DNA of 64,000 nucleotides, taken from the NCBI GenBank assembly GCA_964187785.1, contig OZ076411.1:26040001-26104000 (forward strand), in the 5' to 3' direction. Positions within the stretch are counted from its first letter, which is position 1. Each line of letters begins with the position of its first letter. Below the pieces are notes generated by a model, which saw nothing but the letters and a program-made list of their open reading frames with translations, was not told the origin of the DNA and made no database searches. This document shows positions 1-64,000 of the stretch, one piece after another. Source of the stretch: Amphiscolops sp. MND2022. Its lineage: Eukaryota. Both the position numbers and the translations under genes were made by a program.

Positions 1-358
1 ATCTCATCTACTCATAGAAGTTTCTACTTCTTAGGTGTTTACAAACAATCTTGTGCTAGAGTAGATTGATATAGAAACAGTCTATAGAGAGAAGCTCTTT
101 GTCGAAACAAATTTTTAAATAACAATATGTTTATTTTGGATCCAAAAACAAAAACAAAAAAAAAACGGAAAAAGGTCTAAACTCACTGTATATCCAGTGG
201 AAAACGTTTTTCGGACACGATCTGAAACTGCGAACAGGGTTTACAGAAACTTCAGAACCGGTCCTGGAAATTTTCCCATTCTGTTTGGCTTTGATGCGTC
301 TAAAGGTATTTCGTGTAGTGAATCTCCAGATGCTAGAAATTTTGAACTTTCGAAATTT

Positions 359-469
359 CCACCGATGGTCCACCGGTGGACCACCGGTGGACACAGGTGG
401 GAAAGCTTCCATGTAATCTAATTTTCCCTCTGCGGTGGCCACCGGTGGTCCACCGATGGCCAGTGGTGG
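359..469. repeat. Array of 11-bp-period palindromic CCACCG(G/A)TGG units in two clusters
   Basis: ccaccgatgg 359-368, ccaccggtgg 370-379 and 381-390, ccaccggtgg 439-448, ccaccgatgg 450-459, plus degenerate units. CCACCGGTGG is a perfect 10-bp palindrome. Confidence 0.8.
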
Positions 470-1815
470 GTTACCATGGGTTGTCAGTACGGGAAGTTTG
501 AGCACACAAACAAATTCAATGAAAACTCATTCAAATCAGGGTTATTTCAGTTGAGATTTGTATATAAATGCGAAATGCAACATGAAACAGCTTGGTCTCA
601 TTGAATATAAAATGCTTTATTTTTTAATGCTTTAGTTAAATGAGTAAAGTTAGGGCAGCAGTTCAAACAAAATTTTCAAAGGAGTTCAAAATTTTCAAAC
701 CTCGAAAATGAAATGAGGCTGAAAATGTCTGAAAACATGCAAAATTTCAGATCAATAGAAACCTATCAAAAACGTAAAAAGCAACTTTCAAACTCTACAG
801 CTTTGGATACTAAGTGAGAGGTTGTTTGTACTAACTTGTTTGAGATAACTGGGTATGATGCGATTACTAGTATTATGGAAACCAAAAGGCTCCGTTTGAC
901 CGCTTGACAAAAACAGTTGCTAGCTACGATTCCCTGCAATTATCGATATATTACTGTCAAAAATTCCTCTCTCTTGCATTTCCAATGGCGTGAAGAGACA
1001 TTTGATTCCTTAATAGCCTTCATTTAGTGTATGGCACTTCCTGTAGCAGGTGATTGAACAAACATCATTTCACACCTTGTTGCATTAATTTAATCAGTCT
1101 CTCCCTTCATGCATCTTGTGTTGGTCTCAGTTACATCTCTTCCATGAAACTTGATCCTTGTTTCTGCTGACATTGTGATGATTGAATCACACGCTGAAAA
1201 AAATCAAGCTGACGATATCTGTTGAAACTGATCTTGCCGTTTCCTGTTGAGGATATCATTCCTTAAATCACCAGTAGATGAAGTTGAGAGAGCACCAAAT
1301 TGGGATACTTCTGACCAAAACAATCTTTTGAAAAAACTTTTGTTTGTTACCGGAAATGGGATGATTTTTAGAGGCTCAAAATGTTAAAGGTTAAAGATAC
1401 GTTATAACTTGCATTACTTAAAAGAAGCTACTACTTAGCACTGCTTTTCAGTTATTGATAACAAGGTTTGTTGGGTATAGCGACAACTAATGTGAAGCGA
1501 CAAACTCATATCAGGCGAAGACTCACATCAAATGCGAAAATTCGTCAACTCATTTCAACATTCAATGTAACCCCAAACATAATTTTTTTAGGTTGTGGAT
1601 TGATCGCCACCCCGCTTAAGCCTCAAATAGAGTAAAAGTCCTTCAGAGTGTCAAAGATTCTCTTTGAATAAATTCTCAATTTCACAGTAAATAAAAACCC
1701 AAAGGGACTTTTTTGAGCCAAAAAGGGTTTTTTGCTTTTATTCTCACCGGAAGTATCAATTACTTCGGACAAAAGGTCAAATTCAAATTTAGTGTTTTCT
1801 TTTGACAACATTGAT

Positions 1816-2241
1816 TGTTGCGGTGCAATACAAATAAGACTGAATTAAAACAAATAATAATAAGTCCGCTTGGCCGAATGGTTAATTCAGTTCGCTATGG
1901 GCATTATCGAGATCGCAGGTTCGATTCCCGGGACCGTCAAATATTTGGGAAAATACCCAAATATCCAAAATATCTCTGATTTTTGCAAATATGTATTTCG
2001 ATTAACCTTGAAATTGCGTAAAAAGGTCTTGCTAGCTTTTGTTTGTTAGTGTTTATTGTTGTTTGATAATATTTAAATAATTATTGTTCATTTGTCTGCG
2101 AAACGCAATAATTCTACTGTTATTTATATTCATTTGAGCCACGTTTTGACACGGATCTGACTGACATCCTATTCAAAAAATAAAGTATTGATTGCTTTGG
2201 GTTTTAACCGAACTCTAGAAACCGAATTCTAAAGTTTTACA
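1816..2241 (+). repeat. BEL/Pao 5' LTR (426 bp)
   Basis: Starts TGTTGCGG, ends TTTTACA; AATAAA at 2179-2184; matches 10393-10818. Confidence 0.97.
1871..1928 (+). promoter_or_regulatory. tRNA-type Pol III A box + B box inside the BEL LTR (second copy 10448-10505)
   Basis: A box TGGCCGAATGG (1871-1881) and B box GGTTCGATTCC (1918-1928), 36 nt apart. A 9-bp hairpin (1941-1964) and a T5 run (1980-1984) follow. Confidence 0.65.
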
Positions 2242-2258
2242 TGGTGGCCATAGAGAGG
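2242..2258 (+). promoter_or_regulatory. Primer-binding site of the BEL element
   Basis: TGGTGGCCATAGAGAGG directly follows the LTR-terminal CA. TGG complements tRNA CCA; TGGTGGCC resembles the complement of a tRNA-Ile 3' end (primer identity is inference). Confidence 0.8.
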
Positions 2259-3002
2259 CTCGAAAAAACATTCTTTTGGCAATTGTATTCAAATCCAAAC
2301 AATCAGTTCATCCCCAATTAATTCGGGAAAAATTTGGCTATTATTTTACAACTTGACCTGTTGCCAACTCAAATTTGGTCGGATACCTAATTATTGCCTT
2401 CACCCTGCGCCCGTTCAGACGAGGTGGATTTTGACTGGGTCGAAGTTGGAAGAGAGACATTGTTTTATGTTACTGGACTGGAAGAATTCCGAGCAGAAGA
2501 ACAACGAAATAAATAGTGACAACTGTATACCCCCCTGTATGACAACCCGCCCGGCCACTGAAAAGGTAGCAATGTTCAGTTTGATACAATCGTGAGCCAG
2601 CATTGATTTGTGGAACGCCGAAAACGCTTCCTTCAATTGAAGACAACACGTGACCCTCAGGAGGGGCCCTAATTCTACCTACCACCCCCCCGCCCCTCGA
2701 AACGTTGATGAGGGTGTCCCCCACCACAAATACAGCAGAAGCCGTTTCCCCCAGCCGAGGAAGACCTCCCCACAGTCAAGGAATGTCACCTGCAAAACTG
2801 TTAGAATAAAACTGTTTTGTTACCGGTAAAACTGTTAGAAACTCATCTATACTTGTCCTTTCGAAAAATGTGCTTCGTTTTTGGGTAGCAAGACCAGAAA
2901 AAAAAACATTTGACGACTTTTGAAAAACGCATTTTTCGCGCAAAGAAAGATCAACAATCCCGATAATTGTAAAAGGTATGTAGAAGATTGCCATAAAAGT
3001 GA

Positions 3003-3605
3003 ATGGTACGAATTTTGGCCGCAAGTTCTTTGCATCACGCAATTGAAACTATTAACCCCGAAAATCAGACAGCTATAAAAGAAAAAGTTTATTCCATTCC
3101 GGGCCTGAGCTTGAACATTAACGCAAAAAATCCTCAAAAAATTGTACAAACCCTGATTGAAAAGGATTTCAAAGACGAAAAAGAACTGATAATTTGGCAC
3201 GACGTCATTAATAACAGCATCTGTAAACATAAAAGCAACTTTTATCGTGCCTTGTCAGTAATTGACTTAGTAAATGTTCTGAAATCCTATCAACACAGAA
3301 TCAGGGCTCTTGTGTACTGCCAACGTGACCGAACGCCAGACATCTTTGCCGAATTACAGAAAACTAACATCCTAGTCTTGAGTATTGAAAAAGACCTCAT
3401 TTCATTGCGAAAGCAAAAAGATTCAGACTATTTGCAAAATTTGAAGGCATTACATCAGAGCCCCGATCTGGAATTGAAACATTTGCATACAATTTTGAAA
3501 AATGAAGATGATTTGTCTCAAATTACTGCCCGCAGTCGTCCCAAACGCCCCTCTAAACGCGCCCGTAAAGCAATAAAGAACACGTTGCCTGCTGCCAACG
3601 AGTAA
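3003..3605 (+). CDS. Accessory 200-aa ORF inside the BEL element upstream of gag; putative SGNH/GDSL-hydrolase-like fold with basic C-terminal tail
   Basis: Uninterrupted ORF between PBS and gag. VRILAASSL, SIPGLS, LIIWHDVINNS and KALHQ occur in the order of SGNH blocks I, II, III and V; the C-terminus is RSRPKRPSKRARKAIK. ORF is seen; fold is inferred. Confidence 0.65.
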   Translation: MVRILAASSLHHAIETINPENQTAIKEKVYSIPGLSLNINAKNPQKIVQTLIEKDFKDEKELIIWHDVINNSICKHKSNFYRALSVIDLVNVLKSYQHRIRALVYCQRDRTPDIFAELQKTNILVLSIEKDLISLRKQKDSDYLQNLKALHQSPDLELKHLHTILKNEDDLSQITARSRPKRPSKRARKAIKNTLPAANE

Positions 3606-3832
3606 ACTACCCCGCCTTTCGAGTTGTAGCTGTGTCCGGACTTAACTGACCGGTTGACGCTGCAACCCGCTTCCTCCTTTCCTTTCTGTGCTGTGTCCGA
3701 GCTTAACTGCTCGGTTGATGTTCAGAAGGAACTCCCACCCTAAACAGCAGCGTGTTCCTTTTTAATCTGTCATACACCGTGCGACCCATCGTGACTGTCT
3801 TCTTTTAGCCTAAACAAAAAAAAACAGGCAAG

Positions 3833-6800
3833 ATGACAGATTCCCAACACGAAAAAGTTCAAAAACTCCACGAAAATCGGTTGAAGGCGCAGACTGAATT
3901 GAATACCCTCCAACAAAAGATACTCGATTCCATTACAAATGGAGATCGAAGGGTTCGAGTCGAACGTCTTGTCAAAGAAACCGAAGATGCAATGACGAAA
4001 GCTTTTACCAGAAACAAACAGCTGATTACGCTTGCATCTAAAACTTCTGACTCGGAAACAGTTCAAGCCGACTTAGAAAAGTGGTTGCGAGAAGTCACGG
4101 AGCAAAATGACGAAATTTTGAGAAAAGCTCGTGAATACATCGACAGTTGCACTGAATCCGATGTAAAGTCCCACTCATCCGTCGGCACAGTTAACAAAAG
4201 CGCATCCAAAAGATCATCGACTTCTGGTAGAACGAAAACATCGAGCCAACGACAAAAAGACCTTCTTCTAGCAACGCAGCGACGAGAAGAACTAGAACGA
4301 CAAAATGCGAACGCCATTCGTTTGGCTAAACAGAAGCAAGAGGTCGCTCGAAAACAATTGGAACGCGAAAAAGAGCGGTTGGAAGAAGAACAAGCTCTCC
4401 AATTGGAAGAACTACAAGAAGAAAACAGAAGAAAACTTGCCGAAGCTAAGCTCACCGAATTGGAATTAACTGACGACTTGTCTCAAGTGACCGACGAATT
4501 TCATGAAACTCTGTCTCGGATTAGTAAACACTCGAAGCAAACCACGTCCCAGAGAGTGTCTGACTGGGTTAATGAAGTCAATGAACCTGATAGTGTTTCA
4601 AATCAACCGCAGACCAATACAGTCGATTTAAACAATGTACCTGGATCGTCGAACACCGCAGTCATTCTTGAATCAAACGATGTTGTTCGAATGCGACAAG
4701 CAACGCTAGAAATGAGATCATTAGCTGATGGTAATATTGGGCCGAGACAAAGCCAGATTCCCCAAATCGGCATTTCGTCTAATTCTACCATTCTGAGGCC
4801 AAACAGTACTCCACCTTCATTTGCTGCGATTAACCCACTGCCCATGTTTCAACTACCAACCGTGAGCACCACATCGAACACTGTTTCCTCCGTGACAGTA
4901 CCAGTAGTTAATCAGCAACCTCTGACTATGCTCTCGCAGGTCCAACCGTCTGTCGCTCCAACTACGACAAGGACTCAAGTCAACATTCCATCGAGCCATG
5001 TCATACCGAACTTGTCTGCTTGGACATTTCCGGCTCCGAGTAGCTTCCCCACAGTACATACTACAGTTCCGCAGCCTGTAAGACGACAAGTTATGCTACC
5101 GAGCACAACTGCAACACCGATCGTGACAACAACGGGGATTTTTACACCAGTTGTACCAATTCAAAGCGGAGGAACAACTTTCTATTGTAATCCGCTTGCG
5201 ACAACAACCCCATCAATGACTTTCCCGGTTCCACCGTCTACAACAGCCACAGTAAACGTTCCTTTTCCGACGTTTCCGCATACAGTTCAGTCAACCATTC
5301 CCCCTGTAACGCCAACTGCGGTTACTATCCAAGACCTTGCACAACTACTGACTGCTGCCAAAAAGGACCATCTTCCTGAGTGGAAACTAGAGCATTATAA
5401 TGGAGACCCACTGCAATGGCACGAGTGGATTGGACAATTTAGAAGTGCCATTGATTCCGCACCACTCTCGAACGATGTGAAACTCACGTACTTGAAAACG
5501 CTTGTAACTGGCAAGGCCAAGACAGCGATAGCTGAGTTTGCTTATTGCGGCACAATGTATCAAGAAGCACTTAAAACTCTCGAGCGTAAATTTGGCCAAC
5601 CACACGCTGTCGTAAGTGCTCACTTGGACAAATTGAGTGGCTTCCCACCGTTGAAAATGCACAACAGTGAAAACGTGATTGCTTTCTCTGCAACGATTTC
5701 GGCGTTGGTAGGAGTTTTTCGCTCCTTGAAGTATGAACACGACTTGTCAAGTGCAGCACTTTTGGGCCAAGCAGTACAGAAACTCCCCCCAAACATGAAG
5801 GAAGCTTGGTCTATGCACACTGTCAAGAAGGATTGGAGCCGGCCAACTCTCTTAGATTTTAACGAATGGTTGAAAGATAAGGCCGAGGCACACGAGAGGA
5901 TGAAAGCCTCAGCCACAAAACCCAAGAATGATGAAAGCGCGCCATCCGTTACTCGAACAAAAACTGGTGCAAAAGTTTTTGCCTCTGCTACCTCTAGCGC
6001 ATCTGCAAACGGAACCGGAACCAAGCCTAACCGAGTGCAACCAAACTGTATCGTGTGCAAAGACAACCATCCACTGTGGCGCTGTCGCGTGTTTCTTGAC
6101 AAAACGCCTACCGAAAGAGCAAAGATTGTTGCCGAAAACAAACTTTGTTTTTCCTGTCTGAAAAGAAACCATTCTTTCCGACAATGTCCGCAACCACGCA
6201 AGTGCAACAAAGATGGATGCAACAGCTCTCACAACACCCTGCTACATGGCGCAGAGAGAGTTTTCCAACCAAGAACAACACCGAAACCGTCCACTAACCA
6301 AGCAACTGGATCGCGTAGCCCCAAAATAACTGTGAACAAAGCTGGAGAGAGCTCCGGAGTTTGTTCCGTGAGCGATGTGAAAGGACTTCTTCAAATAACT
6401 GAAGTTGAAGTTCATACACCAACCACCTCCGTCAAAGTTTTGGCCCTGTGCGACTCCGCCTGCAGTCACTCTTGGATCTCCGAAGATCTCGCAACCAAGT
6501 TGAACGTAAAGGGCTTACCGACCAAACTAACTGTTCATGGCATCAATTCGCAACAAGTTGTTGACACTCAAATAGTTGAGCTTAAGTTGACGCCGGTTCA
6601 TTCGGGTGGCTCTTGCTCTACTTTTGATGTCAAACCTTACGTCAGAAAAAACTTGCATGTTGGAAACGATGTCATTGATGTTGACCAATTGAAACAACAA
6701 TACCCTCACTTGGAGCCCGTTGCTCTGAGCAAGTACAGCTACGGAGACGTCGAAATGATACTGGGTCAAGACGTGTTCCATTCAATCCGCCCATTGGAGT

Positions 6801-9800
6801 ATTTTGAATCCGACCGAAAAAATACTCCAATCGCCGTCCGATTACCGTTGGGTTGGGTTTTGAGTGGACCTCTGCCTTCGACTTCGGGACTCGTCTCGAC
6901 TTGCTTCAAAGCTGTCACGCAAAGTGAGAGTGACTCCAAGTTGGCCGATCAACTTCGGAGTTGGTATGAAATGGAGTCTTTTGCTGCCATGAAACAAGTA
7001 GACCCGCGCTCTGCTGCCGATGCTAGAGCGTCGAAGATTCTACAAGAAACAACATACCATGACGGATGCCGATATCAGGTCGGTATGTTGTGGGCTGATG
7101 ACGAGAGTAGTCTCCCGAACAACTATTTTTCAGCCTTAGTGCAATTGAAATCCCTTGAACGCCGACTCGAAAAAACTCCTGAACTGAAAGCGAGTTACGC
7201 TCAGACCATTAAAGACGACTTCGACAAGGGATACATCGTTCAAGTCGACAAGTCAGACTGTTTTAGAGTTGACAACCCGCGTGAGTGGTACCTACCGCAC
7301 CACCCAGTGTTTCACCCTCACAAGCCAGGAAAAGTACGCCGTGTACTCAATGGTGCAGCGAAATATCATGGTGTTTCACTGAACAGCAAACTTTTAACTG
7401 GTCCTGACTTGTTGCAAACGTTAATCCATGTGCTCATGCGATTCCGACAACATCCCTATGCCGTATCCGCTGACATCGAGGGAATGTTTTTACAAGTTGG
7501 TGTGATCCCTGAAGACCGACCGTCTCTTCGTTTTCTGTGGCGGGAGGACCCAGCAACAGATGTCGCTGTGTACCAATACGTACGTCACATTTTTGGCTCT
7601 AAGGATTCACCAACGTGTGCCAACTACGCGTTGCAACAGACTGCACGTGACAACCAAAACCAGTTCCATGAAGCCGCCAACAGTGTGGAAAACCATTTTT
7701 ACATGGATGATTATCTCGAGTCAAGCCCAACCGTCAACGAAGCAACCAAGAAAGCTCAAGATCTCGTTGAAATGTTAGCCAAAGGTGGTTTCAAACTAAC
7801 TAAGTTTGTCAGCAATGTTCCTAGTTTGGTTAAAAACGTTGACCCGAAATCTCAACCGCCTACCGACTCGACCGAGAAAGTCTTAGCAACAGACGAAGAG
7901 ACATCTCATGTATTGGGCTTGAAATGGAACCACAGTCGTGACACTTTGGTTGTCAGCAGAGGCACCACGCCTGACCTGAACCGACCAATTACACAGCGTA
8001 TTGTTCTTAGCTTAGTGTCCGCAGTGTATGATCCCATTGGTCTCGTCGCGCCATACACTGTAACTGCCCGCCTTTTGTTGAAAGACATTTGGCGCCTGAG
8101 CGGGCAACAATGGGACAACAATCTGCCTGACGACGTTAGCGAAAAGTTTCTTGAATGGGCCGCAGAACTTCCCAAGTTGAGTGAGATAACAATTCCGAGA
8201 TCCTACTTCCGCGGAACTATTGAAAACGTCGAGTTACACGTATTCGGAGACAGCTCCCAGGACGTCTTTTCCGCTGTTGCTTTCCTCCGTGCGAGAGTAG
8301 ACAGCAACGAAGGGACTGAAACTCAGTTAGCCTATGTCTTTGGGAAAGCTCGTGTCGCTCCGATGAAAGTGCTAACAATCCCGAAATTGGAACTCCAAGC
8401 TGCCCTCTTAGCAGCCCGACTTAAAGACGAAATCCAACAAGCGCTAACAGTACCAGTTGAAACAACATTCATGTGGACCGACAGTACAACCGTCCTTCAA
8501 TGGCTCCATTCCATTGACAAGAAACCCGTATTCGTCGCCAACAGAGTTGCCGAAATTCTTGAGTTGACGACGGTTGATGAATGGAACCACGTGCCAACAG
8601 CCGACAACCCGGCAGACGCGGGCACTCGCGGCCTGCCGGCAAACTCCCTTTTGAACAGTCCTTGGCTCAAAGGCCCCAAATTCTTGATGACTTCTGATTG
8701 GCCTTTCCAGCCGTCAGGAGAAATCTTGAAAACTAATTTGAAGAACATCGATTCCAGTGAAGTCAACACCAAGCCAGTCTATCAAGAAGCAACAGCGAAT
8801 ACCGCAAGTGTATCCTCCAATGTCCTAACTCTCGAGTGGCAAAAGTACAGCTCGTACGAGAAACTTTTGCGCATTGTAGCCTACATTTTGCGTGTTTTAC
8901 CGAAATTCTCTTGTAATAGAACCAAAACAGGAGCAATCACTGAAACAAAAAACCTGCTCAAGTCTCATCCGGTGAGCAGGCCTTCAATCATAAAAGATTT
9001 CTCCCCCTTCATTGGTTCAAACGGCCTTCTCCGTGCTCAAGGTCGAACAAAAAATCTGGAAGTTGCCAACTTCGATGTCAAGCACCCTATCTTGCTTGAC
9101 AGCCGACACCCTGCAGTTCGACTATTTCTAGAACATCTCCATGAGAAACATTATCATCAAGGCGTCGAATACTTGGGAGCCTTGATACAGCAGAAGTTTG
9201 CCATTGTAAAATTGAGAACAACATTGAGGACTATCCAAACCAGATGCGTAACGTGTCGCAAACGCAAAGCAGAGACGCTGACCCCGATAATGGCCGATCT
9301 GCCAAAAGAACGCCTGGCGTTTGCAGCGCGACCTTTTACAAACACTGGCTTAGACTACTTTGGCCCTTTCTATGTATCTGTTAAACGCTCCACGGAGAAG
9401 CGGTGGGGATTTCTCTTCACATGCCTGACAACACGCGCTGTCCATTTCGAAGTTGTGCCATCAATGGATACCAGCAGCTGTGTCATGGGAATTGAGAGAT
9501 TTGTTGCCCGTCGGGGCATCCCCTCCGTCATCTGGTCAGACAATGGGACGAACTTTGTTGCAACAGAGAAAGAATTACTCCAGAACGTTCTCAAGTGGAA
9601 CCATCAATCAATTGCCGAATCCATGGTAAAGAAAGGTGTCAACTGGAAGTTTAATCCTCCTAGTGCTCCACACCATGGCGGTGTCTGGGAAAGACTAGTG
9701 AGAAGTTTCAAGCATACTTTCTATGCGATACTCGGCAATAGACGCTTGACCGACGAAATACTAACAACTGTGTTTTGCCTTGTGGAGCAGAGCCTCAACG

Positions 9801-10228
9801 CTCGTCCGCTGGTTCCAGCAAGCGCAGATGCAACTGACTTGGATGCGTTAACACCCAACCACTTCTTGCTTGGAACAGCTGGCTCGTCTCTACCGTCCCA
9901 TTCTAACTGTGATTTCGACCACCGCAAGCGATATGCACGCGCCCAAGCTTATTCTGACGCTATCTGGAACAGATGGCTGAAAGAATACGTGCCAACTTTG
10001 AATCGTCGCTCAAAGTGGTCCTCACAGTCCGCCAGGCAACTGAAAACCGGAGATCTAGTTTGGATCGTGGAACCCACAAGCCCGAGAGGCTATTACCCTC
10101 TCGCGCGCGTCGTCAAACTCAACTTTGGCAGCGATGCCGTCGCCCGCTCTGCCGAAGTTAAGACCACGTCCGGAAACCTCGTCCGTCCAGTCGTGAAACT
10201 AGCCCCAGTCCTTCCTTCCCCCGAATAA
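3833..10228 (+). CDS. BEL/Pao gag-pol polyprotein (2131 aa)
   Basis: Coiled-coil N-terminus and P/T/S-rich linker; DUF1759-like gag (KLEHYNGDPLQWHEW); three Cys/His knuckles (CIVCKDNHPLWRC, CFSCLKRNHSFRQC, CNKDGCNSSHNTLLH); protease ALCDSACS; RT YMDD; Pao-type RNase H (ELHVFGDSS); integrase (H..H..CVTC, DYFGP, SDNGTNF, GGVWERLVR); DUF5641-like tail. Confidence 0.97.
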   Translation: MTDSQHEKVQKLHENRLKAQTELNTLQQKILDSITNGDRRVRVERLVKETEDAMTKAFTRNKQLITLASKTSDSETVQADLEKWLREVTEQNDEILRKAREYIDSCTESDVKSHSSVGTVNKSASKRSSTSGRTKTSSQRQKDLLLATQRREELERQNANAIRLAKQKQEVARKQLEREKERLEEEQALQLEELQEENRRKLAEAKLTELELTDDLSQVTDEFHETLSRISKHSKQTTSQRVSDWVNEVNEPDSVSNQPQTNTVDLNNVPGSSNTAVILESNDVVRMRQATLEMRSLADGNIGPRQSQIPQIGISSNSTILRPNSTPPSFAAINPLPMFQLPTVSTTSNTVSSVTVPVVNQQPLTMLSQVQPSVAPTTTRTQVNIPSSHVIPNLSAWTFPAPSSFPTVHTTVPQPVRRQVMLPSTTATPIVTTTGIFTPVVPIQSGGTTFYCNPLATTTPSMTFPVPPSTTATVNVPFPTFPHTVQSTIPPVTPTAVTIQDLAQLLTAAKKDHLPEWKLEHYNGDPLQWHEWIGQFRSAIDSAPLSNDVKLTYLKTLVTGKAKTAIAEFAYCGTMYQEALKTLERKFGQPHAVVSAHLDKLSGFPPLKMHNSENVIAFSATISALVGVFRSLKYEHDLSSAALLGQAVQKLPPNMKEAWSMHTVKKDWSRPTLLDFNEWLKDKAEAHERMKASATKPKNDESAPSVTRTKTGAKVFASATSSASANGTGTKPNRVQPNCIVCKDNHPLWRCRVFLDKTPTERAKIVAENKLCFSCLKRNHSFRQCPQPRKCNKDGCNSSHNTLLHGAERVFQPRTTPKPSTNQATGSRSPKITVNKAGESSGVCSVSDVKGLLQITEVEVHTPTTSVKVLALCDSACSHSWISEDLATKLNVKGLPTKLTVHGINSQQVVDTQIVELKLTPVHSGGSCSTFDVKPYVRKNLHVGNDVIDVDQLKQQYPHLEPVALSKYSYGDVEMILGQDVFHSIRPLEYFESDRKNTPIAVRLPLGWVLSGPLPSTSGLVSTCFKAVTQSESDSKLADQLRSWYEMESFAAMKQVDPRSAADARASKILQETTYHDGCRYQVGMLWADDESSLPNNYFSALVQLKSLERRLEKTPELKASYAQTIKDDFDKGYIVQVDKSDCFRVDNPREWYLPHHPVFHPHKPGKVRRVLNGAAKYHGVSLNSKLLTGPDLLQTLIHVLMRFRQHPYAVSADIEGMFLQVGVIPEDRPSLRFLWREDPATDVAVYQYVRHIFGSKDSPTCANYALQQTARDNQNQFHEAANSVENHFYMDDYLESSPTVNEATKKAQDLVEMLAKGGFKLTKFVSNVPSLVKNVDPKSQPPTDSTEKVLATDEETSHVLGLKWNHSRDTLVVSRGTTPDLNRPITQRIVLSLVSAVYDPIGLVAPYTVTARLLLKDIWRLSGQQWDNNLPDDVSEKFLEWAAELPKLSEITIPRSYFRGTIENVELHVFGDSSQDVFSAVAFLRARVDSNEGTETQLAYVFGKARVAPMKVLTIPKLELQAALLAARLKDEIQQALTVPVETTFMWTDSTTVLQWLHSIDKKPVFVANRVAEILELTTVDEWNHVPTADNPADAGTRGLPANSLLNSPWLKGPKFLMTSDWPFQPSGEILKTNLKNIDSSEVNTKPVYQEATANTASVSSNVLTLEWQKYSSYEKLLRIVAYILRVLPKFSCNRTKTGAITETKNLLKSHPVSRPSIIKDFSPFIGSNGLLRAQGRTKNLEVANFDVKHPILLDSRHPAVRLFLEHLHEKHYHQGVEYLGALIQQKFAIVKLRTTLRTIQTRCVTCRKRKAETLTPIMADLPKERLAFAARPFTNTGLDYFGPFYVSVKRSTEKRWGFLFTCLTTRAVHFEVVPSMDTSSCVMGIERFVARRGIPSVIWSDNGTNFVATEKELLQNVLKWNHQSIAESMVKKGVNWKFNPPSAPHHGGVWERLVRSFKHTFYAILGNRRLTDEILTTVFCLVEQSLNARPLVPASADATDLDALTPNHFLLGTAGSSLPSHSNCDFDHRKRYARAQAYSDAIWNRWLKEYVPTLNRRSKWSSQSARQLKTGDLVWIVEPTSPRGYYPLARVVKLNFGSDAVARSAEVKTTSGNLVRPVVKLAPVLPSPE

Positions 10229-10380
10229 CCTGATTTATTGCAACCCGTAACACTTGTAATTAACCTATTAACATTAACCACATGTACCTTTAAAACACGT
10301 ATCACCATATGTATCATGTATTTTTGTATCAAATCGATCATGAAAAAAAAATTCTTTTTGTTCCGACCGATCATCTTCTT

Positions 10381-10392
10381 GGGCCCGGAGGA
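10381..10392 (+). promoter_or_regulatory. Polypurine-tract position of the BEL element
   Basis: GGGCCCGGAGGA directly precedes the 3' LTR TGTT. Confidence 0.7.
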
Positions 10393-10818
10393 TGTTGCGG
10401 TGCAATACAAATAAGACTGAATTAAAACAAATAATAATAAGTCCGCTTGGCCGAATGGTTAATTCAGTTCGCTATGGGCATTATCGAGATCGCAGGTTCG
10501 ATTCCCGGGACCGTCAAATATTTGGGAAAATACCCAAATATCCAAAATATCTCTGATTTTTGCAAATATGTATTTCGATTAACCTTGAAATTGCGTAAAA
10601 AGGTCTTGCTAGCTTTTGTTTGTTAGTGTTTATTGTTGTTTGATAATATTTAAATAATTATTGTTCATTTGTCTGCGAAACGCAATAATTCTACTGTTAT
10701 TTATATTCATTTGAGCCACGTTTTGACACGGATCTGACTGACATCCTATTCAAAAAATAAAGTATTGATTGCTTTGGGTTTTAACCGAACTCTAGAAACC
10801 GAATTCTAAAGTTTTACA
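10393..10818 (+). repeat. BEL/Pao 3' LTR (426 bp)
   Basis: Same length and sequence as 1816-2241; followed by TSD TTGAT. Confidence 0.97.
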
Positions 10819-11584
10819 TTGATAAAACAAAACATTGAAACAGGTAAGATTCGAACCTCCGCCACAGCTCTAGTCGGTTCTTTTCTTTGAGAAGCCACGA
10901 ATTAAAATGGTTCGGTAAACGTTCGAGTAACGCAAAAACGCGGTCGTTTTGATATTTGTTCAATGTGGGTTGAACTTGATCATTGGATTTTGCTAATCTT
11001 GGATTTTTTTGGAAGCTGTTTTTTGCATGTATTTGGGCTATGATCACCTCCGTCTACTTTATTTGTTTCGTGGAAATGATAAAAAATTATTCAACGTGGA
11101 AAAAGCAAATTTTGTCCCATGTTTGGAAACCCGGTGGCAACCATCCTCCGAGTTCATTGGTTTTCGTATTCCATTGCGTAGTTTTTCATACTGGTTCCAG
11201 TTAGTAATGTCCCATAGAGGCTCGTATAGTTGGACATCCGTGAGAAGCGGAATCTCCTCCGACGCGACACCAATTCGAATAAAAAAGGGCCTATTGGCGG
11301 GTGGGGGCCTGTCCCGGGGTCGACAGGGCGCATCCTTTCATGTTCTCCAAGTTCATAGCTAAGGGCTAGCCAAATACACAAATTTGGTTTTAGTAATCAG
11401 GGACAAGAAACGCAATCCTCATAGTAACAAATGATAACAGTTCTTAATGACAGCACAATTAACAGTAGTTAATAGTTTTATTTTCCCTAACGAAGGTTAG
11501 CGAAGAATTTTTTCAAGTTCTTTTTCCTTCACCAATTTCTGTCATAACTTCCATAACTTAACGTCTATTGATGATAATGACTTT

Positions 11585-11665
11585 TGTCTGTTAGCTTGGA
11601 GGTTAACGTGAGTTTTGATTCAGTTAATCTGCGTTGTGTGTTCGTGGGTTCGAATCTGGGGCTAA
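11585..11665 (+). repeat. tRNA-derived SINE-like head
   Basis: A-box-like TAGCTTGGAGG (11592-11602) and B-box-like GGTTCGAATCT (11647-11657); no cloverleaf. Confidence 0.5.
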
Positions 11666-12019
11666 GCGAAACGTTTTTTTTCTAGCAAAGAAAGCAAAGG
11701 CCAAACCAAATGATTTGTCCTTGTGAAATTTTTTAGGCGCTATGCTGCTTTTTTTCTGATATTTATTTCGGCACTATGCATCCTACCAAGAAAATGTCTT
11801 TCGAAAACAAATCAGTTTTTGAAGAAACTTCTACAAACTTGTCGAAGCCTAACCTAGTCGAGATTGCTTGAACTTTTTATATTGCTGCATAGAAACATGC
11901 AGGCTAATTTTTTACAAAACACGGAAAATTCCGAGAACCTGCATTAAGCATTTTGTACGATTACCATGCAGCCTCAACTATTTGAAATAAAACTGAAAAC
12001 GTTTTCTCTTTTTCACCGC

Positions 12020-12260
12020 AGCGATCACTTTGTTTTCACGCGTAAGTTTCTCAAGTAAGTATCTTATATAAACACTGTTAGTCAAATAGCACAATTATGA
12101 CGCTACTTAGAAACTTATAATGTGACTGAAGTTTCTTTGCAATAAAATCGCGGTAAAATTGATGAAGTTCTCAGCTGGTTTCAAAATTAAAACGGCGTCC
12201 TAATGAAATCTGCAAAAATGAAACCTATGAAGAAATTTCAAGCAGTTCCAAACAGGGTAT
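12020..12260 (+). repeat. Dispersed non-coding repeat family (other copies ~40000-40350 minus, ~61522-61760 plus)
   Basis: Shared blocks gatcactttgttttcacgcgtaagtttctcaa and ctcagctg..aaaatta.a.cggcgtcctaatgaaa.ct across the copies. Confidence 0.8.
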
Positions 12261-12492
12261 TCGAAAAACTTTTTTTTGTTTTTGAGGTTTTCTTCCATGC
12301 AATACTGTTTTTTCTTTCTTGAGGGTGGCAACTTGGAATAATTTTTGGTCACGTGGGACTAATGAAGGGCTTTCTCAAAAATTATGTAAATAAGATTTTC
12401 TCAACTGTGTGCGACTTTTTCCAAAAGAACAATTCACAGAAAAAAAGCGTTTTCGTTACAAAAACAATTAGGAAAATTGCTTTCTCTACATT

Positions 12493-13053
12493 TGTTGACG
12501 AAAGAATTTAGTCAAATTTCTTGAGCTACAAAACTTAAACTTTTATTTTATAGAAGCTCAAAATTGAAACGAAACAATCTAACCTGATATGTTAGCAATC
12601 TTCAAGTTGTTCGAGCAATGAAATGAATGATGGTGCTAGCTGACTCGAAATTATTGTTGATGTTCTACCTTTCAATTTCAACCTGTCGAAAGTATCGTAA
12701 AAATCAAACATATGGCTCCCATCTATGACTTCAAAATTGGATTACGAAGTGATTCTGAAGTTCATGATTATTCCCTTGAAGTATCACATTTTTTCATGAT
12801 GGTGTGATGGAATATTTTTTCCAGAATATTCGATTGTAAAAGTCAAGGAAATGCTGATCCGCCTTCTTCCAAAGTCACAATCCTTTAATAAATGTCATGG
12901 TTACCTTTTGGAGTATAAATACCCGGTGCTTTCTACAACTTTTCACAGCGCTCATCAACGGAAATAGCCTTCAAATCTAATAGTCAAATTAACTTTTTCA
13001 AATTGTCTTTCCAGACGAAAGTCTGCCCTGTTCAGCCACGTCCTAGCCTAATT
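12493..13053 (+). repeat. Copia 5' LTR (561 bp)
   Basis: Aligns to 17726-18158 with about 22 mismatches in a ~160-nt block (eye count) and ~128 extra bp. Confidence 0.85.
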
Positions 13054-13067
13054 GGTTTTGGGCCCAG
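13054..13067 (+). promoter_or_regulatory. Copia-type PBS (half initiator tRNA-Met primer type)
   Basis: GGTTTTGGGCCCAG is one mismatch from the GGTTATGGGCCCAG PBS of animal copia elements. Confidence 0.8.
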
Positions 13068-13305
13068 TGGAAGGCAATTAAGAACCTGTTGCCCAGTGAA
13101 AGGCAATTAAACTGTTTTTTTGTTGTTGTTGTGGAACCTCTGGTCGGCGAAACCGCAACGAATATCAGTGTGATTGCGAATGATGAAGAGTATGGGTACG
13201 GGAATTCATTTGAGCACAATTTACTCGAACCGACTCTTGTGATCAAGACTGCCTTGGGACGGCACACTAAGAAGCTAAAGTTGAAAACTGTGTCTTTCAG
13301 TGTAA

Positions 13306-16300
13306 TTGTTTATACAATCAGGCGTTTCAAAAGTCAAAAATGGAAATAATCTCAAATGGCTCTGCTTCTCGGGACTAACTGAGGACTACCCAATATGGTG
13401 TACCAGATTTCAAGCCTTTGCTCAAATAAGAAGCCTATTCGACACACTCACTGGCGATGATCGACCACCAGCCCAATCCGCGCGGCTTGGGAATGCCGCA
13501 ACTGATGAGACCCGCGCTGCTCACGACGCAGCTCAAGAAGGTCATAGACATGGTGTTGATGACATCGAGAAACGTAAAAACACACTGTGGTCTTACCTTG
13601 CGATGGTTCGCGATTCAACAAGCCTGATGTTGATCAGGCATAATTGTATTGACCGCAAAGACGTCGGTGATGGTCACAAGGCATGGGGGCTTCTACACGA
13701 AAGGTTCCGAAGCAAAGAAACAGTGTTTGCTGTCAGTGTGATGAGGCAACAGGCTCGCTGGATGCTGAAAGAAGACGAGGCACTCCACAATTACTTTATA
13801 AGAGCCCGAGAGCTCTCAAATCGCCTGGAACAAGCCTGGAACATCTATCAGAGCCACTGCTCAATGCGATGGTACTCAATGGCTTACCTGAGCGCTATGA
13901 GCACTTCGTGGTGCAAGAGCTTCAATCCAGCTGATAGTTTCGTGGAGCTTGGAACACTGCTGACCATCTACGAAGAGAGTCGTCTACAACGCGAGTCTGT
14001 GGATGATGTGAATTCACATATGGTGATGACGTCCAAATAGGCCAGGCCAAAGCACAAGTCAAGAATATAGAACGCGGCGCCAAAGTCAAGTTCAGGACAA
14101 CTAACATGCAACTGTTGCGGCATGAAATGTCACATGAAAACTGAGTGTTATAACTTTTTCAAGGTAGCCTTTTTGCTTACAAAAAGTACTTTCAACTTTT
14201 TCTCTTATAAGTTATAAGAAAGAAAAAGTTGAAAGTACTTTTTGTATGCAAAAAGGCTACCTCGAAAAAGCATGTAACAGAAAGGAGCTTAAAGGAGGCA
14301 GTACGGAAGCTTAGCATCAAGTCAGGACAATCAAGCGAGCCAAAAACTAACGACCTAGTAGTAGACTCAGGAAATACAGACCATGTAATAGTGAACAAGA
14401 ACTGGTTCAGAAACTTGAAAAAAGTAGATACTACAGTTACCATTCCTGATGGGGTAACACAAAAGTCCAAGGAATAGTAGAAGTCGAGGTCGTAGCTCAA
14501 GACGTAAAAAGAAGGACTAAGCCTTTTGCCTTACGAAAAGCCTTGTATGTGCCAGGATACCGAACAAACTTGACCTCAGTATCCAATATAGTAGACAATG
14601 GACCTAATATTGGTCATGACGCAAAAAACAGTTTCCTTTGCCTCAAATGCAAAGAGAAATTCTCCATCAAAAGAAATGGATACCTTTTCTTCCTAAGTAC
14701 GACCCCATAGCAAGGAAACCACTGTACTAATTTGAGTGGGGGGTCCAACGAAGCACAACTATGGAACAAACGTTTCGTACATGTAAACTACAGAGACCCA
14801 AAAAGTTCTCTGTCGAAAAACCTGATGGAGGTGGATAAAAAATGCAAAACTTGCTGCTTAGCCAAAATAACCACTACGTCTGTCCCAAAACAAAATGGAA
14901 AAGAAGCATCGAAAACTGGTGAAAGAGTTTTCAGCGATGTTGTTCGACCGATCACCACATCAAGTAAAGATGGGTTTAGATACTTCGTCACGTTCATTGA
15001 CGAGGACAGTTCGCATGCTTGTGTGAAGTTCATGCGTCACAAAAATCAAGTTCTGCAAATGTTCAAAACGTACATCACTGAATGCGGTACGCCAGGCATA
15101 CTTCGCTCTGACATTGGAACCGAGTATTCAAACAAACTTTTACGAACTTGTGTTCCAACAACAAAATCAAACACGAATACATCGTCCCTGAAACCCCGGA
15201 ACAAAATGGTGTCGCAGAGCGATACAATCGAACTATTGTAGAGACTGCTCGAAGTCTTTTAATCTAGTCAAAACTTCCGAAAAGCTAATGGCTCAGAGCT
15301 GTAGAAACTGCAGCCAATGTAAGAAAACTTGTCAAAAAAACAAAGAAGAGAATACCACTTTCGAAACATTTTGGGGCAGAAAACCCAAAACAGATCATTT
15401 GAAAGTTTTTGGTTGTTAAGCATACGTAAACAACCGAATGCGTGAAAAATTGAAATTCAATCCGAAAGCACGGAAACATGTTTTCGTTAGCTACGATGGC
15501 CACAGTACGGCCTACCTGTTGCAAGACATTGGAACTAGAAAAATGACACGAGCTCGCAACGTCGTGTTCAATGAAAAGAGAGTAGTTGGTTTCACCAACG
15601 AAACAAGAGAAAACGAAAATGATCATCTTCTTTTCGATGTAACTTTTGACGATGAAATTGAGCAAAGCAAGACCGAAATTGCAGAAAAAACAGAAGTGAA
15701 GGACGAGGGTCCTGAAGTTGAAGGGAAAGTTGAAAACGCCACTGATGAAGAAAACTCATCGAGTTCCGAATCTGAAATTTATGTTGACACTACTAGCCCG
15801 ATAATTCCTAACTAAGAAGTACAGGATCAGGATGTAACGCCCATCAGGTCAGATTAAGTATTCCAGGCACAACGGTTAAGACTTCCTGTCCTACAGGAAT
15901 GCTTTCAAATAACGAGTGGTGTTCAGAAAACTCCTCAGGTCGTAAAACCAAAAATCAAAGTACCCAGTAAATTGAAACTAACTGGACAACACTTGAAAAT
16001 ATCTATCCCATTGAGCGAAAAAGTGCTAGATGAGAGATGGGACAATTACTATGAAATGAAAGATGCAAAAAGGGCATCTAAGGAGCTAAAGCGAGAGGAG
16101 AGGTCCTCAAAGATATGGCCAAAGTTACAACCATAACTCAACATTCTTTGCGAAAGAAAATGAAACCTACAATCAAGCAATAAGTTCTTGTGAAAAAAAC
16201 GAAATGGCTGCAAGCAATGCAGGATGAGCTTAAGTCTTTGAACAAAACTAACACATGGACGTTAGTTGAGCGTCCAAAGAACAAAAATGTAATCCCGGGG

Positions 16301-17682
16301 AAATGGGCTTACAAAGTCAAAACTAAAGCCGACGGAAGCCTTGAAATTTACAAAGCGCGTAATGTAGGTTTTGAGCAATTTGAAGGCTTAGACTGTTCAG
16401 AAATGTTCGCGCCAACGAGCAAACATTGTCTTTTCGAATCATTCTTCCGCTAGCAGCGAAAGAAATCTTTACGCTAAGGCAAATGGATGTAAAGTCATGT
16501 TACTTACATCCACTAATCAAAGAAGAGATATACCTCGAGCAACAGACTGGCTTTGATGAAACAGACCGCTCGGGAAACAAGCTTGTCTGTAAATTGAACA
16601 AATTATTCTACGGACTGAAGCAGGCCGATAAAAATTGGTATGAGGAGGTAGCGAGCTTCCCCTCATACAACAAAACTTTAGTCGTAGCAAGAATGATTAC
16701 TGTCTTTTTATTGAAAAACAAGAAAAAAGAATGTTGTACGTTGTTCTAAGTTGGGTAGATGATCTAGTAAAAGCAGGTAGCAACAATGAGGATCTAGAAA
16801 AGTTTTAAAAAATTCAAGATGGACGATCGAGGAACACTCGAATGGTTCTTAGGCATGCAAATAAGTCAGGGAAGAGCCAAAATCTCTTGACCAGAAAACG
16901 TATATTGAGAGCGTCATAGAGAAACTTAGCATGCAAGACAGCAATCCTTCGAAAACGCCAGCAGAGAACAATCTGAGATTAGTTATGGCAACTGATAATT
17001 AAACATTGGTTGATGAGAGACTATACAGAAGTCTGGTAGGCTCCATAGTATACATTGCTTAGCAAACTAGAGCAGATATAGTATGGATCGTCAATGTGTT
17101 CTCTCGATTCATGGACAAACCAACTAAAATTAACTGGCTGGCTGGCAAACGTGTCCTCCGCTATCTTCAAAACTGGAAGTCACTCAAGCTGGTCTACTCA
17201 CAAGACAGTGACATCAATCTACATGCAGACAGTGATCCAGACTGGAGTGGCGACCATGATGACAGAAGTTCGACCACTGGCAACTTCTTCAAGCTTGGAT
17301 TAAGTGGGGAAGCAGTAAGCTGGCAAACTAAGAAGCAGCAGACAGTGGCACCATCATCATGTAAGCAGAATATTAAGGTCTAGCTGCTGCAGTGCGAGAA
17401 GCAACTTTCTTGCGTTCACTCTTGTGTGAAATGGGCTATGAGCAATCACAGCCAAGCATCATTGTGGATGACAATCAGATTTGCATCAAGCTGGCAACTA
17501 ACTCCGTGATGCACAAGCGATCGAAATATATTGACACGAAGTTCTACTTCATACGGGAGAAAGTTGATGACAATTCAAATCAACTAGTCTATATTCCAAC
17601 TGATCAACTGGCACCTGATCTGTTGACCAAGGCATTTCTACAAGTGGAAGTGGAGCAACATCGAAAACAACTTTTGGGTTAA
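13306..17682 (+). pseudogene. Frameshifted/stop-riddled Copia gag-pol
   Basis: gag FSGLTEDYPIWCTRFQAF; knuckle CNCCGMKCHMKTEC; protease VVDSGNTDH; integrase VFSDV..LRSDIGTEY; RT WLQAMQDELKSL, QMDVKSCYL, WVDDL; RNase H ADSDPDWSGD..RSSTTG, HKRSKYIDTKFYFIRE. Confidence 0.92.
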
Positions 17683-17725
17683 ATGCAGGGTCTTACTACG
17701 ACATCCGGAACAACCTGAGTGGAGA

Positions 17726-18158
17726 TGTTGAGGAATTGAACTTAGTCAATTTTTTTGAGCTACAAAACTTAATCTTTTATATTACTAGTAGCTGAAATTC
17801 GAAAAGAAACATCTGACTCCCATTTACGACCTCAAAATTGGATTATGAAGCGATTCTGAAGTTCATGATTATTCCATTGAAGTATTACATTTTTTCTTGA
17901 TGATTTGATGGAAAATTCTTTCCAGAATATTCGGTTGTTAGTGTCAAGAAAATGCTCATCTACTTTTTTCCAAAGTCCCCAATCTTTAATAAATGTCATG
18001 TTTACCTTTTGGAGTATATATACCCGGTGCTTTCTACAATTTATCACAGCGCTCATCAACTGAAATAGCCTTCCAATCAAATAGTCATATTAACTCCTTT
18101 TTCTAATTGTCTTTCTCAAACGAAAGTCTTCGCTGCTCAGCCATGTCCTAGCCTAATA
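17726..18158 (+). repeat. Copia 3' LTR (433 bp)
   Basis: Follows the PPT; ends cctagcctaata; followed by TSD ACATT. Confidence 0.85.
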
Positions 18159-21100
18159 ACATTCAATAGTCCTTTTGGAATTACTCTGTTTCGTTGCTAC
18201 TGCGCATCTTGTAATGAAACTTGCAAGATGTCTTGTTGAAAAATGCCTTCAATTGCAAGGTCTTGCAATAATATCTTGCAGGATCATTGTAAGAATTGCA
18301 TTTTTTCCAAGCAGCGAATTGAGTAGACGTTCCACTAAAGGCCAGTGAAAGAAGGTTTCGCTAATTTGACATTACGTTATTATGTTGTTACGCAGTTATG
18401 TTGGAACGCTATGATAAGGCAGTGTTTCCATAGTGAAGAGACCATACAAACACAGTGTTGTTTGTTCCATTTGAAAGTTTGTTTCATCGCTTTTGACGTT
18501 CCAGGTCGTGCACAAATTTCAACTTGAAGAAAGTTCCTAGTTTGTTTCTTTCCAACTAGTTTCCATAATTTCTGTTCCATTTTGTTCTAAACAATCAGTT
18601 TTTCTGTTTTTATTTTTCAACAAAAAAATGTCGATGATGAAAACCCTGTTGATTTCAGTATTCGCTTCATGTTTAAACGTGGAGTTTTCTTCGCATTTTT
18701 TGGAAATAAGAAATTTGGGCAAATGTCTTAAAATTTCAATTCCCATAGAGTTCGTGAAGTTATGGAAACTTGGTAATTGGCCTATTTTGACACAAACTGT
18801 GTTGTTGATAAAATTAAAGATGCCCTAATGAGAAACTCCTTTCAATAGCTCTGAAAATGGTAAACAAGTTTCACGTTTGAAAAATCATCTGGAAGAAGCA
18901 ACTAGAAAAACTGAACTTCTTTGGTGCGAATTTTTTTAACAGCGCCAAGTGTATATTTGTGAACAAATTTTGTTATTGGAAAAAGGAGTTTATTATCCGG
19001 AATTGCAAAAACTGACAACAATGTAACAAAAACTATCTTGACAATTGCTGGAGTGGAAAGATGCTACAGAAGCGGAAAATTTTGCAGCAGTAAGCTTTTT
19101 TCGGACTCTCAAGTTTTTTTTCATAACATATTCAGATGTTTTTCAGTCCAACGTTCTCGCAATTTTTAAATTCCCAAAACTTCCCAAAAAAGGAAATATT
19201 CACAATTTTGGTTCTAGTTCACACAGAATTATGAAAGCCCACTCGTCTTTTCTGCAAACAAAAGTATGCCAAGGTACTTTAATATTCCAATCATTCTTTT
19301 TCATGTTCACACCTACAGCAAAACCAAAAACTTGTTCAAAAATGGCAAAAATCGTTCAAAAGAAGGAAAACTTTGGCACTTTTCTGTTTCAGTTTCATTC
19401 CTAATCAAAAATTTAAGATTTTTGTCAAAACATGTAATAAATAGGTGAATTATCAACATTATCAGTTTTTAGTGATAACCTCGAAAACATCCAAAATATG
19501 ACCAGGGTTGAGTGAAAAAACAATTATGGAAATAGATTGACATCTCTTGGTTCTCATTTCTGCCGACAAGCTTGCTTAGCAGCCGAGTTCTTCATGATTG
19601 AAATATGTGACTTTTCAGACTCACGGAAATATGCAACGAGCATACAAAGTTGCTTGAAACGGTCAAAATTTTGCAATTCTTGGCAAATTTTGACATTTTT
19701 CAGGCATTTTGTGACATCAAAAATTTGGATTTTTCCTCTTTTCGAAACGTTTGAGGGAAAAATTGATTGTTTTATTTTTGAATAGGGTCGACACTACGGA
19801 AACTTTCTCCTTTACGAAGGATACTTAGTTGCTAAATTATTCGTGAAGATTCTAACCTTCAAACACATTTGATAACTACTAAATCGTGATTCTTTTGGAT
19901 TTTTTGAATTTTTTGGGTGTTGTTTATAGACATTTTTTCTACAAAAAACAAAATCCTGTTCACTTTTGAACTCTGTGGTTTTTCTAAATCTAAGAAACTT
20001 CTAAGAAAATTTGTTCAAAAGTTGCCTCAAAATGGTGGAAAAATGAGAAGGTGTAGAATTTTCATGTAGTTCAATGTCATTACCGTGGTACTATTTTGCT
20101 CCTCGTTGAAACGTACAAAATAGTTATCTGTTTGACCGTTGGAATCAGAAGGTGTTCTAGTTTTCAGAAACGTTCAAAACCAGTACAAAATTTGCGTAAA
20201 AACAGTCAAAAACTTTATAGCATTTAAGTTTCTTGAAATCATTCTCGGTGCATTTTTTGAAAGATTCTCTTCTTTTGAAACAAGTTTAAAGATCTCGACG
20301 TATTCTGTGTGTACGAATGTTATAAGCTTACAAGTCAAAAAAACAATTCCAATCAGAATAGACTGAATGTGTAAAAACTGTATTTTCTGACGTATCTTGA
20401 AAATGAGGCAGATTGTTCAATATTGCCTCTGTGGCTTATTTAGGCAGGTTGTTAGAAAATACAAGAATGACTATTTTTTCGCAATGGTTTTTACAAAGTG
20501 TAAAGGTAAAGATATTGAGGCAATGGCTCTACCACACTCCCGTCTTTTTAAAGGAGGAAAGTGGAAACAAGTATACAATTATTTATACTTCTATAAAAAT
20601 GAAAATTTGGTTACAAAGATACTCAAAAATGTCAGGAGTAACGAATCACACACTGAATTAACTGCTAGCACTATATATAACTATATAACACATCATCATT
20701 TAAAAAAAGTCAAGAAATAAACTAGAGCAACGATTGGATTAAATAACGTTATAAAAAAATTTTCAAAAGTTTGTACTGCAACTTTGAGCTTGGGATCTCG
20801 ATTACGCTTGGCAAGCTACCATCTTCTTCCTCGTTTGACTCCTTCTCGACTTTAGTTGAAATTACATTGTTGTCCCATCGATCCGGTGTCCTGGAGTCTC
20901 TCACCAAACTGCATTACAGTGCAGCTGCAAGCTTTTTCTGAGCGTTTTGCGGGAATCAGGACAGGAAATCTCGGACATCGAGACGCGTGCACTGAATTCA
21001 TTCCCCTTTGATGTCGACTGCCTTAACTTCCTTTGAAGTTGAAATCTTGATTTCCGCAGTTTTGCGTCTTGGCAAGTTAAAGGGGTCAATTAATTCCCAC

Positions 21101-22899
21101 TTATGCCACGCCTTAATAGCGCCAATTCTGTAAAAAGCAAACAGTGCAAAACGCATCCCGTATGCCAGAATTTTATTCAGTACAGTAATTCGTAAACCTA
21201 CATTCCGAAAACCTTATAATCTCAGTTTTCGCATTTCATCTCTTGAAATCAGATGAAAACTGCTAGAAAAGATAATGTTCGGAAAAGCCTTCTGGTAAAT
21301 GAAGCTTCACAATTTGACCCACGATTGGAACCAAATAATGTCCAATTTCACAGTAATTATTTCAATAATTTTTTTCTAATTCTTTACAAATGGTAGAAAT
21401 GTAGTATTTCACTATTGTATTTCACTATTGTCTAATATTTTGTCACGGAAATCTTTTCAATTCTAGTCAAATTGATAAAATCAAACAATCAATTTTATTT
21501 CTATTGAAACTAAAGAATACAGTTGAACATCGGTATAACGTACCCTCTCTGGAAGTAAGGTTTTACCTACGTTAAAATGAAATTACGTTCTTTCGAAAAG
21601 AAAATTTTATTCAATAAAAAATATTCAGTTATTTAAGCTGAAACTTTGTCGAGTCATAGAATGTTTCAGAAAAGTCTTTCATTTGTTCCGACTGATTGGG
21701 AAGCTCGTTCTCACTTAACCTTGTAAAATGAACCCAGGTTTAATGATCGCCTATTAGGAGAAGTTATCATCCAAGACGCTTCCCCTTCTTCATCACAATT
21801 TTCACTTTCTTCATACACATACAAACTTTTGGTTCATTTTGCCCGGGGACCGCACTTTTGTGCACAAAAGTTTGGTAAATTGTTGGCTCTTTTTTGAGCT
21901 AAATTATGGTTCCTTCTCTCACTTTACAGTCACTTGCACTGTTTTTTTCTCATTTTTTCCTTCTCTGTTTCGTCCGTTTCTTCTTCCTGGGGGAAGTCCG
22001 GTCTTTGATCCTCAAATAAGGTGCTTCTCTGTTCATTGCACAGTCTTTCTGTTCCAGTTTCACTAGACCTCGTGTTTTGATATTACACTGTGTGTTGGCC
22101 AAAGTCTTGCTAATTTAGGATGCGTTTCGTCTGGCCTTTTCCTCTTTTTCTCTTCTCTGCACTTTTCCCCACTTGCCACTTTGCTTGTACCTTGCATTTC
22201 CTGAGCTGCCACCTCGTCTCATATTTGAATAAACAGGCTAGTGTCTTTTCCGAGTTTGATAGTCCTGTTATTTTATGGCTAGATTGACACACGATTTTTC
22301 TTTTTTTTGAGAATGTTTTGAAAGCGCCCTCAAGTTGGGTTCCTCGAACCATTTCACGCAATAAAAAAGGCTGAGTCCGCTTTTTCACTGCCGTCCTCAG
22401 GCTCGATCTCTGCTTTTTGGTCTTGTTCTAAAAGACAATACTCAATCATTGGTGAATCTAGTGTGTTAGGTTCTTTTCAAACTTGCATCTCAAACGCTGA
22501 CCTTCCATCGGGACCATTTCAATTCTTACTTCAGATGAAATGTTCGAGATACCACTTTTGTCCTTTGAATTCGAAATCTCGCTTTTCGTTGTCAGCTTTT
22601 CAATATTTGTTTGCATCATTCTTTCCTTTCTACAGTTTCCCCCATGAAGTCTTACCGGGCACACAATATGTTCAATGAGTTTTTCTTCACAGAATTGTTT
22701 GAAATTCTCTCTTTGAGCCACTGTACAAGGATTTGTTCAATTTTAAGTCAGCTCTTTTGGTAGAAAAACGCAAACTATAGTAGTGACTTTTCCTTTTTTA
22801 AGGACCTACGAAGTGACAGAATTTATAAGCTTTGTAAGCTGGCCTCCACTAACTGCATAGAGACTACTGGCACTTGGCATTGAGTTTGATTAGGTTTTT

Positions 22900-23262
22900 T
22901 TGAGGTCTGCCAAGCTGTAGGGCGTAGGTTCGAGTCGCGCTTTTGACCAAAAACTGTTTTGCCATTGTGAGACATTTTTTCGCAAAGTTATTTAATGTCT
23001 CCAAAGAAAATTCCTTCATTTTTTTCTATTTTGCAAAAACAGATGTTCAAAAATTCCCAAAGGTCCCCTTTCACGTTTTTCGGCACTATGCGACTTACAG
23101 GAGATCAAGAAAAATTCGAAAAAACTCGGATTTTTTTTCACTTTTTTCTTCAAGCGGGTACGGTAGAAGAGAAAAGTTGACACTTTGAAGTCCTTTTGCT
23201 ATTTTTGAGCCTTAGATGAGGCGCCGACTTGGGCTGTTCCCGGCTTGTTTTTCGATGTTCCA
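22900..23262 (+). repeat. Dispersed SINE-like repeat (related copies ~38560-38970, ~51240-51748, ~61090-61425)
   Basis: B-box-like GGTTCGAGTC head, internal aaggtccccttt..ggcactatgcgact blocks and a shared 3' end gagccttagat..gcgcc..ctt...gttccc.gcttgtt. Confidence 0.7.
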
Positions 23263-23539
23263 GTTATTGATACGTAACCTAACAAAAAATCAATCACATT
23301 TTCGGTTGTGAGGATTTGTAAAAAAATAACGCATTCCGTCACCCAGAGCGGTTATCTACTGACACAAATGAGTACTTTTTTGAATTGGCATTTTGAAACA
23401 GGCGTGCAAAATTCATGGAGATTCTCTTGTTTGGCTTTCATGCTTCCTGTAATTTTCCAAACTCATTTTGCGACTTACGATATTTCAAATACTTTACCTG
23501 TTTGTCGACTTTCTACGAAGGTCTTAACGATCCTTCTAC

Positions 23540-25400
23540 GAATGTCTAGACACCAGACATCTGGCGCTTCCCTTTGCATAGAGTCGCACCCTGCGTGTTC
23601 GAAGTGACTTGCTTTTCAGACATTTTCTCACATGTCCTTCTGTATAACAAGGCGATGGTCAGGTAAAGTAGAGCGTTTGCTTCTACTGAGAAGGAACTAA
23701 ACTTTCCCTCCAAGGAGAGGGAAGGCGCGCAAAAATGACATTGTTTCTCTTTTTGACTGCTTTGAAGACTATTTGAACAATTCGCTCGTTTTCTGCGCTC
23801 GGTGTAACTCAAACGGTAACAGTTTGCGATTTTGACAAGTCTTTAGCCATTGCTTTGGTGATGATCAATTAACAACTGTTCATCCTCTTTATTTGTTTGC
23901 CCAGGCGCATTGCACATAGAGAGTTGGTCTGAGCTTTCCGGTACTTGCACTTCCGTGTTCATCGGTGAAATTCTTTGACTACTTATTTTAAAGCATATCC
24001 ACTCATATTCGATTTCGGCAATTCACACTTTTCCGCCATCATATATGATTCAGCGACATCTAGCAATTGTCGAATTTCCCGCACTTTATCTAATTGCTCT
24101 TTCGTATTTTCCTTTGTTACTCTTAAAATATCATGTTTGAATACGAGTACTTCTCTAATTTTTGCCAATACATTGTCCATTTCTTTTTAATGTTCAGTAG
24201 GCATAAGCGACAGACCATAAAACCTCGTGACAAGTCTGTACAATCCGGTGGATTTTCCCTATCCATTTTTGCCGTTAATACATGCTAGGGAACTTGCCCA
24301 TACGCATAGGTCATATCTACCGAAGAGAACCACGTTTCTCCCATCTTCGGTATCTAGTTTTTCTGTGACGATTTCCCGTAAGTTGTTTTAGGTTAGACAT
24401 TTAATATTTGTCTTTATCTATTTCTTGGTTAAGAGTTTTTGCATCTATTGCTGGTTTCCGTGAGCGGTCTTGTTGCAGTTTTTTGCCGTAGGTTGAATGA
24501 ATGGTCTTTTTTCTGTTTTTTTCCTAAAGTGGCTTCATTTTAACAGCATGCTTATTTCTTCATCCACCGTTTTTTGTAATTGACCGGGGATTCTCCTCCC
24601 TTTTTGCTGTGGTAGTTTTGCATCGCTTTGCAAAGTTTTTTGCACTCGATGGTTCTTTACCTCACCCCGTCTTTCAAAATATTTTGGAGATTCGTTCACA
24701 ATTTGCTTGGTTTCCCCGTTTATTTCTTGGTCTTTTTCGAACGAAATTACTTCTAACTCACCTTCTATCTCTTGGTTCAATTGGTTTCGCAGAGTCAATA
24801 GCCATTCTCCACTATTTATTGACTTCGTCCCACCATTTTGCGCAGTACATCTTCTGGCTTTCTTAATGTAGCGATCATTCATTTCTAGTTCGCAGATTAC
24901 TTATACCAGTACTTTTGTGGTCTCCTGTTGAAATCCACACGTCTCCCCTTCGATCATTTCACGCATTTTCAACTTTTTAAATAATCCTTTTTAATCTATC
25001 GAGTGCGAAGATAGTCTCTGGGGATCCCGCATCTATCATTGTTTCGAAAATTCTTTCCGTTTATGAAAGCTTTCAGTAAGAATGGTTTTTATTTCTTCTT
25101 CAAATTTCAAGACCATAATGTGGTTGTCGTCTTTGACGAATTCTTCCTAATCAAACAGTTGTACCATGTTGCCAAACCCTCTCGGTTAAGGAAATTCGCA
25201 TTTTTCTCTTTCTTTTTCCGGTTTCAAGCACGCTCCAGATTAATTCTTCTTCCACAAAAGTTGCACATGGCATCTTGTCCTCTGCATCTTTTCACGTGGT
25301 CAATCGCAACGTTCCCAGCACTGCATCTTAAACACTCTTGTGTGTTCTGCTTACTGCCACTTATCAAACAGACTTGCTTAATTTGAGAAAAAACGCAGCG
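23540..25400 (-). mobile_element. Degenerate Ty3/Gypsy internal fragment (gag knuckle, protease, RT); no LTRs found
   Basis: Minus-strand translation gives CSAGNVAIDHVKRC..CNFCGRRINLERA (knuckles), MIDAGSPETIF (protease), WFSSVDMTYAYGQ, GLYRLVTRFYGLSLMPTE and VLVFKHDILRVTK (decayed RT). Boundaries approximate. Confidence 0.8.
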
Positions 25401-25550
25401 GAGTTAGTGTGTCTCTCCTTCAATAAGTAGATATGGGCGGAAAATTTTATCAGGAAAAATCAAATCTTGAATGACGAAAAATAACAGTTGAGGACATTTG
25501 TATGCTAAGTCGAATCTACAGTATTGCGACGTGGAAAATTAAGTGCTGTG

Positions 25551-25788
25551 TGTGACATAACGTCAATACTACTACCTGCACAATTGCCGTAACATACGGA
25601 TCTAGACAGAGAGACCATTTTTGTTTACCAACATAGAACTCTAATTGCTGTCGATTTGTGTCATTGTGTTGTTCCATAGATATTGATCATTAATATTGAT
25701 TAGATACTGAAGATTTGTTGAAAAAGAAGATATAGTTTATTCTTTTAGAGTAAAGACCATTTTTACCGTATAGACCGAGATTATCACA
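25551..25788 (+). repeat. Gypsy 5' LTR (238 bp)
   Basis: TGTGACAT..ATCACA; aligns without net length change to 31601-31838. Confidence 0.92.
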
Positions 25789-28700
25789 TGGCGTAGTAGC
25801 AAAATTTATTTCTATCGCAAAAACCCAAATTTAATCGACCAAATACCAATGACGAGAACCAAGAACAATATACTGCTACCGTACCGTGAGGACAACGGAC
25901 TCGCCAGTAAAAAAACTATACACTCCTAAAGAATGGACCGAACGATTACGACACTACATAAAAGGAATTTACAACATCGAAATAAAACCAGCTCTATCCG
26001 GAGAAACGATACCAACAAGTAACGAATGAACGACAAAAGAATCCGAGATAAGACAAGATTTTATCTGGGGAGCGCGAACTTCGGCAATTAAAAGAATAGA
26101 AACCATTACCAAAGGAGAATTTAACACAGATTCCGATACCATCAATACAGAAAAACTCAACCAACTATTCAAAGTTTTTTACATGCCAAAACGAAACTTC
26201 TACTACAGCAGAGGAGATTTCCTCTGGGTGGAACAAGAAGGAAATGAGACACCGGAAGAGCACTGGCGAAAATTAGTATCCCCAGAAAAGAATTGCGAAT
26301 TCAAAAACATCAAACAAGAAGATCTACTAATATCAAAATTCATTACCAGCATAACCGATAAGAAACTACGGAAAAATCTCATTCGTGAAAAAACACTAAA
26401 TCTGAAAAGCAAAATGAATCTAGTAACCCAAGACAGCTACGAAAGAAGACATAAACCATCAACAATACCGCCATCACTGGCGAAAGAAAAAGAAATAAAT
26501 GAAGAACCGAACAAAAAATACAACCGCGGAACAAACAAAACTACCGAAAAATGCCGAAACAGCAACGAAGAACAATAACCGTGGATTTTGCGGACAGCAA
26601 AACCGGTCACCATCACATAAATGCCCGGCTAGAACGTAAGAATGTAACAACTGCCACAAAACGAGACAGTTCGCGAGAGTGTGTCGCAGCAAAACCGATA
26701 GCACAAAAAAACAAAAAAATTACTACCTTGAAGAGACATACAACGAAGAGGAAGAAAAAGAACCGGAAGAATTACAACAAGTCACGCAAATCAACAGGGT
26801 ACTACCAGACAAAAATGACAATTACGGGATCAAACAAAAAATCAACAGCAAATATCAAAATTTCACCTTCGATACCGGTTCTCCGGTCAAAATAATGCCA
26901 ATCAACCTGAACTCTACGACCAAAAAGATATTAAACCGTTAAAAAAAGATATCAAAAACGCAATAAAAACCCTCGGAAAAATATGGGCTGATATCGAATA
27001 CAGCGGGAAAAAACAATCGTGATCGCACAAAGAAGCGACATCACACCATTACTGTGAATGGGTGTGAATGGGCTGAAATAATTACCAATCACCATTAACA
27101 AAATCCAATTGGACGAACCTACCACTCAATCGGAAGCCATCCACACGAAATTCAACAAGTTATTTGAAACAAACCATACAATCAATAAAATGGAAGTGAA
27201 TATTCAAATAAAACCAGGATGTTACCCAATCCAACAAAGAGCCACACCGATACCGTGTCACCTACAAAAAGACGTAAAAAGTGAACTAGACCTATTAATA
27301 AAAATCGGGCATCTCGAACGACTAGAAACAGTCGAAGAAGACTGTTTTGTATCACTCGTAGTAATTACAGTGAAAAAAGACAAGACTGTGAAAATCGCAT
27401 TGGACGCCGGAAAACTCAACGACAGCTGTGTGAAGAAAAGACCGCAAATGCCAAATATGGATGAATTACTGATCCCAATATCTGCCGAATTATCCAAGAG
27501 TGACCGTGGCATACCCAGACGGAATCAGACCAAACAAAGAAAAATCCGATGCGATAAATAAATTAGAACCACCAACGAACACCAAAAGTCTTTTCTTGGA
27601 GCCATACAATATTTTGCAGAAATTATACCGAACCTGTCCGAGAAAACAGACAACATGAGACAATTACTCAAGAAAGGGACAAATGGGAATGGCGAACCGA
27701 CCGAAACTCAGATTTCAACAAAATAAAGCAAGAACTAACGACACTACCCTGCCTGGCAAACTACAATGGTAGCAAGGACAACATCGTTACTACAGACGCG
27801 TGCAAAACCGGCTTAGGAGTAGCACTACGGCAAAAACAAGGAAGCGGAGAATTAAAACCAATTGCCTTTATCAGCCGCTACCTAAGCGACGCCGAAATAC
27901 TCCATCGGAGATTTAGAATTATTAGCCGTTGTTTGGGGCTTGGAAAGATTCCGATTTCACTTATACGGTAAACAAGTTCAACTATTCTCGGACCCCCAGC
28001 AATAGAACCCCTTCTAAAACGAAACAAGATGAACAAACAATACAGTGCACGGCTAACACGAATGTTTGACAGATTGAACCATTTTGACATCTGCTTAAAA
28101 CACACTACCTGCAATGAAAATAAATTCACGGACTTCATTAGCCGAAATCCTGCGGAAAATCAAGAACCGGAAGGAAACTACGAAGAGGTGTTTGTTATTA
28201 ACGCCACCGCGGGGCTCGCAAAGGCAAACGCCCGAACAGGACGTATTTTCGACCAATCAAACGGCGCGGATACGGCCTATGAAGTGAATGATACGCGACG
28301 CTACCAAACAAACAAAAGCCATATTGATTCAAATAACCGCATACAAAAGTACTCACCTGCAAACGACCATTCAAAAATGAATAAGAATGAGAACAACGCA
28401 TGTTTCTTTGGAATCGACGGACAATTACGCCACCACTGGGGTGCAGACGATGATTTTAAGGTCATCGTAAACAGAAGAGACAAATCACTCGAATTGCGGA
28501 GCTAGTGAGAAGGAGAGTGGAATTGGCGAGACCAGGCGCAATGAGACCACACTGGAATAAAAACCTGAGCCGGGAATTCTACATACCAAGAAGACCCGAA
28601 GAAGATGAAAGAAGAGAAATCAAACGAGTTGACATTCAACTGAGGAGAAAAATTAGAGAGTCCCACATTTGCGTAGGATATTTCCAAAGTTTCGGAGACG

Positions 28701-29377
28701 ATATACCGCAAAGACAAACCACAGAACAGCAACAACAAACCGAAAGAAATGAACCGCCCCGAGAAAACGAGACCAACAGGGAAACAGAATCCACCACCTC
28801 TAACAACTCCGAAGAAGCGGTAGCGACACACGAACCCGTGACATACCCAGCATAACCGGTCCAAAAATACAGAGACGGACCAATCGAAAACATTGCACTA
28901 CACCATATGAGAATCAACCGCGTAGTTGAAGAAAAAGCAAATGAAATAAACAACAAGGGGACAATGTCAAATCAGCAGAATTGGATTTCATGCTAGACTT
29001 GGAAAAAATAAAGAAACGGCCGCCAATCCCGATCTCATCAAGCTGAACTGCTGTATCGAAGACAACAACACGGAACAAATTCCACACAACTTCAGATTCG
29101 TAGCCAAAAAATTAACCCACCGCTGGGGCATCATAATGGTTGACGACCTCATTGTGGTACCAAAGTCACTACTATAGGCAGCCCTAAATGCACTACATTT
29201 CGGTCACCCCGGAATTAACAAAATGTGCATCGACGCAGCGATATCCTGGTTGCCGAACATGCGGAAAGACATTGAAAGGTAATCAAAAACCTGCTCAGCC
29301 TGCCTCAACACGCCGGTAAGAATTTGAATTTTCAAATACCACAAACCGAAAAATCAACCAGAACCGCATATGCAGTA

Positions 29378-30138
29378 TAGGAGTCGGCTTAGGTCTTTTT
29401 CCTTCTGACTCGCTCCAATACCACTTATACAAATTCATTGAAATTGCACACATAGAACATTCTGTGGTGTAGAAAATGACTGTTGAAATTTTCGTTCGAA
29501 TCGTATGGACAGTTTTTGCAAAAATCGAAAAAGTCGAAAAATGGCTGTTTTTTCGCCATCTTTGGGTTAATCTTGGCTATATTTCTCACATCCCAGCAAA
29601 ACGAATTTGATGAAGTTACATACCATAATAATTACACACCATTAAGGCACCATAATATAGTGTAGAAGGACTGTACAAAATTTCGTTCGAATCGTATCGA
29701 CAGCTTTTAGGAAAATTGAAAAATGTCGAAAAATGGCTGTGTTTTGGCCATCTTTTGGTTAATTTTGGACATAATTCTCACATCCCAGCAAAACAAATTT
29801 GATGAAATTACACACAAGGGACCATAATTTAGTGTAGAATGACTGTAGAAAATTTCGTTTGAATCGTATGGAAGTTTTTGAAAAAATCAAAAAAAGTCGA
29901 AAAATGGCTGTTTTTTGGACTTTTTTCGGCTAATTTTGGCTATGTTTCTCACATTCCCGTCATACGATTTTAATGCCTTTGGGCACGCAGGGGTCCATTC
30001 GGGTGTAGATGGACTGTGCAAAAAAATATGAAAATCGTATAAACAGTTTTTGAGAAATTTGAAATTTTCATAAAAAGGTCGGGAGAAAAAAAAACGACAA
30101 GATTGGATAAGTAGTCGAAAATTTTTTTCCGACTCCTA
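29378..30138. mobile_element. Non-autonomous insertion with 10-bp terminal inverted repeats and an internal ~170-190-bp tandem array, inside the Gypsy integrase
   Basis: TAGGAGTCGG (29378-29387) and CCGACTCCTA (30129-30138); repeat units start at 29468, 29661, 29833 and 30004; the flanks rejoin as ..QIPQTEKS|KIEPPKS.GEEIQIDFTG. Confidence 0.7.
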
Positions 30139-31600
30139 AAAATCGAACCGCCAAAATCATCGGGCGAAGAAATCCAAATAGACTTCACCGGAAACAAAAA
30201 ACTATCAACCAATCCGCTCAAATTAATTGCGGTTGACAAGAACAGTCTATGGGCAGTAGCAAAAATACAAACCATGATACCGTAATCTCATTTTTGAACG
30301 AATACAAAAATGTATACGGAGTACCAAAACAAATAAAATTGGACAAAAGCGACGCCTTTATCTCCAAAAATACAACGAATTTTGTAAATCACAAAACATA
30401 GACCGCGTATACGGAACAGCATACCTACATACCAGCACCGGATTGGTCAAACGAACTATCCAATCACTAAAGAATTTGATACTGGTGAACTTAGAAGACG
30501 ACCAAAATCTCCGAGAAAGTGTCAACAGAGGACTATATGTCATAAGATTCACAGTACACTCGGAACCCAAGAAAACTCCGTTTGAATTACATTTCGGACG
30601 GAAGCCAAGAACTAAACTATCCAACCTGAAAAAGTCTATTCCAGTGGACTCCAAAGATCTCTATTACCCGAAACTCAGCCGGACAAATCACGGACCATTT
30701 GGTAATGTCAAAGAAAAAGATGACAGAACTAAAATACAAAGGAGGGATGACATTTTCGCAAACAAAGAAAGCGAGCAGTTCGGTAAGTACAAATAAAATT
30801 CGAACATCCTTTCAAATTTCACAAAAAGAACTACAAGGAAGGATCCATGAAAGTAAATTCAAGAATAAAACACAAACCGCCGTGTCGGGAACGAAACTCG
30901 CCGTAACCACGGATAAAAACAAAACGATACACAGAAAATTGATTTCCAACCCGTTGCCTTTTCAGCAAACTACTACAACACCGGCAAAAAAGATAAACAC
31001 CCGCCAAAGTACCGCAGATCAGCCGACTTGCTCCAAAACATTGGACACTGTGAACAACGGCAGAGCTCCCTGCATCAACAGCAGGAAAGAAGCACCAAAA
31101 GCCATCGCAAACTACGAGAGGAGCGAAGACTAGTTGAAGATGAATCATCAACCCAGAAACAACAGAGGACAGTTCACATCATCAAACAAAAACGCCAACA
31201 ACGCCGAATTAAACCTGAGCATCATATCAGACGACGATGATTTCGAATACTACAACAAGTCTGAAGGCAAACCAGTGCACACAAACCTTGATGACGAGCT
31301 CCAACTTCTCCCAAAAGAAGCCAACCTGACACAAGGTAGATATAAAGACAAAAAATCGACAGAATCGGTCAGAAGTTCTAATATACTACCATTCGCAAGA
31401 CAAACCGAAAAACTAGGCGGAGTACCATACTATACAAACAACAACAAGAAAAAAGTAACTATTAACGGTAATTTATTACAGGAAACAGCAATGGAAACTG
31501 CGGAAAGAAATGAAGAAGAAAACAACCATTCAATACGGAAAAACATTGAAGAAATCCGTATCATACGGTCATACAGGCCCTCTTTCCGAAGAGAGGGGAA

Positions 31601-31838
31601 TTTGACATCACGCCAATACTACGACCTTCACAATTGCCGTAACATACGGATCTAGACAGATAGACCATTATTGTTTACCAACATAGAACTCTAAATACTG
31701 CCGATTTGTGTTATTGTGATTTTCCATAGATATTGATCATTATATTTGATTAGATACTGAAGATTTGTTGAAAAAGAAGATATAGTTTATTCTACTAGCG
31801 TAAAGACCCTTTTTACCGTATAGACCGAGATTATCACA
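31601..31838 (+). repeat. Gypsy 3' LTR (238 bp)
   Basis: Follows the PPT; the initial TG has mutated to TT; ends ATCACA, followed by CTGCG. Confidence 0.92.
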
Positions 31839-33148
31839 CTGCGTTTGTAAAGTAATATATCCAAACCATTATAATTTTGATTATCTTGAACATTAATGGT
31901 ATTTGGCTTCGTTTTCAGGTTTTGAACTTAAATTTTAACCTTGACTTTGAATTGATCTGTTTTTCAATTGATGCTCAATGAATTCCTGTAACCTAGAATT
32001 ATGCAATTCATCAGCAAATTGCGACATCAGCGTTTCAAAAAGATTCCTGAAAAAGGAAAAAATCGCCTTCAGAGAAAAATCTCGGTTATAAAATCAACAA
32101 CAAAAGGTTTTCGAATGTTAGAGAAACATGATGTGACCTTAAAAATTATTACTCCAATTAGCTCTTTTTAAACCATTATTAATTTGAACCTTGACATCCT
32201 TACGTCTAAAAAATATTTTGCTATATAGGTTGTATAAAGATTAGTGCTAGTTAAAATTTCATTTCCACGCAATTACTTTTACTTTTTATCAAGATTGTTC
32301 GACGTGAGTGCTCGTATTCCCAATCTGGTCACTTTATGTTTATAGTGTGCCTCCACTTCAATATCTCTCGTCCACTGAGTTACTAATGCGACTAAGTGGT
32401 TGAGAAAATCTTCTTTATCTTCGTGATGAAAATCGAGGAACTGTTCAATTTGATCACAAAGAAGAAATAATTTGCATAAATTGAAAAAGAATGCTGCATC
32501 AACTTCAACGTACCCATTTAAGAGTCACTGCGTTCATTGAAACCACTTTTTATGTAGGAATTTTTACGCTGTGTAATGATGTCTGTAACTTCCGTTCTGT
32601 TGTTTTTTGTTCAGGCTAATTTCTGTTTGTTCCCACGTCAAGCAGTGGTATCATCGTCATGATGAAAAACGTTCACGCTTGATTGATAATTGAAGCTTTT
32701 ACTTACTGTGTTTCTCAATGTGTGCTTTGAAATTTTTTCAACTTGTGATGTTTCGTTATAGCCTGGATAATCACATTTTAGCAACAGTTTAAGCACTCAC
32801 TTTCCCTTCTCGTTTGCTTCCTATTGTTGGAAACCACGTTTCACCAATTTAAGAGCCACGGCGCATCAGTTTCGGTAAATATTTGACGCGCTGTTGCATA
32901 ATGCTTAACATCATTGACATCATCTTTTCACACTCGTCGAATACCAAATCGGCACACGCCTAAGCATCCCAGTATGGTTTTTTGTGAATTGGTGGCATGG
33001 CATTACCAAGCATTCTGCTTCCTTTCTGTCATTAAAATAGCAAATAGCTGCTGTATTCTTTTATAATTAAACAGCATTTACAACTTTCATCAGTCTGGAG
33101 AGATCTGCCAAATCGCATAGTTTTACTTTTTCATCAATTACACTCACA

Positions 33149-34912
33149 ATGCGCTTTGGACTGAAGCGTTCAATTAAAATTACTTTCTTGATTTTCTTTG
33201 TTTATGTTTGCTGTTCATATTTTTCTTTGGATCAATTATTGTCTCTCTCGAACGAAGGTGATACAGAAGACTTTGTTCTGGAACCACCTTTCATAGCAAT
33301 TGGCCGTTCTAAACGATGGCCAAAAGACTGGAAAAGTGGCGAACGGGACCCTTATTATGGCTTAATTCTCAGCAAAGAAAGGAAAGATGCGCCCGGCGAG
33401 AATGGCGAGACGGTCAAGCTTACAGAGCAAGAAGAAGTCGAATCTAGGCGTCGTTGGTCTGAGAACCAGTTTGATATTGTTAGAAGCGATAAAGTGGCCA
33501 TGGATCGAACGGTGCAAGATCTCCGTAACCCTGACTGCTTTAAAGTCCATTACGACAAAAAACTTCCCCTCACTTCTGTCATCATCATTTTCTACAATGA
33601 AGCTCCGTCTGTACTTATCAGAACAGTTGTAAGTGTTATCAACATGTCACCTACAGATGCAATAAAAGAGATTATTTTAGTTGACGACTTTAGCGACAAA
33701 CATCAAGTATCTGAAACTCTCCCTCATTTCATAACTGAATACTTGCCACCTATTGTTAAGCTTGTCCGCACCAACCAAAGATCAGGATTAACCCGTGCTA
33801 GGATGTTTGGATCTGATTTGGCCAAAGGTGACGTCATTCTGTTTCTGGATAGCCATTGTGAAGCCAGTCCAGGCTGGCTCGAGCCGATTCTCCAGAGAAT
33901 CAAAGATGATGATACTAATGTAGTTATGCCATCACACGATATCATTGGCGCGAAAGAGTTCAATTTTTTCGGTTCAAAAGTTATTTACAATCAAGGTATT
34001 TTCAACTGGGAATTATTACACACATGGCAAAGTTTGCCAAACTTTGACGCTGCCAAAATAAAAACGCGTGCTGACCCTGTGAGGTCTCCAACCATGGCAG
34101 GTGGTTTGTTTGCAATATCCAGAAGATTTTGGGAGTACCTGGGAAAGTATGACCCAGGGTTTCAAGTTTGGGGTGGAGAAAATTTAGAACTGTCATTTAA
34201 AACATGGATGTGTGGCGGACGGTTAGACATTATTCCTTGCTCTCACGTGGGACATGTTTTTAGAGAAAAACAGCCATACAGTTTGAGAAACGCCATGACC
34301 TTCAACCAAAAAAGACTGGCCGAAGTATGGCTTGATGAGTATAAAGAAATTATTTACAACAATCATCCTCATTTGCGCAATTTGGATGCAGGTGACGTTT
34401 CCAGTAGAATTGAATTGAGAAAAAGTTTGAATTGTAAAGATTTCGGATGGTATCTGAAAAACGTTGTTCCTGATATGTACGTGCCTTCATTAAAAAATTA
34501 TCAAGAAGGGGTCTTGAAACTTAAAAATAGCCCTTTCTGTATGCGGGCCTCAACGTCGAAGATAGTGATTGTTACTAACAAATGTTCAGTAGATAAAGAT
34601 CAGCAATATTATTACACAGACCAAAATGAAATTAGATTTGGGTTCAAACATTGCTTAGAACTGAAGGAATCTAACGACGAAGTAGAAATGGAGAAATGTG
34701 ATGGGAAAAATAAACAAAAGTTCAAGTTGAGCTCTGATGGCTCCTTGAAATCCTTCGAAGTGATCGATCAGTGTTTAACTGTTGACGACAACTTGAGTAA
34801 AACAGCCAAACCTGTTATGATGATGAATTGCGTCGAAAGTAATGTTCGTCAAAAGTGGGAATTCGTGAGTCCGAGTGAATTCAAAACGAATGACAACCTT
34901 CAGCGCCGGTGA
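33149..34912 (+). CDS. GALNT: Polypeptide N-acetylgalactosaminyltransferase (GT27 family), 587 aa, no coding introns
   Basis: N-terminal type II TM (ITFLIFFVYVCCSYF); TSVIIIFYNEA; GLTRAR; DxH motif FLDSHCE; SPTMAGGLFAI; WGGENLELSFK.WMCGG; PCSHVGHVFR; C-terminal ricin-type lectin with QxW-like repeats. Confidence 0.96.
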   Translation: MRFGLKRSIKITFLIFFVYVCCSYFSLDQLLSLSNEGDTEDFVLEPPFIAIGRSKRWPKDWKSGERDPYYGLILSKERKDAPGENGETVKLTEQEEVESRRRWSENQFDIVRSDKVAMDRTVQDLRNPDCFKVHYDKKLPLTSVIIIFYNEAPSVLIRTVVSVINMSPTDAIKEIILVDDFSDKHQVSETLPHFITEYLPPIVKLVRTNQRSGLTRARMFGSDLAKGDVILFLDSHCEASPGWLEPILQRIKDDDTNVVMPSHDIIGAKEFNFFGSKVIYNQGIFNWELLHTWQSLPNFDAAKIKTRADPVRSPTMAGGLFAISRRFWEYLGKYDPGFQVWGGENLELSFKTWMCGGRLDIIPCSHVGHVFREKQPYSLRNAMTFNQKRLAEVWLDEYKEIIYNNHPHLRNLDAGDVSSRIELRKSLNCKDFGWYLKNVVPDMYVPSLKNYQEGVLKLKNSPFCMRASTSKIVIVTNKCSVDKDQQYYYTDQNEIRFGFKHCLELKESNDEVEMEKCDGKNKQKFKLSSDGSLKSFEVIDQCLTVDDNLSKTAKPVMMMNCVESNVRQKWEFVSPSEFKTNDNLQRR

Positions 34913-37900
34913 GAAACCACCACTCGCGTTGATAAACTTTCAAATTCACTGAATGAATGCAAAACTTCAGAATTCTGCCAAAGCCACCATTTCCACGTCA
35001 AGAAGATGTTTTTATTTATTCAAATTCACAACCCACGCAGGCCTTATCAATGGTCCGGTCATTTCAAATGAAACTTGACTACTGTTTATTGGTTAAATTT
35101 ATTAAATTTCATGTTAAATATTTTTAATTTATTCTTCGTATCTTGTATCGAAACTGACTTTCTATGAAAATATAAGCCAGATGTTTGAAGCACTATCAAG
35201 GTCATCTCAAGTTGTATTTGGAAACTTGTTTTAACGTGGATTATGGTCTTTCTGATGTCTTCAAAGCGTTGGCTGGCTAAAGTTACACAACTTTGAAAAG
35301 GTAGTTCTGTAAATTTCAGACAACTTCAGACCAAAAATTACGTAGCCTCGAAACCTGTATAATGCCATATATGGTGTTTGAGCGGCATTATAGACTCAAA
35401 ATAACAATCAGACTTCACTCACGATAGGTTGATAATGTCTCATATTTCGACAGCTGGTTGTTTTTTTCCGCCTCCTTTCTACCGTCCATTACGGGTCCTA
35501 ATTTAGGGCACAAGTGCTCAAGCAGTTTCTAACAACCGCGGTCGTCTAAAAAGCATCACATAATTACTACATACTTTGAAAACAGAATGCGCGAAAAATC
35601 CCTCTGGAGTCACCTTGAACAAATTGACGTGTTGTTAGTTGAGAGGAAGAAGTTTTTTTCATCGAATGAAAAAATTATACATTGGATTGAGGACGCAAAT
35701 GAGTCTTTTGACTCTACTTGTTGTGCTCTTTGGGAGCCAGTTAAGCAGCATTGAACAAAACTTGAATAGTTTGAAGTAGAAATGGGCGCCGCTCAAGCTA
35801 ACTAAAATCAGCGGCTTACCTCAATTCGCTAGCGGCGCGCCGGCTCAGTCGGCTCTCTTTTTTAAAAAATGCGAATATGAAACTAAATTCGATAACGCTT
35901 TTTCACAAAATCGTAGTATTCATGAACAAAAATCTTGTATCGAAAATAATTAGAGATAATTGGGACCGCTTGCTGGTAATGATAAAACCTACTGAATTCC
36001 ATGAACGCTCAATCGCACGCAGCCGATGTCGACGGTCTTGTGAATAAAAATCGTGCAAGTTTCGACAATCTGGGGAAATGATTTTTTGACTTTTGGATAA
36101 AATATTAAGCCGGCGTAAGCTAACGCTGCTCAGCGGCGCACGTAATTAATCCCATGCAGAGGCGGCTGATTGGCTGGCGTCCATTACTAGTTTGGAGAAA
36201 AAATTTCCAATAGCTCTTTGTCATCTACTACGGAAAGTTGATTTATTTTATTACCGAAATTTTGTTTTGATCCTGGTTACTTAGTGTAAATTATTTGGTA
36301 TTGAGTGGAAGTAAATCAGCCAGTTATGTGCACTGAACAGTTTGTTTCCTATTGACTTCTTGTCTCGCTTTTTTATATTGTATTATGTATGTATTAAACT
36401 TTTTTGCTTTCTACGAGTATTGCAGACATTTGTGTTTTCAATTGTCTTAAAAAACAAAACATGGCAAAATCCTCTAAGGTGTTTCAGTATTTCAAGAAAA
36501 TTCTTTGATATAAATTCCGTAAATGTTCAAAACATTTTCATGAGAGTAAGTTGTTGCAAATATTCCGATAGAATCGTTTAATAAATAGCTCCTTATCTTT
36601 TCATTGGGCTGTGTCGTTTGATTCCAAGATTGTCTTACTTGTAGCACCATAGATTGGCATCCCATATTCTAATTACGATTTTTCCAATGAAATGTAAAAC
36701 TTATGAGATTTCTGAGGGTACATATGTCTAACCTCATACAGAAGACCAGATAATTTGTTCAACTGTTTTGTTTGGAAAGGGATATGATCTTGGAATTCAA
36801 ATTTTGATCTAAGTAATCACCTTAGGTTTTACATAAACTTGGTTCTCTGTGTGAAGGAGATGTGGCAACAGTTTCGCAATTTCGAATGTCAAAACTTCAC
36901 AATTGTCCACATTTAGTGTTTTTTCTGTTGAGCCAATTTTTAACAGGTTCTCGGTTTTGCTGGCAAAAACTTGCAAAGGTTTTTGTTCTAATTTATAAAC
37001 GCAGTTGTCATCTGCGAAACGTGTCAAATCAGTATGTTAACTTTGTTTGGGTTGATCATTATTGTATATTAAAACGAGAGGGGAACGTCTCAAATTGACG
37101 CTTTACTTAGGGATCGAAAAGTTGAAAGTCTTCGAACTATGCTCAGGACGTTGGGCCAAACTCACAAAACAAGTTCAGAAGTTCGGATATAATTGGAACA
37201 AAGCTTGAACAAGTTGGAGGCTCTTTTTCCGAACTTCCGCCTTGGTATACGCAGTATAGTTCGGATATAAGGTCAAAACTTCGTATATAACGCTTTACTT
37301 CAGACATTACGTCAAACATTCGGATAGTTTTGAAAATAAAGTATTGGATATAATTTGACGAAGTCTAACCTCAGACGAAAAATGAGAAATTCGAACAGTC
37401 TCTCAGTGCCGAAAAAAATAACGGAGGGAACCTCTGGGATTTTTACTAACTATTTCGTTGCAAAATATCATAAAAAATGAAGGGCTTTTCTGGGGGCAAT
37501 AAAAACTTTTAGAAAAAGTATGTTGTGAAAGTAGAAATTAAAAAGGATTAGCTTTGCAGTTACATAGATATGTTTCCCAGGTCTTCGTTTAGTGAACCAA
37601 ACTGAACAAAAATTTCGTCGCTTCCGAGTCTGTCTTGGAGAAAATTTTTTAGAAAACGAGTGACTGTAATAGTCGGGCTCTATAGCGTTTTAGAAGACAA
37701 AAAATAAAGGACCCTAGGTCGATTCCTGTGGTGCCCTTTTGGTATCATTGTTTTTTCTGAAGTTTTTCCCTGATTAGTCACAAATTGCCTCGATTGCTTA
37801 GATAGTCTGCAAGTAAGCTATTTATTTTTCCTCAGAAGCTATACCTTTCTAATCTCTTCAAAAGTTTACTGTTATGAATAGTATCGAACGCGTTTGGTAA

Positions 37901-38365
37901 ATCTGGAAAGCACTTGAGAAATCTGCCCGACTATTAGAGTGACTGGTTTTTGTTCTTTTCTCCAGGCCACAGAGCTCACCCTGAATGTACCACGTTTTAG
38001 TAGAAACTTCAATCAGTTTAGGGGGACACAGCTTGTTCCCCCAATATTCAATTGCGACGGCCTAGGTGGTCAATCTTTTTTTACTACTCCACAATGAATA
38101 GTTTTAGTTTTAAACAATAAAACTCATTTACATTTTTATGACAAGCGACTAAAAGTTTTATGAAATGACGAAAGAGATTCTCATTGCATGTATTGTAAAT
38201 TGGTCACCGACCGTGTCCGGTGTGAAATTGATAATTTGAGTTTTGTATTTCCTACGAGGTAACAAAAAATAAATTTAATGTTCATTCAGTCATTGCTCGA
38301 TTAGATTTTGTCCAGATTGTGACTAGCTTTCATAAGATCAACTATGGAAACCCAAGGTCTGTTCA

Positions 38366-38458
38366 GGCGGTAGAATGATGATCCCAATTGGAGACAAGGA
38401 TATAGACTACCATCAAGATTTCCTATTCTACATGACAACAAAACTCGCCAACCCGCAC
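38366..38458 (+). pseudogene. Orphan ~31-codon fragment of a different axonemal dynein heavy chain (AAA5 region)
   Basis: GGRMMIPIGDKDIDYHQDFLFYMTTKLANPH matches the dynein G.R...GD..I.Y..DF.FYMTTKL.NPH segment but differs from the local gene ([33 protein letters not shown]). Homology stops at both ends. Confidence 0.75.
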
Positions 38459-40238
38459 CAAGGCTGCTGCTTCTGTGAACTTGAATCGAGTATTTGCTAC
38501 AACCAGAAACGTTTTCGTGCATTTGCGAAACCGGACGAGTCTGAAGGATCCCCAGGTCATTTTTTTCCGGAAATGTGCGACGTTTTTCCCAAAACTTTTT
38601 TGTCTGCAAAGGGCTTCCCTTTAAATTTGTTAATCTTATGCAACAAACTGGAGTTTCAAAAAACCCAAAAACACTGTGCGACTTTTGGGCACTATGAGAC
38701 AGGTTCAAAGTTCTCATTTTTGGTGTGAAATTAGGTTCTCAAAATATACCCAAAAACATTTTTCGGCAATACTAACCGTCAACTAATACTTGACGTAATA
38801 TCCGGAGTAAAGCACTATATCCAAATTTTTGAGGTTATATCCGAGCTAAATTGCATCTTACTAAGAACGAGGCGGATTTTCGAAAACAAGAGTTTTTCAT
38901 GAAAACAACGCATTTTTTAAAACCTAATTGAGCCCTAGGTATAACACCGACTTTAGACGTTCCCGTAATTTTTTCACATTTTTCACTCCAACATTTCTGT
39001 CTGCATGTTGTCGTCACCGTAAAGATAAAACGAGTTTCTTTTGACATTCGGAAGAAACCTCACCTTGAACAATTTTACAATTTTGTTTTCAGTATGTCAC
39101 ATGTTTGAGTTCTGGCCAGTGGTTTGATAAGGTTGTTATTCCCTAAAATATTGTTTCCTAACTGTTCACTAATAGTGAAAACAAGACAATTCCGTTTCAG
39201 AATTTTTTCGTGAGTTTTCCAAGTCCCAGTCAGCAGCTATGTTCAAATCAGACTTTGGCCTGTCTGTTCGTTTCCAGAAAAACCCAGAAATCTTGATTTT
39301 TGAGCGTGACGAACACATTCTATGCAGAACTGTATAGAAAATATTTGTTCGGATCTCATTTTTTATCATTTGAAGACTGACTTCTCAATAATTGTTTCTC
39401 TAATGCGCGAACAAAGTTTGTAGAACTTCCATTCTCGTCTTTTTGATTTTCCTAAAAAGATCACGAAAAGAGTAGATGGTTTTCAAGGTCTTTTTGAAGA
39501 ATAATTCGTATCTACGAAATCTCCGAAGTGTTTGATGCTAACTTCAGGTTTTATCGAAAACCTCTCATTTGATAGTTCTTTGATGTTATTCAATTCACTT
39601 TTCAATAGTTCTTTAAAAAACTATAAATTCGGAGTTTGCATTTATATTGAGATGATCGGAAGCAAAACAATCACAACGATTTTCCATTTTCTTCTGTAGC
39701 ATTTCAATACCAGCTTCATTACAATTTGCGGTCACATACACGAAGCTACCATGAGTGTACTTTACCAAGTTCGAAAGTGGTGGCTCTGTGTTCTGCATGC
39801 TCTTCACATGAATTTTGGTAAGTAATGGACCAAAAACACCCTATATTTTAAATACTTGGAATAGTTTTAGATCCAGAAAAACAGCTGGAACATCAACATT
39901 CTGATGAATTCCGTCCTCTGAATATTTCTGTGGGAAAAAATAAAATATCAGTTTAAAAACCTCTTTTTGTGAAGATATCCTGTTTGGAACTGCTGGAACG
40001 CTTGACATAAACTTCTCAAAGAAGCGTCCATGCATTACAACTTCACTGATTCGATTTATTATCAAACTGCCTATAAGATGCATCCTAAAGTTGGCGGCAA
40101 TTCTGCGCTGCAAAGTTTTGCAGGTTTCATTAGGACGCCGTTCTAATTTTTAAAGCAGCTGAGATCTTCATCAATTTTACCGCGCTTTCAATGCAAATAA
40201 ATTTCAGTTACATTATAGGTTTCAAAGTAGCGTCATAT

Positions 40239-40889
40239 TCAACGTGCTTCTTGACTAAGGGTGATTTCAGAAGGTACTTTATTGAGAAACTTACGCGTGA
40301 AAACAAAGTGATCTCTCTTCAAATATTTAGGAAAGTTACTGTAATGACAACTAGGCGCGGTGTCTCTCAAATCACCAACAGACCTTGAGTCCTTTTTTGT
40401 TATCTTCGATTTCAACCCGGATGAACTTTCCCTATTTTCCTGACTACCAGGAGACATGCTGGCCTCAGTGTCCATGTTCCCTGAAGATGACATTGACCTA
40501 ACAATGTTTTGGATCTCTGGAATGACTCTTTCAGCTATAGCTGTCGTAACAGCTCTATTTATTTGACTATGCATCATGGACATCATTGAATCCATCTCTT
40601 GTGATAGTCTAAGATTGAATTCATTTGAGAAAGTCTCAAAGGACTGCCTGACTTCATTTTGCCTTAGCAAGTCATTTTCATGCAAGTAATTTCTATACTC
40701 GTTTTCTTGGTATGCGTTTGTATCAGCGTCCTCATGGGTCGACGACTGATCTATGGCTTCAGCTAATTCCCTTTCTATGGGGTTATTGTTGATATTTCCC
40801 AACATTACGTCTAAGTTTTCAAAGTCGGACATCATGTCCATTTCTCTAGATTTCCTGGCCTTTGCCTTTTGTCTTCTTGTGGAAGGCAT
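40239..40889 (-). mobile_element. Probable truncated 5' end (gag-like ORF) of a retroelement, fused to a dispersed repeat
   Basis: 216-aa ORF (MPSTRRQKAKARKSREMDMMSDF..). Its last ~35 codons are read from the dispersed repeat starting near 40350, showing truncation. The gag assignment is inference; no catalytic motif is visible. Confidence 0.45.
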
Positions 40890-43115
40890 AAGAAATTGTC
40901 ACAAGGTAAAGATGTTAATTATCTTTTAACTTGCAAATACAACGTAATATTACTGTAATAAGTAACTTTAACATGTAGCTTTTCACAACTTGTGTCCCCG
41001 GGACTAAATATCCCGGCTATATATATTAAAAACTACATGACAGTCAGAATATGAGTTGTCATATTCTAAAAATAGCCTTAAGGGCTTTCTAAAAATAGTA
41101 ACAATTCTAAAAATAGCAACAACTAGCTATTGACATCGTTATGATGTGAGTGACTTTAAAGGAGGTTTCCCGACAGGTAACCTGTTGGCGGGAAGCCCTT
41201 GCGTCTAGAAAGCATATTAACAGCACACATATACATAAGCAAATTACATGCGTCCCATTATCTAGCATGAGATTTATTAACAGCACGCAACATTTCATTA
41301 CCATGCGGTCTTTCGACACTATGTATCCATTTCATGAGAAATTAAAGGCTTTTCTAAGTTCTGAGTAATTGTATTCATCGTTTAGCACCTTTAATTCAAA
41401 AGTGGACTCAGCGTCCAATGGACGCGGCAGTCCTTATTCGTTTGGCGACAGTCGGCATATGGCCGTCAAGTCCTTTAATTAAAGCGCCGCGTACAGTTTG
41501 AATGAGAGCTGGTCAATCTAATACTGCGCTCTGATTGGTCAAAATTCATTTAGACTTGCTGTCCAAGGCGACAGGCGAGGAAACATTTGAACTCGTTTCC
41601 TTTACCTGTACGCCTTGGTGTCCAATTCGCTAGCAACGTACAAATTAACACTAGTATTACGTAATATTAAATCATCACTAAATGATATTTTACATTCAGA
41701 ATAGATAAATTACATGACTTCTAAGGTATAAATGCAGTTTATTTCAAATGTTTCAATTCAAATGGATCGTGTTGGGTAGGGCTTTTTGATAGTTATGGCA
41801 AATAGAATACAAGTTGCCATCACAGGCGGACGCCTGGGACAGTTACCATCATTTGAAAAAATATTTATTAACAAGCCGGGAACGGCTTAATTGGGCGCCC
41901 CTCTTAAGGTACATGATAGCAGAAGTACTTCAAAGCGTCAATAATTCTCTTTCGAATAAATTCTCAATTTCTCAGTACCGAAAAACCAAAAGGACCTTTC
42001 CGAATGGGGACCACTTTTCTCGAATAACCCCCTCCTTACTAAAACGTAATCTATTTGGAATATAACGTCAATATTTGGTTCATATCAGAAAAGACAAATA
42101 ATTTAGTTCAGACCGATAGGCCAGATGGTACATTCCAAGATTTTGTGGAATTTTTGAAGAGCTATTTTGGTCAATTTGTGTGGATTGAAAAAACGTGGGG
42201 AAAGTTACCACTAATGGGGAAACAACTATAACAAGGTATGCTGAAAAGTTTCATTATCTGAAAGTGTTCTTCATATAAAGCTACCATCGAAAACTTTTCA
42301 ATAATGCACAACAAAATAGTCAGAAACAGGAAATTCAGTTTTTTTCCACTTCCTTAATGCTGCCGAAAAAGAATCGAATTTCAATTTTTTTGCAAGCGGT
42401 GACAAAAAAACATCAAAGACGCTGGTTGGGGTTATGAGATATTAGCATACAAACAACCAGCCAGGAAAGACCCAAGTGAGCACCTTTCCTTTGTTTTACA
42501 TAATGACATCAAGTGAAATTTCGGTGATGCGTCAAAGCAAAGCATGCCAAGAGCTTTCGGAATTCAGGTCATTGATGTGAAACAATTCTCAGCGTGGTAA
42601 TCGCAAAATTGAATCTAATTATAACAAAGTTAGAAAACAAGGAGAAAAAAATTCAACTAACAACGCAATAAAAAATTCAATCGGGATTCGATCATTGAGT
42701 CATTTTCTTTCAAGAACCTAATGTACAAGTATAAGGACCGTAGCTTGCTGTTTGAACTACTATAATAACTTCAACTATTCAGATTTTTTACCCGATGGGA
42801 ACGGTCTCCAAGAATTTCAAACATTCAACGTTTGTTTCAATATTTATACGGTTTTTTTCTCACTCAACCCCACATTTTGAATCGAAGCTTCAAAATGAAA
42901 ACCATTGCTTCACGTGGATCCATTTAATAGTCTACATTTTCCCACTTCAAAAATTGTTCAAGAAAATGTTATCAATGAGCGCAAAGTGCCTTGTCTGCAT
43001 GAATCTCATCAGATTTTTAGTTTTGCGATGAGTTATTAATAATTTTTAATTCTCAATCGGTTTTCTATTTACAAGGAACTCATAGAGTTGGCAATAAATC
43101 TATATATACAAAATA

Positions 43116-43121
43116 TTTATT
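43116..43121 (-). terminator. Candidate polyadenylation signal of the dynein gene
   Basis: AATAAA on the minus strand ~105 nt after the dynein stop codon. Confidence 0.55.
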
Positions 43122-43224
43122 TATATTACATTGAGTGTAGTCTGTTTTCTGGCGCGGCAATTTACAAGTTTTCGACCCATTCCAGTGGCTTTTTTCTCCT
43201 TGGAAAACGAGGGTGGGGTTTTGC

Positions 43225-43328
43225 CTAGTCGTCCAACTGGCAGAGTAAAGCGACTCCTCTGTTGACCCAGTGGGCTTCCGGCATTTTGGAAGGCAGCTGC
43301 ATGTACATGACGAAGTTGGTAGAGTGAC
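43225..43328 (-). CDS. DNAH3: Dynein terminal exon
   Basis: ttttttctcag|GT CAC TCT: (G)[33 protein letters not shown]. Phase 1 matches the donor at 47097. Confidence 0.93.
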
Positions 43329-46300
43329 CTGAGAAAAAATAAACTGTACATTTCAGGGTTTCAGGGTTACATAAAGGGAAATTTCAGAATCTTTATCAAA
43401 TGAAAAAAAAAATGTATTGATAAAGATTCTGAAATTTCTCTGCGGTAATGGGGAAATTAACTTAAGTTATTTAACTTAAGTAAGTTATTTACTAAGTTAT
43501 TTAACTAAGTTATATAAATAACTAAGTTATTTAACTTAAGTAAAAGAATTCTTTTAGTTGTTGTTGTTGAATGTTTGACAAACCGTTATTTTACGTCACA
43601 ATGCTGATAGAATCATGAATTTTTGGGCCTTCATTTCTTTCAACTTTTGTTTCAAACGATTTATACAGAGTTGGACTTAATAAATAACCTAAATTAGTGA
43701 AATCTTTCTCTTTGAGCATTTAATTTAAACTGGATAACTTTTTGAACTCATAGCGAAATCGGCTGCTCTCTCAAGAAAACCAATTTAAAAAACCAATGAA
43801 TTCAAAATGTAATTCATAAATTTAATCTAAAACAATTATTTTTGGTTATATTTTTTCATTATGTAATCGGGCGTGGAAAACGGTTCTTCCTGAGTAGATA
43901 GGTGAGAGTTTTCTTTATCATTATTATCTTTTATATGCCGAGTCAATATATTTCTCGCATGAGTCGATTGTGGCGTCAAGATCGCCGAGCTTCTTTCGAG
44001 CCCACGTTTCGATTTCTTTCACTTGATCGCTTGTCGCGTTGTCGTTGTTACCAGCAGACGACATGTTTCTGCGCCAACACGCTTTCACGCTGTCCAACAT
44101 TTCGAGCACGTCGGATCGTGAAATGTTTGAGCTGACAACTTCAGGTTGACCTTTTTTGTTCTTGGAAGCTCGCTTCTTTTGAATAAAATCTTTCAGCATA
44201 ACCAAATGTGCAACTCGTGGAAAAATATTAAACGGAGGGGGGACTGGATTTATCCCTCCGGCTATGAAAGGAATCAACATTCGAGCTTTGTCGCATTTGT
44301 AGTCAATTTCAACTTGGTCTTCTAAAGTTTCCATGCTTTTAAACATCAAACCAATCAAGATGTTCAGAAATATGAGAACTCCTAGAATGCAGTATGCGAT
44401 CCAGAGAATAAGAGCTACTGTTATTGATACTGTGTATTGTCCAGCATATAGTTGATTGATCAACTGATAGTTCACGCTTCCACTTAGCGCCCAAAAAGTC
44501 ACCCAAAGGGACCCCCAAACATCGGTGAACTGTTTGGCATTTGATTCCCAGATTTCATAGTAGCAGTCATCGAACGCCAGATCAGGCCCAGTACCGTCTG
44601 GCGTCTCAACGGCGCACCTTGTTCCAAACATGACATTTTCCTTCCACATCAAAGAATTCAAAGCAACTGCGAAAGAAAACTGGAAGATGAAAAATATCAT
44701 GAAAAATTTCGCAATGACCCCAATTGCAAAACCAAGAAGGATGTTCAGTTTACCAAGACTCTCGCTGATACCTAGCCAATAAATTGACCTATTAAGAGCC
44801 AGAAGCGTTCCTAGTGAGAACGTTATTTCATAGAATTGAACCATTGCGTCATTCAGACTTGCGTATTTATCATCGGAAGCACCACCAGCAAAGTAGAAGA
44901 TGCTGCTGAAAAGAAATAACGTCATAGTATAAAGATCGTATCGATTCCAGGTATCACTGAAGCACGAAGTTAGACCCAGTTTCACAATCTGCATTATAAA
45001 CTCCACCGCTCTCCCTAACAGCCAGAAGAATATGTAAATATTACAGATCCAGGACAAACCAGAGGATATGGCCCCGTCTTTATACGTTGTGGGGTCCTTC
45101 TCGTCTTCTGGAACCCAACTTGTGAAGTTGACCGAGTTCAGAGTTGTAACTAAAGCGAGCATCAAGAACCCAACAAAAGCGGAAGCGAACTTCAGAAGAG
45201 GAACCTCGAACCACTGGAGAAACGAAACTCCAGGTGGAATGAACACGTTAAGAACCCAATAAAACGGTAGCAACAAGACTCCCAAGATACAGATGTCGAT
45301 TTTAACAAAAATATTTTGTCCTCTCCATGGAACACTGCCGGTAAATGCCTCGTCAATTGCTTGCTGGCAAAACCGGTGTGCTACAAACCGTTTTTGTTGG
45401 GTATTGATTGCGTACATTATACGCGTCACTGGGCCACCTGGGGGGTTAACTTCTCCGTCTACGTTTGGGTTATTCATACTCAGAAGACATTGCAGCTCCT
45501 TATCTGTTGCGCAACACGACAAATATTCCTCGCTAAATTTCTCACAACTCGCAGTCAACTTGTTATACTCTTCAGACAATTCTTCGTCTATAATACTCAA
45601 ACGTGCTGTTTCAGTTCTCATTTTAAATGCTTGATATAAAGGGTCCTTGTGAGTGATCATTATGTAAGACGGACTGCAGATAGCTCGATAAACAGCTAAT
45701 CTGTAAAGAGATCTTTGAAGCCCATCTTGCCCAATATTGGAAGATTCCTCGTCAATTGGAACTGCGCCCAAACTTTTGAGGTACTCTATCAGTTCGTAGT
45801 TGTTGTTATGACATGCCACCATAATTGGGGTTGTCCCAAACTGGAAATGCTTCGACAAAACAGCCAAATTCACAAGCTGGCGGTCATGACTGTATAAATA
45901 CTTGATGCCGTTTTTGAAAGCAACGTCGACTGCAATCAGCATACCATCACCAGGATCCGCACCGTTGCTCATTAGCAGTTTCATCAACTCCTCGTTTTGC
46001 ATTTTGATAGCAATGGCTAAAGGAGTGTATCCGAAGTCATCTTCAGAGTTTATCACCGATTCCAAGTTGTTCGCTTGGCCGATGTGTTCTTGCACAACTG
46101 TGACGTCACCCAATTCGACGCATTTGAAAAACTCGAGTCTGGCATTGGCCAGTTTTTCCGATTCCACATTTTCTTCAGTCCCATCCATGACACTGGTTGT
46201 GTTTACGAATCAGTTTCGCAATTTGGTCAAAAGTGTTTGGCTTAGTTCAATGTGTTCAATGTTTTAAATGGTTTTAGCAAATGAGTTGTGTTCAGAGCAC

Positions 46301-49300
46301 GTTAAAATTTTATGCTTTCAGAAAATGTGCTGTAGTATCGCTTTTTATATCAACCAAGTTTGATGCGTTGGTACTAACACAAGTTTAGCTGAAATTATTT
46401 TGTGTGGTTGAATAATAATTGCTGCTGATATAATAAGTAAATGATGTGTTTTGTACATTGTGGACTAAATTAAATCAGCTAGCCAGTCTCAAACGAAGAT
46501 CTGCAGAAACGTTTTTGAACTCTATCCAAATTCAGTTTCATTCGTTGCTGCGATGCTTGTATGCGTATCCCGATGAGAGAATTATTGAACTGGTCATCAT
46601 GAGTTATTACATAGCTCATAACTTAATGTATGCACCTTTTTTGTGAAAGTAATACGTGAAATAATAACTCTTGTTACATAGATGAATTTATATTTTCTAC
46701 AATCATGACAAAAAGTATATGACTATGGCGGCGTTCTTTCAAGTGTTACAATCGCGTTCACTCGATATTGAATGATTAGTGCATGTTTATTGAAAAATGA
46801 TAACTAATGATAAAATCGGAGATTGATTATTTAAACGTTCTTTCATTGGAAAAATCGAAAAATCTTAAATTCTTTGGAATGTTCTGTTTTTTAAGTACCA
46901 GGCAGAAAGTGTTCTTCATGATTTTATTTCAAATGGAACGCAGAACTTTCTGAATTTTTTGAAGATTCCTCGTTAATCTGAAATTACACTTTAAATTAGA
47001 GAGTTTCCAGAAAGCTCTTTTTCCGAAAAATTAAAGGATATTTGGGTGATTAGCGATGACCGGAAACACGTGATCAGATAAATTAAACCTAGCTCACCTG
47101 TAGTTGAAAGCACACCCCTTCTGGCGGAAGTTTTGTATATGGGACAGGAGTAGACGTCAACGAGGTCGATCTTGGACTTCTCAATAGGTTTTAGCCAGAT
47201 GATGGGCATTGTGTCAAACAGCACTTTAGGGTGAGACTCGTTCAAACTCTGGATCGTTCTGTCCCATCTAGCACCTTCCAAAAACAGTCCCTACAAAAAA
47301 TAATGCATTAGAACTTTGTATCATCACATCACATTTGAAATTTTAGTCTGAAAATCTGTTCAAAAAAGGGCTATTCAGTGTGAGGCCGGTGGTCTGACAA
47401 AAAAAGAAAAAAAGTATTTAGCAAAAAGAAGAAAGTGTCACTGTTATAATCTAGCACTTGTTGGTACAGAAAGCACCAAAACACTTGCAACTGTAACAGT
47501 CAGGCGTTTTGTCTTTCAAAAAAGCGACAAAATTTTCTATATTGTTGAAAGTTTTTCTTTGCTATGTACAAAATTTGGGTGAAAAAGAATAAACAGATGC
47601 CAGAAATGAAGAGAATATTGTTACAAACCGACACATAGGCACCATCTTTACGCTGTTGTTCAGAAGCAATGGATAAAATGGGAATGATTGACGATGAAAC
47701 CTCTGAGGGAATTTTTGAACTAATCTATACATCTCCATTGTAGCCAATAAACTACTGTTTTTGTTAACAAAAACACGATCTCAAACTACTTTAGAGGCAG
47801 AAAATAGACTCCTAATTGAGAAAATTAGACGTCGTTTAATATTGTTAGTAGAACCGTTCGTGAACATTCAAAAATTGATATTTCCGGCTAGAAAGACCTG
47901 ATCAATCTCATAACAAGTGAATAAAAATTGAGTACTACATGTGAAATCTCTACCACACGCACACAAAACAAGTTTTGTTCCAATATTAAGGATCCCTCTT
48001 GAAATGCCAAGTGGGTGCTTTTACGGGTCCTTTTCAGGGGCTGCATTGTAAATTCGTTATGTTTAATTTAATCTATCTGTCTGTAATTTATACCCTCTGA
48101 TAAATTGAATTATTATTATTATTATCTACATTTGAAAAAGTCTTCACCTATTGCAATATTTTACAATGAACATTGCAATGAAGTTTGAATCGTTTTATTG
48201 TGCTTTGATAATGATATATTTTTTCAGTCGAGTATCTCAACCCTGGAAATGGTAAACTATAGTAAACTATAGAAATGGTAAACACGGGGTTCATGAAGGA
48301 GCGAAAATAACATGCAGCATTTAATACTAACTCGCACATACGCTCCATCGCTAGCTTTAGCCGTAACTTCACTTTCAGTTTCCATCGTGGTCACTTCGAA
48401 AACGAAAGCCAAGAAATCGATGGGAATGGTGTACTTCCGAGCAAAGTTTTGACTCACACCCGTCAGGAAAGACTGTGTGAAGTAGAACCCAGACAACCAG
48501 AACACGTCCGGCGCTCCGCTGGCAATCCAGTTTTGGAAAAATTTCAACCTGAAGAAAGAAAACCTCAATTGACACTTTTTTGAATTTTAAAGCATCTGGT
48601 ATGGTCGGCTAGATGTATTTGTACTAGCTGGTCGGTAACTTTTCGTTTTGGTGAAAATTCTATCAACCCAGAGGAGTTCAGATGCAGCATATCATGCTTA
48701 TCTTAATAATGGCCGTAAACATCAAAGACATTATGGAAAAGCTAAAAATAAAAACAACATTAAAATGTGATTTTCATTTCTGAAAACTAGGGACTTAACT
48801 AATTTTGATCGAAAATGACCTCCTAATCAAATTTGGGTATATTCTCAATGTGGTTCCCACAGAACACTGAGACAAGTCAATTTGGTAGCGTTCATTCCAT
48901 AGTGACCTAGAAAAATGAGTCTTGCAACGTACCTGAGCAGTAAATCCGAGACGTATCCCCCTAGCGGTTTCAAAGAGGGGTAACTTTTGGAAGCCCAACT
49001 GCCCGGCACTTTGCCCACTAACATAGAACTGAATACGTCATCCAACTCTGATGACATGACAACGAGACCTTTGATGGCTCTCTGCAGGTTCTGGAGAGTG
49101 GTTCTGATCACGGAGATCAGTCGGTTGAATCTGATCAACTCCTGTCTGAGAACAGTATTCATGGACTCGTGGTAGTCAACAGGGTATTGCTTCATCACCT
49201 GGGAAGAGAAAAACAAAATGTTGCAAAGTTTTGTAAGTCAGATGTTAAAAAATACATAGCATGAGAATTAAGATAAGCTAATGAAAATGATTTTGAAGTC

Positions 49301-52300
49301 CATCACATCAAATAACCTGTAAAAGTACGAAATACTTAATTCAGTGAAGCTTCTTTATTTACTCCTTTTTAGTTGGCATTTTTGAGAAAAATGTATCACT
49401 GTTAAAGTGCCCTCACGCTGGATAGTACATTTTTTTGCCTGTTGCAATTTTTATGTCACGAAAACTAGTGAATTCATAACGAAATCCAAAGACCCTTTTT
49501 GGTTAATTTAGTTTTCCAGGGTAAATGTGACAGTAGCTTAAAGGAAAAAGGGTTTCGGCATTTCGCAGTTTTTCCAAATGTTCTTCCGGTATGAAACAGG
49601 CCTTTTTGAATGCTTGGATAACTGTTAAACAGGAGGAATCCAAAACTCGCAAAAAGTTTCCCTTAATATTTTTTATTCCTGGCCAAAATTGAAGGGTTTC
49701 TGAGTTTTTCGAGCAACAATTGAACAAAGAGGAAAAGAAAATTTTCAAACTTTTTGACTGAATATGTCACTTATATTAACCTTGTTGTAGAACCAATACT
49801 TACATTTGCAGTACAATTTATTAACAAGACCTACGGTGAAACTTTGAAATGAATGAAGAAGGTATTGGTGACGTGATTTAAAACATTATCTTGAAAATTT
49901 GAAAATAAAAAGGCTCCAGAATTGCATAATTTTGAGGCGGATACAATTTTGTAAACAATATCTAAAATGAAAATGATGAAATGATTCCATAAATTAACCG
50001 TTGCTGGTGGAAGTTTTTTCGACCGTCGCCGATTAGTGCGACGCTGCTAAAAATTAAAAGAACATCTCAAATTGTTATTCTCCGTTTTCTATACCACGCT
50101 TCGCAGAACTTTTAAAAATTTTCGCCCCTATTTATATTGACAGGAAAGTTATTATTTTCCGACCCCATATTTTATGAATGGGGGAGGAAAATCATGATCT
50201 GTGACGCGTTTTTTTCCAAATTTTGCCAAATCTCCACCTTTTGACTACTTGACTATTTTATATAGCTATTACTAACTAAAATAGTCAAGTAACTAAAATA
50301 GCATACAGCGGGAATAATATCTAAAGTCAAAAAAGGGAATAAGATCTGAAGGGAATAAGATCTAAAATTTCAGGGCGGGAATAAGATCTAAAAAGAATAA
50401 GATCTGAAATCACTAAATTTTAGATCTTATTCCTTAGATTCTATTCCCCCTCCCAAAATAGCTATGGCTCAGTTGATGAAGGCGAACAGGGCTGAAAATA
50501 TCCCGGTGCTTAGCGGGCGTCTTGTTCTATTACCTGACGTTTTTCAATTCAAACTTTGCTTAATTCTATTTTATACTCCAAATCTGTTTTTTTTTAGTTT
50601 TCTTCGCTGAATTTGTTAACTCAAAATTAGATCCGTAGCTTATGTATCTACCGAGATGACTGAATTTCTTCGAGAAAAATTCCTAAAAAAGGTATACTCC
50701 CGAGATGTCAAGCTTCTAGTTGAATCTTTGACCTTTTTTGTCAACGCGTTCACACAAATGTTTTGAAGGCACGAACATCAACATTTCGAGTTTTCACTGA
50801 ACTTCTCAGATCATTGTTCTGAAGGAATCAGAAGTTCTTCTCAATAATGCCTAAAAAGCACTAGAATGAGCCAGAAAGATGAAAAATCAAGGTTGAGTTG
50901 CTTTGTAAAGATGAAACAAACCAACAAAATTTGGTGTTGACAATGAGTTCCAAATGTGCAATTCACAGATTCTATAGCAACGTCTTCTGAATTAATGAAG
51001 TCATCCACGTGAAAAAAAAACAAAACGGGAACGTCACAAATTGGCCCCCGCTTAAGGCTCAAAGAGCGTAAAGTTTTTAAAAGAAGCTCTGGCTTTTTTT
51101 ATCTGAAAAAGAGTTTTTTCTAACTAAAAACATAAAAAAGCAATATTGGGAGATAATTTCAAAACAGCTGTACAGTGCCAACAAAACTGGAGGTGGAACC
51201 CTAAACGATCTTGAAACGCATTGTCTTGACTGCAAACAAGAAAAAAATGATGAGAGACCCTTCGCTAAAAAGATGAAAATTTCGAAAAAACAAGCAGCAC
51301 CGTGCTGCTTGTTTTTTCGAAATTTTCATCTTTTACCGTATGTTTACCGAATGTTTACCGTATCCTCGAGATCAAAGATTTTTCCGGCACTATGAGACTT
51401 TCCTCGCCTTTTTTGGCTTTGTGAGACTTTTTTCGAAAATTTTTAAATGTCTACAAAGGGTCCCCTTTTCATTTTTTCTTGATATTTTGCAACTGATTGG
51501 TTGTTGAAAGAACCCAAAGGGCCCCCCTTTTACATTTTTCGGCTCTATGGAACTCTTCTAAATTTTTGTTTTTATAACAAATTTTTTAATGTCTCAAAAG
51601 AGCCCCCCTTCATATTTTAAAATATTTTCCAACAAACTTGATTTCAAAAAGCCCAAAGAGTCCTCCCTTTTACGATTTTTAAAACTTTGTGCTTTTTGAG
51701 CCTTAGATATAGCGCCAATTTTAGACGTTCCCGTCTTGTTTCTAATTAGCCCACCAAATGTGGAAATTTGGAAAGATTCAGTCAACAAGAATTTATCAGC
51801 TGCGTTCCAGCTATGGAAAGATGTTATTACGAAAAAATTCAAAGCTAACATTATCTTGGTACTCGGCGTTAGTCTTGCTTCTGTTCCCACACCAAAATAT
51901 GCGAGCCCTAACTTTGAACTCTTTAATTACTTGGAGATACTCAACGCTCAATGAGGCTATTTTAATTAGGAGTGTGACCTCAGCTGCATTAAACACCGTT
52001 GTCTGACAAATATTATTATTTTGCGCCCATTTTTTCATATGAGAAATGTTGCAGCCTGAGACCCGTTTTCCCACAACATTTCGTTTGTTTCCAGATACTA
52101 AGATATTCACAGAGTCCAACAACGAAAAAATAGGCTGAATAAAAGCTTTTCAGAAAAGAAAATTGTTTTTGTTCAAAAAACCATAGTGCCCGCCAAATAT
52201 CAAATATCTTTCAAACTTTGACAATTTCAGCCATTTTTATAGAATTTTTGAATTTTTGGTAGGATTGAACATCTGCAGGAATCAAAAACAGAACATTTGT

Positions 52301-55300
52301 TTTTTTAGCATACTTCCAATAGACAAATGTCAAAGTTACTTTGAAAAAAAAATCATATAAGACAAAAAGGTAATTTTTTCCATTTCCAAACAACGTTTGT
52401 TCAATTTCTGGAGGTTTTGATGGGTATGAAGAAGAGTTGAAAGTTAAACATTCAACTGCTCAGGCTAACAAGCACGCTTTCAAACAAATTTATGTTTTCT
52501 TCCAAAGCAAATGTGGAAAATGATTAGTTTTTGGGGTCATGGTGTAGTGTTTATATTAGGTGTCTGTTCTGTTGAAATAACTTTTTGAACTCTCTCAAAT
52601 AACTTCTGTTGGGTTTTAAGCAGTTTTTGCCCTAGCTCAGTGGTATTGCCAGGGAAAAAACGCATTTGACGAAAAAAAAACAGGAACCAAAATTTGAAAA
52701 GGGCAACGGCGAGCTGTCAGTCAGACCTTTGTGATGTTGAGCAAAACACTACAAACCACAACTTCAAGCCGGCCATCTTATACTATAGCACTTTGTTCTC
52801 AACTATCAACTGTTTTGTGAAATTGATTTGTTCGTTTTGTACGGTTTTGTGGTTTTGAGTTTGCAGTTTTCAACAAAACCAAAAGCTGTTCAACACACTC
52901 ATGTGCGGCGAGATGATTTCTCAAAAAAGGATAAGATGAGCAGAAAAATCATTTTTGCTGTTTTTCTATTATTTTGCAAGATCGTAATTCACAGCAAGAT
53001 CGGCTAAAAAAGTATACCGTTGCTGAAAATTGGTGAACTGAAAACTTTCCGCTGCTCAACGGGCGTCTTGTAGTTTCTCTTGTAGATTGTTCATATTAAT
53101 ATTGCACCCACTAAGCGGCGTTAATCTTTTCGATCACAAGAGAATCTTTAGAGGTTTTTGCCGAATAGTCGTAACATCAAACTTTTTACAAATTGCCATT
53201 TATTTTTTTTTTTCAAAATAATAAGATGCAGTGAGATTGTTTTCTTGCCTTTATGAAGCAAGACAGAAGCTATAGACAGAAGCTCATAATGCTTTTGGTA
53301 TATAATCCACTCGAAATAATGGCTTACTTCGGCCATGTTGAAGTTGCTTGGGAGTTTACCCAAGATGTCGCTCGCTAATTCTTCAATCTGTTGCTGAGGA
53401 GATTTTCCTTTTCCGCCTGTTTGTCTGGGTAGTGTCAACAGCACACCGTCAAACAACTAAAACCAGTGATAAAACGAACTACTAAAAAACATGTGACTTC
53501 CACGATGCAGAAGCTCGTTCAATTTGATTGGAATTTCTTGGTTTATTAATGCAGTTCTTCAGAATCAAATGAACGGTGTAACGATAATTTAGCTCGAAAG
53601 TAATGGATTCTGCAGAACATTGGTTTCGAGAGTCATTCATTGAAAAGCTCATTTTTAGAATTCTTCGGGCACGCTTCAGCACTTTCTAGTTTTTTCAGCA
53701 TTATTTGAATTTTGTCTGATAAAGCATCATGACGCGAGCAACCTGTTGAGTCTCCTGGTTATCCTTGGTAATGTCAGCATTGTCGTGCAACCCAAACACT
53801 TCTGGGTTGGGGATGATAGGCAATTCGCTGATGTAATCCACAAACGACTGGTGCCCGTTGTCTTCGGGACAGTAGTACACCCCCGACTGGGAGAAAGCAA
53901 GTTTGGGCTCATCCACAATTCTGGCTTCGTAGAAGATGCCCAATAGTGACATGAGGAGACGTCTGTCCTTGTCGTCTGTGACCCGACCTCCGTAGTTACA
54001 CTCTCCGGTCAAATAGGTCAGCGCTTCCCATTGAGGGGTCTCGTAGTCGTTCAAGAACATCTGCAAAAATTTCAACTCGAAATATCATTGTTCACAAAGT
54101 AAAAACAAGGCACACACATTTGCTGAGAACTTGCAAAGTATTGAATTATTATTTCAGAATTCTTTTTTAACAAACGTAGCTTACTGAGGGAGCAAACTCT
54201 TTTTTTTCTGCAAATTGGCGTATCTATCAAGTCATATGAATATGTAATGTTTTGCCTCACGCGGACTGAAATTAATTGACTTCAAATTTGTCAAATCAAC
54301 TTCAAATGTCATTATCAGTTTATTTGTAGTTTTATGAAAAATTTGTTCCATACAAATTGTGCTAAATGTCAGACGTGATTTTATGTGATTTAATTGGGTA
54401 GTGAAAACGAACTTGAAGTTGTCTCATGCTGATTCTGAGATCAGATTCGTTGAACTCGTAAGGAATATTCCACCCGAGGGGCCCAAACTTCCTTCTCTCC
54501 TGGACCACGGCGTGGAAGAAACAGAGTCCAAACAGAATTTTGTGCCAGAACACTGGTTTGTTGCAACCATCGAAAAACTCCGGGTCCGAAATGGGGTCAT
54601 TTTTGTATGACCTATACAAGTTGGCCCTCAAGCCTTTGGGTGGCTCATTTGTCATTTTCACACCTATAATGAAAAACAAATTGATCGATCATGATGTAAT
54701 TTGGTTGGATGGGAAATTCGGCTGTAAAGGGTTACATTAGGATCTCAAAAGTTTTGAGAGGCGTCAATCAAAGAAGTAGTCTTCAAATAATAGAAACCTT
54801 TGTTGTCAATCGCGTCAGGTTTTGATACAAAACATTGGTATTCATTGGAGAGTTTCAGTCAAATACACCTAACATTCATGTACTGAATCAATCCTCTTTG
54901 TTCTTATTTCAAATTTTTAAAAATTGTTCACCATTTTGGAGAATAGACACAGGGAATTGGTCAGTAGGATAACTGGTGAGCCAGAGACGGAAGTCCACGT
55001 GGGTGTTTTCTGGAATAATGACCTCCTCTGTAATTTTCTCCAGAGTCGACATCCAAGATGTTGCCAGATGACAGTTTTGCAGAACCACCCATGTGCCGTC
55101 CTTCAGTGCTTTTTCCAGGTACTTCGTCGCTACAGGACCCTGGTAAATGAACAGAACTGAAAGTTTTTTAGTGCGCTTCCATTTTTCAACAAACAGCTTC
55201 TCTCAAAAAGTATGAATCAATAGAAATTAATAACCAATCAGCCTTCTACTGTTGTACTTGGTTATGATTATAATCATAAGATGCTCATTGAACTGCACAA

Positions 55301-58300
55301 TTAGAAGTCATGATAATTGAATTTGTGATAAAACTTAGTTTTAAAATGTGCAATTTCAGCTCATTTTTTGCAAGATGGGTTGAAATCAAAATTATGCATC
55401 ATTCCATACAAATTGTGCTAAATGTCAGACGTGATTTTATGTGATTTAATTGGGTAGTGAAAACGAACTTGAAGTTGTCTCATGCTGATTCTGAGATCAG
55501 ATTCGTTGAACTCGTAAGGAATATTCCACCCGAGGGGCCCAAACTTCCTTCTCTCCTGGACCACGGCGTGGAAGAAACAGAGTCCAAACAGAATTTTGTG
55601 CCAGAACACTGGTTTGTTGCAACCATCGAAAAACTCCGGGTCCGAAATGGGGTCATTTTTGTATGACCTATACAAGTTGGCCCTCAAGCCTTTGGGTGGC
55701 TCATTTGTCATTTTCACACCTATAATGAAAAACAAATTGATCGATCATGATGTAATTTGGTTGGATGGGAAATTCGGCTGTAAAGGGTTACATTAGGATC
55801 TCAAAAGTTTTGAGAGGCGTCAATCAAAGAAGTAGTCTTCAAATAATAGAAACCTTTGTTGTCAATCGCGTCAGGTTTTGATACAAAACATTGGTATTCA
55901 TTGGAGAGTTTCAGTCAAATACACCTAACATTCATGTACTGAATCAATCCTCTTTGTTCTTATTTCAAATTTTTAAAAATTGTTCACCATTTTGGAGAAT
56001 AGACACAGGGAATTGGTCAGTAGGATAACTGGTGAGCCAGAGACGGAAGTCCACGTGGGTGTTTTCTGGAATAATGACCTCCTCTGTAATTTTCTCCAGA
56101 GTCGACATCCAAGATGTTGCCAGATGACAGTTTTGCAGAACCACCCATGTGCCGTCCTTCAGTGCTTTTTCCAGGTACTTCGTCGCTACAGGACCCTGGT
56201 AAATGAACAGAACTGAAAGTTTTTTAGTGCGCTTCCATTTTTCAACAAACAGCTTCTCTCAAAAAGTATGAATCAATAGAAATTAATAACCAATCAGCCT
56301 TCTACTGTTGTACTTGGTTATGATTATAATCATAAGATGCTCATTGAACTGCACAATTAGAAGTCATGATAATTGAATTTGTGATAAAACTTAGTTTTAA
56401 AATGTGCAATTTCAGCTCATTTTTTGCAAGATGGGTTGAAATCAAAATTATGCATCAATTATGAGTACCTGTCCTTGTCCCAGAGACACCGTCTGGACGG
56501 CTTCTCCTTTGAGTCCTTTGTCTGTGGCGAACTTGAGCAGGGAGTTCATGGGGTCAGCTCCGGGCGACAACACGAAGATTAGAGGTGAGCAGCAGTTGGA
56601 ATCAAGGAAAGTTCCAGCCAGGTCGAAAGTCGGAGGCTCTATGAATTGGCGTCCTTGGTATTCCACAATAAACTCCTGATACAATACACCAGGTTAACAA
56701 TGTATCAACATCTGCCCTCCCCCAGGGTTTTACTGCGTGAGTTTTTCATTGCATAAGAACCTCTTATGCATAGGAACTTCTTATGTACCCAATTGGGTCT
56801 ATCATTGTACCCAATTGAGTCTATCATTTTTAAAGCTATGGCAATCAAAGAATATATTTGGAAAAAGTACGCGAGGATTCCACATTTTCGATGAGGAAAA
56901 AATGAATGACGTCTCATCTAACCTGTACAGCCGGTACAATCTTATCTGGCCTAAGACACCTGAGAACAACCATGCGGTCGAGTCCTCTTAGAGTGTTCCA
57001 CTTTCCAGGGTATGGGCTCTCGTGGGGAGTCACACTGTCGTACACTTCCTTCCAGCTCTTCGAATTCTCCTTCACGTCTACAATGAAATCCGCAACATGT
57101 CTCATTAAACCTTTAAATTTTTTCAAACTGTCTGTACATGCAGAAAGTTCATTGGATAGAAAAGCATTCAGTAATTTTTTTCTCCATTTTGCGTAAAACA
57201 GTGAAAACCCCAAATGTCCATGTCTCACAGCTCTCTAAGGCAAAAATAACATGTCCAACTTTTAATTCACCTTCAATTTTTGCAACTAAAGTTATGTGTT
57301 TGTAAACCCCACTTAAGTATCATCAAATTCATGGAATCAAAAATATGCGTTACATGTTTTCGTCTGATTTGTTCATTGATGTAACGTTTTAAAGATTATT
57401 AAGGATATTTTAAAAATGAAAACAAACCTTCCATGAGGCCGACAAGATTAGGCAAAACAGATGCCCTCACAATTTCACCCCAAGCCTTTTCTGAGAGCCA
57501 CTCTGAAGCCGGATTCGGATGCGGGTTCTCTAGAGCAACTCCTCCAGTGAGCAGGAAGCGCCACACATCGTCGTCCACTTTGTCTCTACAGATGCAATTC
57601 AAGCATTCATTCAGGTTATCCATACAAAAATAAAGAAACTAGGGTCAATTGCTAGTAACATAGCCCGTGGTACCAAATTTACGTCGTTCCAAAAGAACTA
57701 GACTGAATTTAGGAAATAACAAGGAGCACAGTGGCACTGCGATATTTCTCGAAATTCTGCTGAATGCTTTTCAAAAAATTCAGACGCCTTCTGGCCACAA
57801 TTGTTTGACGAAATGAGTCGGAAATTTACACACTAAAATGTCTTCACTGATCTGAAAACTAGTTCATGCACGTACGCAAATAGAGTTCAAAAATGGAAAT
57901 TCAAAAAATGTATGTTTTGCCTTATTCTTGGCAAGATGCAATATAGTTCTAGAATACCATTAATAATTCGGAAAAACCACATTGGCAAAAAAGCCTTTCC
58001 GTGCTAAAACGAAGATTTTTTGCGTATCAAGAAAACGAAAAACATATTTTTTAAATATTTTCAGTCAACACAAATTGAGAACACTTTAATGGTCAAACTG
58101 CTTTAAAAATTATGCTCTGGAAAGGAATCGCTACTTTTTTGCCATCAGCCTCGAATTTACCTTAAAAAGAGACCCCTTAGAACATTAAGGCTTAGTTTTT
58201 CACTCAATAGCTTGAGTTTTTTTAGCATACCCAGAAATATTCTTAGCTTTCCTGTCACTAACCCTCCTTTCAGGATCCCGATGGTGAGAATCAAAGAAAA

Positions 58301-61300
58301 GAGGAGTTTATCCTTCTCGAACAAGGATCGACACACGTTTCTGTAAATGCTTTCAGTGAAATGTTCATTCAAGTTCAAGATACGCTCTTCCAGAACGTCC
58401 GATTTGGCAGAATTTTGAATAGACTGAAACAAACATTCTATTAGAGTAACAGTTTTTCCTCTTTGATTTGAACTCACTTGGCTTTTGTCCATTGACACAG
58501 GTAAAAAGATTCTTTTATAGAACATTTTCGTACTAACAAAAAGAGTTTTTCTAAGGTTGAAAATTTAAAAGGGAAATTGAAAAATTGACCGTGTCAATGC
58601 CAGCGTAAAACTTCTGGGTTAAGGTAACTGTATCTACTCTGTTTTTTAGTCAGGCCTGTGTTCGAATATGCTATACAAAGTTTGATTTCTACATAAAAAC
58701 CTTTGCACGCAGATGTTTTTTGGAATAACAGTTTTCAATAGAGATTTGTCAGTTTTTTTGTGGAACAGTTCATGTGGTCACTTTTCTGAACAGGCACGTG
58801 GTATAAATATACCCAGATCACCCTCGCAGCAATAGTGAGATCGTATCAAGATTGAAGTTGCAATGATTTTAGTATCAACCGATGTCCGCCGTACGTATAC
58901 GAACGCAATTAAACGTTTCATGACATGGACGTGCTAGGGCATCATACCAATCGTGGTACGAATCGTGACAAAATCGTGCCTATGGCTTTGGAGTGATTGT
59001 AGCATAATTGTATTGTGACTTCCATAAATGGTCAAGCCGGGTATACATAAAATACTGGAGACTATGGTAAATATTGATGAAGACTTACTCCGAGGTAGAG
59101 ATTGATGAACCAAACCAGAGAATATTGGTACATAGGTTCAATGTTGGCCATATCTGAGATGCAGAAAAACAGAATAGATGCATGTTTCGCCACAGGAGTG
59201 TATCTGAAATCAAAAGCAATGAGAATGTTCTGAAAATAATTTTTAAAAAATTAGAGAACGTTTCATTCGAAAGTTGTTTACCCGCTGCGAGTTTCGTCAA
59301 TTTCGATCTGAGTTTTCTCCGCGACTTCTTGCTTGGCTGAAATCTCACCTGACAAGACTTGAGAACTGGACAAGATTTTAATGGCACTCTCGTCCTCAAG
59401 AATGTTACCCTGAAACATACAGATAACGTGTCCGTTTTGAATAATAACAAGAGGCACAGTGGAAATGCGATATTTCTGTGTATAAACTGATGAAAAACAT
59501 TACGAAAAATCAGACATTTTCCAGCTTCAATTATTTGATAAAGGAAAAGTCTCTGAATGTTTTGAACTATAAATATCTCTACAGATCCGAAAACTAAGTC
59601 AATCAACTACGCATCCAAAGTTCCAAAATGACAGTTGAAAGGAACGTATTTCCCTGACTTTCAACTTGACCAGGGATCCAACATAATTCGAAAAATCCTT
59701 TACCATTCAAATTTAGCGCATTTTCTGCCCTTATATGTGCTTTATCAAAAAACGGTATAAATCGGAAAAAACCAACTGAAAAGATTTTAATGTTTAAACC
59801 CACTTTCTTCCTGGACACAAGAGTTGAACAAACAGAAGTTATATGCGAAATCGATTGTTTTATAGTTCAATTGGAAAAGGTACAGAACTTCTACACTGGT
59901 AAGAAGCAAACCTCGGCCCGGTGGGGCTATATATGATGAAGAAAAATCCAAAAATGTGCAATGCTGAAGATAATTTTTAAGCCTAAAAACTGAAGACTTC
60001 ACAGAATCAAATAATAGACCTTTTTGTTAAAACATGCAGAGCGCCAAAAAGGAACCCCTTGGGGTTGAAGAACGAGTTTTTTTAACTGCAAACGTCGAAA
60101 AATCCTTGATGAAGACACTATGATGAAGTAAGTTCGAAAGCAATCAAACAGGGTCGAAACTGTCCAAAGGCGGGCTCTTGGTGTCTTCTATTTTGCGAAC
60201 TCTAAACAAATTTATCTAGCGCGGAATTGGAACCCATGTAAACCTGCTGTCCAGCCTCAGGCACCACGCACACACACCCGTGCTAACCACTAAGCCAAGT
60301 GGAATGTGCCAACCAATGTTACCAGGAAACAAGCCGGAAATGGTCCAAGTCGGCGCCACACCTAAGACTCAACAAATTATGTGAAAGTTTCGGAAAAAAA
60401 AATCGATAATGTTATACGAAAATTGAAAACGTTACATCCCAACTTTGAAAACGTCATATCTGAACACTAAGAACGTTATATCCGAACATTGAAAACGCTA
60501 TATCCGAACTTTGAAACGTTATATTCGAAAATCCGGGTTGACTTCTTGGCTAAAAAGTTGAACAAATGAACAAAAAAGTGGACCATTCAGAGTGAACTGA
60601 AAACAACTACCCACTGTAATAGTCGGGCTTTTTTCCTCAAGGGAAAAGGCTCCGATAAAAACATTTTTATTACACATTACTGAAATATGATACCGAGCTG
60701 TATCAATTTGGCACAGAAAACTCATCTCCTTAATCCCACCCAGCCAGCCATTTAATTGAGAATTGGGAGAAGGATAAAATTGAGCAATATAGTTGGCGCT
60801 TTTGGTGTAAACTAAAATCGCTTCAACAGAGTAACGTTTTTCACAATTTTGTCAGAACTAATAGACAAAGTTTCAGAGTGACTAGTTTTTAGTCGGCGCC
60901 TTTTCCCTTAAGGAAAAAAGCCCGACTACTACAATGGGTAGTTTTTTTTAGTCAGTGCCTTTTCCCGTAAGGAAAAAAGCCCGACTATTACAGTGGGTAG
61001 TTTTTTTTCTTATTCAGCTGACAATCTCACTCTGAATGGTCCACTTTTTTACAATCTTTTGTTCATTTATTCAACTAATTCTCTAAGAAACTGGAGATCG
61101 TGAGTTCGATTCTCCCACTAAACCACAAATTTGTTTATGCTTCCAAAAGTAGAGGCGAGGCCAAAGGGTCCCCCCTTTGGGTTTTTTTCGGCACTATGCG
61201 ACTTTTTTTCGAAAATTTTTTGCATTTCTTTGAAGTTTAAGGTTTGTAAAAAACATTGATCCCGAATGGCCTCCTTTTAGTTTTTTGGCATTGTGCGACT

Positions 61301-63990
61301 TTTTTTAGACAATACTTTTTTTGAAAAAAAAATATATTTTTTTTTCCAAAAACACTTTTTAAAAAATATATTTTTTCCAAATGTTTCCGATAGTTGTTCC
61401 TTGAATATTTTTGAGCCTTAGATATGAGGCTGTTTTGTCATTTTTTGAAAATCGGCTGTTTTGTCCCGCTTAAAACCGGCTGTTTTGTCCCGCTTAAAAC
61501 CGGCTGTCTTGTCCCGCTCCCATCTCAGCTGCTTTCAAAATTAGAGCGGCGTCCTAATGAAACCTCTAAAACTTTGCGGCGCAGAATTGCGCCAAATTTA
61601 GCATGCATTTTATAGGAAGCTTGATAAAATTAAATCGAATCAGTGAAGTTTTAATGCATGGACGTTTCTTTGAGAACTTCTATAAAATCATGGAAAATTT
61701 GTTTGGTAACCTACAAAAACTTGTAAAAAGTTCAAGCAGTTCAAACCAGGGTAGGGGTATATGAACATAGCTGACTACGTTATAATAATAATTCCGACAA
61801 AATGAGACACGCGTTTTCAGCCTAGTGATTTCTGTTGTTTGAAAATTAGATGTGTATTACATTATGTCTGTATGACGTTCCCCGTCTTGACCTCCAAAAT
61901 AACGGTCTTGAGTTTTGAAATATTCTGAAAAATGAACGTATTAAGTGGTGTGAACAGTATGTTTACTCACAGATGACGTTGTGAGAACTTCTAGAATCTT
62001 ATCTTCGATCTCTTTTAGTTGTCGCTTATTGGCAGCCGACTCCAGGATGAGTTCGTTCTTCTTTTCTTCCAGTTCGGGCTTCTCTTTCGCAGCCACGATA
62101 CTGAGAAGCTGATCTTGCAGACCAAGCGGCGTGATCATGAAGTTTAGCAGTGTCACCTAAAAGTTGTCAAATTCTGAAAATCGTCTTTAAAACTGGTCAA
62201 ACTGTGAAAATAGAATGTATTCAACAGTTCACTGCAATAAAACTTCGCGCATTTTTTTTCAAAAAGGTGACAAATGTACAAAAACGGTCTTAATCAAAAC
62301 TTAGTTCACGTTTTTCCCGTTGAAGAAAGTGTTACTATCAAAGGTTGATATTATTATTATTATTGATGGATGTAAATACAGTCCAAGAAGTGTTCAAATG
62401 AACTCTTTTTTGAACAAAATATTTTTCTCACACAATATATAACAATATATTCAATATATTTATTGTTAGCCTGAATCAAAGTGAATATGTTGATTTTCCA
62501 AAACAATCTTTTAAATGTGTTTTCTTCTTCCCTGCTCCCCAAGACTGATTGATTATGTTGATGATGATCAATTAAAAGACCGATACCTTCACGGCGACTT
62601 CAGGCAGGTAGTGAGGGTTTCGCAACCGAGTAGTCATGTAGAAACGGAAGTCGTGTGAGTACTCAATCACATTCTCTCCCAGTCGCAGGTACTCCACTCC
62701 CTGCTGTTTGTAAGTCTGGCGAAGCAACACTGGCTCAAGAATCGCATCCAGTTCTTCTCCAATGCTCTCCAGCAACACTAGAAGTCATTGATTTTTTAAT
62801 TTCATTTCCAAGCTTGTGCTACTAGCTTTAACCTTTTTTAAAACGTTTTATTGACGTTACTCCAAATAATACATTGTCACTTCGACTATTTCTTTTATTG
62901 AGTTTATGTTGAAACGTGATGAAATCTCTCTCTATGCATGCGATATGATGGAATTGATTTTCAAACATGAAATTACTTTGCATCGACTGAGATCTAAAAG
63001 ACTCGTTACCTGGAGTTCCAAATTGGATAGAATTTTCCAAGGTTCTGACGTAATTCGCATCCGTGAGTTTGATAACTTGAAGTTTGTTTTTCTTCTCCAT
63101 GTTTTTCACCCACTTGTTGGCTTGAGCTAAAACATTTACCCATCTTGTACCACTGAAATATTAGCATTTTCTTCTTTTGATGGTGTGATCTGATGATGAC
63201 AACGATTTGAAATATTTTCAACATCTTTGAAGGTTTTTATATTCTTCAGCTTGAAGCGAAGAAGGTTCCTTTTTTAGTGAAAGGAGGAAAACACAAGCAA
63301 GTGATTACTTTGAGGGTCAATCATGAGTGGCCACCGCTGGCTGTTGTCAACTATAATTCCGTTATCCACGGAGAAGCTGTCCACTGGCAATCCAGCGATA
63401 TTCCAGTCTCGGATCTTGACTGGTTCGCCCAAAGTGTTCACCATGGAAAAGACTTTGGAGCAAGGAATCTCCTTTTCACGACACAAATCCATCCATTCGT
63501 GAGTTGCTTCCTGTAATACAGTGATAGTTGAGTAGCTAAAAGTTATGAAAAGTGAGGTGAAAACTGGTGATTCAAGCTTGTTTGCGGTGTCTTTCATGTA
63601 GTTCGGACCATGTTTTTACTCCTCCCTCTGGGGAAAACATGTACACCTTGTTTATTCCCCCAAGACGAAATTTCCTTGAAAAATTCTTGCACGAATGAAA
63701 GAATTTGAAATGATTACAAATACTTAAAAGGTTATCTCTAAAATATAACTAGAAACATAAGGGGGATAAGAAACATGGTCCTGCAGTTCTAACAAAGACA
63801 AATGACTAAACTTCTGAGAACCAGAATATTTTAGTTAATCAAATCAACTATCAATGACGTTCGAGAAAAAATTAAGTCTATTATGAAACGTGATAAAAGG
63901 GATCTTACATTTCTGAAGTCAACTGTGAAGGCACCAAGATAAGCCACAATGGCGGATGACACTAAGACGTCCCCTGTGATAGTGATATAC
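43225..63990 (-). CDS. DNAH3: Axonemal inner-arm dynein heavy chain, DNAH3-like (3' part: stalk end, AAA5, AAA6, C-terminal domain); 5' part lies beyond the window
   Basis: Exons joined with GT-AG and consistent phases: 63990-63909, 63510-63309, 63126-63010, 62777-62587, 62156-61971, 59409-59282, 59203-59089, 58423-58263, 57585-57428, 57077-56923, 56675-56469, [56195-55988, 55719-55469 duplicate], 55139-54932, 54663-54413, 54060-53743, 53456-53328, 49198-48933, 48548-48332, 47290-47098, 43328-43225. The stretch [62 protein letters not shown] best fits DNAH3 as I recall it; DNAH7/12 not excluded. Confidence 0.9.
43459..43543. repeat. AT-rich palindromic microsatellite (aacttaagtt / taagttattt units)
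   Basis: Tandem degenerate copies visible directly. Confidence 0.8.
43924..46188 (-). CDS. Divergent TRPC-like (ankyrin + 6TM) cation channel, 754 aa, single ORF, nested in the last dynein intron
   Basis: Ankyrin repeats ([26 protein letters not shown]); TRPC-like RL..YRA..SP, DPL..AF, KRFVAH..CQQ and P.LKF; six hydrophobic segments; pore helix [11 protein letters not shown]; [16 protein letters not shown] signals downstream at 43821 and 43719. Confidence 0.9.
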   Translation of the reverse strand: MDGTEENVESEKLANARLEFFKCVELGDVTVVQEHIGQANNLESVINSEDDFGYTPLAIAIKMQNEELMKLLMSNGADPGDGMLIAVDVAFKNGIKYLYSHDRQLVNLAVLSKHFQFGTTPIMVACHNNNYELIEYLKSLGAVPIDEESSNIGQDGLQRSLYRLAVYRAICSPSYIMITHKDPLYQAFKMRTETARLSIIDEELSEEYNKLTASCEKFSEEYLSCCATDKELQCLLSMNNPNVDGEVNPPGGPVTRIMYAINTQQKRFVAHRFCQQAIDEAFTGSVPWRGQNIFVKIDICILGVLLLPFYWVLNVFIPPGVSFLQWFEVPLLKFASAFVGFLMLALVTTLNSVNFTSWVPEDEKDPTTYKDGAISSGLSWICNIYIFFWLLGRAVEFIMQIVKLGLTSCFSDTWNRYDLYTMTLFLFSSIFYFAGGASDDKYASLNDAMVQFYEITFSLGTLLALNRSIYWLGISESLGKLNILLGFAIGVIAKFFMIFFIFQFSFAVALNSLMWKENVMFGTRCAVETPDGTGPDLAFDDCYYEIWESNAKQFTDVWGSLWVTFWALSGSVNYQLINQLYAGQYTVSITVALILWIAYCILGVLIFLNILIGLMFKSMETLEDQVEIDYKCDKARMLIPFIAGGINPVPPPFNIFPRVAHLVMLKDFIQKKRASKNKKGQPEVVSSNISRSDVLEMLDSVKACWRRNMSSAGNNDNATSDQVKEIETWARKKLGDLDATIDSCEKYIDSAYKR
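47098..47290 (-). CDS. DNAH3: Dynein penultimate exon
   Basis: gtag|[26 protein letters not shown]|gtgagc. Confidence 0.93.
48332..48548 (-). CDS. DNAH3: Dynein exon
   Basis: ttcag|..[29 protein letters not shown]|gttagt. Confidence 0.92.
48933..49198 (-). CDS. DNAH3: Dynein exon
   Basis: cccag|[41 protein letters not shown]|gtacgt. Confidence 0.92.
50310..50448. repeat. Intronic minisatellite of gggaataagatct units with a terminal inverted copy
   Basis: About five direct copies followed by agatcttattcc. Confidence 0.75.
53328..53456 (-). CDS. DNAH3: Dynein exon
   Basis: tttag|[21 protein letters not shown]|gtaagc. Confidence 0.92.
53743..54060 (-). CDS. DNAH3: Dynein exon (AAA6)
   Basis: tgcag|[48 protein letters not shown]|gttgct. 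Confidence 0.92.
54413..54663 (-). CDS. DNAH3: Dynein exon (AAA6), copy 2 in transcript order
   Basis: tatag|..[40 protein letters not shown]|gttcgt. Confidence 0.9.
54932..55139 (-). CDS. DNAH3: Dynein exon (AAA6), copy 2 in transcript order
   Basis: accag|[35 protein letters not shown]|gtgaac. Confidence 0.9.
55469..55719 (-). CDS. DNAH3: Dynein exon (AAA6), duplicate copy
   Basis: Same sequence and splice sites as 54413-54663. Confidence 0.75.
55988..56195 (-). CDS. DNAH3: Dynein exon (AAA6), duplicate copy
   Basis: Same sequence and splice sites as 54932-55139. Confidence 0.75.
56469..56675 (-). CDS. DNAH3: Dynein exon
   Basis: atcag|[37 protein letters not shown]|gtactc. Confidence 0.92.
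56923..57077 (-). CDS. DNAH3: Dynein exon
   Basis: ttgtag|..[28 protein letters not shown]|gttaga. Confidence 0.85.
57428..57585 (-). CDS. DNAH3: Dynein exon
   Basis: tgtag|..[30 protein letters not shown]|gtttgt. Confidence 0.9.
58263..58423 (-). CDS. DNAH3: Dynein exon
   Basis: ttcag|[30 protein letters not shown]|gttagt. Confidence 0.9.
59089..59203 (-). CDS. DNAH3: Dynein exon
   Basis: ttcag|..[38 protein letters not shown]|gtaagt. Confidence 0.9.
59282..59409 (-). CDS. DNAH3: Dynein exon
   Basis: ttcag|[22 protein letters not shown]|gtaaac. Confidence 0.9.
60223..60302 (-). repeat. tRNA-derived SINE-like head in a dynein intron
   Basis: A box TGGCTTAGTGG (60297-60287) and degenerate B box GGTTCCAATTCC (60234-60223); no cloverleaf. 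Confidence 0.55.
60543..61089. mobile_element. Foldback/MITE-like element with long imperfect terminal inverted repeats
   Basis: Left arm ..gttgaacaaatgaacaaaaaagtggaccattcagagtga..ctacccactgtaatagtcgggc mirrors right arm gcccgactattacagtgggtag..tcactctgaatggtccacttt..ttgttcatttattcaac. Related arms lie at ~37660 and ~37925. Confidence 0.7.
61428..61518. repeat. ~24-bp tandem repeat (ggctgttttgtcccgcttaaaacc)
   Basis: Three to four adjacent copies. Confidence 0.85.
61971..62156 (-). CDS. DNAH3: Dynein exon
   Basis: tttag|[33 protein letters not shown]|gtgagt. Confidence 0.93.
62587..62777 (-). CDS. DNAH3: Dynein exon (AAA5)
   Basis: tctag|..[21 protein letters not shown]|gtatcg. Confidence 0.93.
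63010..63126 (-). CDS. DNAH3: Dynein exon (AAA5)
   Basis: tttag|..[20 protein letters not shown]|gtaacg. Confidence 0.92.
63309..63510 (-). CDS. DNAH3: Dynein exon (AAA5)
   Basis: tacag|[34 protein letters not shown]|gtaatc. Confidence 0.92.
63909..63990 (-). CDS. DNAH3: Dynein exon (end of stalk)
   Basis: tctag|..[27 protein letters not shown]|gtaaga. Confidence 0.9.
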
Positions 63991-64000
63991 CTAGAAGAGA

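Follow-up and report, generated by a model that had tools for sequence, protein, structure and literature searches.

A small gene with a predicted SGNH fold at the head of BEL/Pao, LINE and Gypsy retrotransposons, and the hairpins linked to it

The BEL/Pao element and its upstream gene

The window analysed here, 64,000 nucleotides of contig OZ076411.1 from Amphiscolops sp. MND2022, contains an LTR retrotransposon on the forward strand. A 5-bp target site duplication (1811..1815 on the left, 10819-10823 on the right) flanks two LTRs of 426 nt, the 5' copy at 1816..2241 and the 3' copy at 10393..10818, which run from TG to CA and are identical; judged by this identity, the window copy is very young. 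The primer binding site (PBS, 2242..2258) adjoins the 5' LTR. A 14-nt part of it occurs 1135 times in the host genome (G000; 1.07 Gb in 1929 contigs) versus 5 times for the reversed control, and the genome search with this part identified no priming tRNA. Gag-pol is one open frame of 2131 aa (3833..10228, forward strand) with matches to DUF1759, RT, Peptidase_A17 (PF05380, the Pao peptidase/RNase H), integrase and DUF5641. The element has LTRs, a PBS and a single gag-pol, and since DUF1759, RT, Peptidase_A17 and DUF5641 occur together there, it belongs to BEL/Pao. Near aa 1702, its gag-pol is about 23 residues shorter than that of a relative, L042.

Between the PBS and gag-pol lies a further gene, here called ORF0 (3003..3605, forward strand). 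It encodes 200 aa: a domain with a predicted SGNH fold (aa 1-172), followed by a basic tail whose Arg/Lys-rich part (aa 177-192; 3531..3578) is a candidate RNA-binding peptide or nuclear localisation signal. The initial annotation described an intact ORF of this size in this position in an element with identical LTRs, and quoted four motifs in the order of SGNH blocks followed by a basic tail; all of this is borne out by the sequence and its translation. Two hairpins with UUNNNU hexaloops follow on the same strand, one just after the ORF0 stop (3636..3657) and the other between the first and gag-pol (3697..3718). The UUNNNU-hairpin pattern is found at these two places (3636 and 3697) only within the window.

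Inside the 5' LTR, a tRNA-like pair of A-box and B-box (1871..1928, forward strand) reads as Pol III promoter-like; it is not a tRNA gene, and ARAGORN found no tRNA in the LTR. The 3' LTR has its copy at 10448-10505, and many related BEL copies have a B-box-like motif ahead of ORF0. The annotation had grouped this cassette with the ORF. We found no link between them: the cassette was not seen upstream in three of the four LINE carriers and both Gypsy carriers checked. Searches of the LTR and spacer with Rfam and ARAGORN gave no match. LTRs derived from tRNA are described for the non-autonomous Helenus elements in PMC10886601.

Elsewhere in the window there are two older, degraded LTR elements (12500-18160 and 25550-31850; repeats 87% and 91% alike), which look Copia-like and Gypsy-like by eye and have no ORF0 match. 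Host genes were assigned by eye only: an intronless GalNAc-transferase-like ORF (33149-34912, forward strand), a TRP-channel-like ORF (43924-46188, reverse strand) and dynein heavy chain-like exons (38300-63600). A direct repeat whose two copies are identical over at least 300 nt occurs at 54346-54645 and 55402-55701, 1056 nt apart.

Relatives of ORF0 were sought in the host genome, where 150 matches of 58-100% identity were scored from 3508 candidates. Counted by hand, 115 of these 150 are free of internal stops; of the best 30, 25 are open. The expectation that young copies retain the ORF thus holds. A BEL gag lies downstream on the same strand at all 50 loci examined, the window included (the 30 closest and 20 at 57-71% identity). 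Among 39 intact copies, pairwise dN/dS (NG86) is 0.26, 0.21, 0.11, 0.09 and 0.14 in bins of rising dS, with 0.11 at dS 0.3-0.7 and about 0.1 out to saturated dS. For the first 200 codons of gag, four bins lie at 0.15-0.19 and another, which holds two pairs, at 0.61. Purifying selection on ORF0 is as strong as on the gag N-terminus; ORF0 is a selected gene and not a chance ORF.

The family is large. A profile of ORF0 retrieves 834 cluster representatives at E <= 0.001 (clusters at 50% identity), and the sole name seen for the 20 family proteins looked up is ‘hypothetical protein’. Across families that share about 35-40% identity, ORF0 keeps its length and its start position, and in intact loci it stands alone with about 190-250 aa; no fused or longer form turned up among 8000 candidates, a weak negative. 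Of 46 pattern matches in viral contigs, none was confirmed as carrying the family. In the window element, seven AUGs precede ORF0. Removal of ORF0 by splicing was considered as a general mechanism and rejected: a strong donor-like site such as that at 2976 is present in only two of 41 loci (L001 and L003). Within the 50 loci of the gag comparison (L001-L050), ORF0 and gag give discordant synonymous divergences for one and the same pair, and even close copies have unlike 5' leaders; together this suggests recombination between subfamilies.

Predicted fold and active site

AlphaFold2 models ORF0 with a pLDDT of 95.5 and a pTM of 0.87 when given 104 diverse family sequences. This model supersedes a first one, from 53 close sequences (pLDDT 75.5), which had flavodoxin-like matches in Foldseek; a wide structural search placed SGNH enzymes first already with the 53-sequence model. 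With the 104-sequence model, the top Foldseek match is a GDSL lipase (E 8.6e-4, TM 0.49). The best matches in the wide search are GDSL/SGNH enzymes (Z 10.5, rmsd 3.6, 152 aligned, residues 1-173), and a repeat search reached Z 10.7 to GDSL enzymes. No flavodoxin or response regulator is among the 50 matches listed by the wide search. The OSK domain of Oskar (PDB 5A4A) is present at Z 8.5, and enzymes rank above it. The ZfL2-1 esterase (4C1B) is absent from the matches listed in any search, which is no proof of unlikeness. For some rows the family assignment comes from titles. The SGNH-like fold proposed in the initial annotation is thus supported by structure prediction and fold searches, and the ORF0 product is predicted to have a three-layer alpha/beta SGNH fold.

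In sequence comparisons, none of the 104 family members matches a Pfam SGNH family, PDB sequence and profile searches with ORF0 give no SGNH match, and the ESM Atlas gives no usable match. Aligning the ORF0 family by hhalign with a second, canonical SGNH family (described below) scores like a reversed control. The SGNH call rests on fold and motif order, since no sequence or profile search detects SGNH.

Motif order can be followed across the family. The conserved residues, with counts among 104 members, are A7 (94), S8 (95), G34 (96), W65 (98), H66 (99), D67 (96), N70 (87), N71 (96), Y105 (97), H151 (99) and E157 (90); position 6 is G or A. The SGNH blocks appear in order as Ser S8 (block I), Gly G34 (II), Asn N70 or N71 (III) and His H151 (V), and the most conserved polar residues of the family fall at these four positions. 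In the 104-sequence model, S8 stands at the start of the helix that follows strand 1, and H151 lies ahead of the last core helix. Block III is predicted to be helical, a point against the mechanism proposed below. The annotated blocks stand as an order of Ser, Gly, Asn and His; the block V Asp and the Gly of GxND in block III do not. In place of the catalytic Asp the window has K148, and the five commonest residues in column 148 are K, R, Q, S and A. According to PMC10792757, Asp stands three residues before His in 23 of 30 SGNH structures, and a main-chain oxygen replaces the acid in five solved ones. H66 lies four residues before N70, a match in spacing only to N195 and the transposon-specific H191 of ZfL2-1; at the place expected for a counterpart of its partner Ser (S228) there is no conserved Ser (Y105/C106).

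Carriers and linked hairpins

The annotation had proposed that an LTR lineage acquired an SGNH module. BEL elements do carry ORF0, but the proposal is too narrow, as LINE and Gypsy elements are also headed by it. Forty host-genome loci, picked among the tabulated matches to three distant family members, comprise 20 BEL, 18 LINE and 2 Gypsy elements, and ORF0 is 5'-most and on the same strand in all 40. The BEL carriers among them have a pol 27-74% identical to that of the window, while in the LINE carriers ORF1 is separate (of PHD or C1 type, where its type is recognised) and ORF2 is of the APE-RT kind. One accessory gene family is common to LTR and non-LTR elements. Linkage to BEL, which the 50 gag-bearing loci uphold, does not extend to a single BEL clade: ORF0 trees interleave BEL and LINE copies, and a BEL-only clade is rejected with p-AU 0.008 (36 rows, LG+G4) and 0.0002 (29 rows, mixture model). 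These tests were run on quick trees with long branches, after 27 and then 34 of 63 rows had been dropped (near-duplicates and unassigned rows, plus four more long-branch rows in the second test).

Eighteen metagenome loci add one BEL-like gag, two full LINEs, four LINE-type ORF1s and two cases after a PIF1/GIY-YIG ORF; nine have no class. In the PIF1 cases, L082 (2-2425, 3762-4209) and L083 (ORF end only), the family member is downstream of a PIF1 helicase and GIY-YIG ORF, possibly in a Helitron-like or other DNA element. As the best host-genome match of one metagenome query is only about 40%, other species probably carry the family.

Prevalence was estimated from elements drawn by element marker, not by ORF0: 20 BELs from PF05380 matches, 20 LINEs and 2 Gypsy elements. 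The BELs, which fell outside the BEL clade of the window, include one full ORF0, one fragment, five with a second SGNH ORF in the same slot (one copy broken) and 13 with none. Among the LINEs there are four members of the ORF0 family, two of that second, stand-alone SGNH family, one canonical ORF1-type esterase and 13 with none, many of which may be 5'-truncated. ORF0 is present in neither Gypsy element. In the BEL clade of the window, the 19 carriers among 19 loci make a circular count, because those loci were picked by ORF0 similarity. The module is common and, with 13 of 20 sampled BELs lacking any, dispensable; two SGNH types fill one slot.

The second family (L141, L142, L143, L144 and L145 in BELs; L160 and L161 in LINEs) is stand-alone, canonical in its GGN and DxxH motifs and placed before gag or ORF1. 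It has weak Lipase_GDSL_2 matches (E 4e-4) and a PDB SGNH match (E 4e-5). In L143 the ORF is in frame with gag-pol, and L141 has a stop at that junction. Relatives often form same-strand pairs about 7.9-8.3 kb apart in the host genome (C5:30771547/30779470; C10:20164660/20172583; C2:45783761/45791683), spaced as if each ORF lay inside one of the two terminal repeats of an element. The LINE with the canonical ORF1-type esterase (L167, 1750-2685) has GDS, GGN and DGVH ahead of ORF2.

The annotation had counted the twin hairpins of the window with the ORF, and several lines of evidence support that they belong with it. The 130 nt after the stop have a mean folding z of -3.4, with z <= -3 in 9 of 20 loci versus 1 of 116 same-locus control windows. 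A UUNNNU hairpin follows the stop in 28 of 49 loci; the count is 30 of 226 in control windows and 4 of 49 on reverse strands. Nine of the 49 loci had been inspected before the motif was defined. By class, it is present in 16 of 22 BELs, 11 of 19 LINEs, neither of 2 Gypsy elements and 1 of 6 others, and it precedes gag in only 1 of 12 BEL loci without ORF0. In the clade of the window, with loci chosen by flanks only, at least one hairpin is found in 54 of 54, and two or more in 45.

The stems vary by two-sided G-C/A-U swaps around a near-fixed loop. Over 32 distinct forms, 111 of 128 inner cells pair, compared with a mean of 92.7 and a maximum of 104 in 5000 shuffles, a test inflated by the relatedness of the sequences. 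In 21 copies, the mean difference of the hairpin region from that in the window is 4%, while synonymous divergence in ORF0 is mostly 0.1-0.7. Hairpins lie 80-670 nt upstream of the next start. Behind the second SGNH family there are two or three copies of a hairpin of its own, with a different loop.

Known SGNH modules and the proposed role of ORF0

We are highly confident that ORF0 is selected as a protein, that it has the SGNH fold with Ser, Gly, Asn and His and without Asp, that it ends in a basic tail, that it heads BEL, LINE and Gypsy elements, and that a conserved stem-loop follows it.

Several known systems resemble this arrangement in part. SGNH esterases are found within the ORF1p of CR1/L2/RTEX elements and of Penelope-like elements, ZfL2-1 being an example (PMC3905857). 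Like ORF0, the ZfL2-1 esterase has an SGNH fold, lies upstream of the RT gene, is basic and carries an arginine-rich peptide. It forms part of an ORF1p with a coiled coil and has a full Ser-His-Asp triad as described there, whereas ORF0 is separate, precedes a complete gag or a PHD-type ORF1 and is without the Asp; its basic peptide is C-terminal, and no similarity to the Pfam SGNH families is detectable in its sequence. LTR elements with an SGNH ORF are no novelty as such: PMC5408684 describes a GDSL ORF3 in rotifer Vesta LTR elements, as well as in Athena/Terminon elements. Vesta and Athena share with the present case a stand-alone SGNH ORF in an LTR element and a pool of ORFs common to retroelement classes, a sharing published for rotifers (PMC5408684 and PMC6431247). 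The Vesta GDSL is a third ORF beside gag and pol, in rotifer-specific retrovirus-like lineages, and is shared with Penelope-like elements; ORF0, unlike it, is 5'-most, occurs in BEL/Pao, Gypsy and APE-type LINEs, and has a linked hairpin. SGNH cargo with unproven function, as for ORF0, is also reported in work on amphibian Ngaro elements (bioRxiv 10.1101/2021.08.05.455354) and the Helitron-borne texim (PMC4021074); unlike ORF0, the Ngaro SGNH follows the recombinase and texim was captured from a host gene. In OSK (PDB 5A4A) the fold is used for RNA binding and the triad is lost, whereas ORF0 keeps Ser and His. We found no published SGNH in BEL/Pao, stand-alone 5' SGNH ORF or linked hairpin in a search whose reach stopped short of most subscription journals, supplements and Repbase; the one paper uniting SGNH, LTR and BEL names SGNH in a reference only.

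Arginine-rich peptides that recognize hairpins are familiar from lambda N/boxB and Tat/TAR. In ORF0, too, a basic peptide is encoded beside a short hairpin with a conserved loop; there is no homology, and the ORF0 tail is a candidate for such binding. The lambda N/boxB pair is cited in PMC3905857, whose authors propose that the arginine-rich peptide of ZfL2-1 binds a structured RNA element. They describe the esterase as a slow enzyme that binds liposomes through surface charge.

We propose that ORF0 and the hairpins form an accessory cassette put before gag or ORF1 by retrotransposons of different orders. The ORF0 protein would be translated first from the element RNA, and its arginine-rich tail would bind the hairpins in cis, possibly with help from the SGNH surface. 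The family has a median pI of 10.4, and 91 of 104 members have at least six K/R among 12 consecutive residues within the last 60 aa. Docking of the RNA-protein particle on membranes of negative charge could then fall to the basic SGNH domain, which may also hydrolyse acyl groups slowly through Ser and His, an activity like that measured for the esterase of the ZfL2-1 LINE. ORF0 would then be a minimal stand-alone version of a ZfL2-1-type esterase, carrying its own target hairpin, and a protein that tags its own RNA, whatever the Gag or ORF1 beside it, would leave the cassette free to move between classes. For this mechanism as a whole, with hairpin binding in cis, membrane docking and portability from class to class, we put the chances a little short of even. 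Against it stand the 21 of 49 carriers, both Gypsy loci included, without a UUNNNU hairpin, and the report that the ZfL2-1 esterase, in isolated form, failed to bind single-stranded RNA (PMC3905857). A hairpin between two ORFs could also serve translation of the second ORF. The evolutionary extension is held more tentatively, as something that could well be wrong: a self-addressed protein-RNA cassette would have moved repeatedly between BEL, Gypsy and LINE elements, with at least two unrelated-looking SGNH families, each with its own hairpins, competing for the slot.

The main rival to the cassette is translation restart, which we judge unlikely though deserving of weight: ORF0 would be a trans-acting esterase or lipid-binding helper, and the hairpins would merely restart ribosomes at gag or ORF1, a step required in every two-ORF arrangement. 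This reading fits hairpins that directly follow the stop, with the next start 80-670 nt further on, as well as their near absence from BELs without an upstream ORF (1/12) and the conserved active-site residues. The wide variation in distance to the next start does not. Moreover, the loop is held across BEL and LINE elements while stems vary, and the second SGNH family has another loop, a pattern more in keeping with recognition by a cognate protein than with a generic ribosome signal.

Counter-defence and OSK-like roles are less likely. In the first of these roles, a nuclear or cytoplasmic protein would counter silencing or deacylate host factors, and its tail would be a nuclear localisation signal, whose classical type the ORF0 tail resembles. 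For it speak the usefulness of ORF0 to element classes that are unrelated but share a host, its patchy distribution on the BEL tree and its high diversification (834 clusters at 50% identity). Yet selection is strongly purifying, not diversifying, a purely trans-acting suppressor has no need of a linked hairpin, and the ZfL2-1 esterase is reported to have shown no peptide deacetylase activity (PMC3905857); we regard this role as improbable. A still slimmer chance is given to a catalytically dead, OSK-like RNA-binding domain bringing element RNA to germ plasm. The OSK match at Z 8.5, the missing Asp and the basic protein speak for it, but enzymes rank above OSK in the fold matches, and OSK has no triad (PMC10792757), whereas more than 90% of the ORF0 family keep Ser and His.

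That ORF0 has another flavodoxin-like fold, its SGNH motifs being coincidental, seems very improbable: the shallow-alignment model did give flavodoxin-like Foldseek matches and sequence support for SGNH is absent, but both programs rank SGNH enzymes first with the better model, the most conserved polar residues occupy the four SGNH positions, and a recognisable SGNH family uses the same slot. A neutral passenger, open only through the youth of an element with identical LTRs, is refuted by dN/dS of about 0.1 out to saturated dS and by length and start kept across families at about 35-40% identity.

Ever since the LINE, Ngaro, Penelope and rotifer cases, it has been a puzzle why retrotransposons repeatedly gain SGNH esterases. 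The present family adds BEL/Pao to the SGNH carriers and, being invisible to Pfam, would be missed by annotation pipelines. ORF0 is a small stand-alone protein, with many diverged families in one genome, under selection and with a short candidate RNA ligand, so binding, catalysis and membrane association are directly testable in vitro. If the proposed cassette is real, it would be a module for RNA localisation or anti-defence, independent of Gag and ORF1, that serves LTR and non-LTR elements alike.

Follow-up and report, generated by a model that had tools for sequence, protein, structure and literature searches.

An Axonemal Dynein Gene of Four Acoel Species Carries a Same-Strand TRPC-Family Channel Gene in Its Last Intron

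Does the last intron of an acoel dynein gene hold a second, complete gene, and does that gene depend on its host for expression? An initial annotation of the window (the whole stretch of DNA that was analyzed, 64 kb) had placed a complete TRPC-like gene in the last intron of an axonemal dynein gene and in the orientation of its host, and this placement is supported by the ORF, the exons, and the splice junction. Every detail of that description, namely, the exon ends, the 3769-bp phase-1 intron, the 2265-nt ORF, and both ATTAAA sites, was confirmed (Table 1). The penultimate dynein exon ends in ..CAACTACA G at 47098, followed by gtgagc, and the terminal exon, preceded by ..ttttctcag, starts at 43328 and closes with a stop codon at 43225-43227.

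Table 1. Features of the Nested Locus, in Positions of the Window
Feature	Position	Strand	Remarks
Penultimate coding exon, DNAH3-like dynein heavy chain	47098-47290	-	GLFLEGARW...VLSTT plus base 1 of a split Gly codon; donor G/gtgagc
Last dynein intron, contains the channel gene	43329-47097	-	3769 bp, phase 1, GT..AG
Candidate 3' splice acceptor (cis or SL trans), ..aataatttcAG	46389-46390	-	Weak lead
Channel 5' flank, probable 5' UTR and/or core promoter	46189-46386	-	Conserved above neutral vs closest relative
Intronless TRPC-family channel gene	43924-46188	-	754 aa plus stop; omega 0.036
ATTAAA poly(A) hexamer	43821-43826	-	+100 from channel stop
Second ATTAAA hexamer	43719-43724	-	+202 from channel stop
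Terminal coding dynein exon, (G)HSTNFV...CQLDD*	43225-43328	-	AATAAA at 43116-43121

By homology, the host is an inner-arm-type (DNAH3-like) axonemal dynein heavy-chain gene. It resembles human DNAH3 and the single-headed inner-arm dyneins in that the best PDB match of the tested exon is human DNAH3 (8j07, 3.3e-38), and the host protein is 4089 aa long in S. roscoffensis and 4107 aa in C. macropyga, as called in public records. It differs from them in carrying a channel gene in its last intron and, also in this window, exonic sequence that is tandemly duplicated over 1056 bp. An assembly artefact is ruled out as the origin of the arrangement, since contigs from DNA runs carry the stretch and another contig assembly of this species is collinear with it (99.4% over 13.8 kb, L029). 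The search of sequencing runs returned four that carry the stretch, all of them DNA and all from one study (two samples), and a single 3072-nt contig covers 43820-46891. Over the stretch, unitig coverage by these four runs is flat, with heterozygous variants but not a single splice joint. When the penultimate dynein exon was used as a protein query for spliced fragments, only dyneins of other organisms at ≤70% identity were returned.

The channel ORF begins with an ATG and runs for 754 codons with zero internal stops. Its product is laid out as ankyrin repeats, a TRP_2/linker domain, S1-S6 with a pore helix, a degenerate TRP box, and PPPFNI. Pfam recovers Ank_2 (2.6e-11) and TRP_2 (2.8e-13), both over the curated cut-offs, while Ion_trans fell below threshold and is not reported for this protein. 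Residues 12-685 form one alignment to TRPgamma, TRPC4, and TRPC5 (E 1.7e-53 to 3e-52), and the alignment to solved TRPC structures takes in the pore FW motif, the LNxLI of S6, the TRP box, and PPPFNI. As read from these alignments, the gene encodes a full-length TRPC-family (TRPC4/5/TRPgamma) channel that is predicted to be functional and cation-conducting. The end-to-end architecture, from ankyrin to PPPFNI, is that of vertebrate TRPC4/TRPC5 and of Drosophila TRPgamma/TRP/TRPL, from which the acoel channel differs in being short (754 aa) and intronless, in its variable turret, and in its TRP-box position, which reads DYKCDK(AR) instead of EWKFAR in 5/5 orthologues; the paralogue L002 retains EWKFAR. 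The S5-pore turret is reduced to a few residues in this clade, and a Cys-rich insert of 110-130 aa is present in S. roscoffensis and C. macropyga. Identity to any other TRPC is only about 28-30%, with no homologue at 30-50% identity among 1.8 billion representatives, and the clade is, in these comparisons, a divergent and acoel-restricted one.

The synteny check that had been proposed in related species bears the nesting out: order, strand, and splice junction of the pair are common to four acoel species, and the pair is conserved in at least three acoel genera. The junction ..ACA G/gt ... ag/Gx CAx TC recurs in the related loci L013, L014, and L017/L028. At the protein level, the penultimate dynein exon is 95% identical in L013 and 72-80% identical in S. 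roscoffensis and C. macropyga; the terminal exon reaches 94-100% identity in the other species, and its HSTNFV..LDD C-terminal peptide is conserved in all four. In 4/4 species, this conserved C-terminal exon occurs once, 3' of the channel gene, so that the dynein must splice across the channel gene. A whole coding unit is thus contained in one intron, with conserved exons of one host on either side, and the public gene records of S. roscoffensis and C. macropyga already contain both genes, nested (the S. roscoffensis channel protein is RefSeq XP_063710593.1). Three metagenome relatives on short scaffolds (L018, L025, and L026) are outside the nesting count; L018 has no dynein exon in the 767 nt before it or the 880 nt after it. 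Because synonymous sites are saturated between lineages, the nesting is old, and sequence comparison indicates that the insertion is ancient and the nesting stable.

The channel ORF is kept intact by strong purifying selection. Against the closest relative (L016, a Logan contig from run SRR19327882, either RNA- or DNA-derived), dN is 0.039 and dS is 1.09, which gives an omega of 0.036; the dN/dS near 1 that would have marked an unconstrained frame is not seen. No paper mentions the accession SRR19327882, and the C. longifissura paper draws on a different project. Channel polymorphisms comprise 14 synonymous and 3 nonsynonymous changes. In comparisons with L013, S. roscoffensis, and C. macropyga, synonymous sites are saturated and the proteins are 72-84% identical, and five lineages with saturated dS retain intact orthologues. 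The channel is intronless and located in an intron, as would be expected if it were a recent retrocopy or a decaying, unexpressed pseudogene left open by chance. That reading is already refuted by the selection data, and it is also opposed by the intact orthologues, the skew of polymorphism toward synonymous changes, and the lack of a parent above 30% identity and of any spliced-leader (SL) or poly(A) hallmark. We regard it as virtually untenable.

An older retroposition is a different matter. The channel had been called retroposed, and an intron-containing parent had been suggested, but neither is supported. No channel paralogue above 32% identity occurs in the genome, every other TRPC is ≤30% identical, and no parent gene was identified. 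We found no poly(A) or A-tract and no flanking direct repeat (target-site duplication) at the channel, and no spliced-leader match within the 64-kb window, so the usual marks of a retrogene are missing from the locus. Relatives at 57-62% identity carry a 55-nt GT..AG intron in the pore turret, and a 29%-identical paralogue at an unrelated locus is likewise intronless. As old age would erase such hallmarks, the channel gene may nevertheless descend from an ancient retroposition whose traces have been lost.

How, then, is the channel expressed? We consider it probable that it is a functional TRPC gene confined to one acoel lineage and an ordinary same-strand nested gene, with its own mRNA and independent of the dynein. 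The channel would be made from a monocistronic mRNA, for which an intronic promoter is the most likely start and the ATTAAA/AATAAA signals ahead of the last dynein acceptor are the most likely end; the dynein pre-mRNA would read past these poly(A) signals, and the whole channel gene would be removed with the intron. The channel flanks are 74-76% identical to those of the closest relative (76% for the 5' flank) versus 52% at four-fold sites. No promoter element was found to be conserved beyond that relative, and noncoding footprinting in more distant species pairs gave nothing significant, as expected given that dS is saturated there. When the intron was scanned against Rfam, the sole match was to mir-1829; it is subthreshold and falls on a species-specific hairpin. 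A channel-dynein fusion is ruled out by an in-frame stop 7 codons 5' of the channel ATG (the open frame is 761 aa versus 754 aa for the ORF), and a read-through transcript, having a 4000-codon ORF upstream, would not translate the channel.

This arrangement is of a known kind: in human, about 37% of nested genes share the strand of their host, and about 41% consist of a single exon (PMC3192792). The statement of the initial annotation that nested genes are usually antisense to their hosts was thus overstated. Neither human nor fly showed a correlation between host and nested expression (PMC3192792). The acoel locus is like the human and Drosophila cases in that a complete single-exon gene sits in one intron of a larger host, on the host strand, and it differs from them in that this organism has SL trans-splicing, which human and fly do not. 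In the literature searched, we found no description of a host-guest pair made of a DNAH3-like dynein and a TRPC. A structural ratchet would best account for the persistence of the nesting: a break anywhere in the intron would cost the animal an essential dynein, and the nesting can therefore persist without functional coupling. So long a conservation could also reflect selection for co-regulation.

One form of coupling would be host-driven and operon-like, with a promoterless channel mRNA cut from the dynein pre-mRNA by SL trans-splicing and poly(A) cleavage. The channel would then be produced where the dynein is expressed, in ciliated or sperm cells. The machinery is at hand: in S. roscoffensis, 30.2% of genes are reported to undergo SL trans-splicing (PMC9911081), and the identical 32-nt leader occurs in 2378 copies in the present genome (≤3 mismatches) versus 0 for the control. 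Because the lineage trans-splices, the route is mechanistically available, as a minority possibility. The same-strand orientation is retained in 4/4 species, and a pyrimidine-rich candidate acceptor (..tttcAG) lies 200 nt 5' of the channel ATG, with the L016 contig starting 3 nt past its AG. However, L016 stays collinear with the genome right up to its first base and lacks a leader, each such processing event would destroy one dynein pre-mRNA, and same-strand nesting is common without coupling. Acoel TRPC genes, moreover, are reported as markers of opsin-co-expressing sensory neurons (PMC8097308, PMC12104807) and not as ciliary-motility genes, which weakens the earlier argument that TRP channels and dyneins both act in cilia and makes a sensory role for this channel likely by analogy. 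Taken together, we judge host-driven expression to be unlikely. Its strictest version, a promoterless "operon inside an intron" in which each transcript becomes either a dynein or a channel mRNA and a sensory channel is tied to a ciliary motor within the same cells, is distinctly unlikely. SL-resolved operons of nematodes, flatworms, and tunicates offer a likeness, in two same-strand coding units, one primary transcript, and an SL organism. They differ in that the second acoel unit is intronic to the first gene and not past its 3' end, and no trans-spliced transcript of the channel was seen.

The initial annotation had also raised a switch, in which use of the channel's poly(A) site ends dynein transcripts early; in the version weighed here, an acceptor in front of the channel could serve as well, and full-length dynein and channel/truncated-dynein output would be mutually exclusive and regulated. 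AATAAA or ATTAAA hexamers do occur between the channel stop and the terminal dynein exon in 4/4 species, and in L013 just some 40 nt separate the AATAAA from the dynein acceptor. On the other side, poly(A) signals in introns are ubiquitous and, as a rule, silent. The shortened dynein would lose 34 C-terminal residues that are 94-100% conserved and would continue into intron sequence until a stop at about 46991, and the channel ORF would be left as an untranslated downstream cistron. We would be surprised if such a switch operated here. An independently expressed channel, spliced out with the last dynein intron, is the reading that we prefer, with the nesting ordinary though old and co-regulation of the two genes only a possibility.

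Acoela are an early-branching and little-studied group of bilaterians, and the locus provides a clean, deeply conserved example of same-strand nesting among them. It also defines a divergent, acoel-restricted TRPC clade whose extracellular pore turret is highly variable. Host-driven, SL-mediated expression, if true, would be an unusual sharing of one transcription unit. As it stands, the locus is no surprise, though it is well suited to testing how intronic poly(A) signals are treated in organisms that trans-splice.

The channel and its dynein host are arranged as tabulated here. The initial annotation had described a complete channel gene nested, on the host strand, in the last intron of an inner-arm dynein, and the ORF, the splice sites, the DNAH3 match and the DNA contigs bear out every part of this; the intron agrees exactly in coordinates, length and phase, and two ATTAAA hexamers (43821, 43719) lie where they had been placed. 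The nested arrangement is real DNA. Four DNA runs (one study, two samples) supply contigs across the channel/intron stretch, a single 3072-nt contig spans 43820-46891, and another contig assembly from this species (L029) is collinear with the window at 99.4%. We note a structural polymorphism, in that one run skips 99 nt of an AT-rich 30-nt repeat array (window 43463-43563); its contigs also diverge at 46498-46501, which may reflect an insertion allele. Downstream of the dynein, at 40339-42395, the window is ∼1.7 kb longer than L029. A hairpin at 43375-43441 (22-bp perfect stem, U-rich 17-nt loop, dG -29.2, z -9.8) stands 47-113 nt upstream of the dynein's last acceptor; the genome contains one copy of it, the other species compared show no conservation of it, and its sole match in Rfam is to mir-1829, below threshold (30.9 bits vs a cut-off of 60).

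Features of the nested locus (window positions unless a locus is named)
Feature	Position	Strand and placement	Basis
Channel ORF, 754 codons, ATG to stop	43924-46188	minus	ORF reading of window
Dynein penultimate exon, GLFLEGARW...VLSTT	ends 47098, on first base of split codon; then gtgagc	minus, upstream of channel	
Dynein terminal exon, (G) plus 33 protein letters not shown	starts 43328 after ..ttttctcag; stop 43225-43227	minus, downstream of channel	
Dynein last intron, 3769 bp, phase 1	43329-47097	minus	
Turret insert, S. roscoffensis / C. macropyga loci	L014:11590-11999; L017 and L028:11590-11939		

The channel protein carries ankyrin repeats and the TRPC-specific TRP_2 domain (Pfam), and its residues 12-685 align in one piece with the solved structures of Drosophila TRPgamma and vertebrate TRPC4 and TRPC5 (E 1.7e-53 to 3e-52), an alignment that takes in the pore-helix FW, S6 LNxLI, the TRP helix and the PPPFNI motif. 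Unlike these channels, it has DYKCDK as its TRP box in place of EWKFAR. Among 1.8 billion representative proteins, just a handful exceed 50% identity and the next best reach ∼30%, which on sequence comparison indicates a divergent TRPC clade restricted to the acoel lineage of the window; the best named relatives are Convolutriloba macropyga and Symsagittifera roscoffensis, which place the window in an acoel. With their orthologues just 71-72% identical, and with no second close copy in the window's genome, neither of these is the window species. We compared codons across the orthologues of the window, its closest relative (contig L016, 93% aa), another acoel species (L013, 84%), S. roscoffensis and C. 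macropyga. The window and L016 give an omega of 0.036 (dN 0.039, dS 1.09), clearly not the dN/dS near 1 that had been named as speaking against the initial reading. With the three others, synonymous sites have reached saturation (pS about 0.8) and the proteins keep 72-84% identity, and 14 of the 17 polymorphisms within the ORF in the DNA runs are synonymous. The S5-pore turret is a hotspot in this clade: the window clade has a few residues there, S. roscoffensis and C. macropyga have a 110-130 aa insert rich in Cys and NxS/T that is open and shows partial conservation, and two metagenome relatives have a small GT..AG intron at the same point.

For the host, the tested exon (window 48848-49216) has human DNAH3 as its best match (3.3e-38), followed by other single-headed inner-arm heavy chains, with outer-arm chains scoring far lower. 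Gene calls in public records give a product of 4089 aa in S. roscoffensis and 4107 aa in C. macropyga with the full dynein Pfam domain set, and these records of two sister species already show the nesting, with the channel gene lying on the same strand within the dynein's range. A 1056-bp tandem duplication within the dynein gene (window 54346-56457), through which L029 is collinear, contains identical ORF pairs (54362-54679 = 55418-55735; 54924-55160 = 55980-56216).

The synteny check proposed in the initial annotation recovered both the nesting and the splice junction in four acoel species. Penultimate exon, channel ORF and terminal exon follow in this order on one strand in the window species, the L013 species, S. 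roscoffensis (three assemblies) and C. macropyga (two assemblies), with the donor (..ACA G/gt) and acceptor (ag/Gx CAx TC) at an identical codon position in all four. The terminal exon is single copy at each locus, always downstream of the channel (protein 94-100% identical), so that dynein splicing has to bridge the channel gene. Saturation of synonymous sites between the four lineages indicates that the insertion is old. Elsewhere in the window, retrotransposon-like ORFs (13306-17679, plus strand) match ORFs lying downstream of the C. macropyga locus at 33-62% aa similarity, and calls of rve and RVT_2 domains exist there; their orientation relative to the dynein is opposite, which marks them as a repeat rather than synteny.

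The channel had also been taken for a retroposed gene, a proposal that gained no ground. The window's genome yielded no parent-like copy (best paralogues just 28-32% identical), no A-tract or flanking direct repeat was found around the channel, and the window held no spliced-leader (SL) remnant. In two relatives from one metagenome (L018, L025; 57-62% identity), the turret is interrupted by a small canonical intron, 55 nt and phase 0 in L018 (GTAAGC..TTGCAG, L018:2370-2424) and with a GTACGT donor at the same place (about 1590) in L025. A paralogue on the same chromosome (L002, G000:C3:59816752-59821671 in the window species' genome) is a complete single-exon TRPC of 1231 aa, 29% identical to the channel, with Ank, TRP_2 and Ion_trans domains and the canonical EWKFAR. 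Given the intron in relatives and the intronless paralogue, intron poverty seems to be a trait of acoel TRPCs rather than the mark of a recent retro-insertion. Retroposition as the channel's origin has no direct support; an ancient retroposition is possible.

A dynein-channel fusion is excluded by a stop in frame, 7 codons upstream of the channel ATG, and an unspliced dynein transcript would read into the intron as far as a stop at about 46991, leaving the channel on such a transcript as an untranslatable downstream cistron. The channel's flanks (156 nt upstream, 73 nt downstream) are 74-76% identical to those of the closest relative, whereas four-fold degenerate sites are 52% identical, and the flanks are therefore constrained, as expected of UTRs or a core promoter. 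In every species compared, the stretch from the channel stop to the dynein's last acceptor contains poly(A) hexamers. These features suggest that the channel is made from its own monocistronic mRNA, most probably started at an intronic promoter. We think it improbable that a promoter-less channel is instead released from dynein pre-mRNA by SL trans-splicing, a route that the leader's presence in the genome would allow: the 32-nt leader trans-spliced onto 30.2% of S. roscoffensis genes (PMC9911081) occurs as the same exact leader 2378 times in the window species' genome (<=3 mismatches) vs 0 for a reversed control. A candidate acceptor (..tttcAG) is found 200 nt upstream of the channel ATG and L016 begins 3 nt past ..tttcAG, but no leader is present on L016, which may derive from DNA. 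Genome-wide, unrelated sequences follow the leader copies at different loci (L019-L024), which fits retro-copied, trans-spliced RNAs.

The possible dynein/channel coupling or poly(A) switch suggested initially is not favoured. Across 109 nested pairs in human and 752 in fly, expression showed no correlation with that of the hosts (PMC3192792), and long conservation alone need not mean coupling, since the dynein would be disrupted by any rearrangement within the intron. For TRPC, the proposed connection to dyneins by way of cilia is weak: a cluster of sensory neurons that co-expresses opsins is marked by TRPC genes in the acoel Isodiametra pulchra (PMC8097308), and in Xenacoelomorpha TRPC is counted within the rhabdomeric-type phototransduction set (PMC12104807). 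That nested genes are usually antisense holds in human (∼63%), where ∼37% nonetheless lie on the host strand and ∼41% are single-exon (PMC3192792); same-strand intronless nesting is thus a common minority pattern, and the dynein/TRPC pair is a well-conserved further example of known gene nesting.
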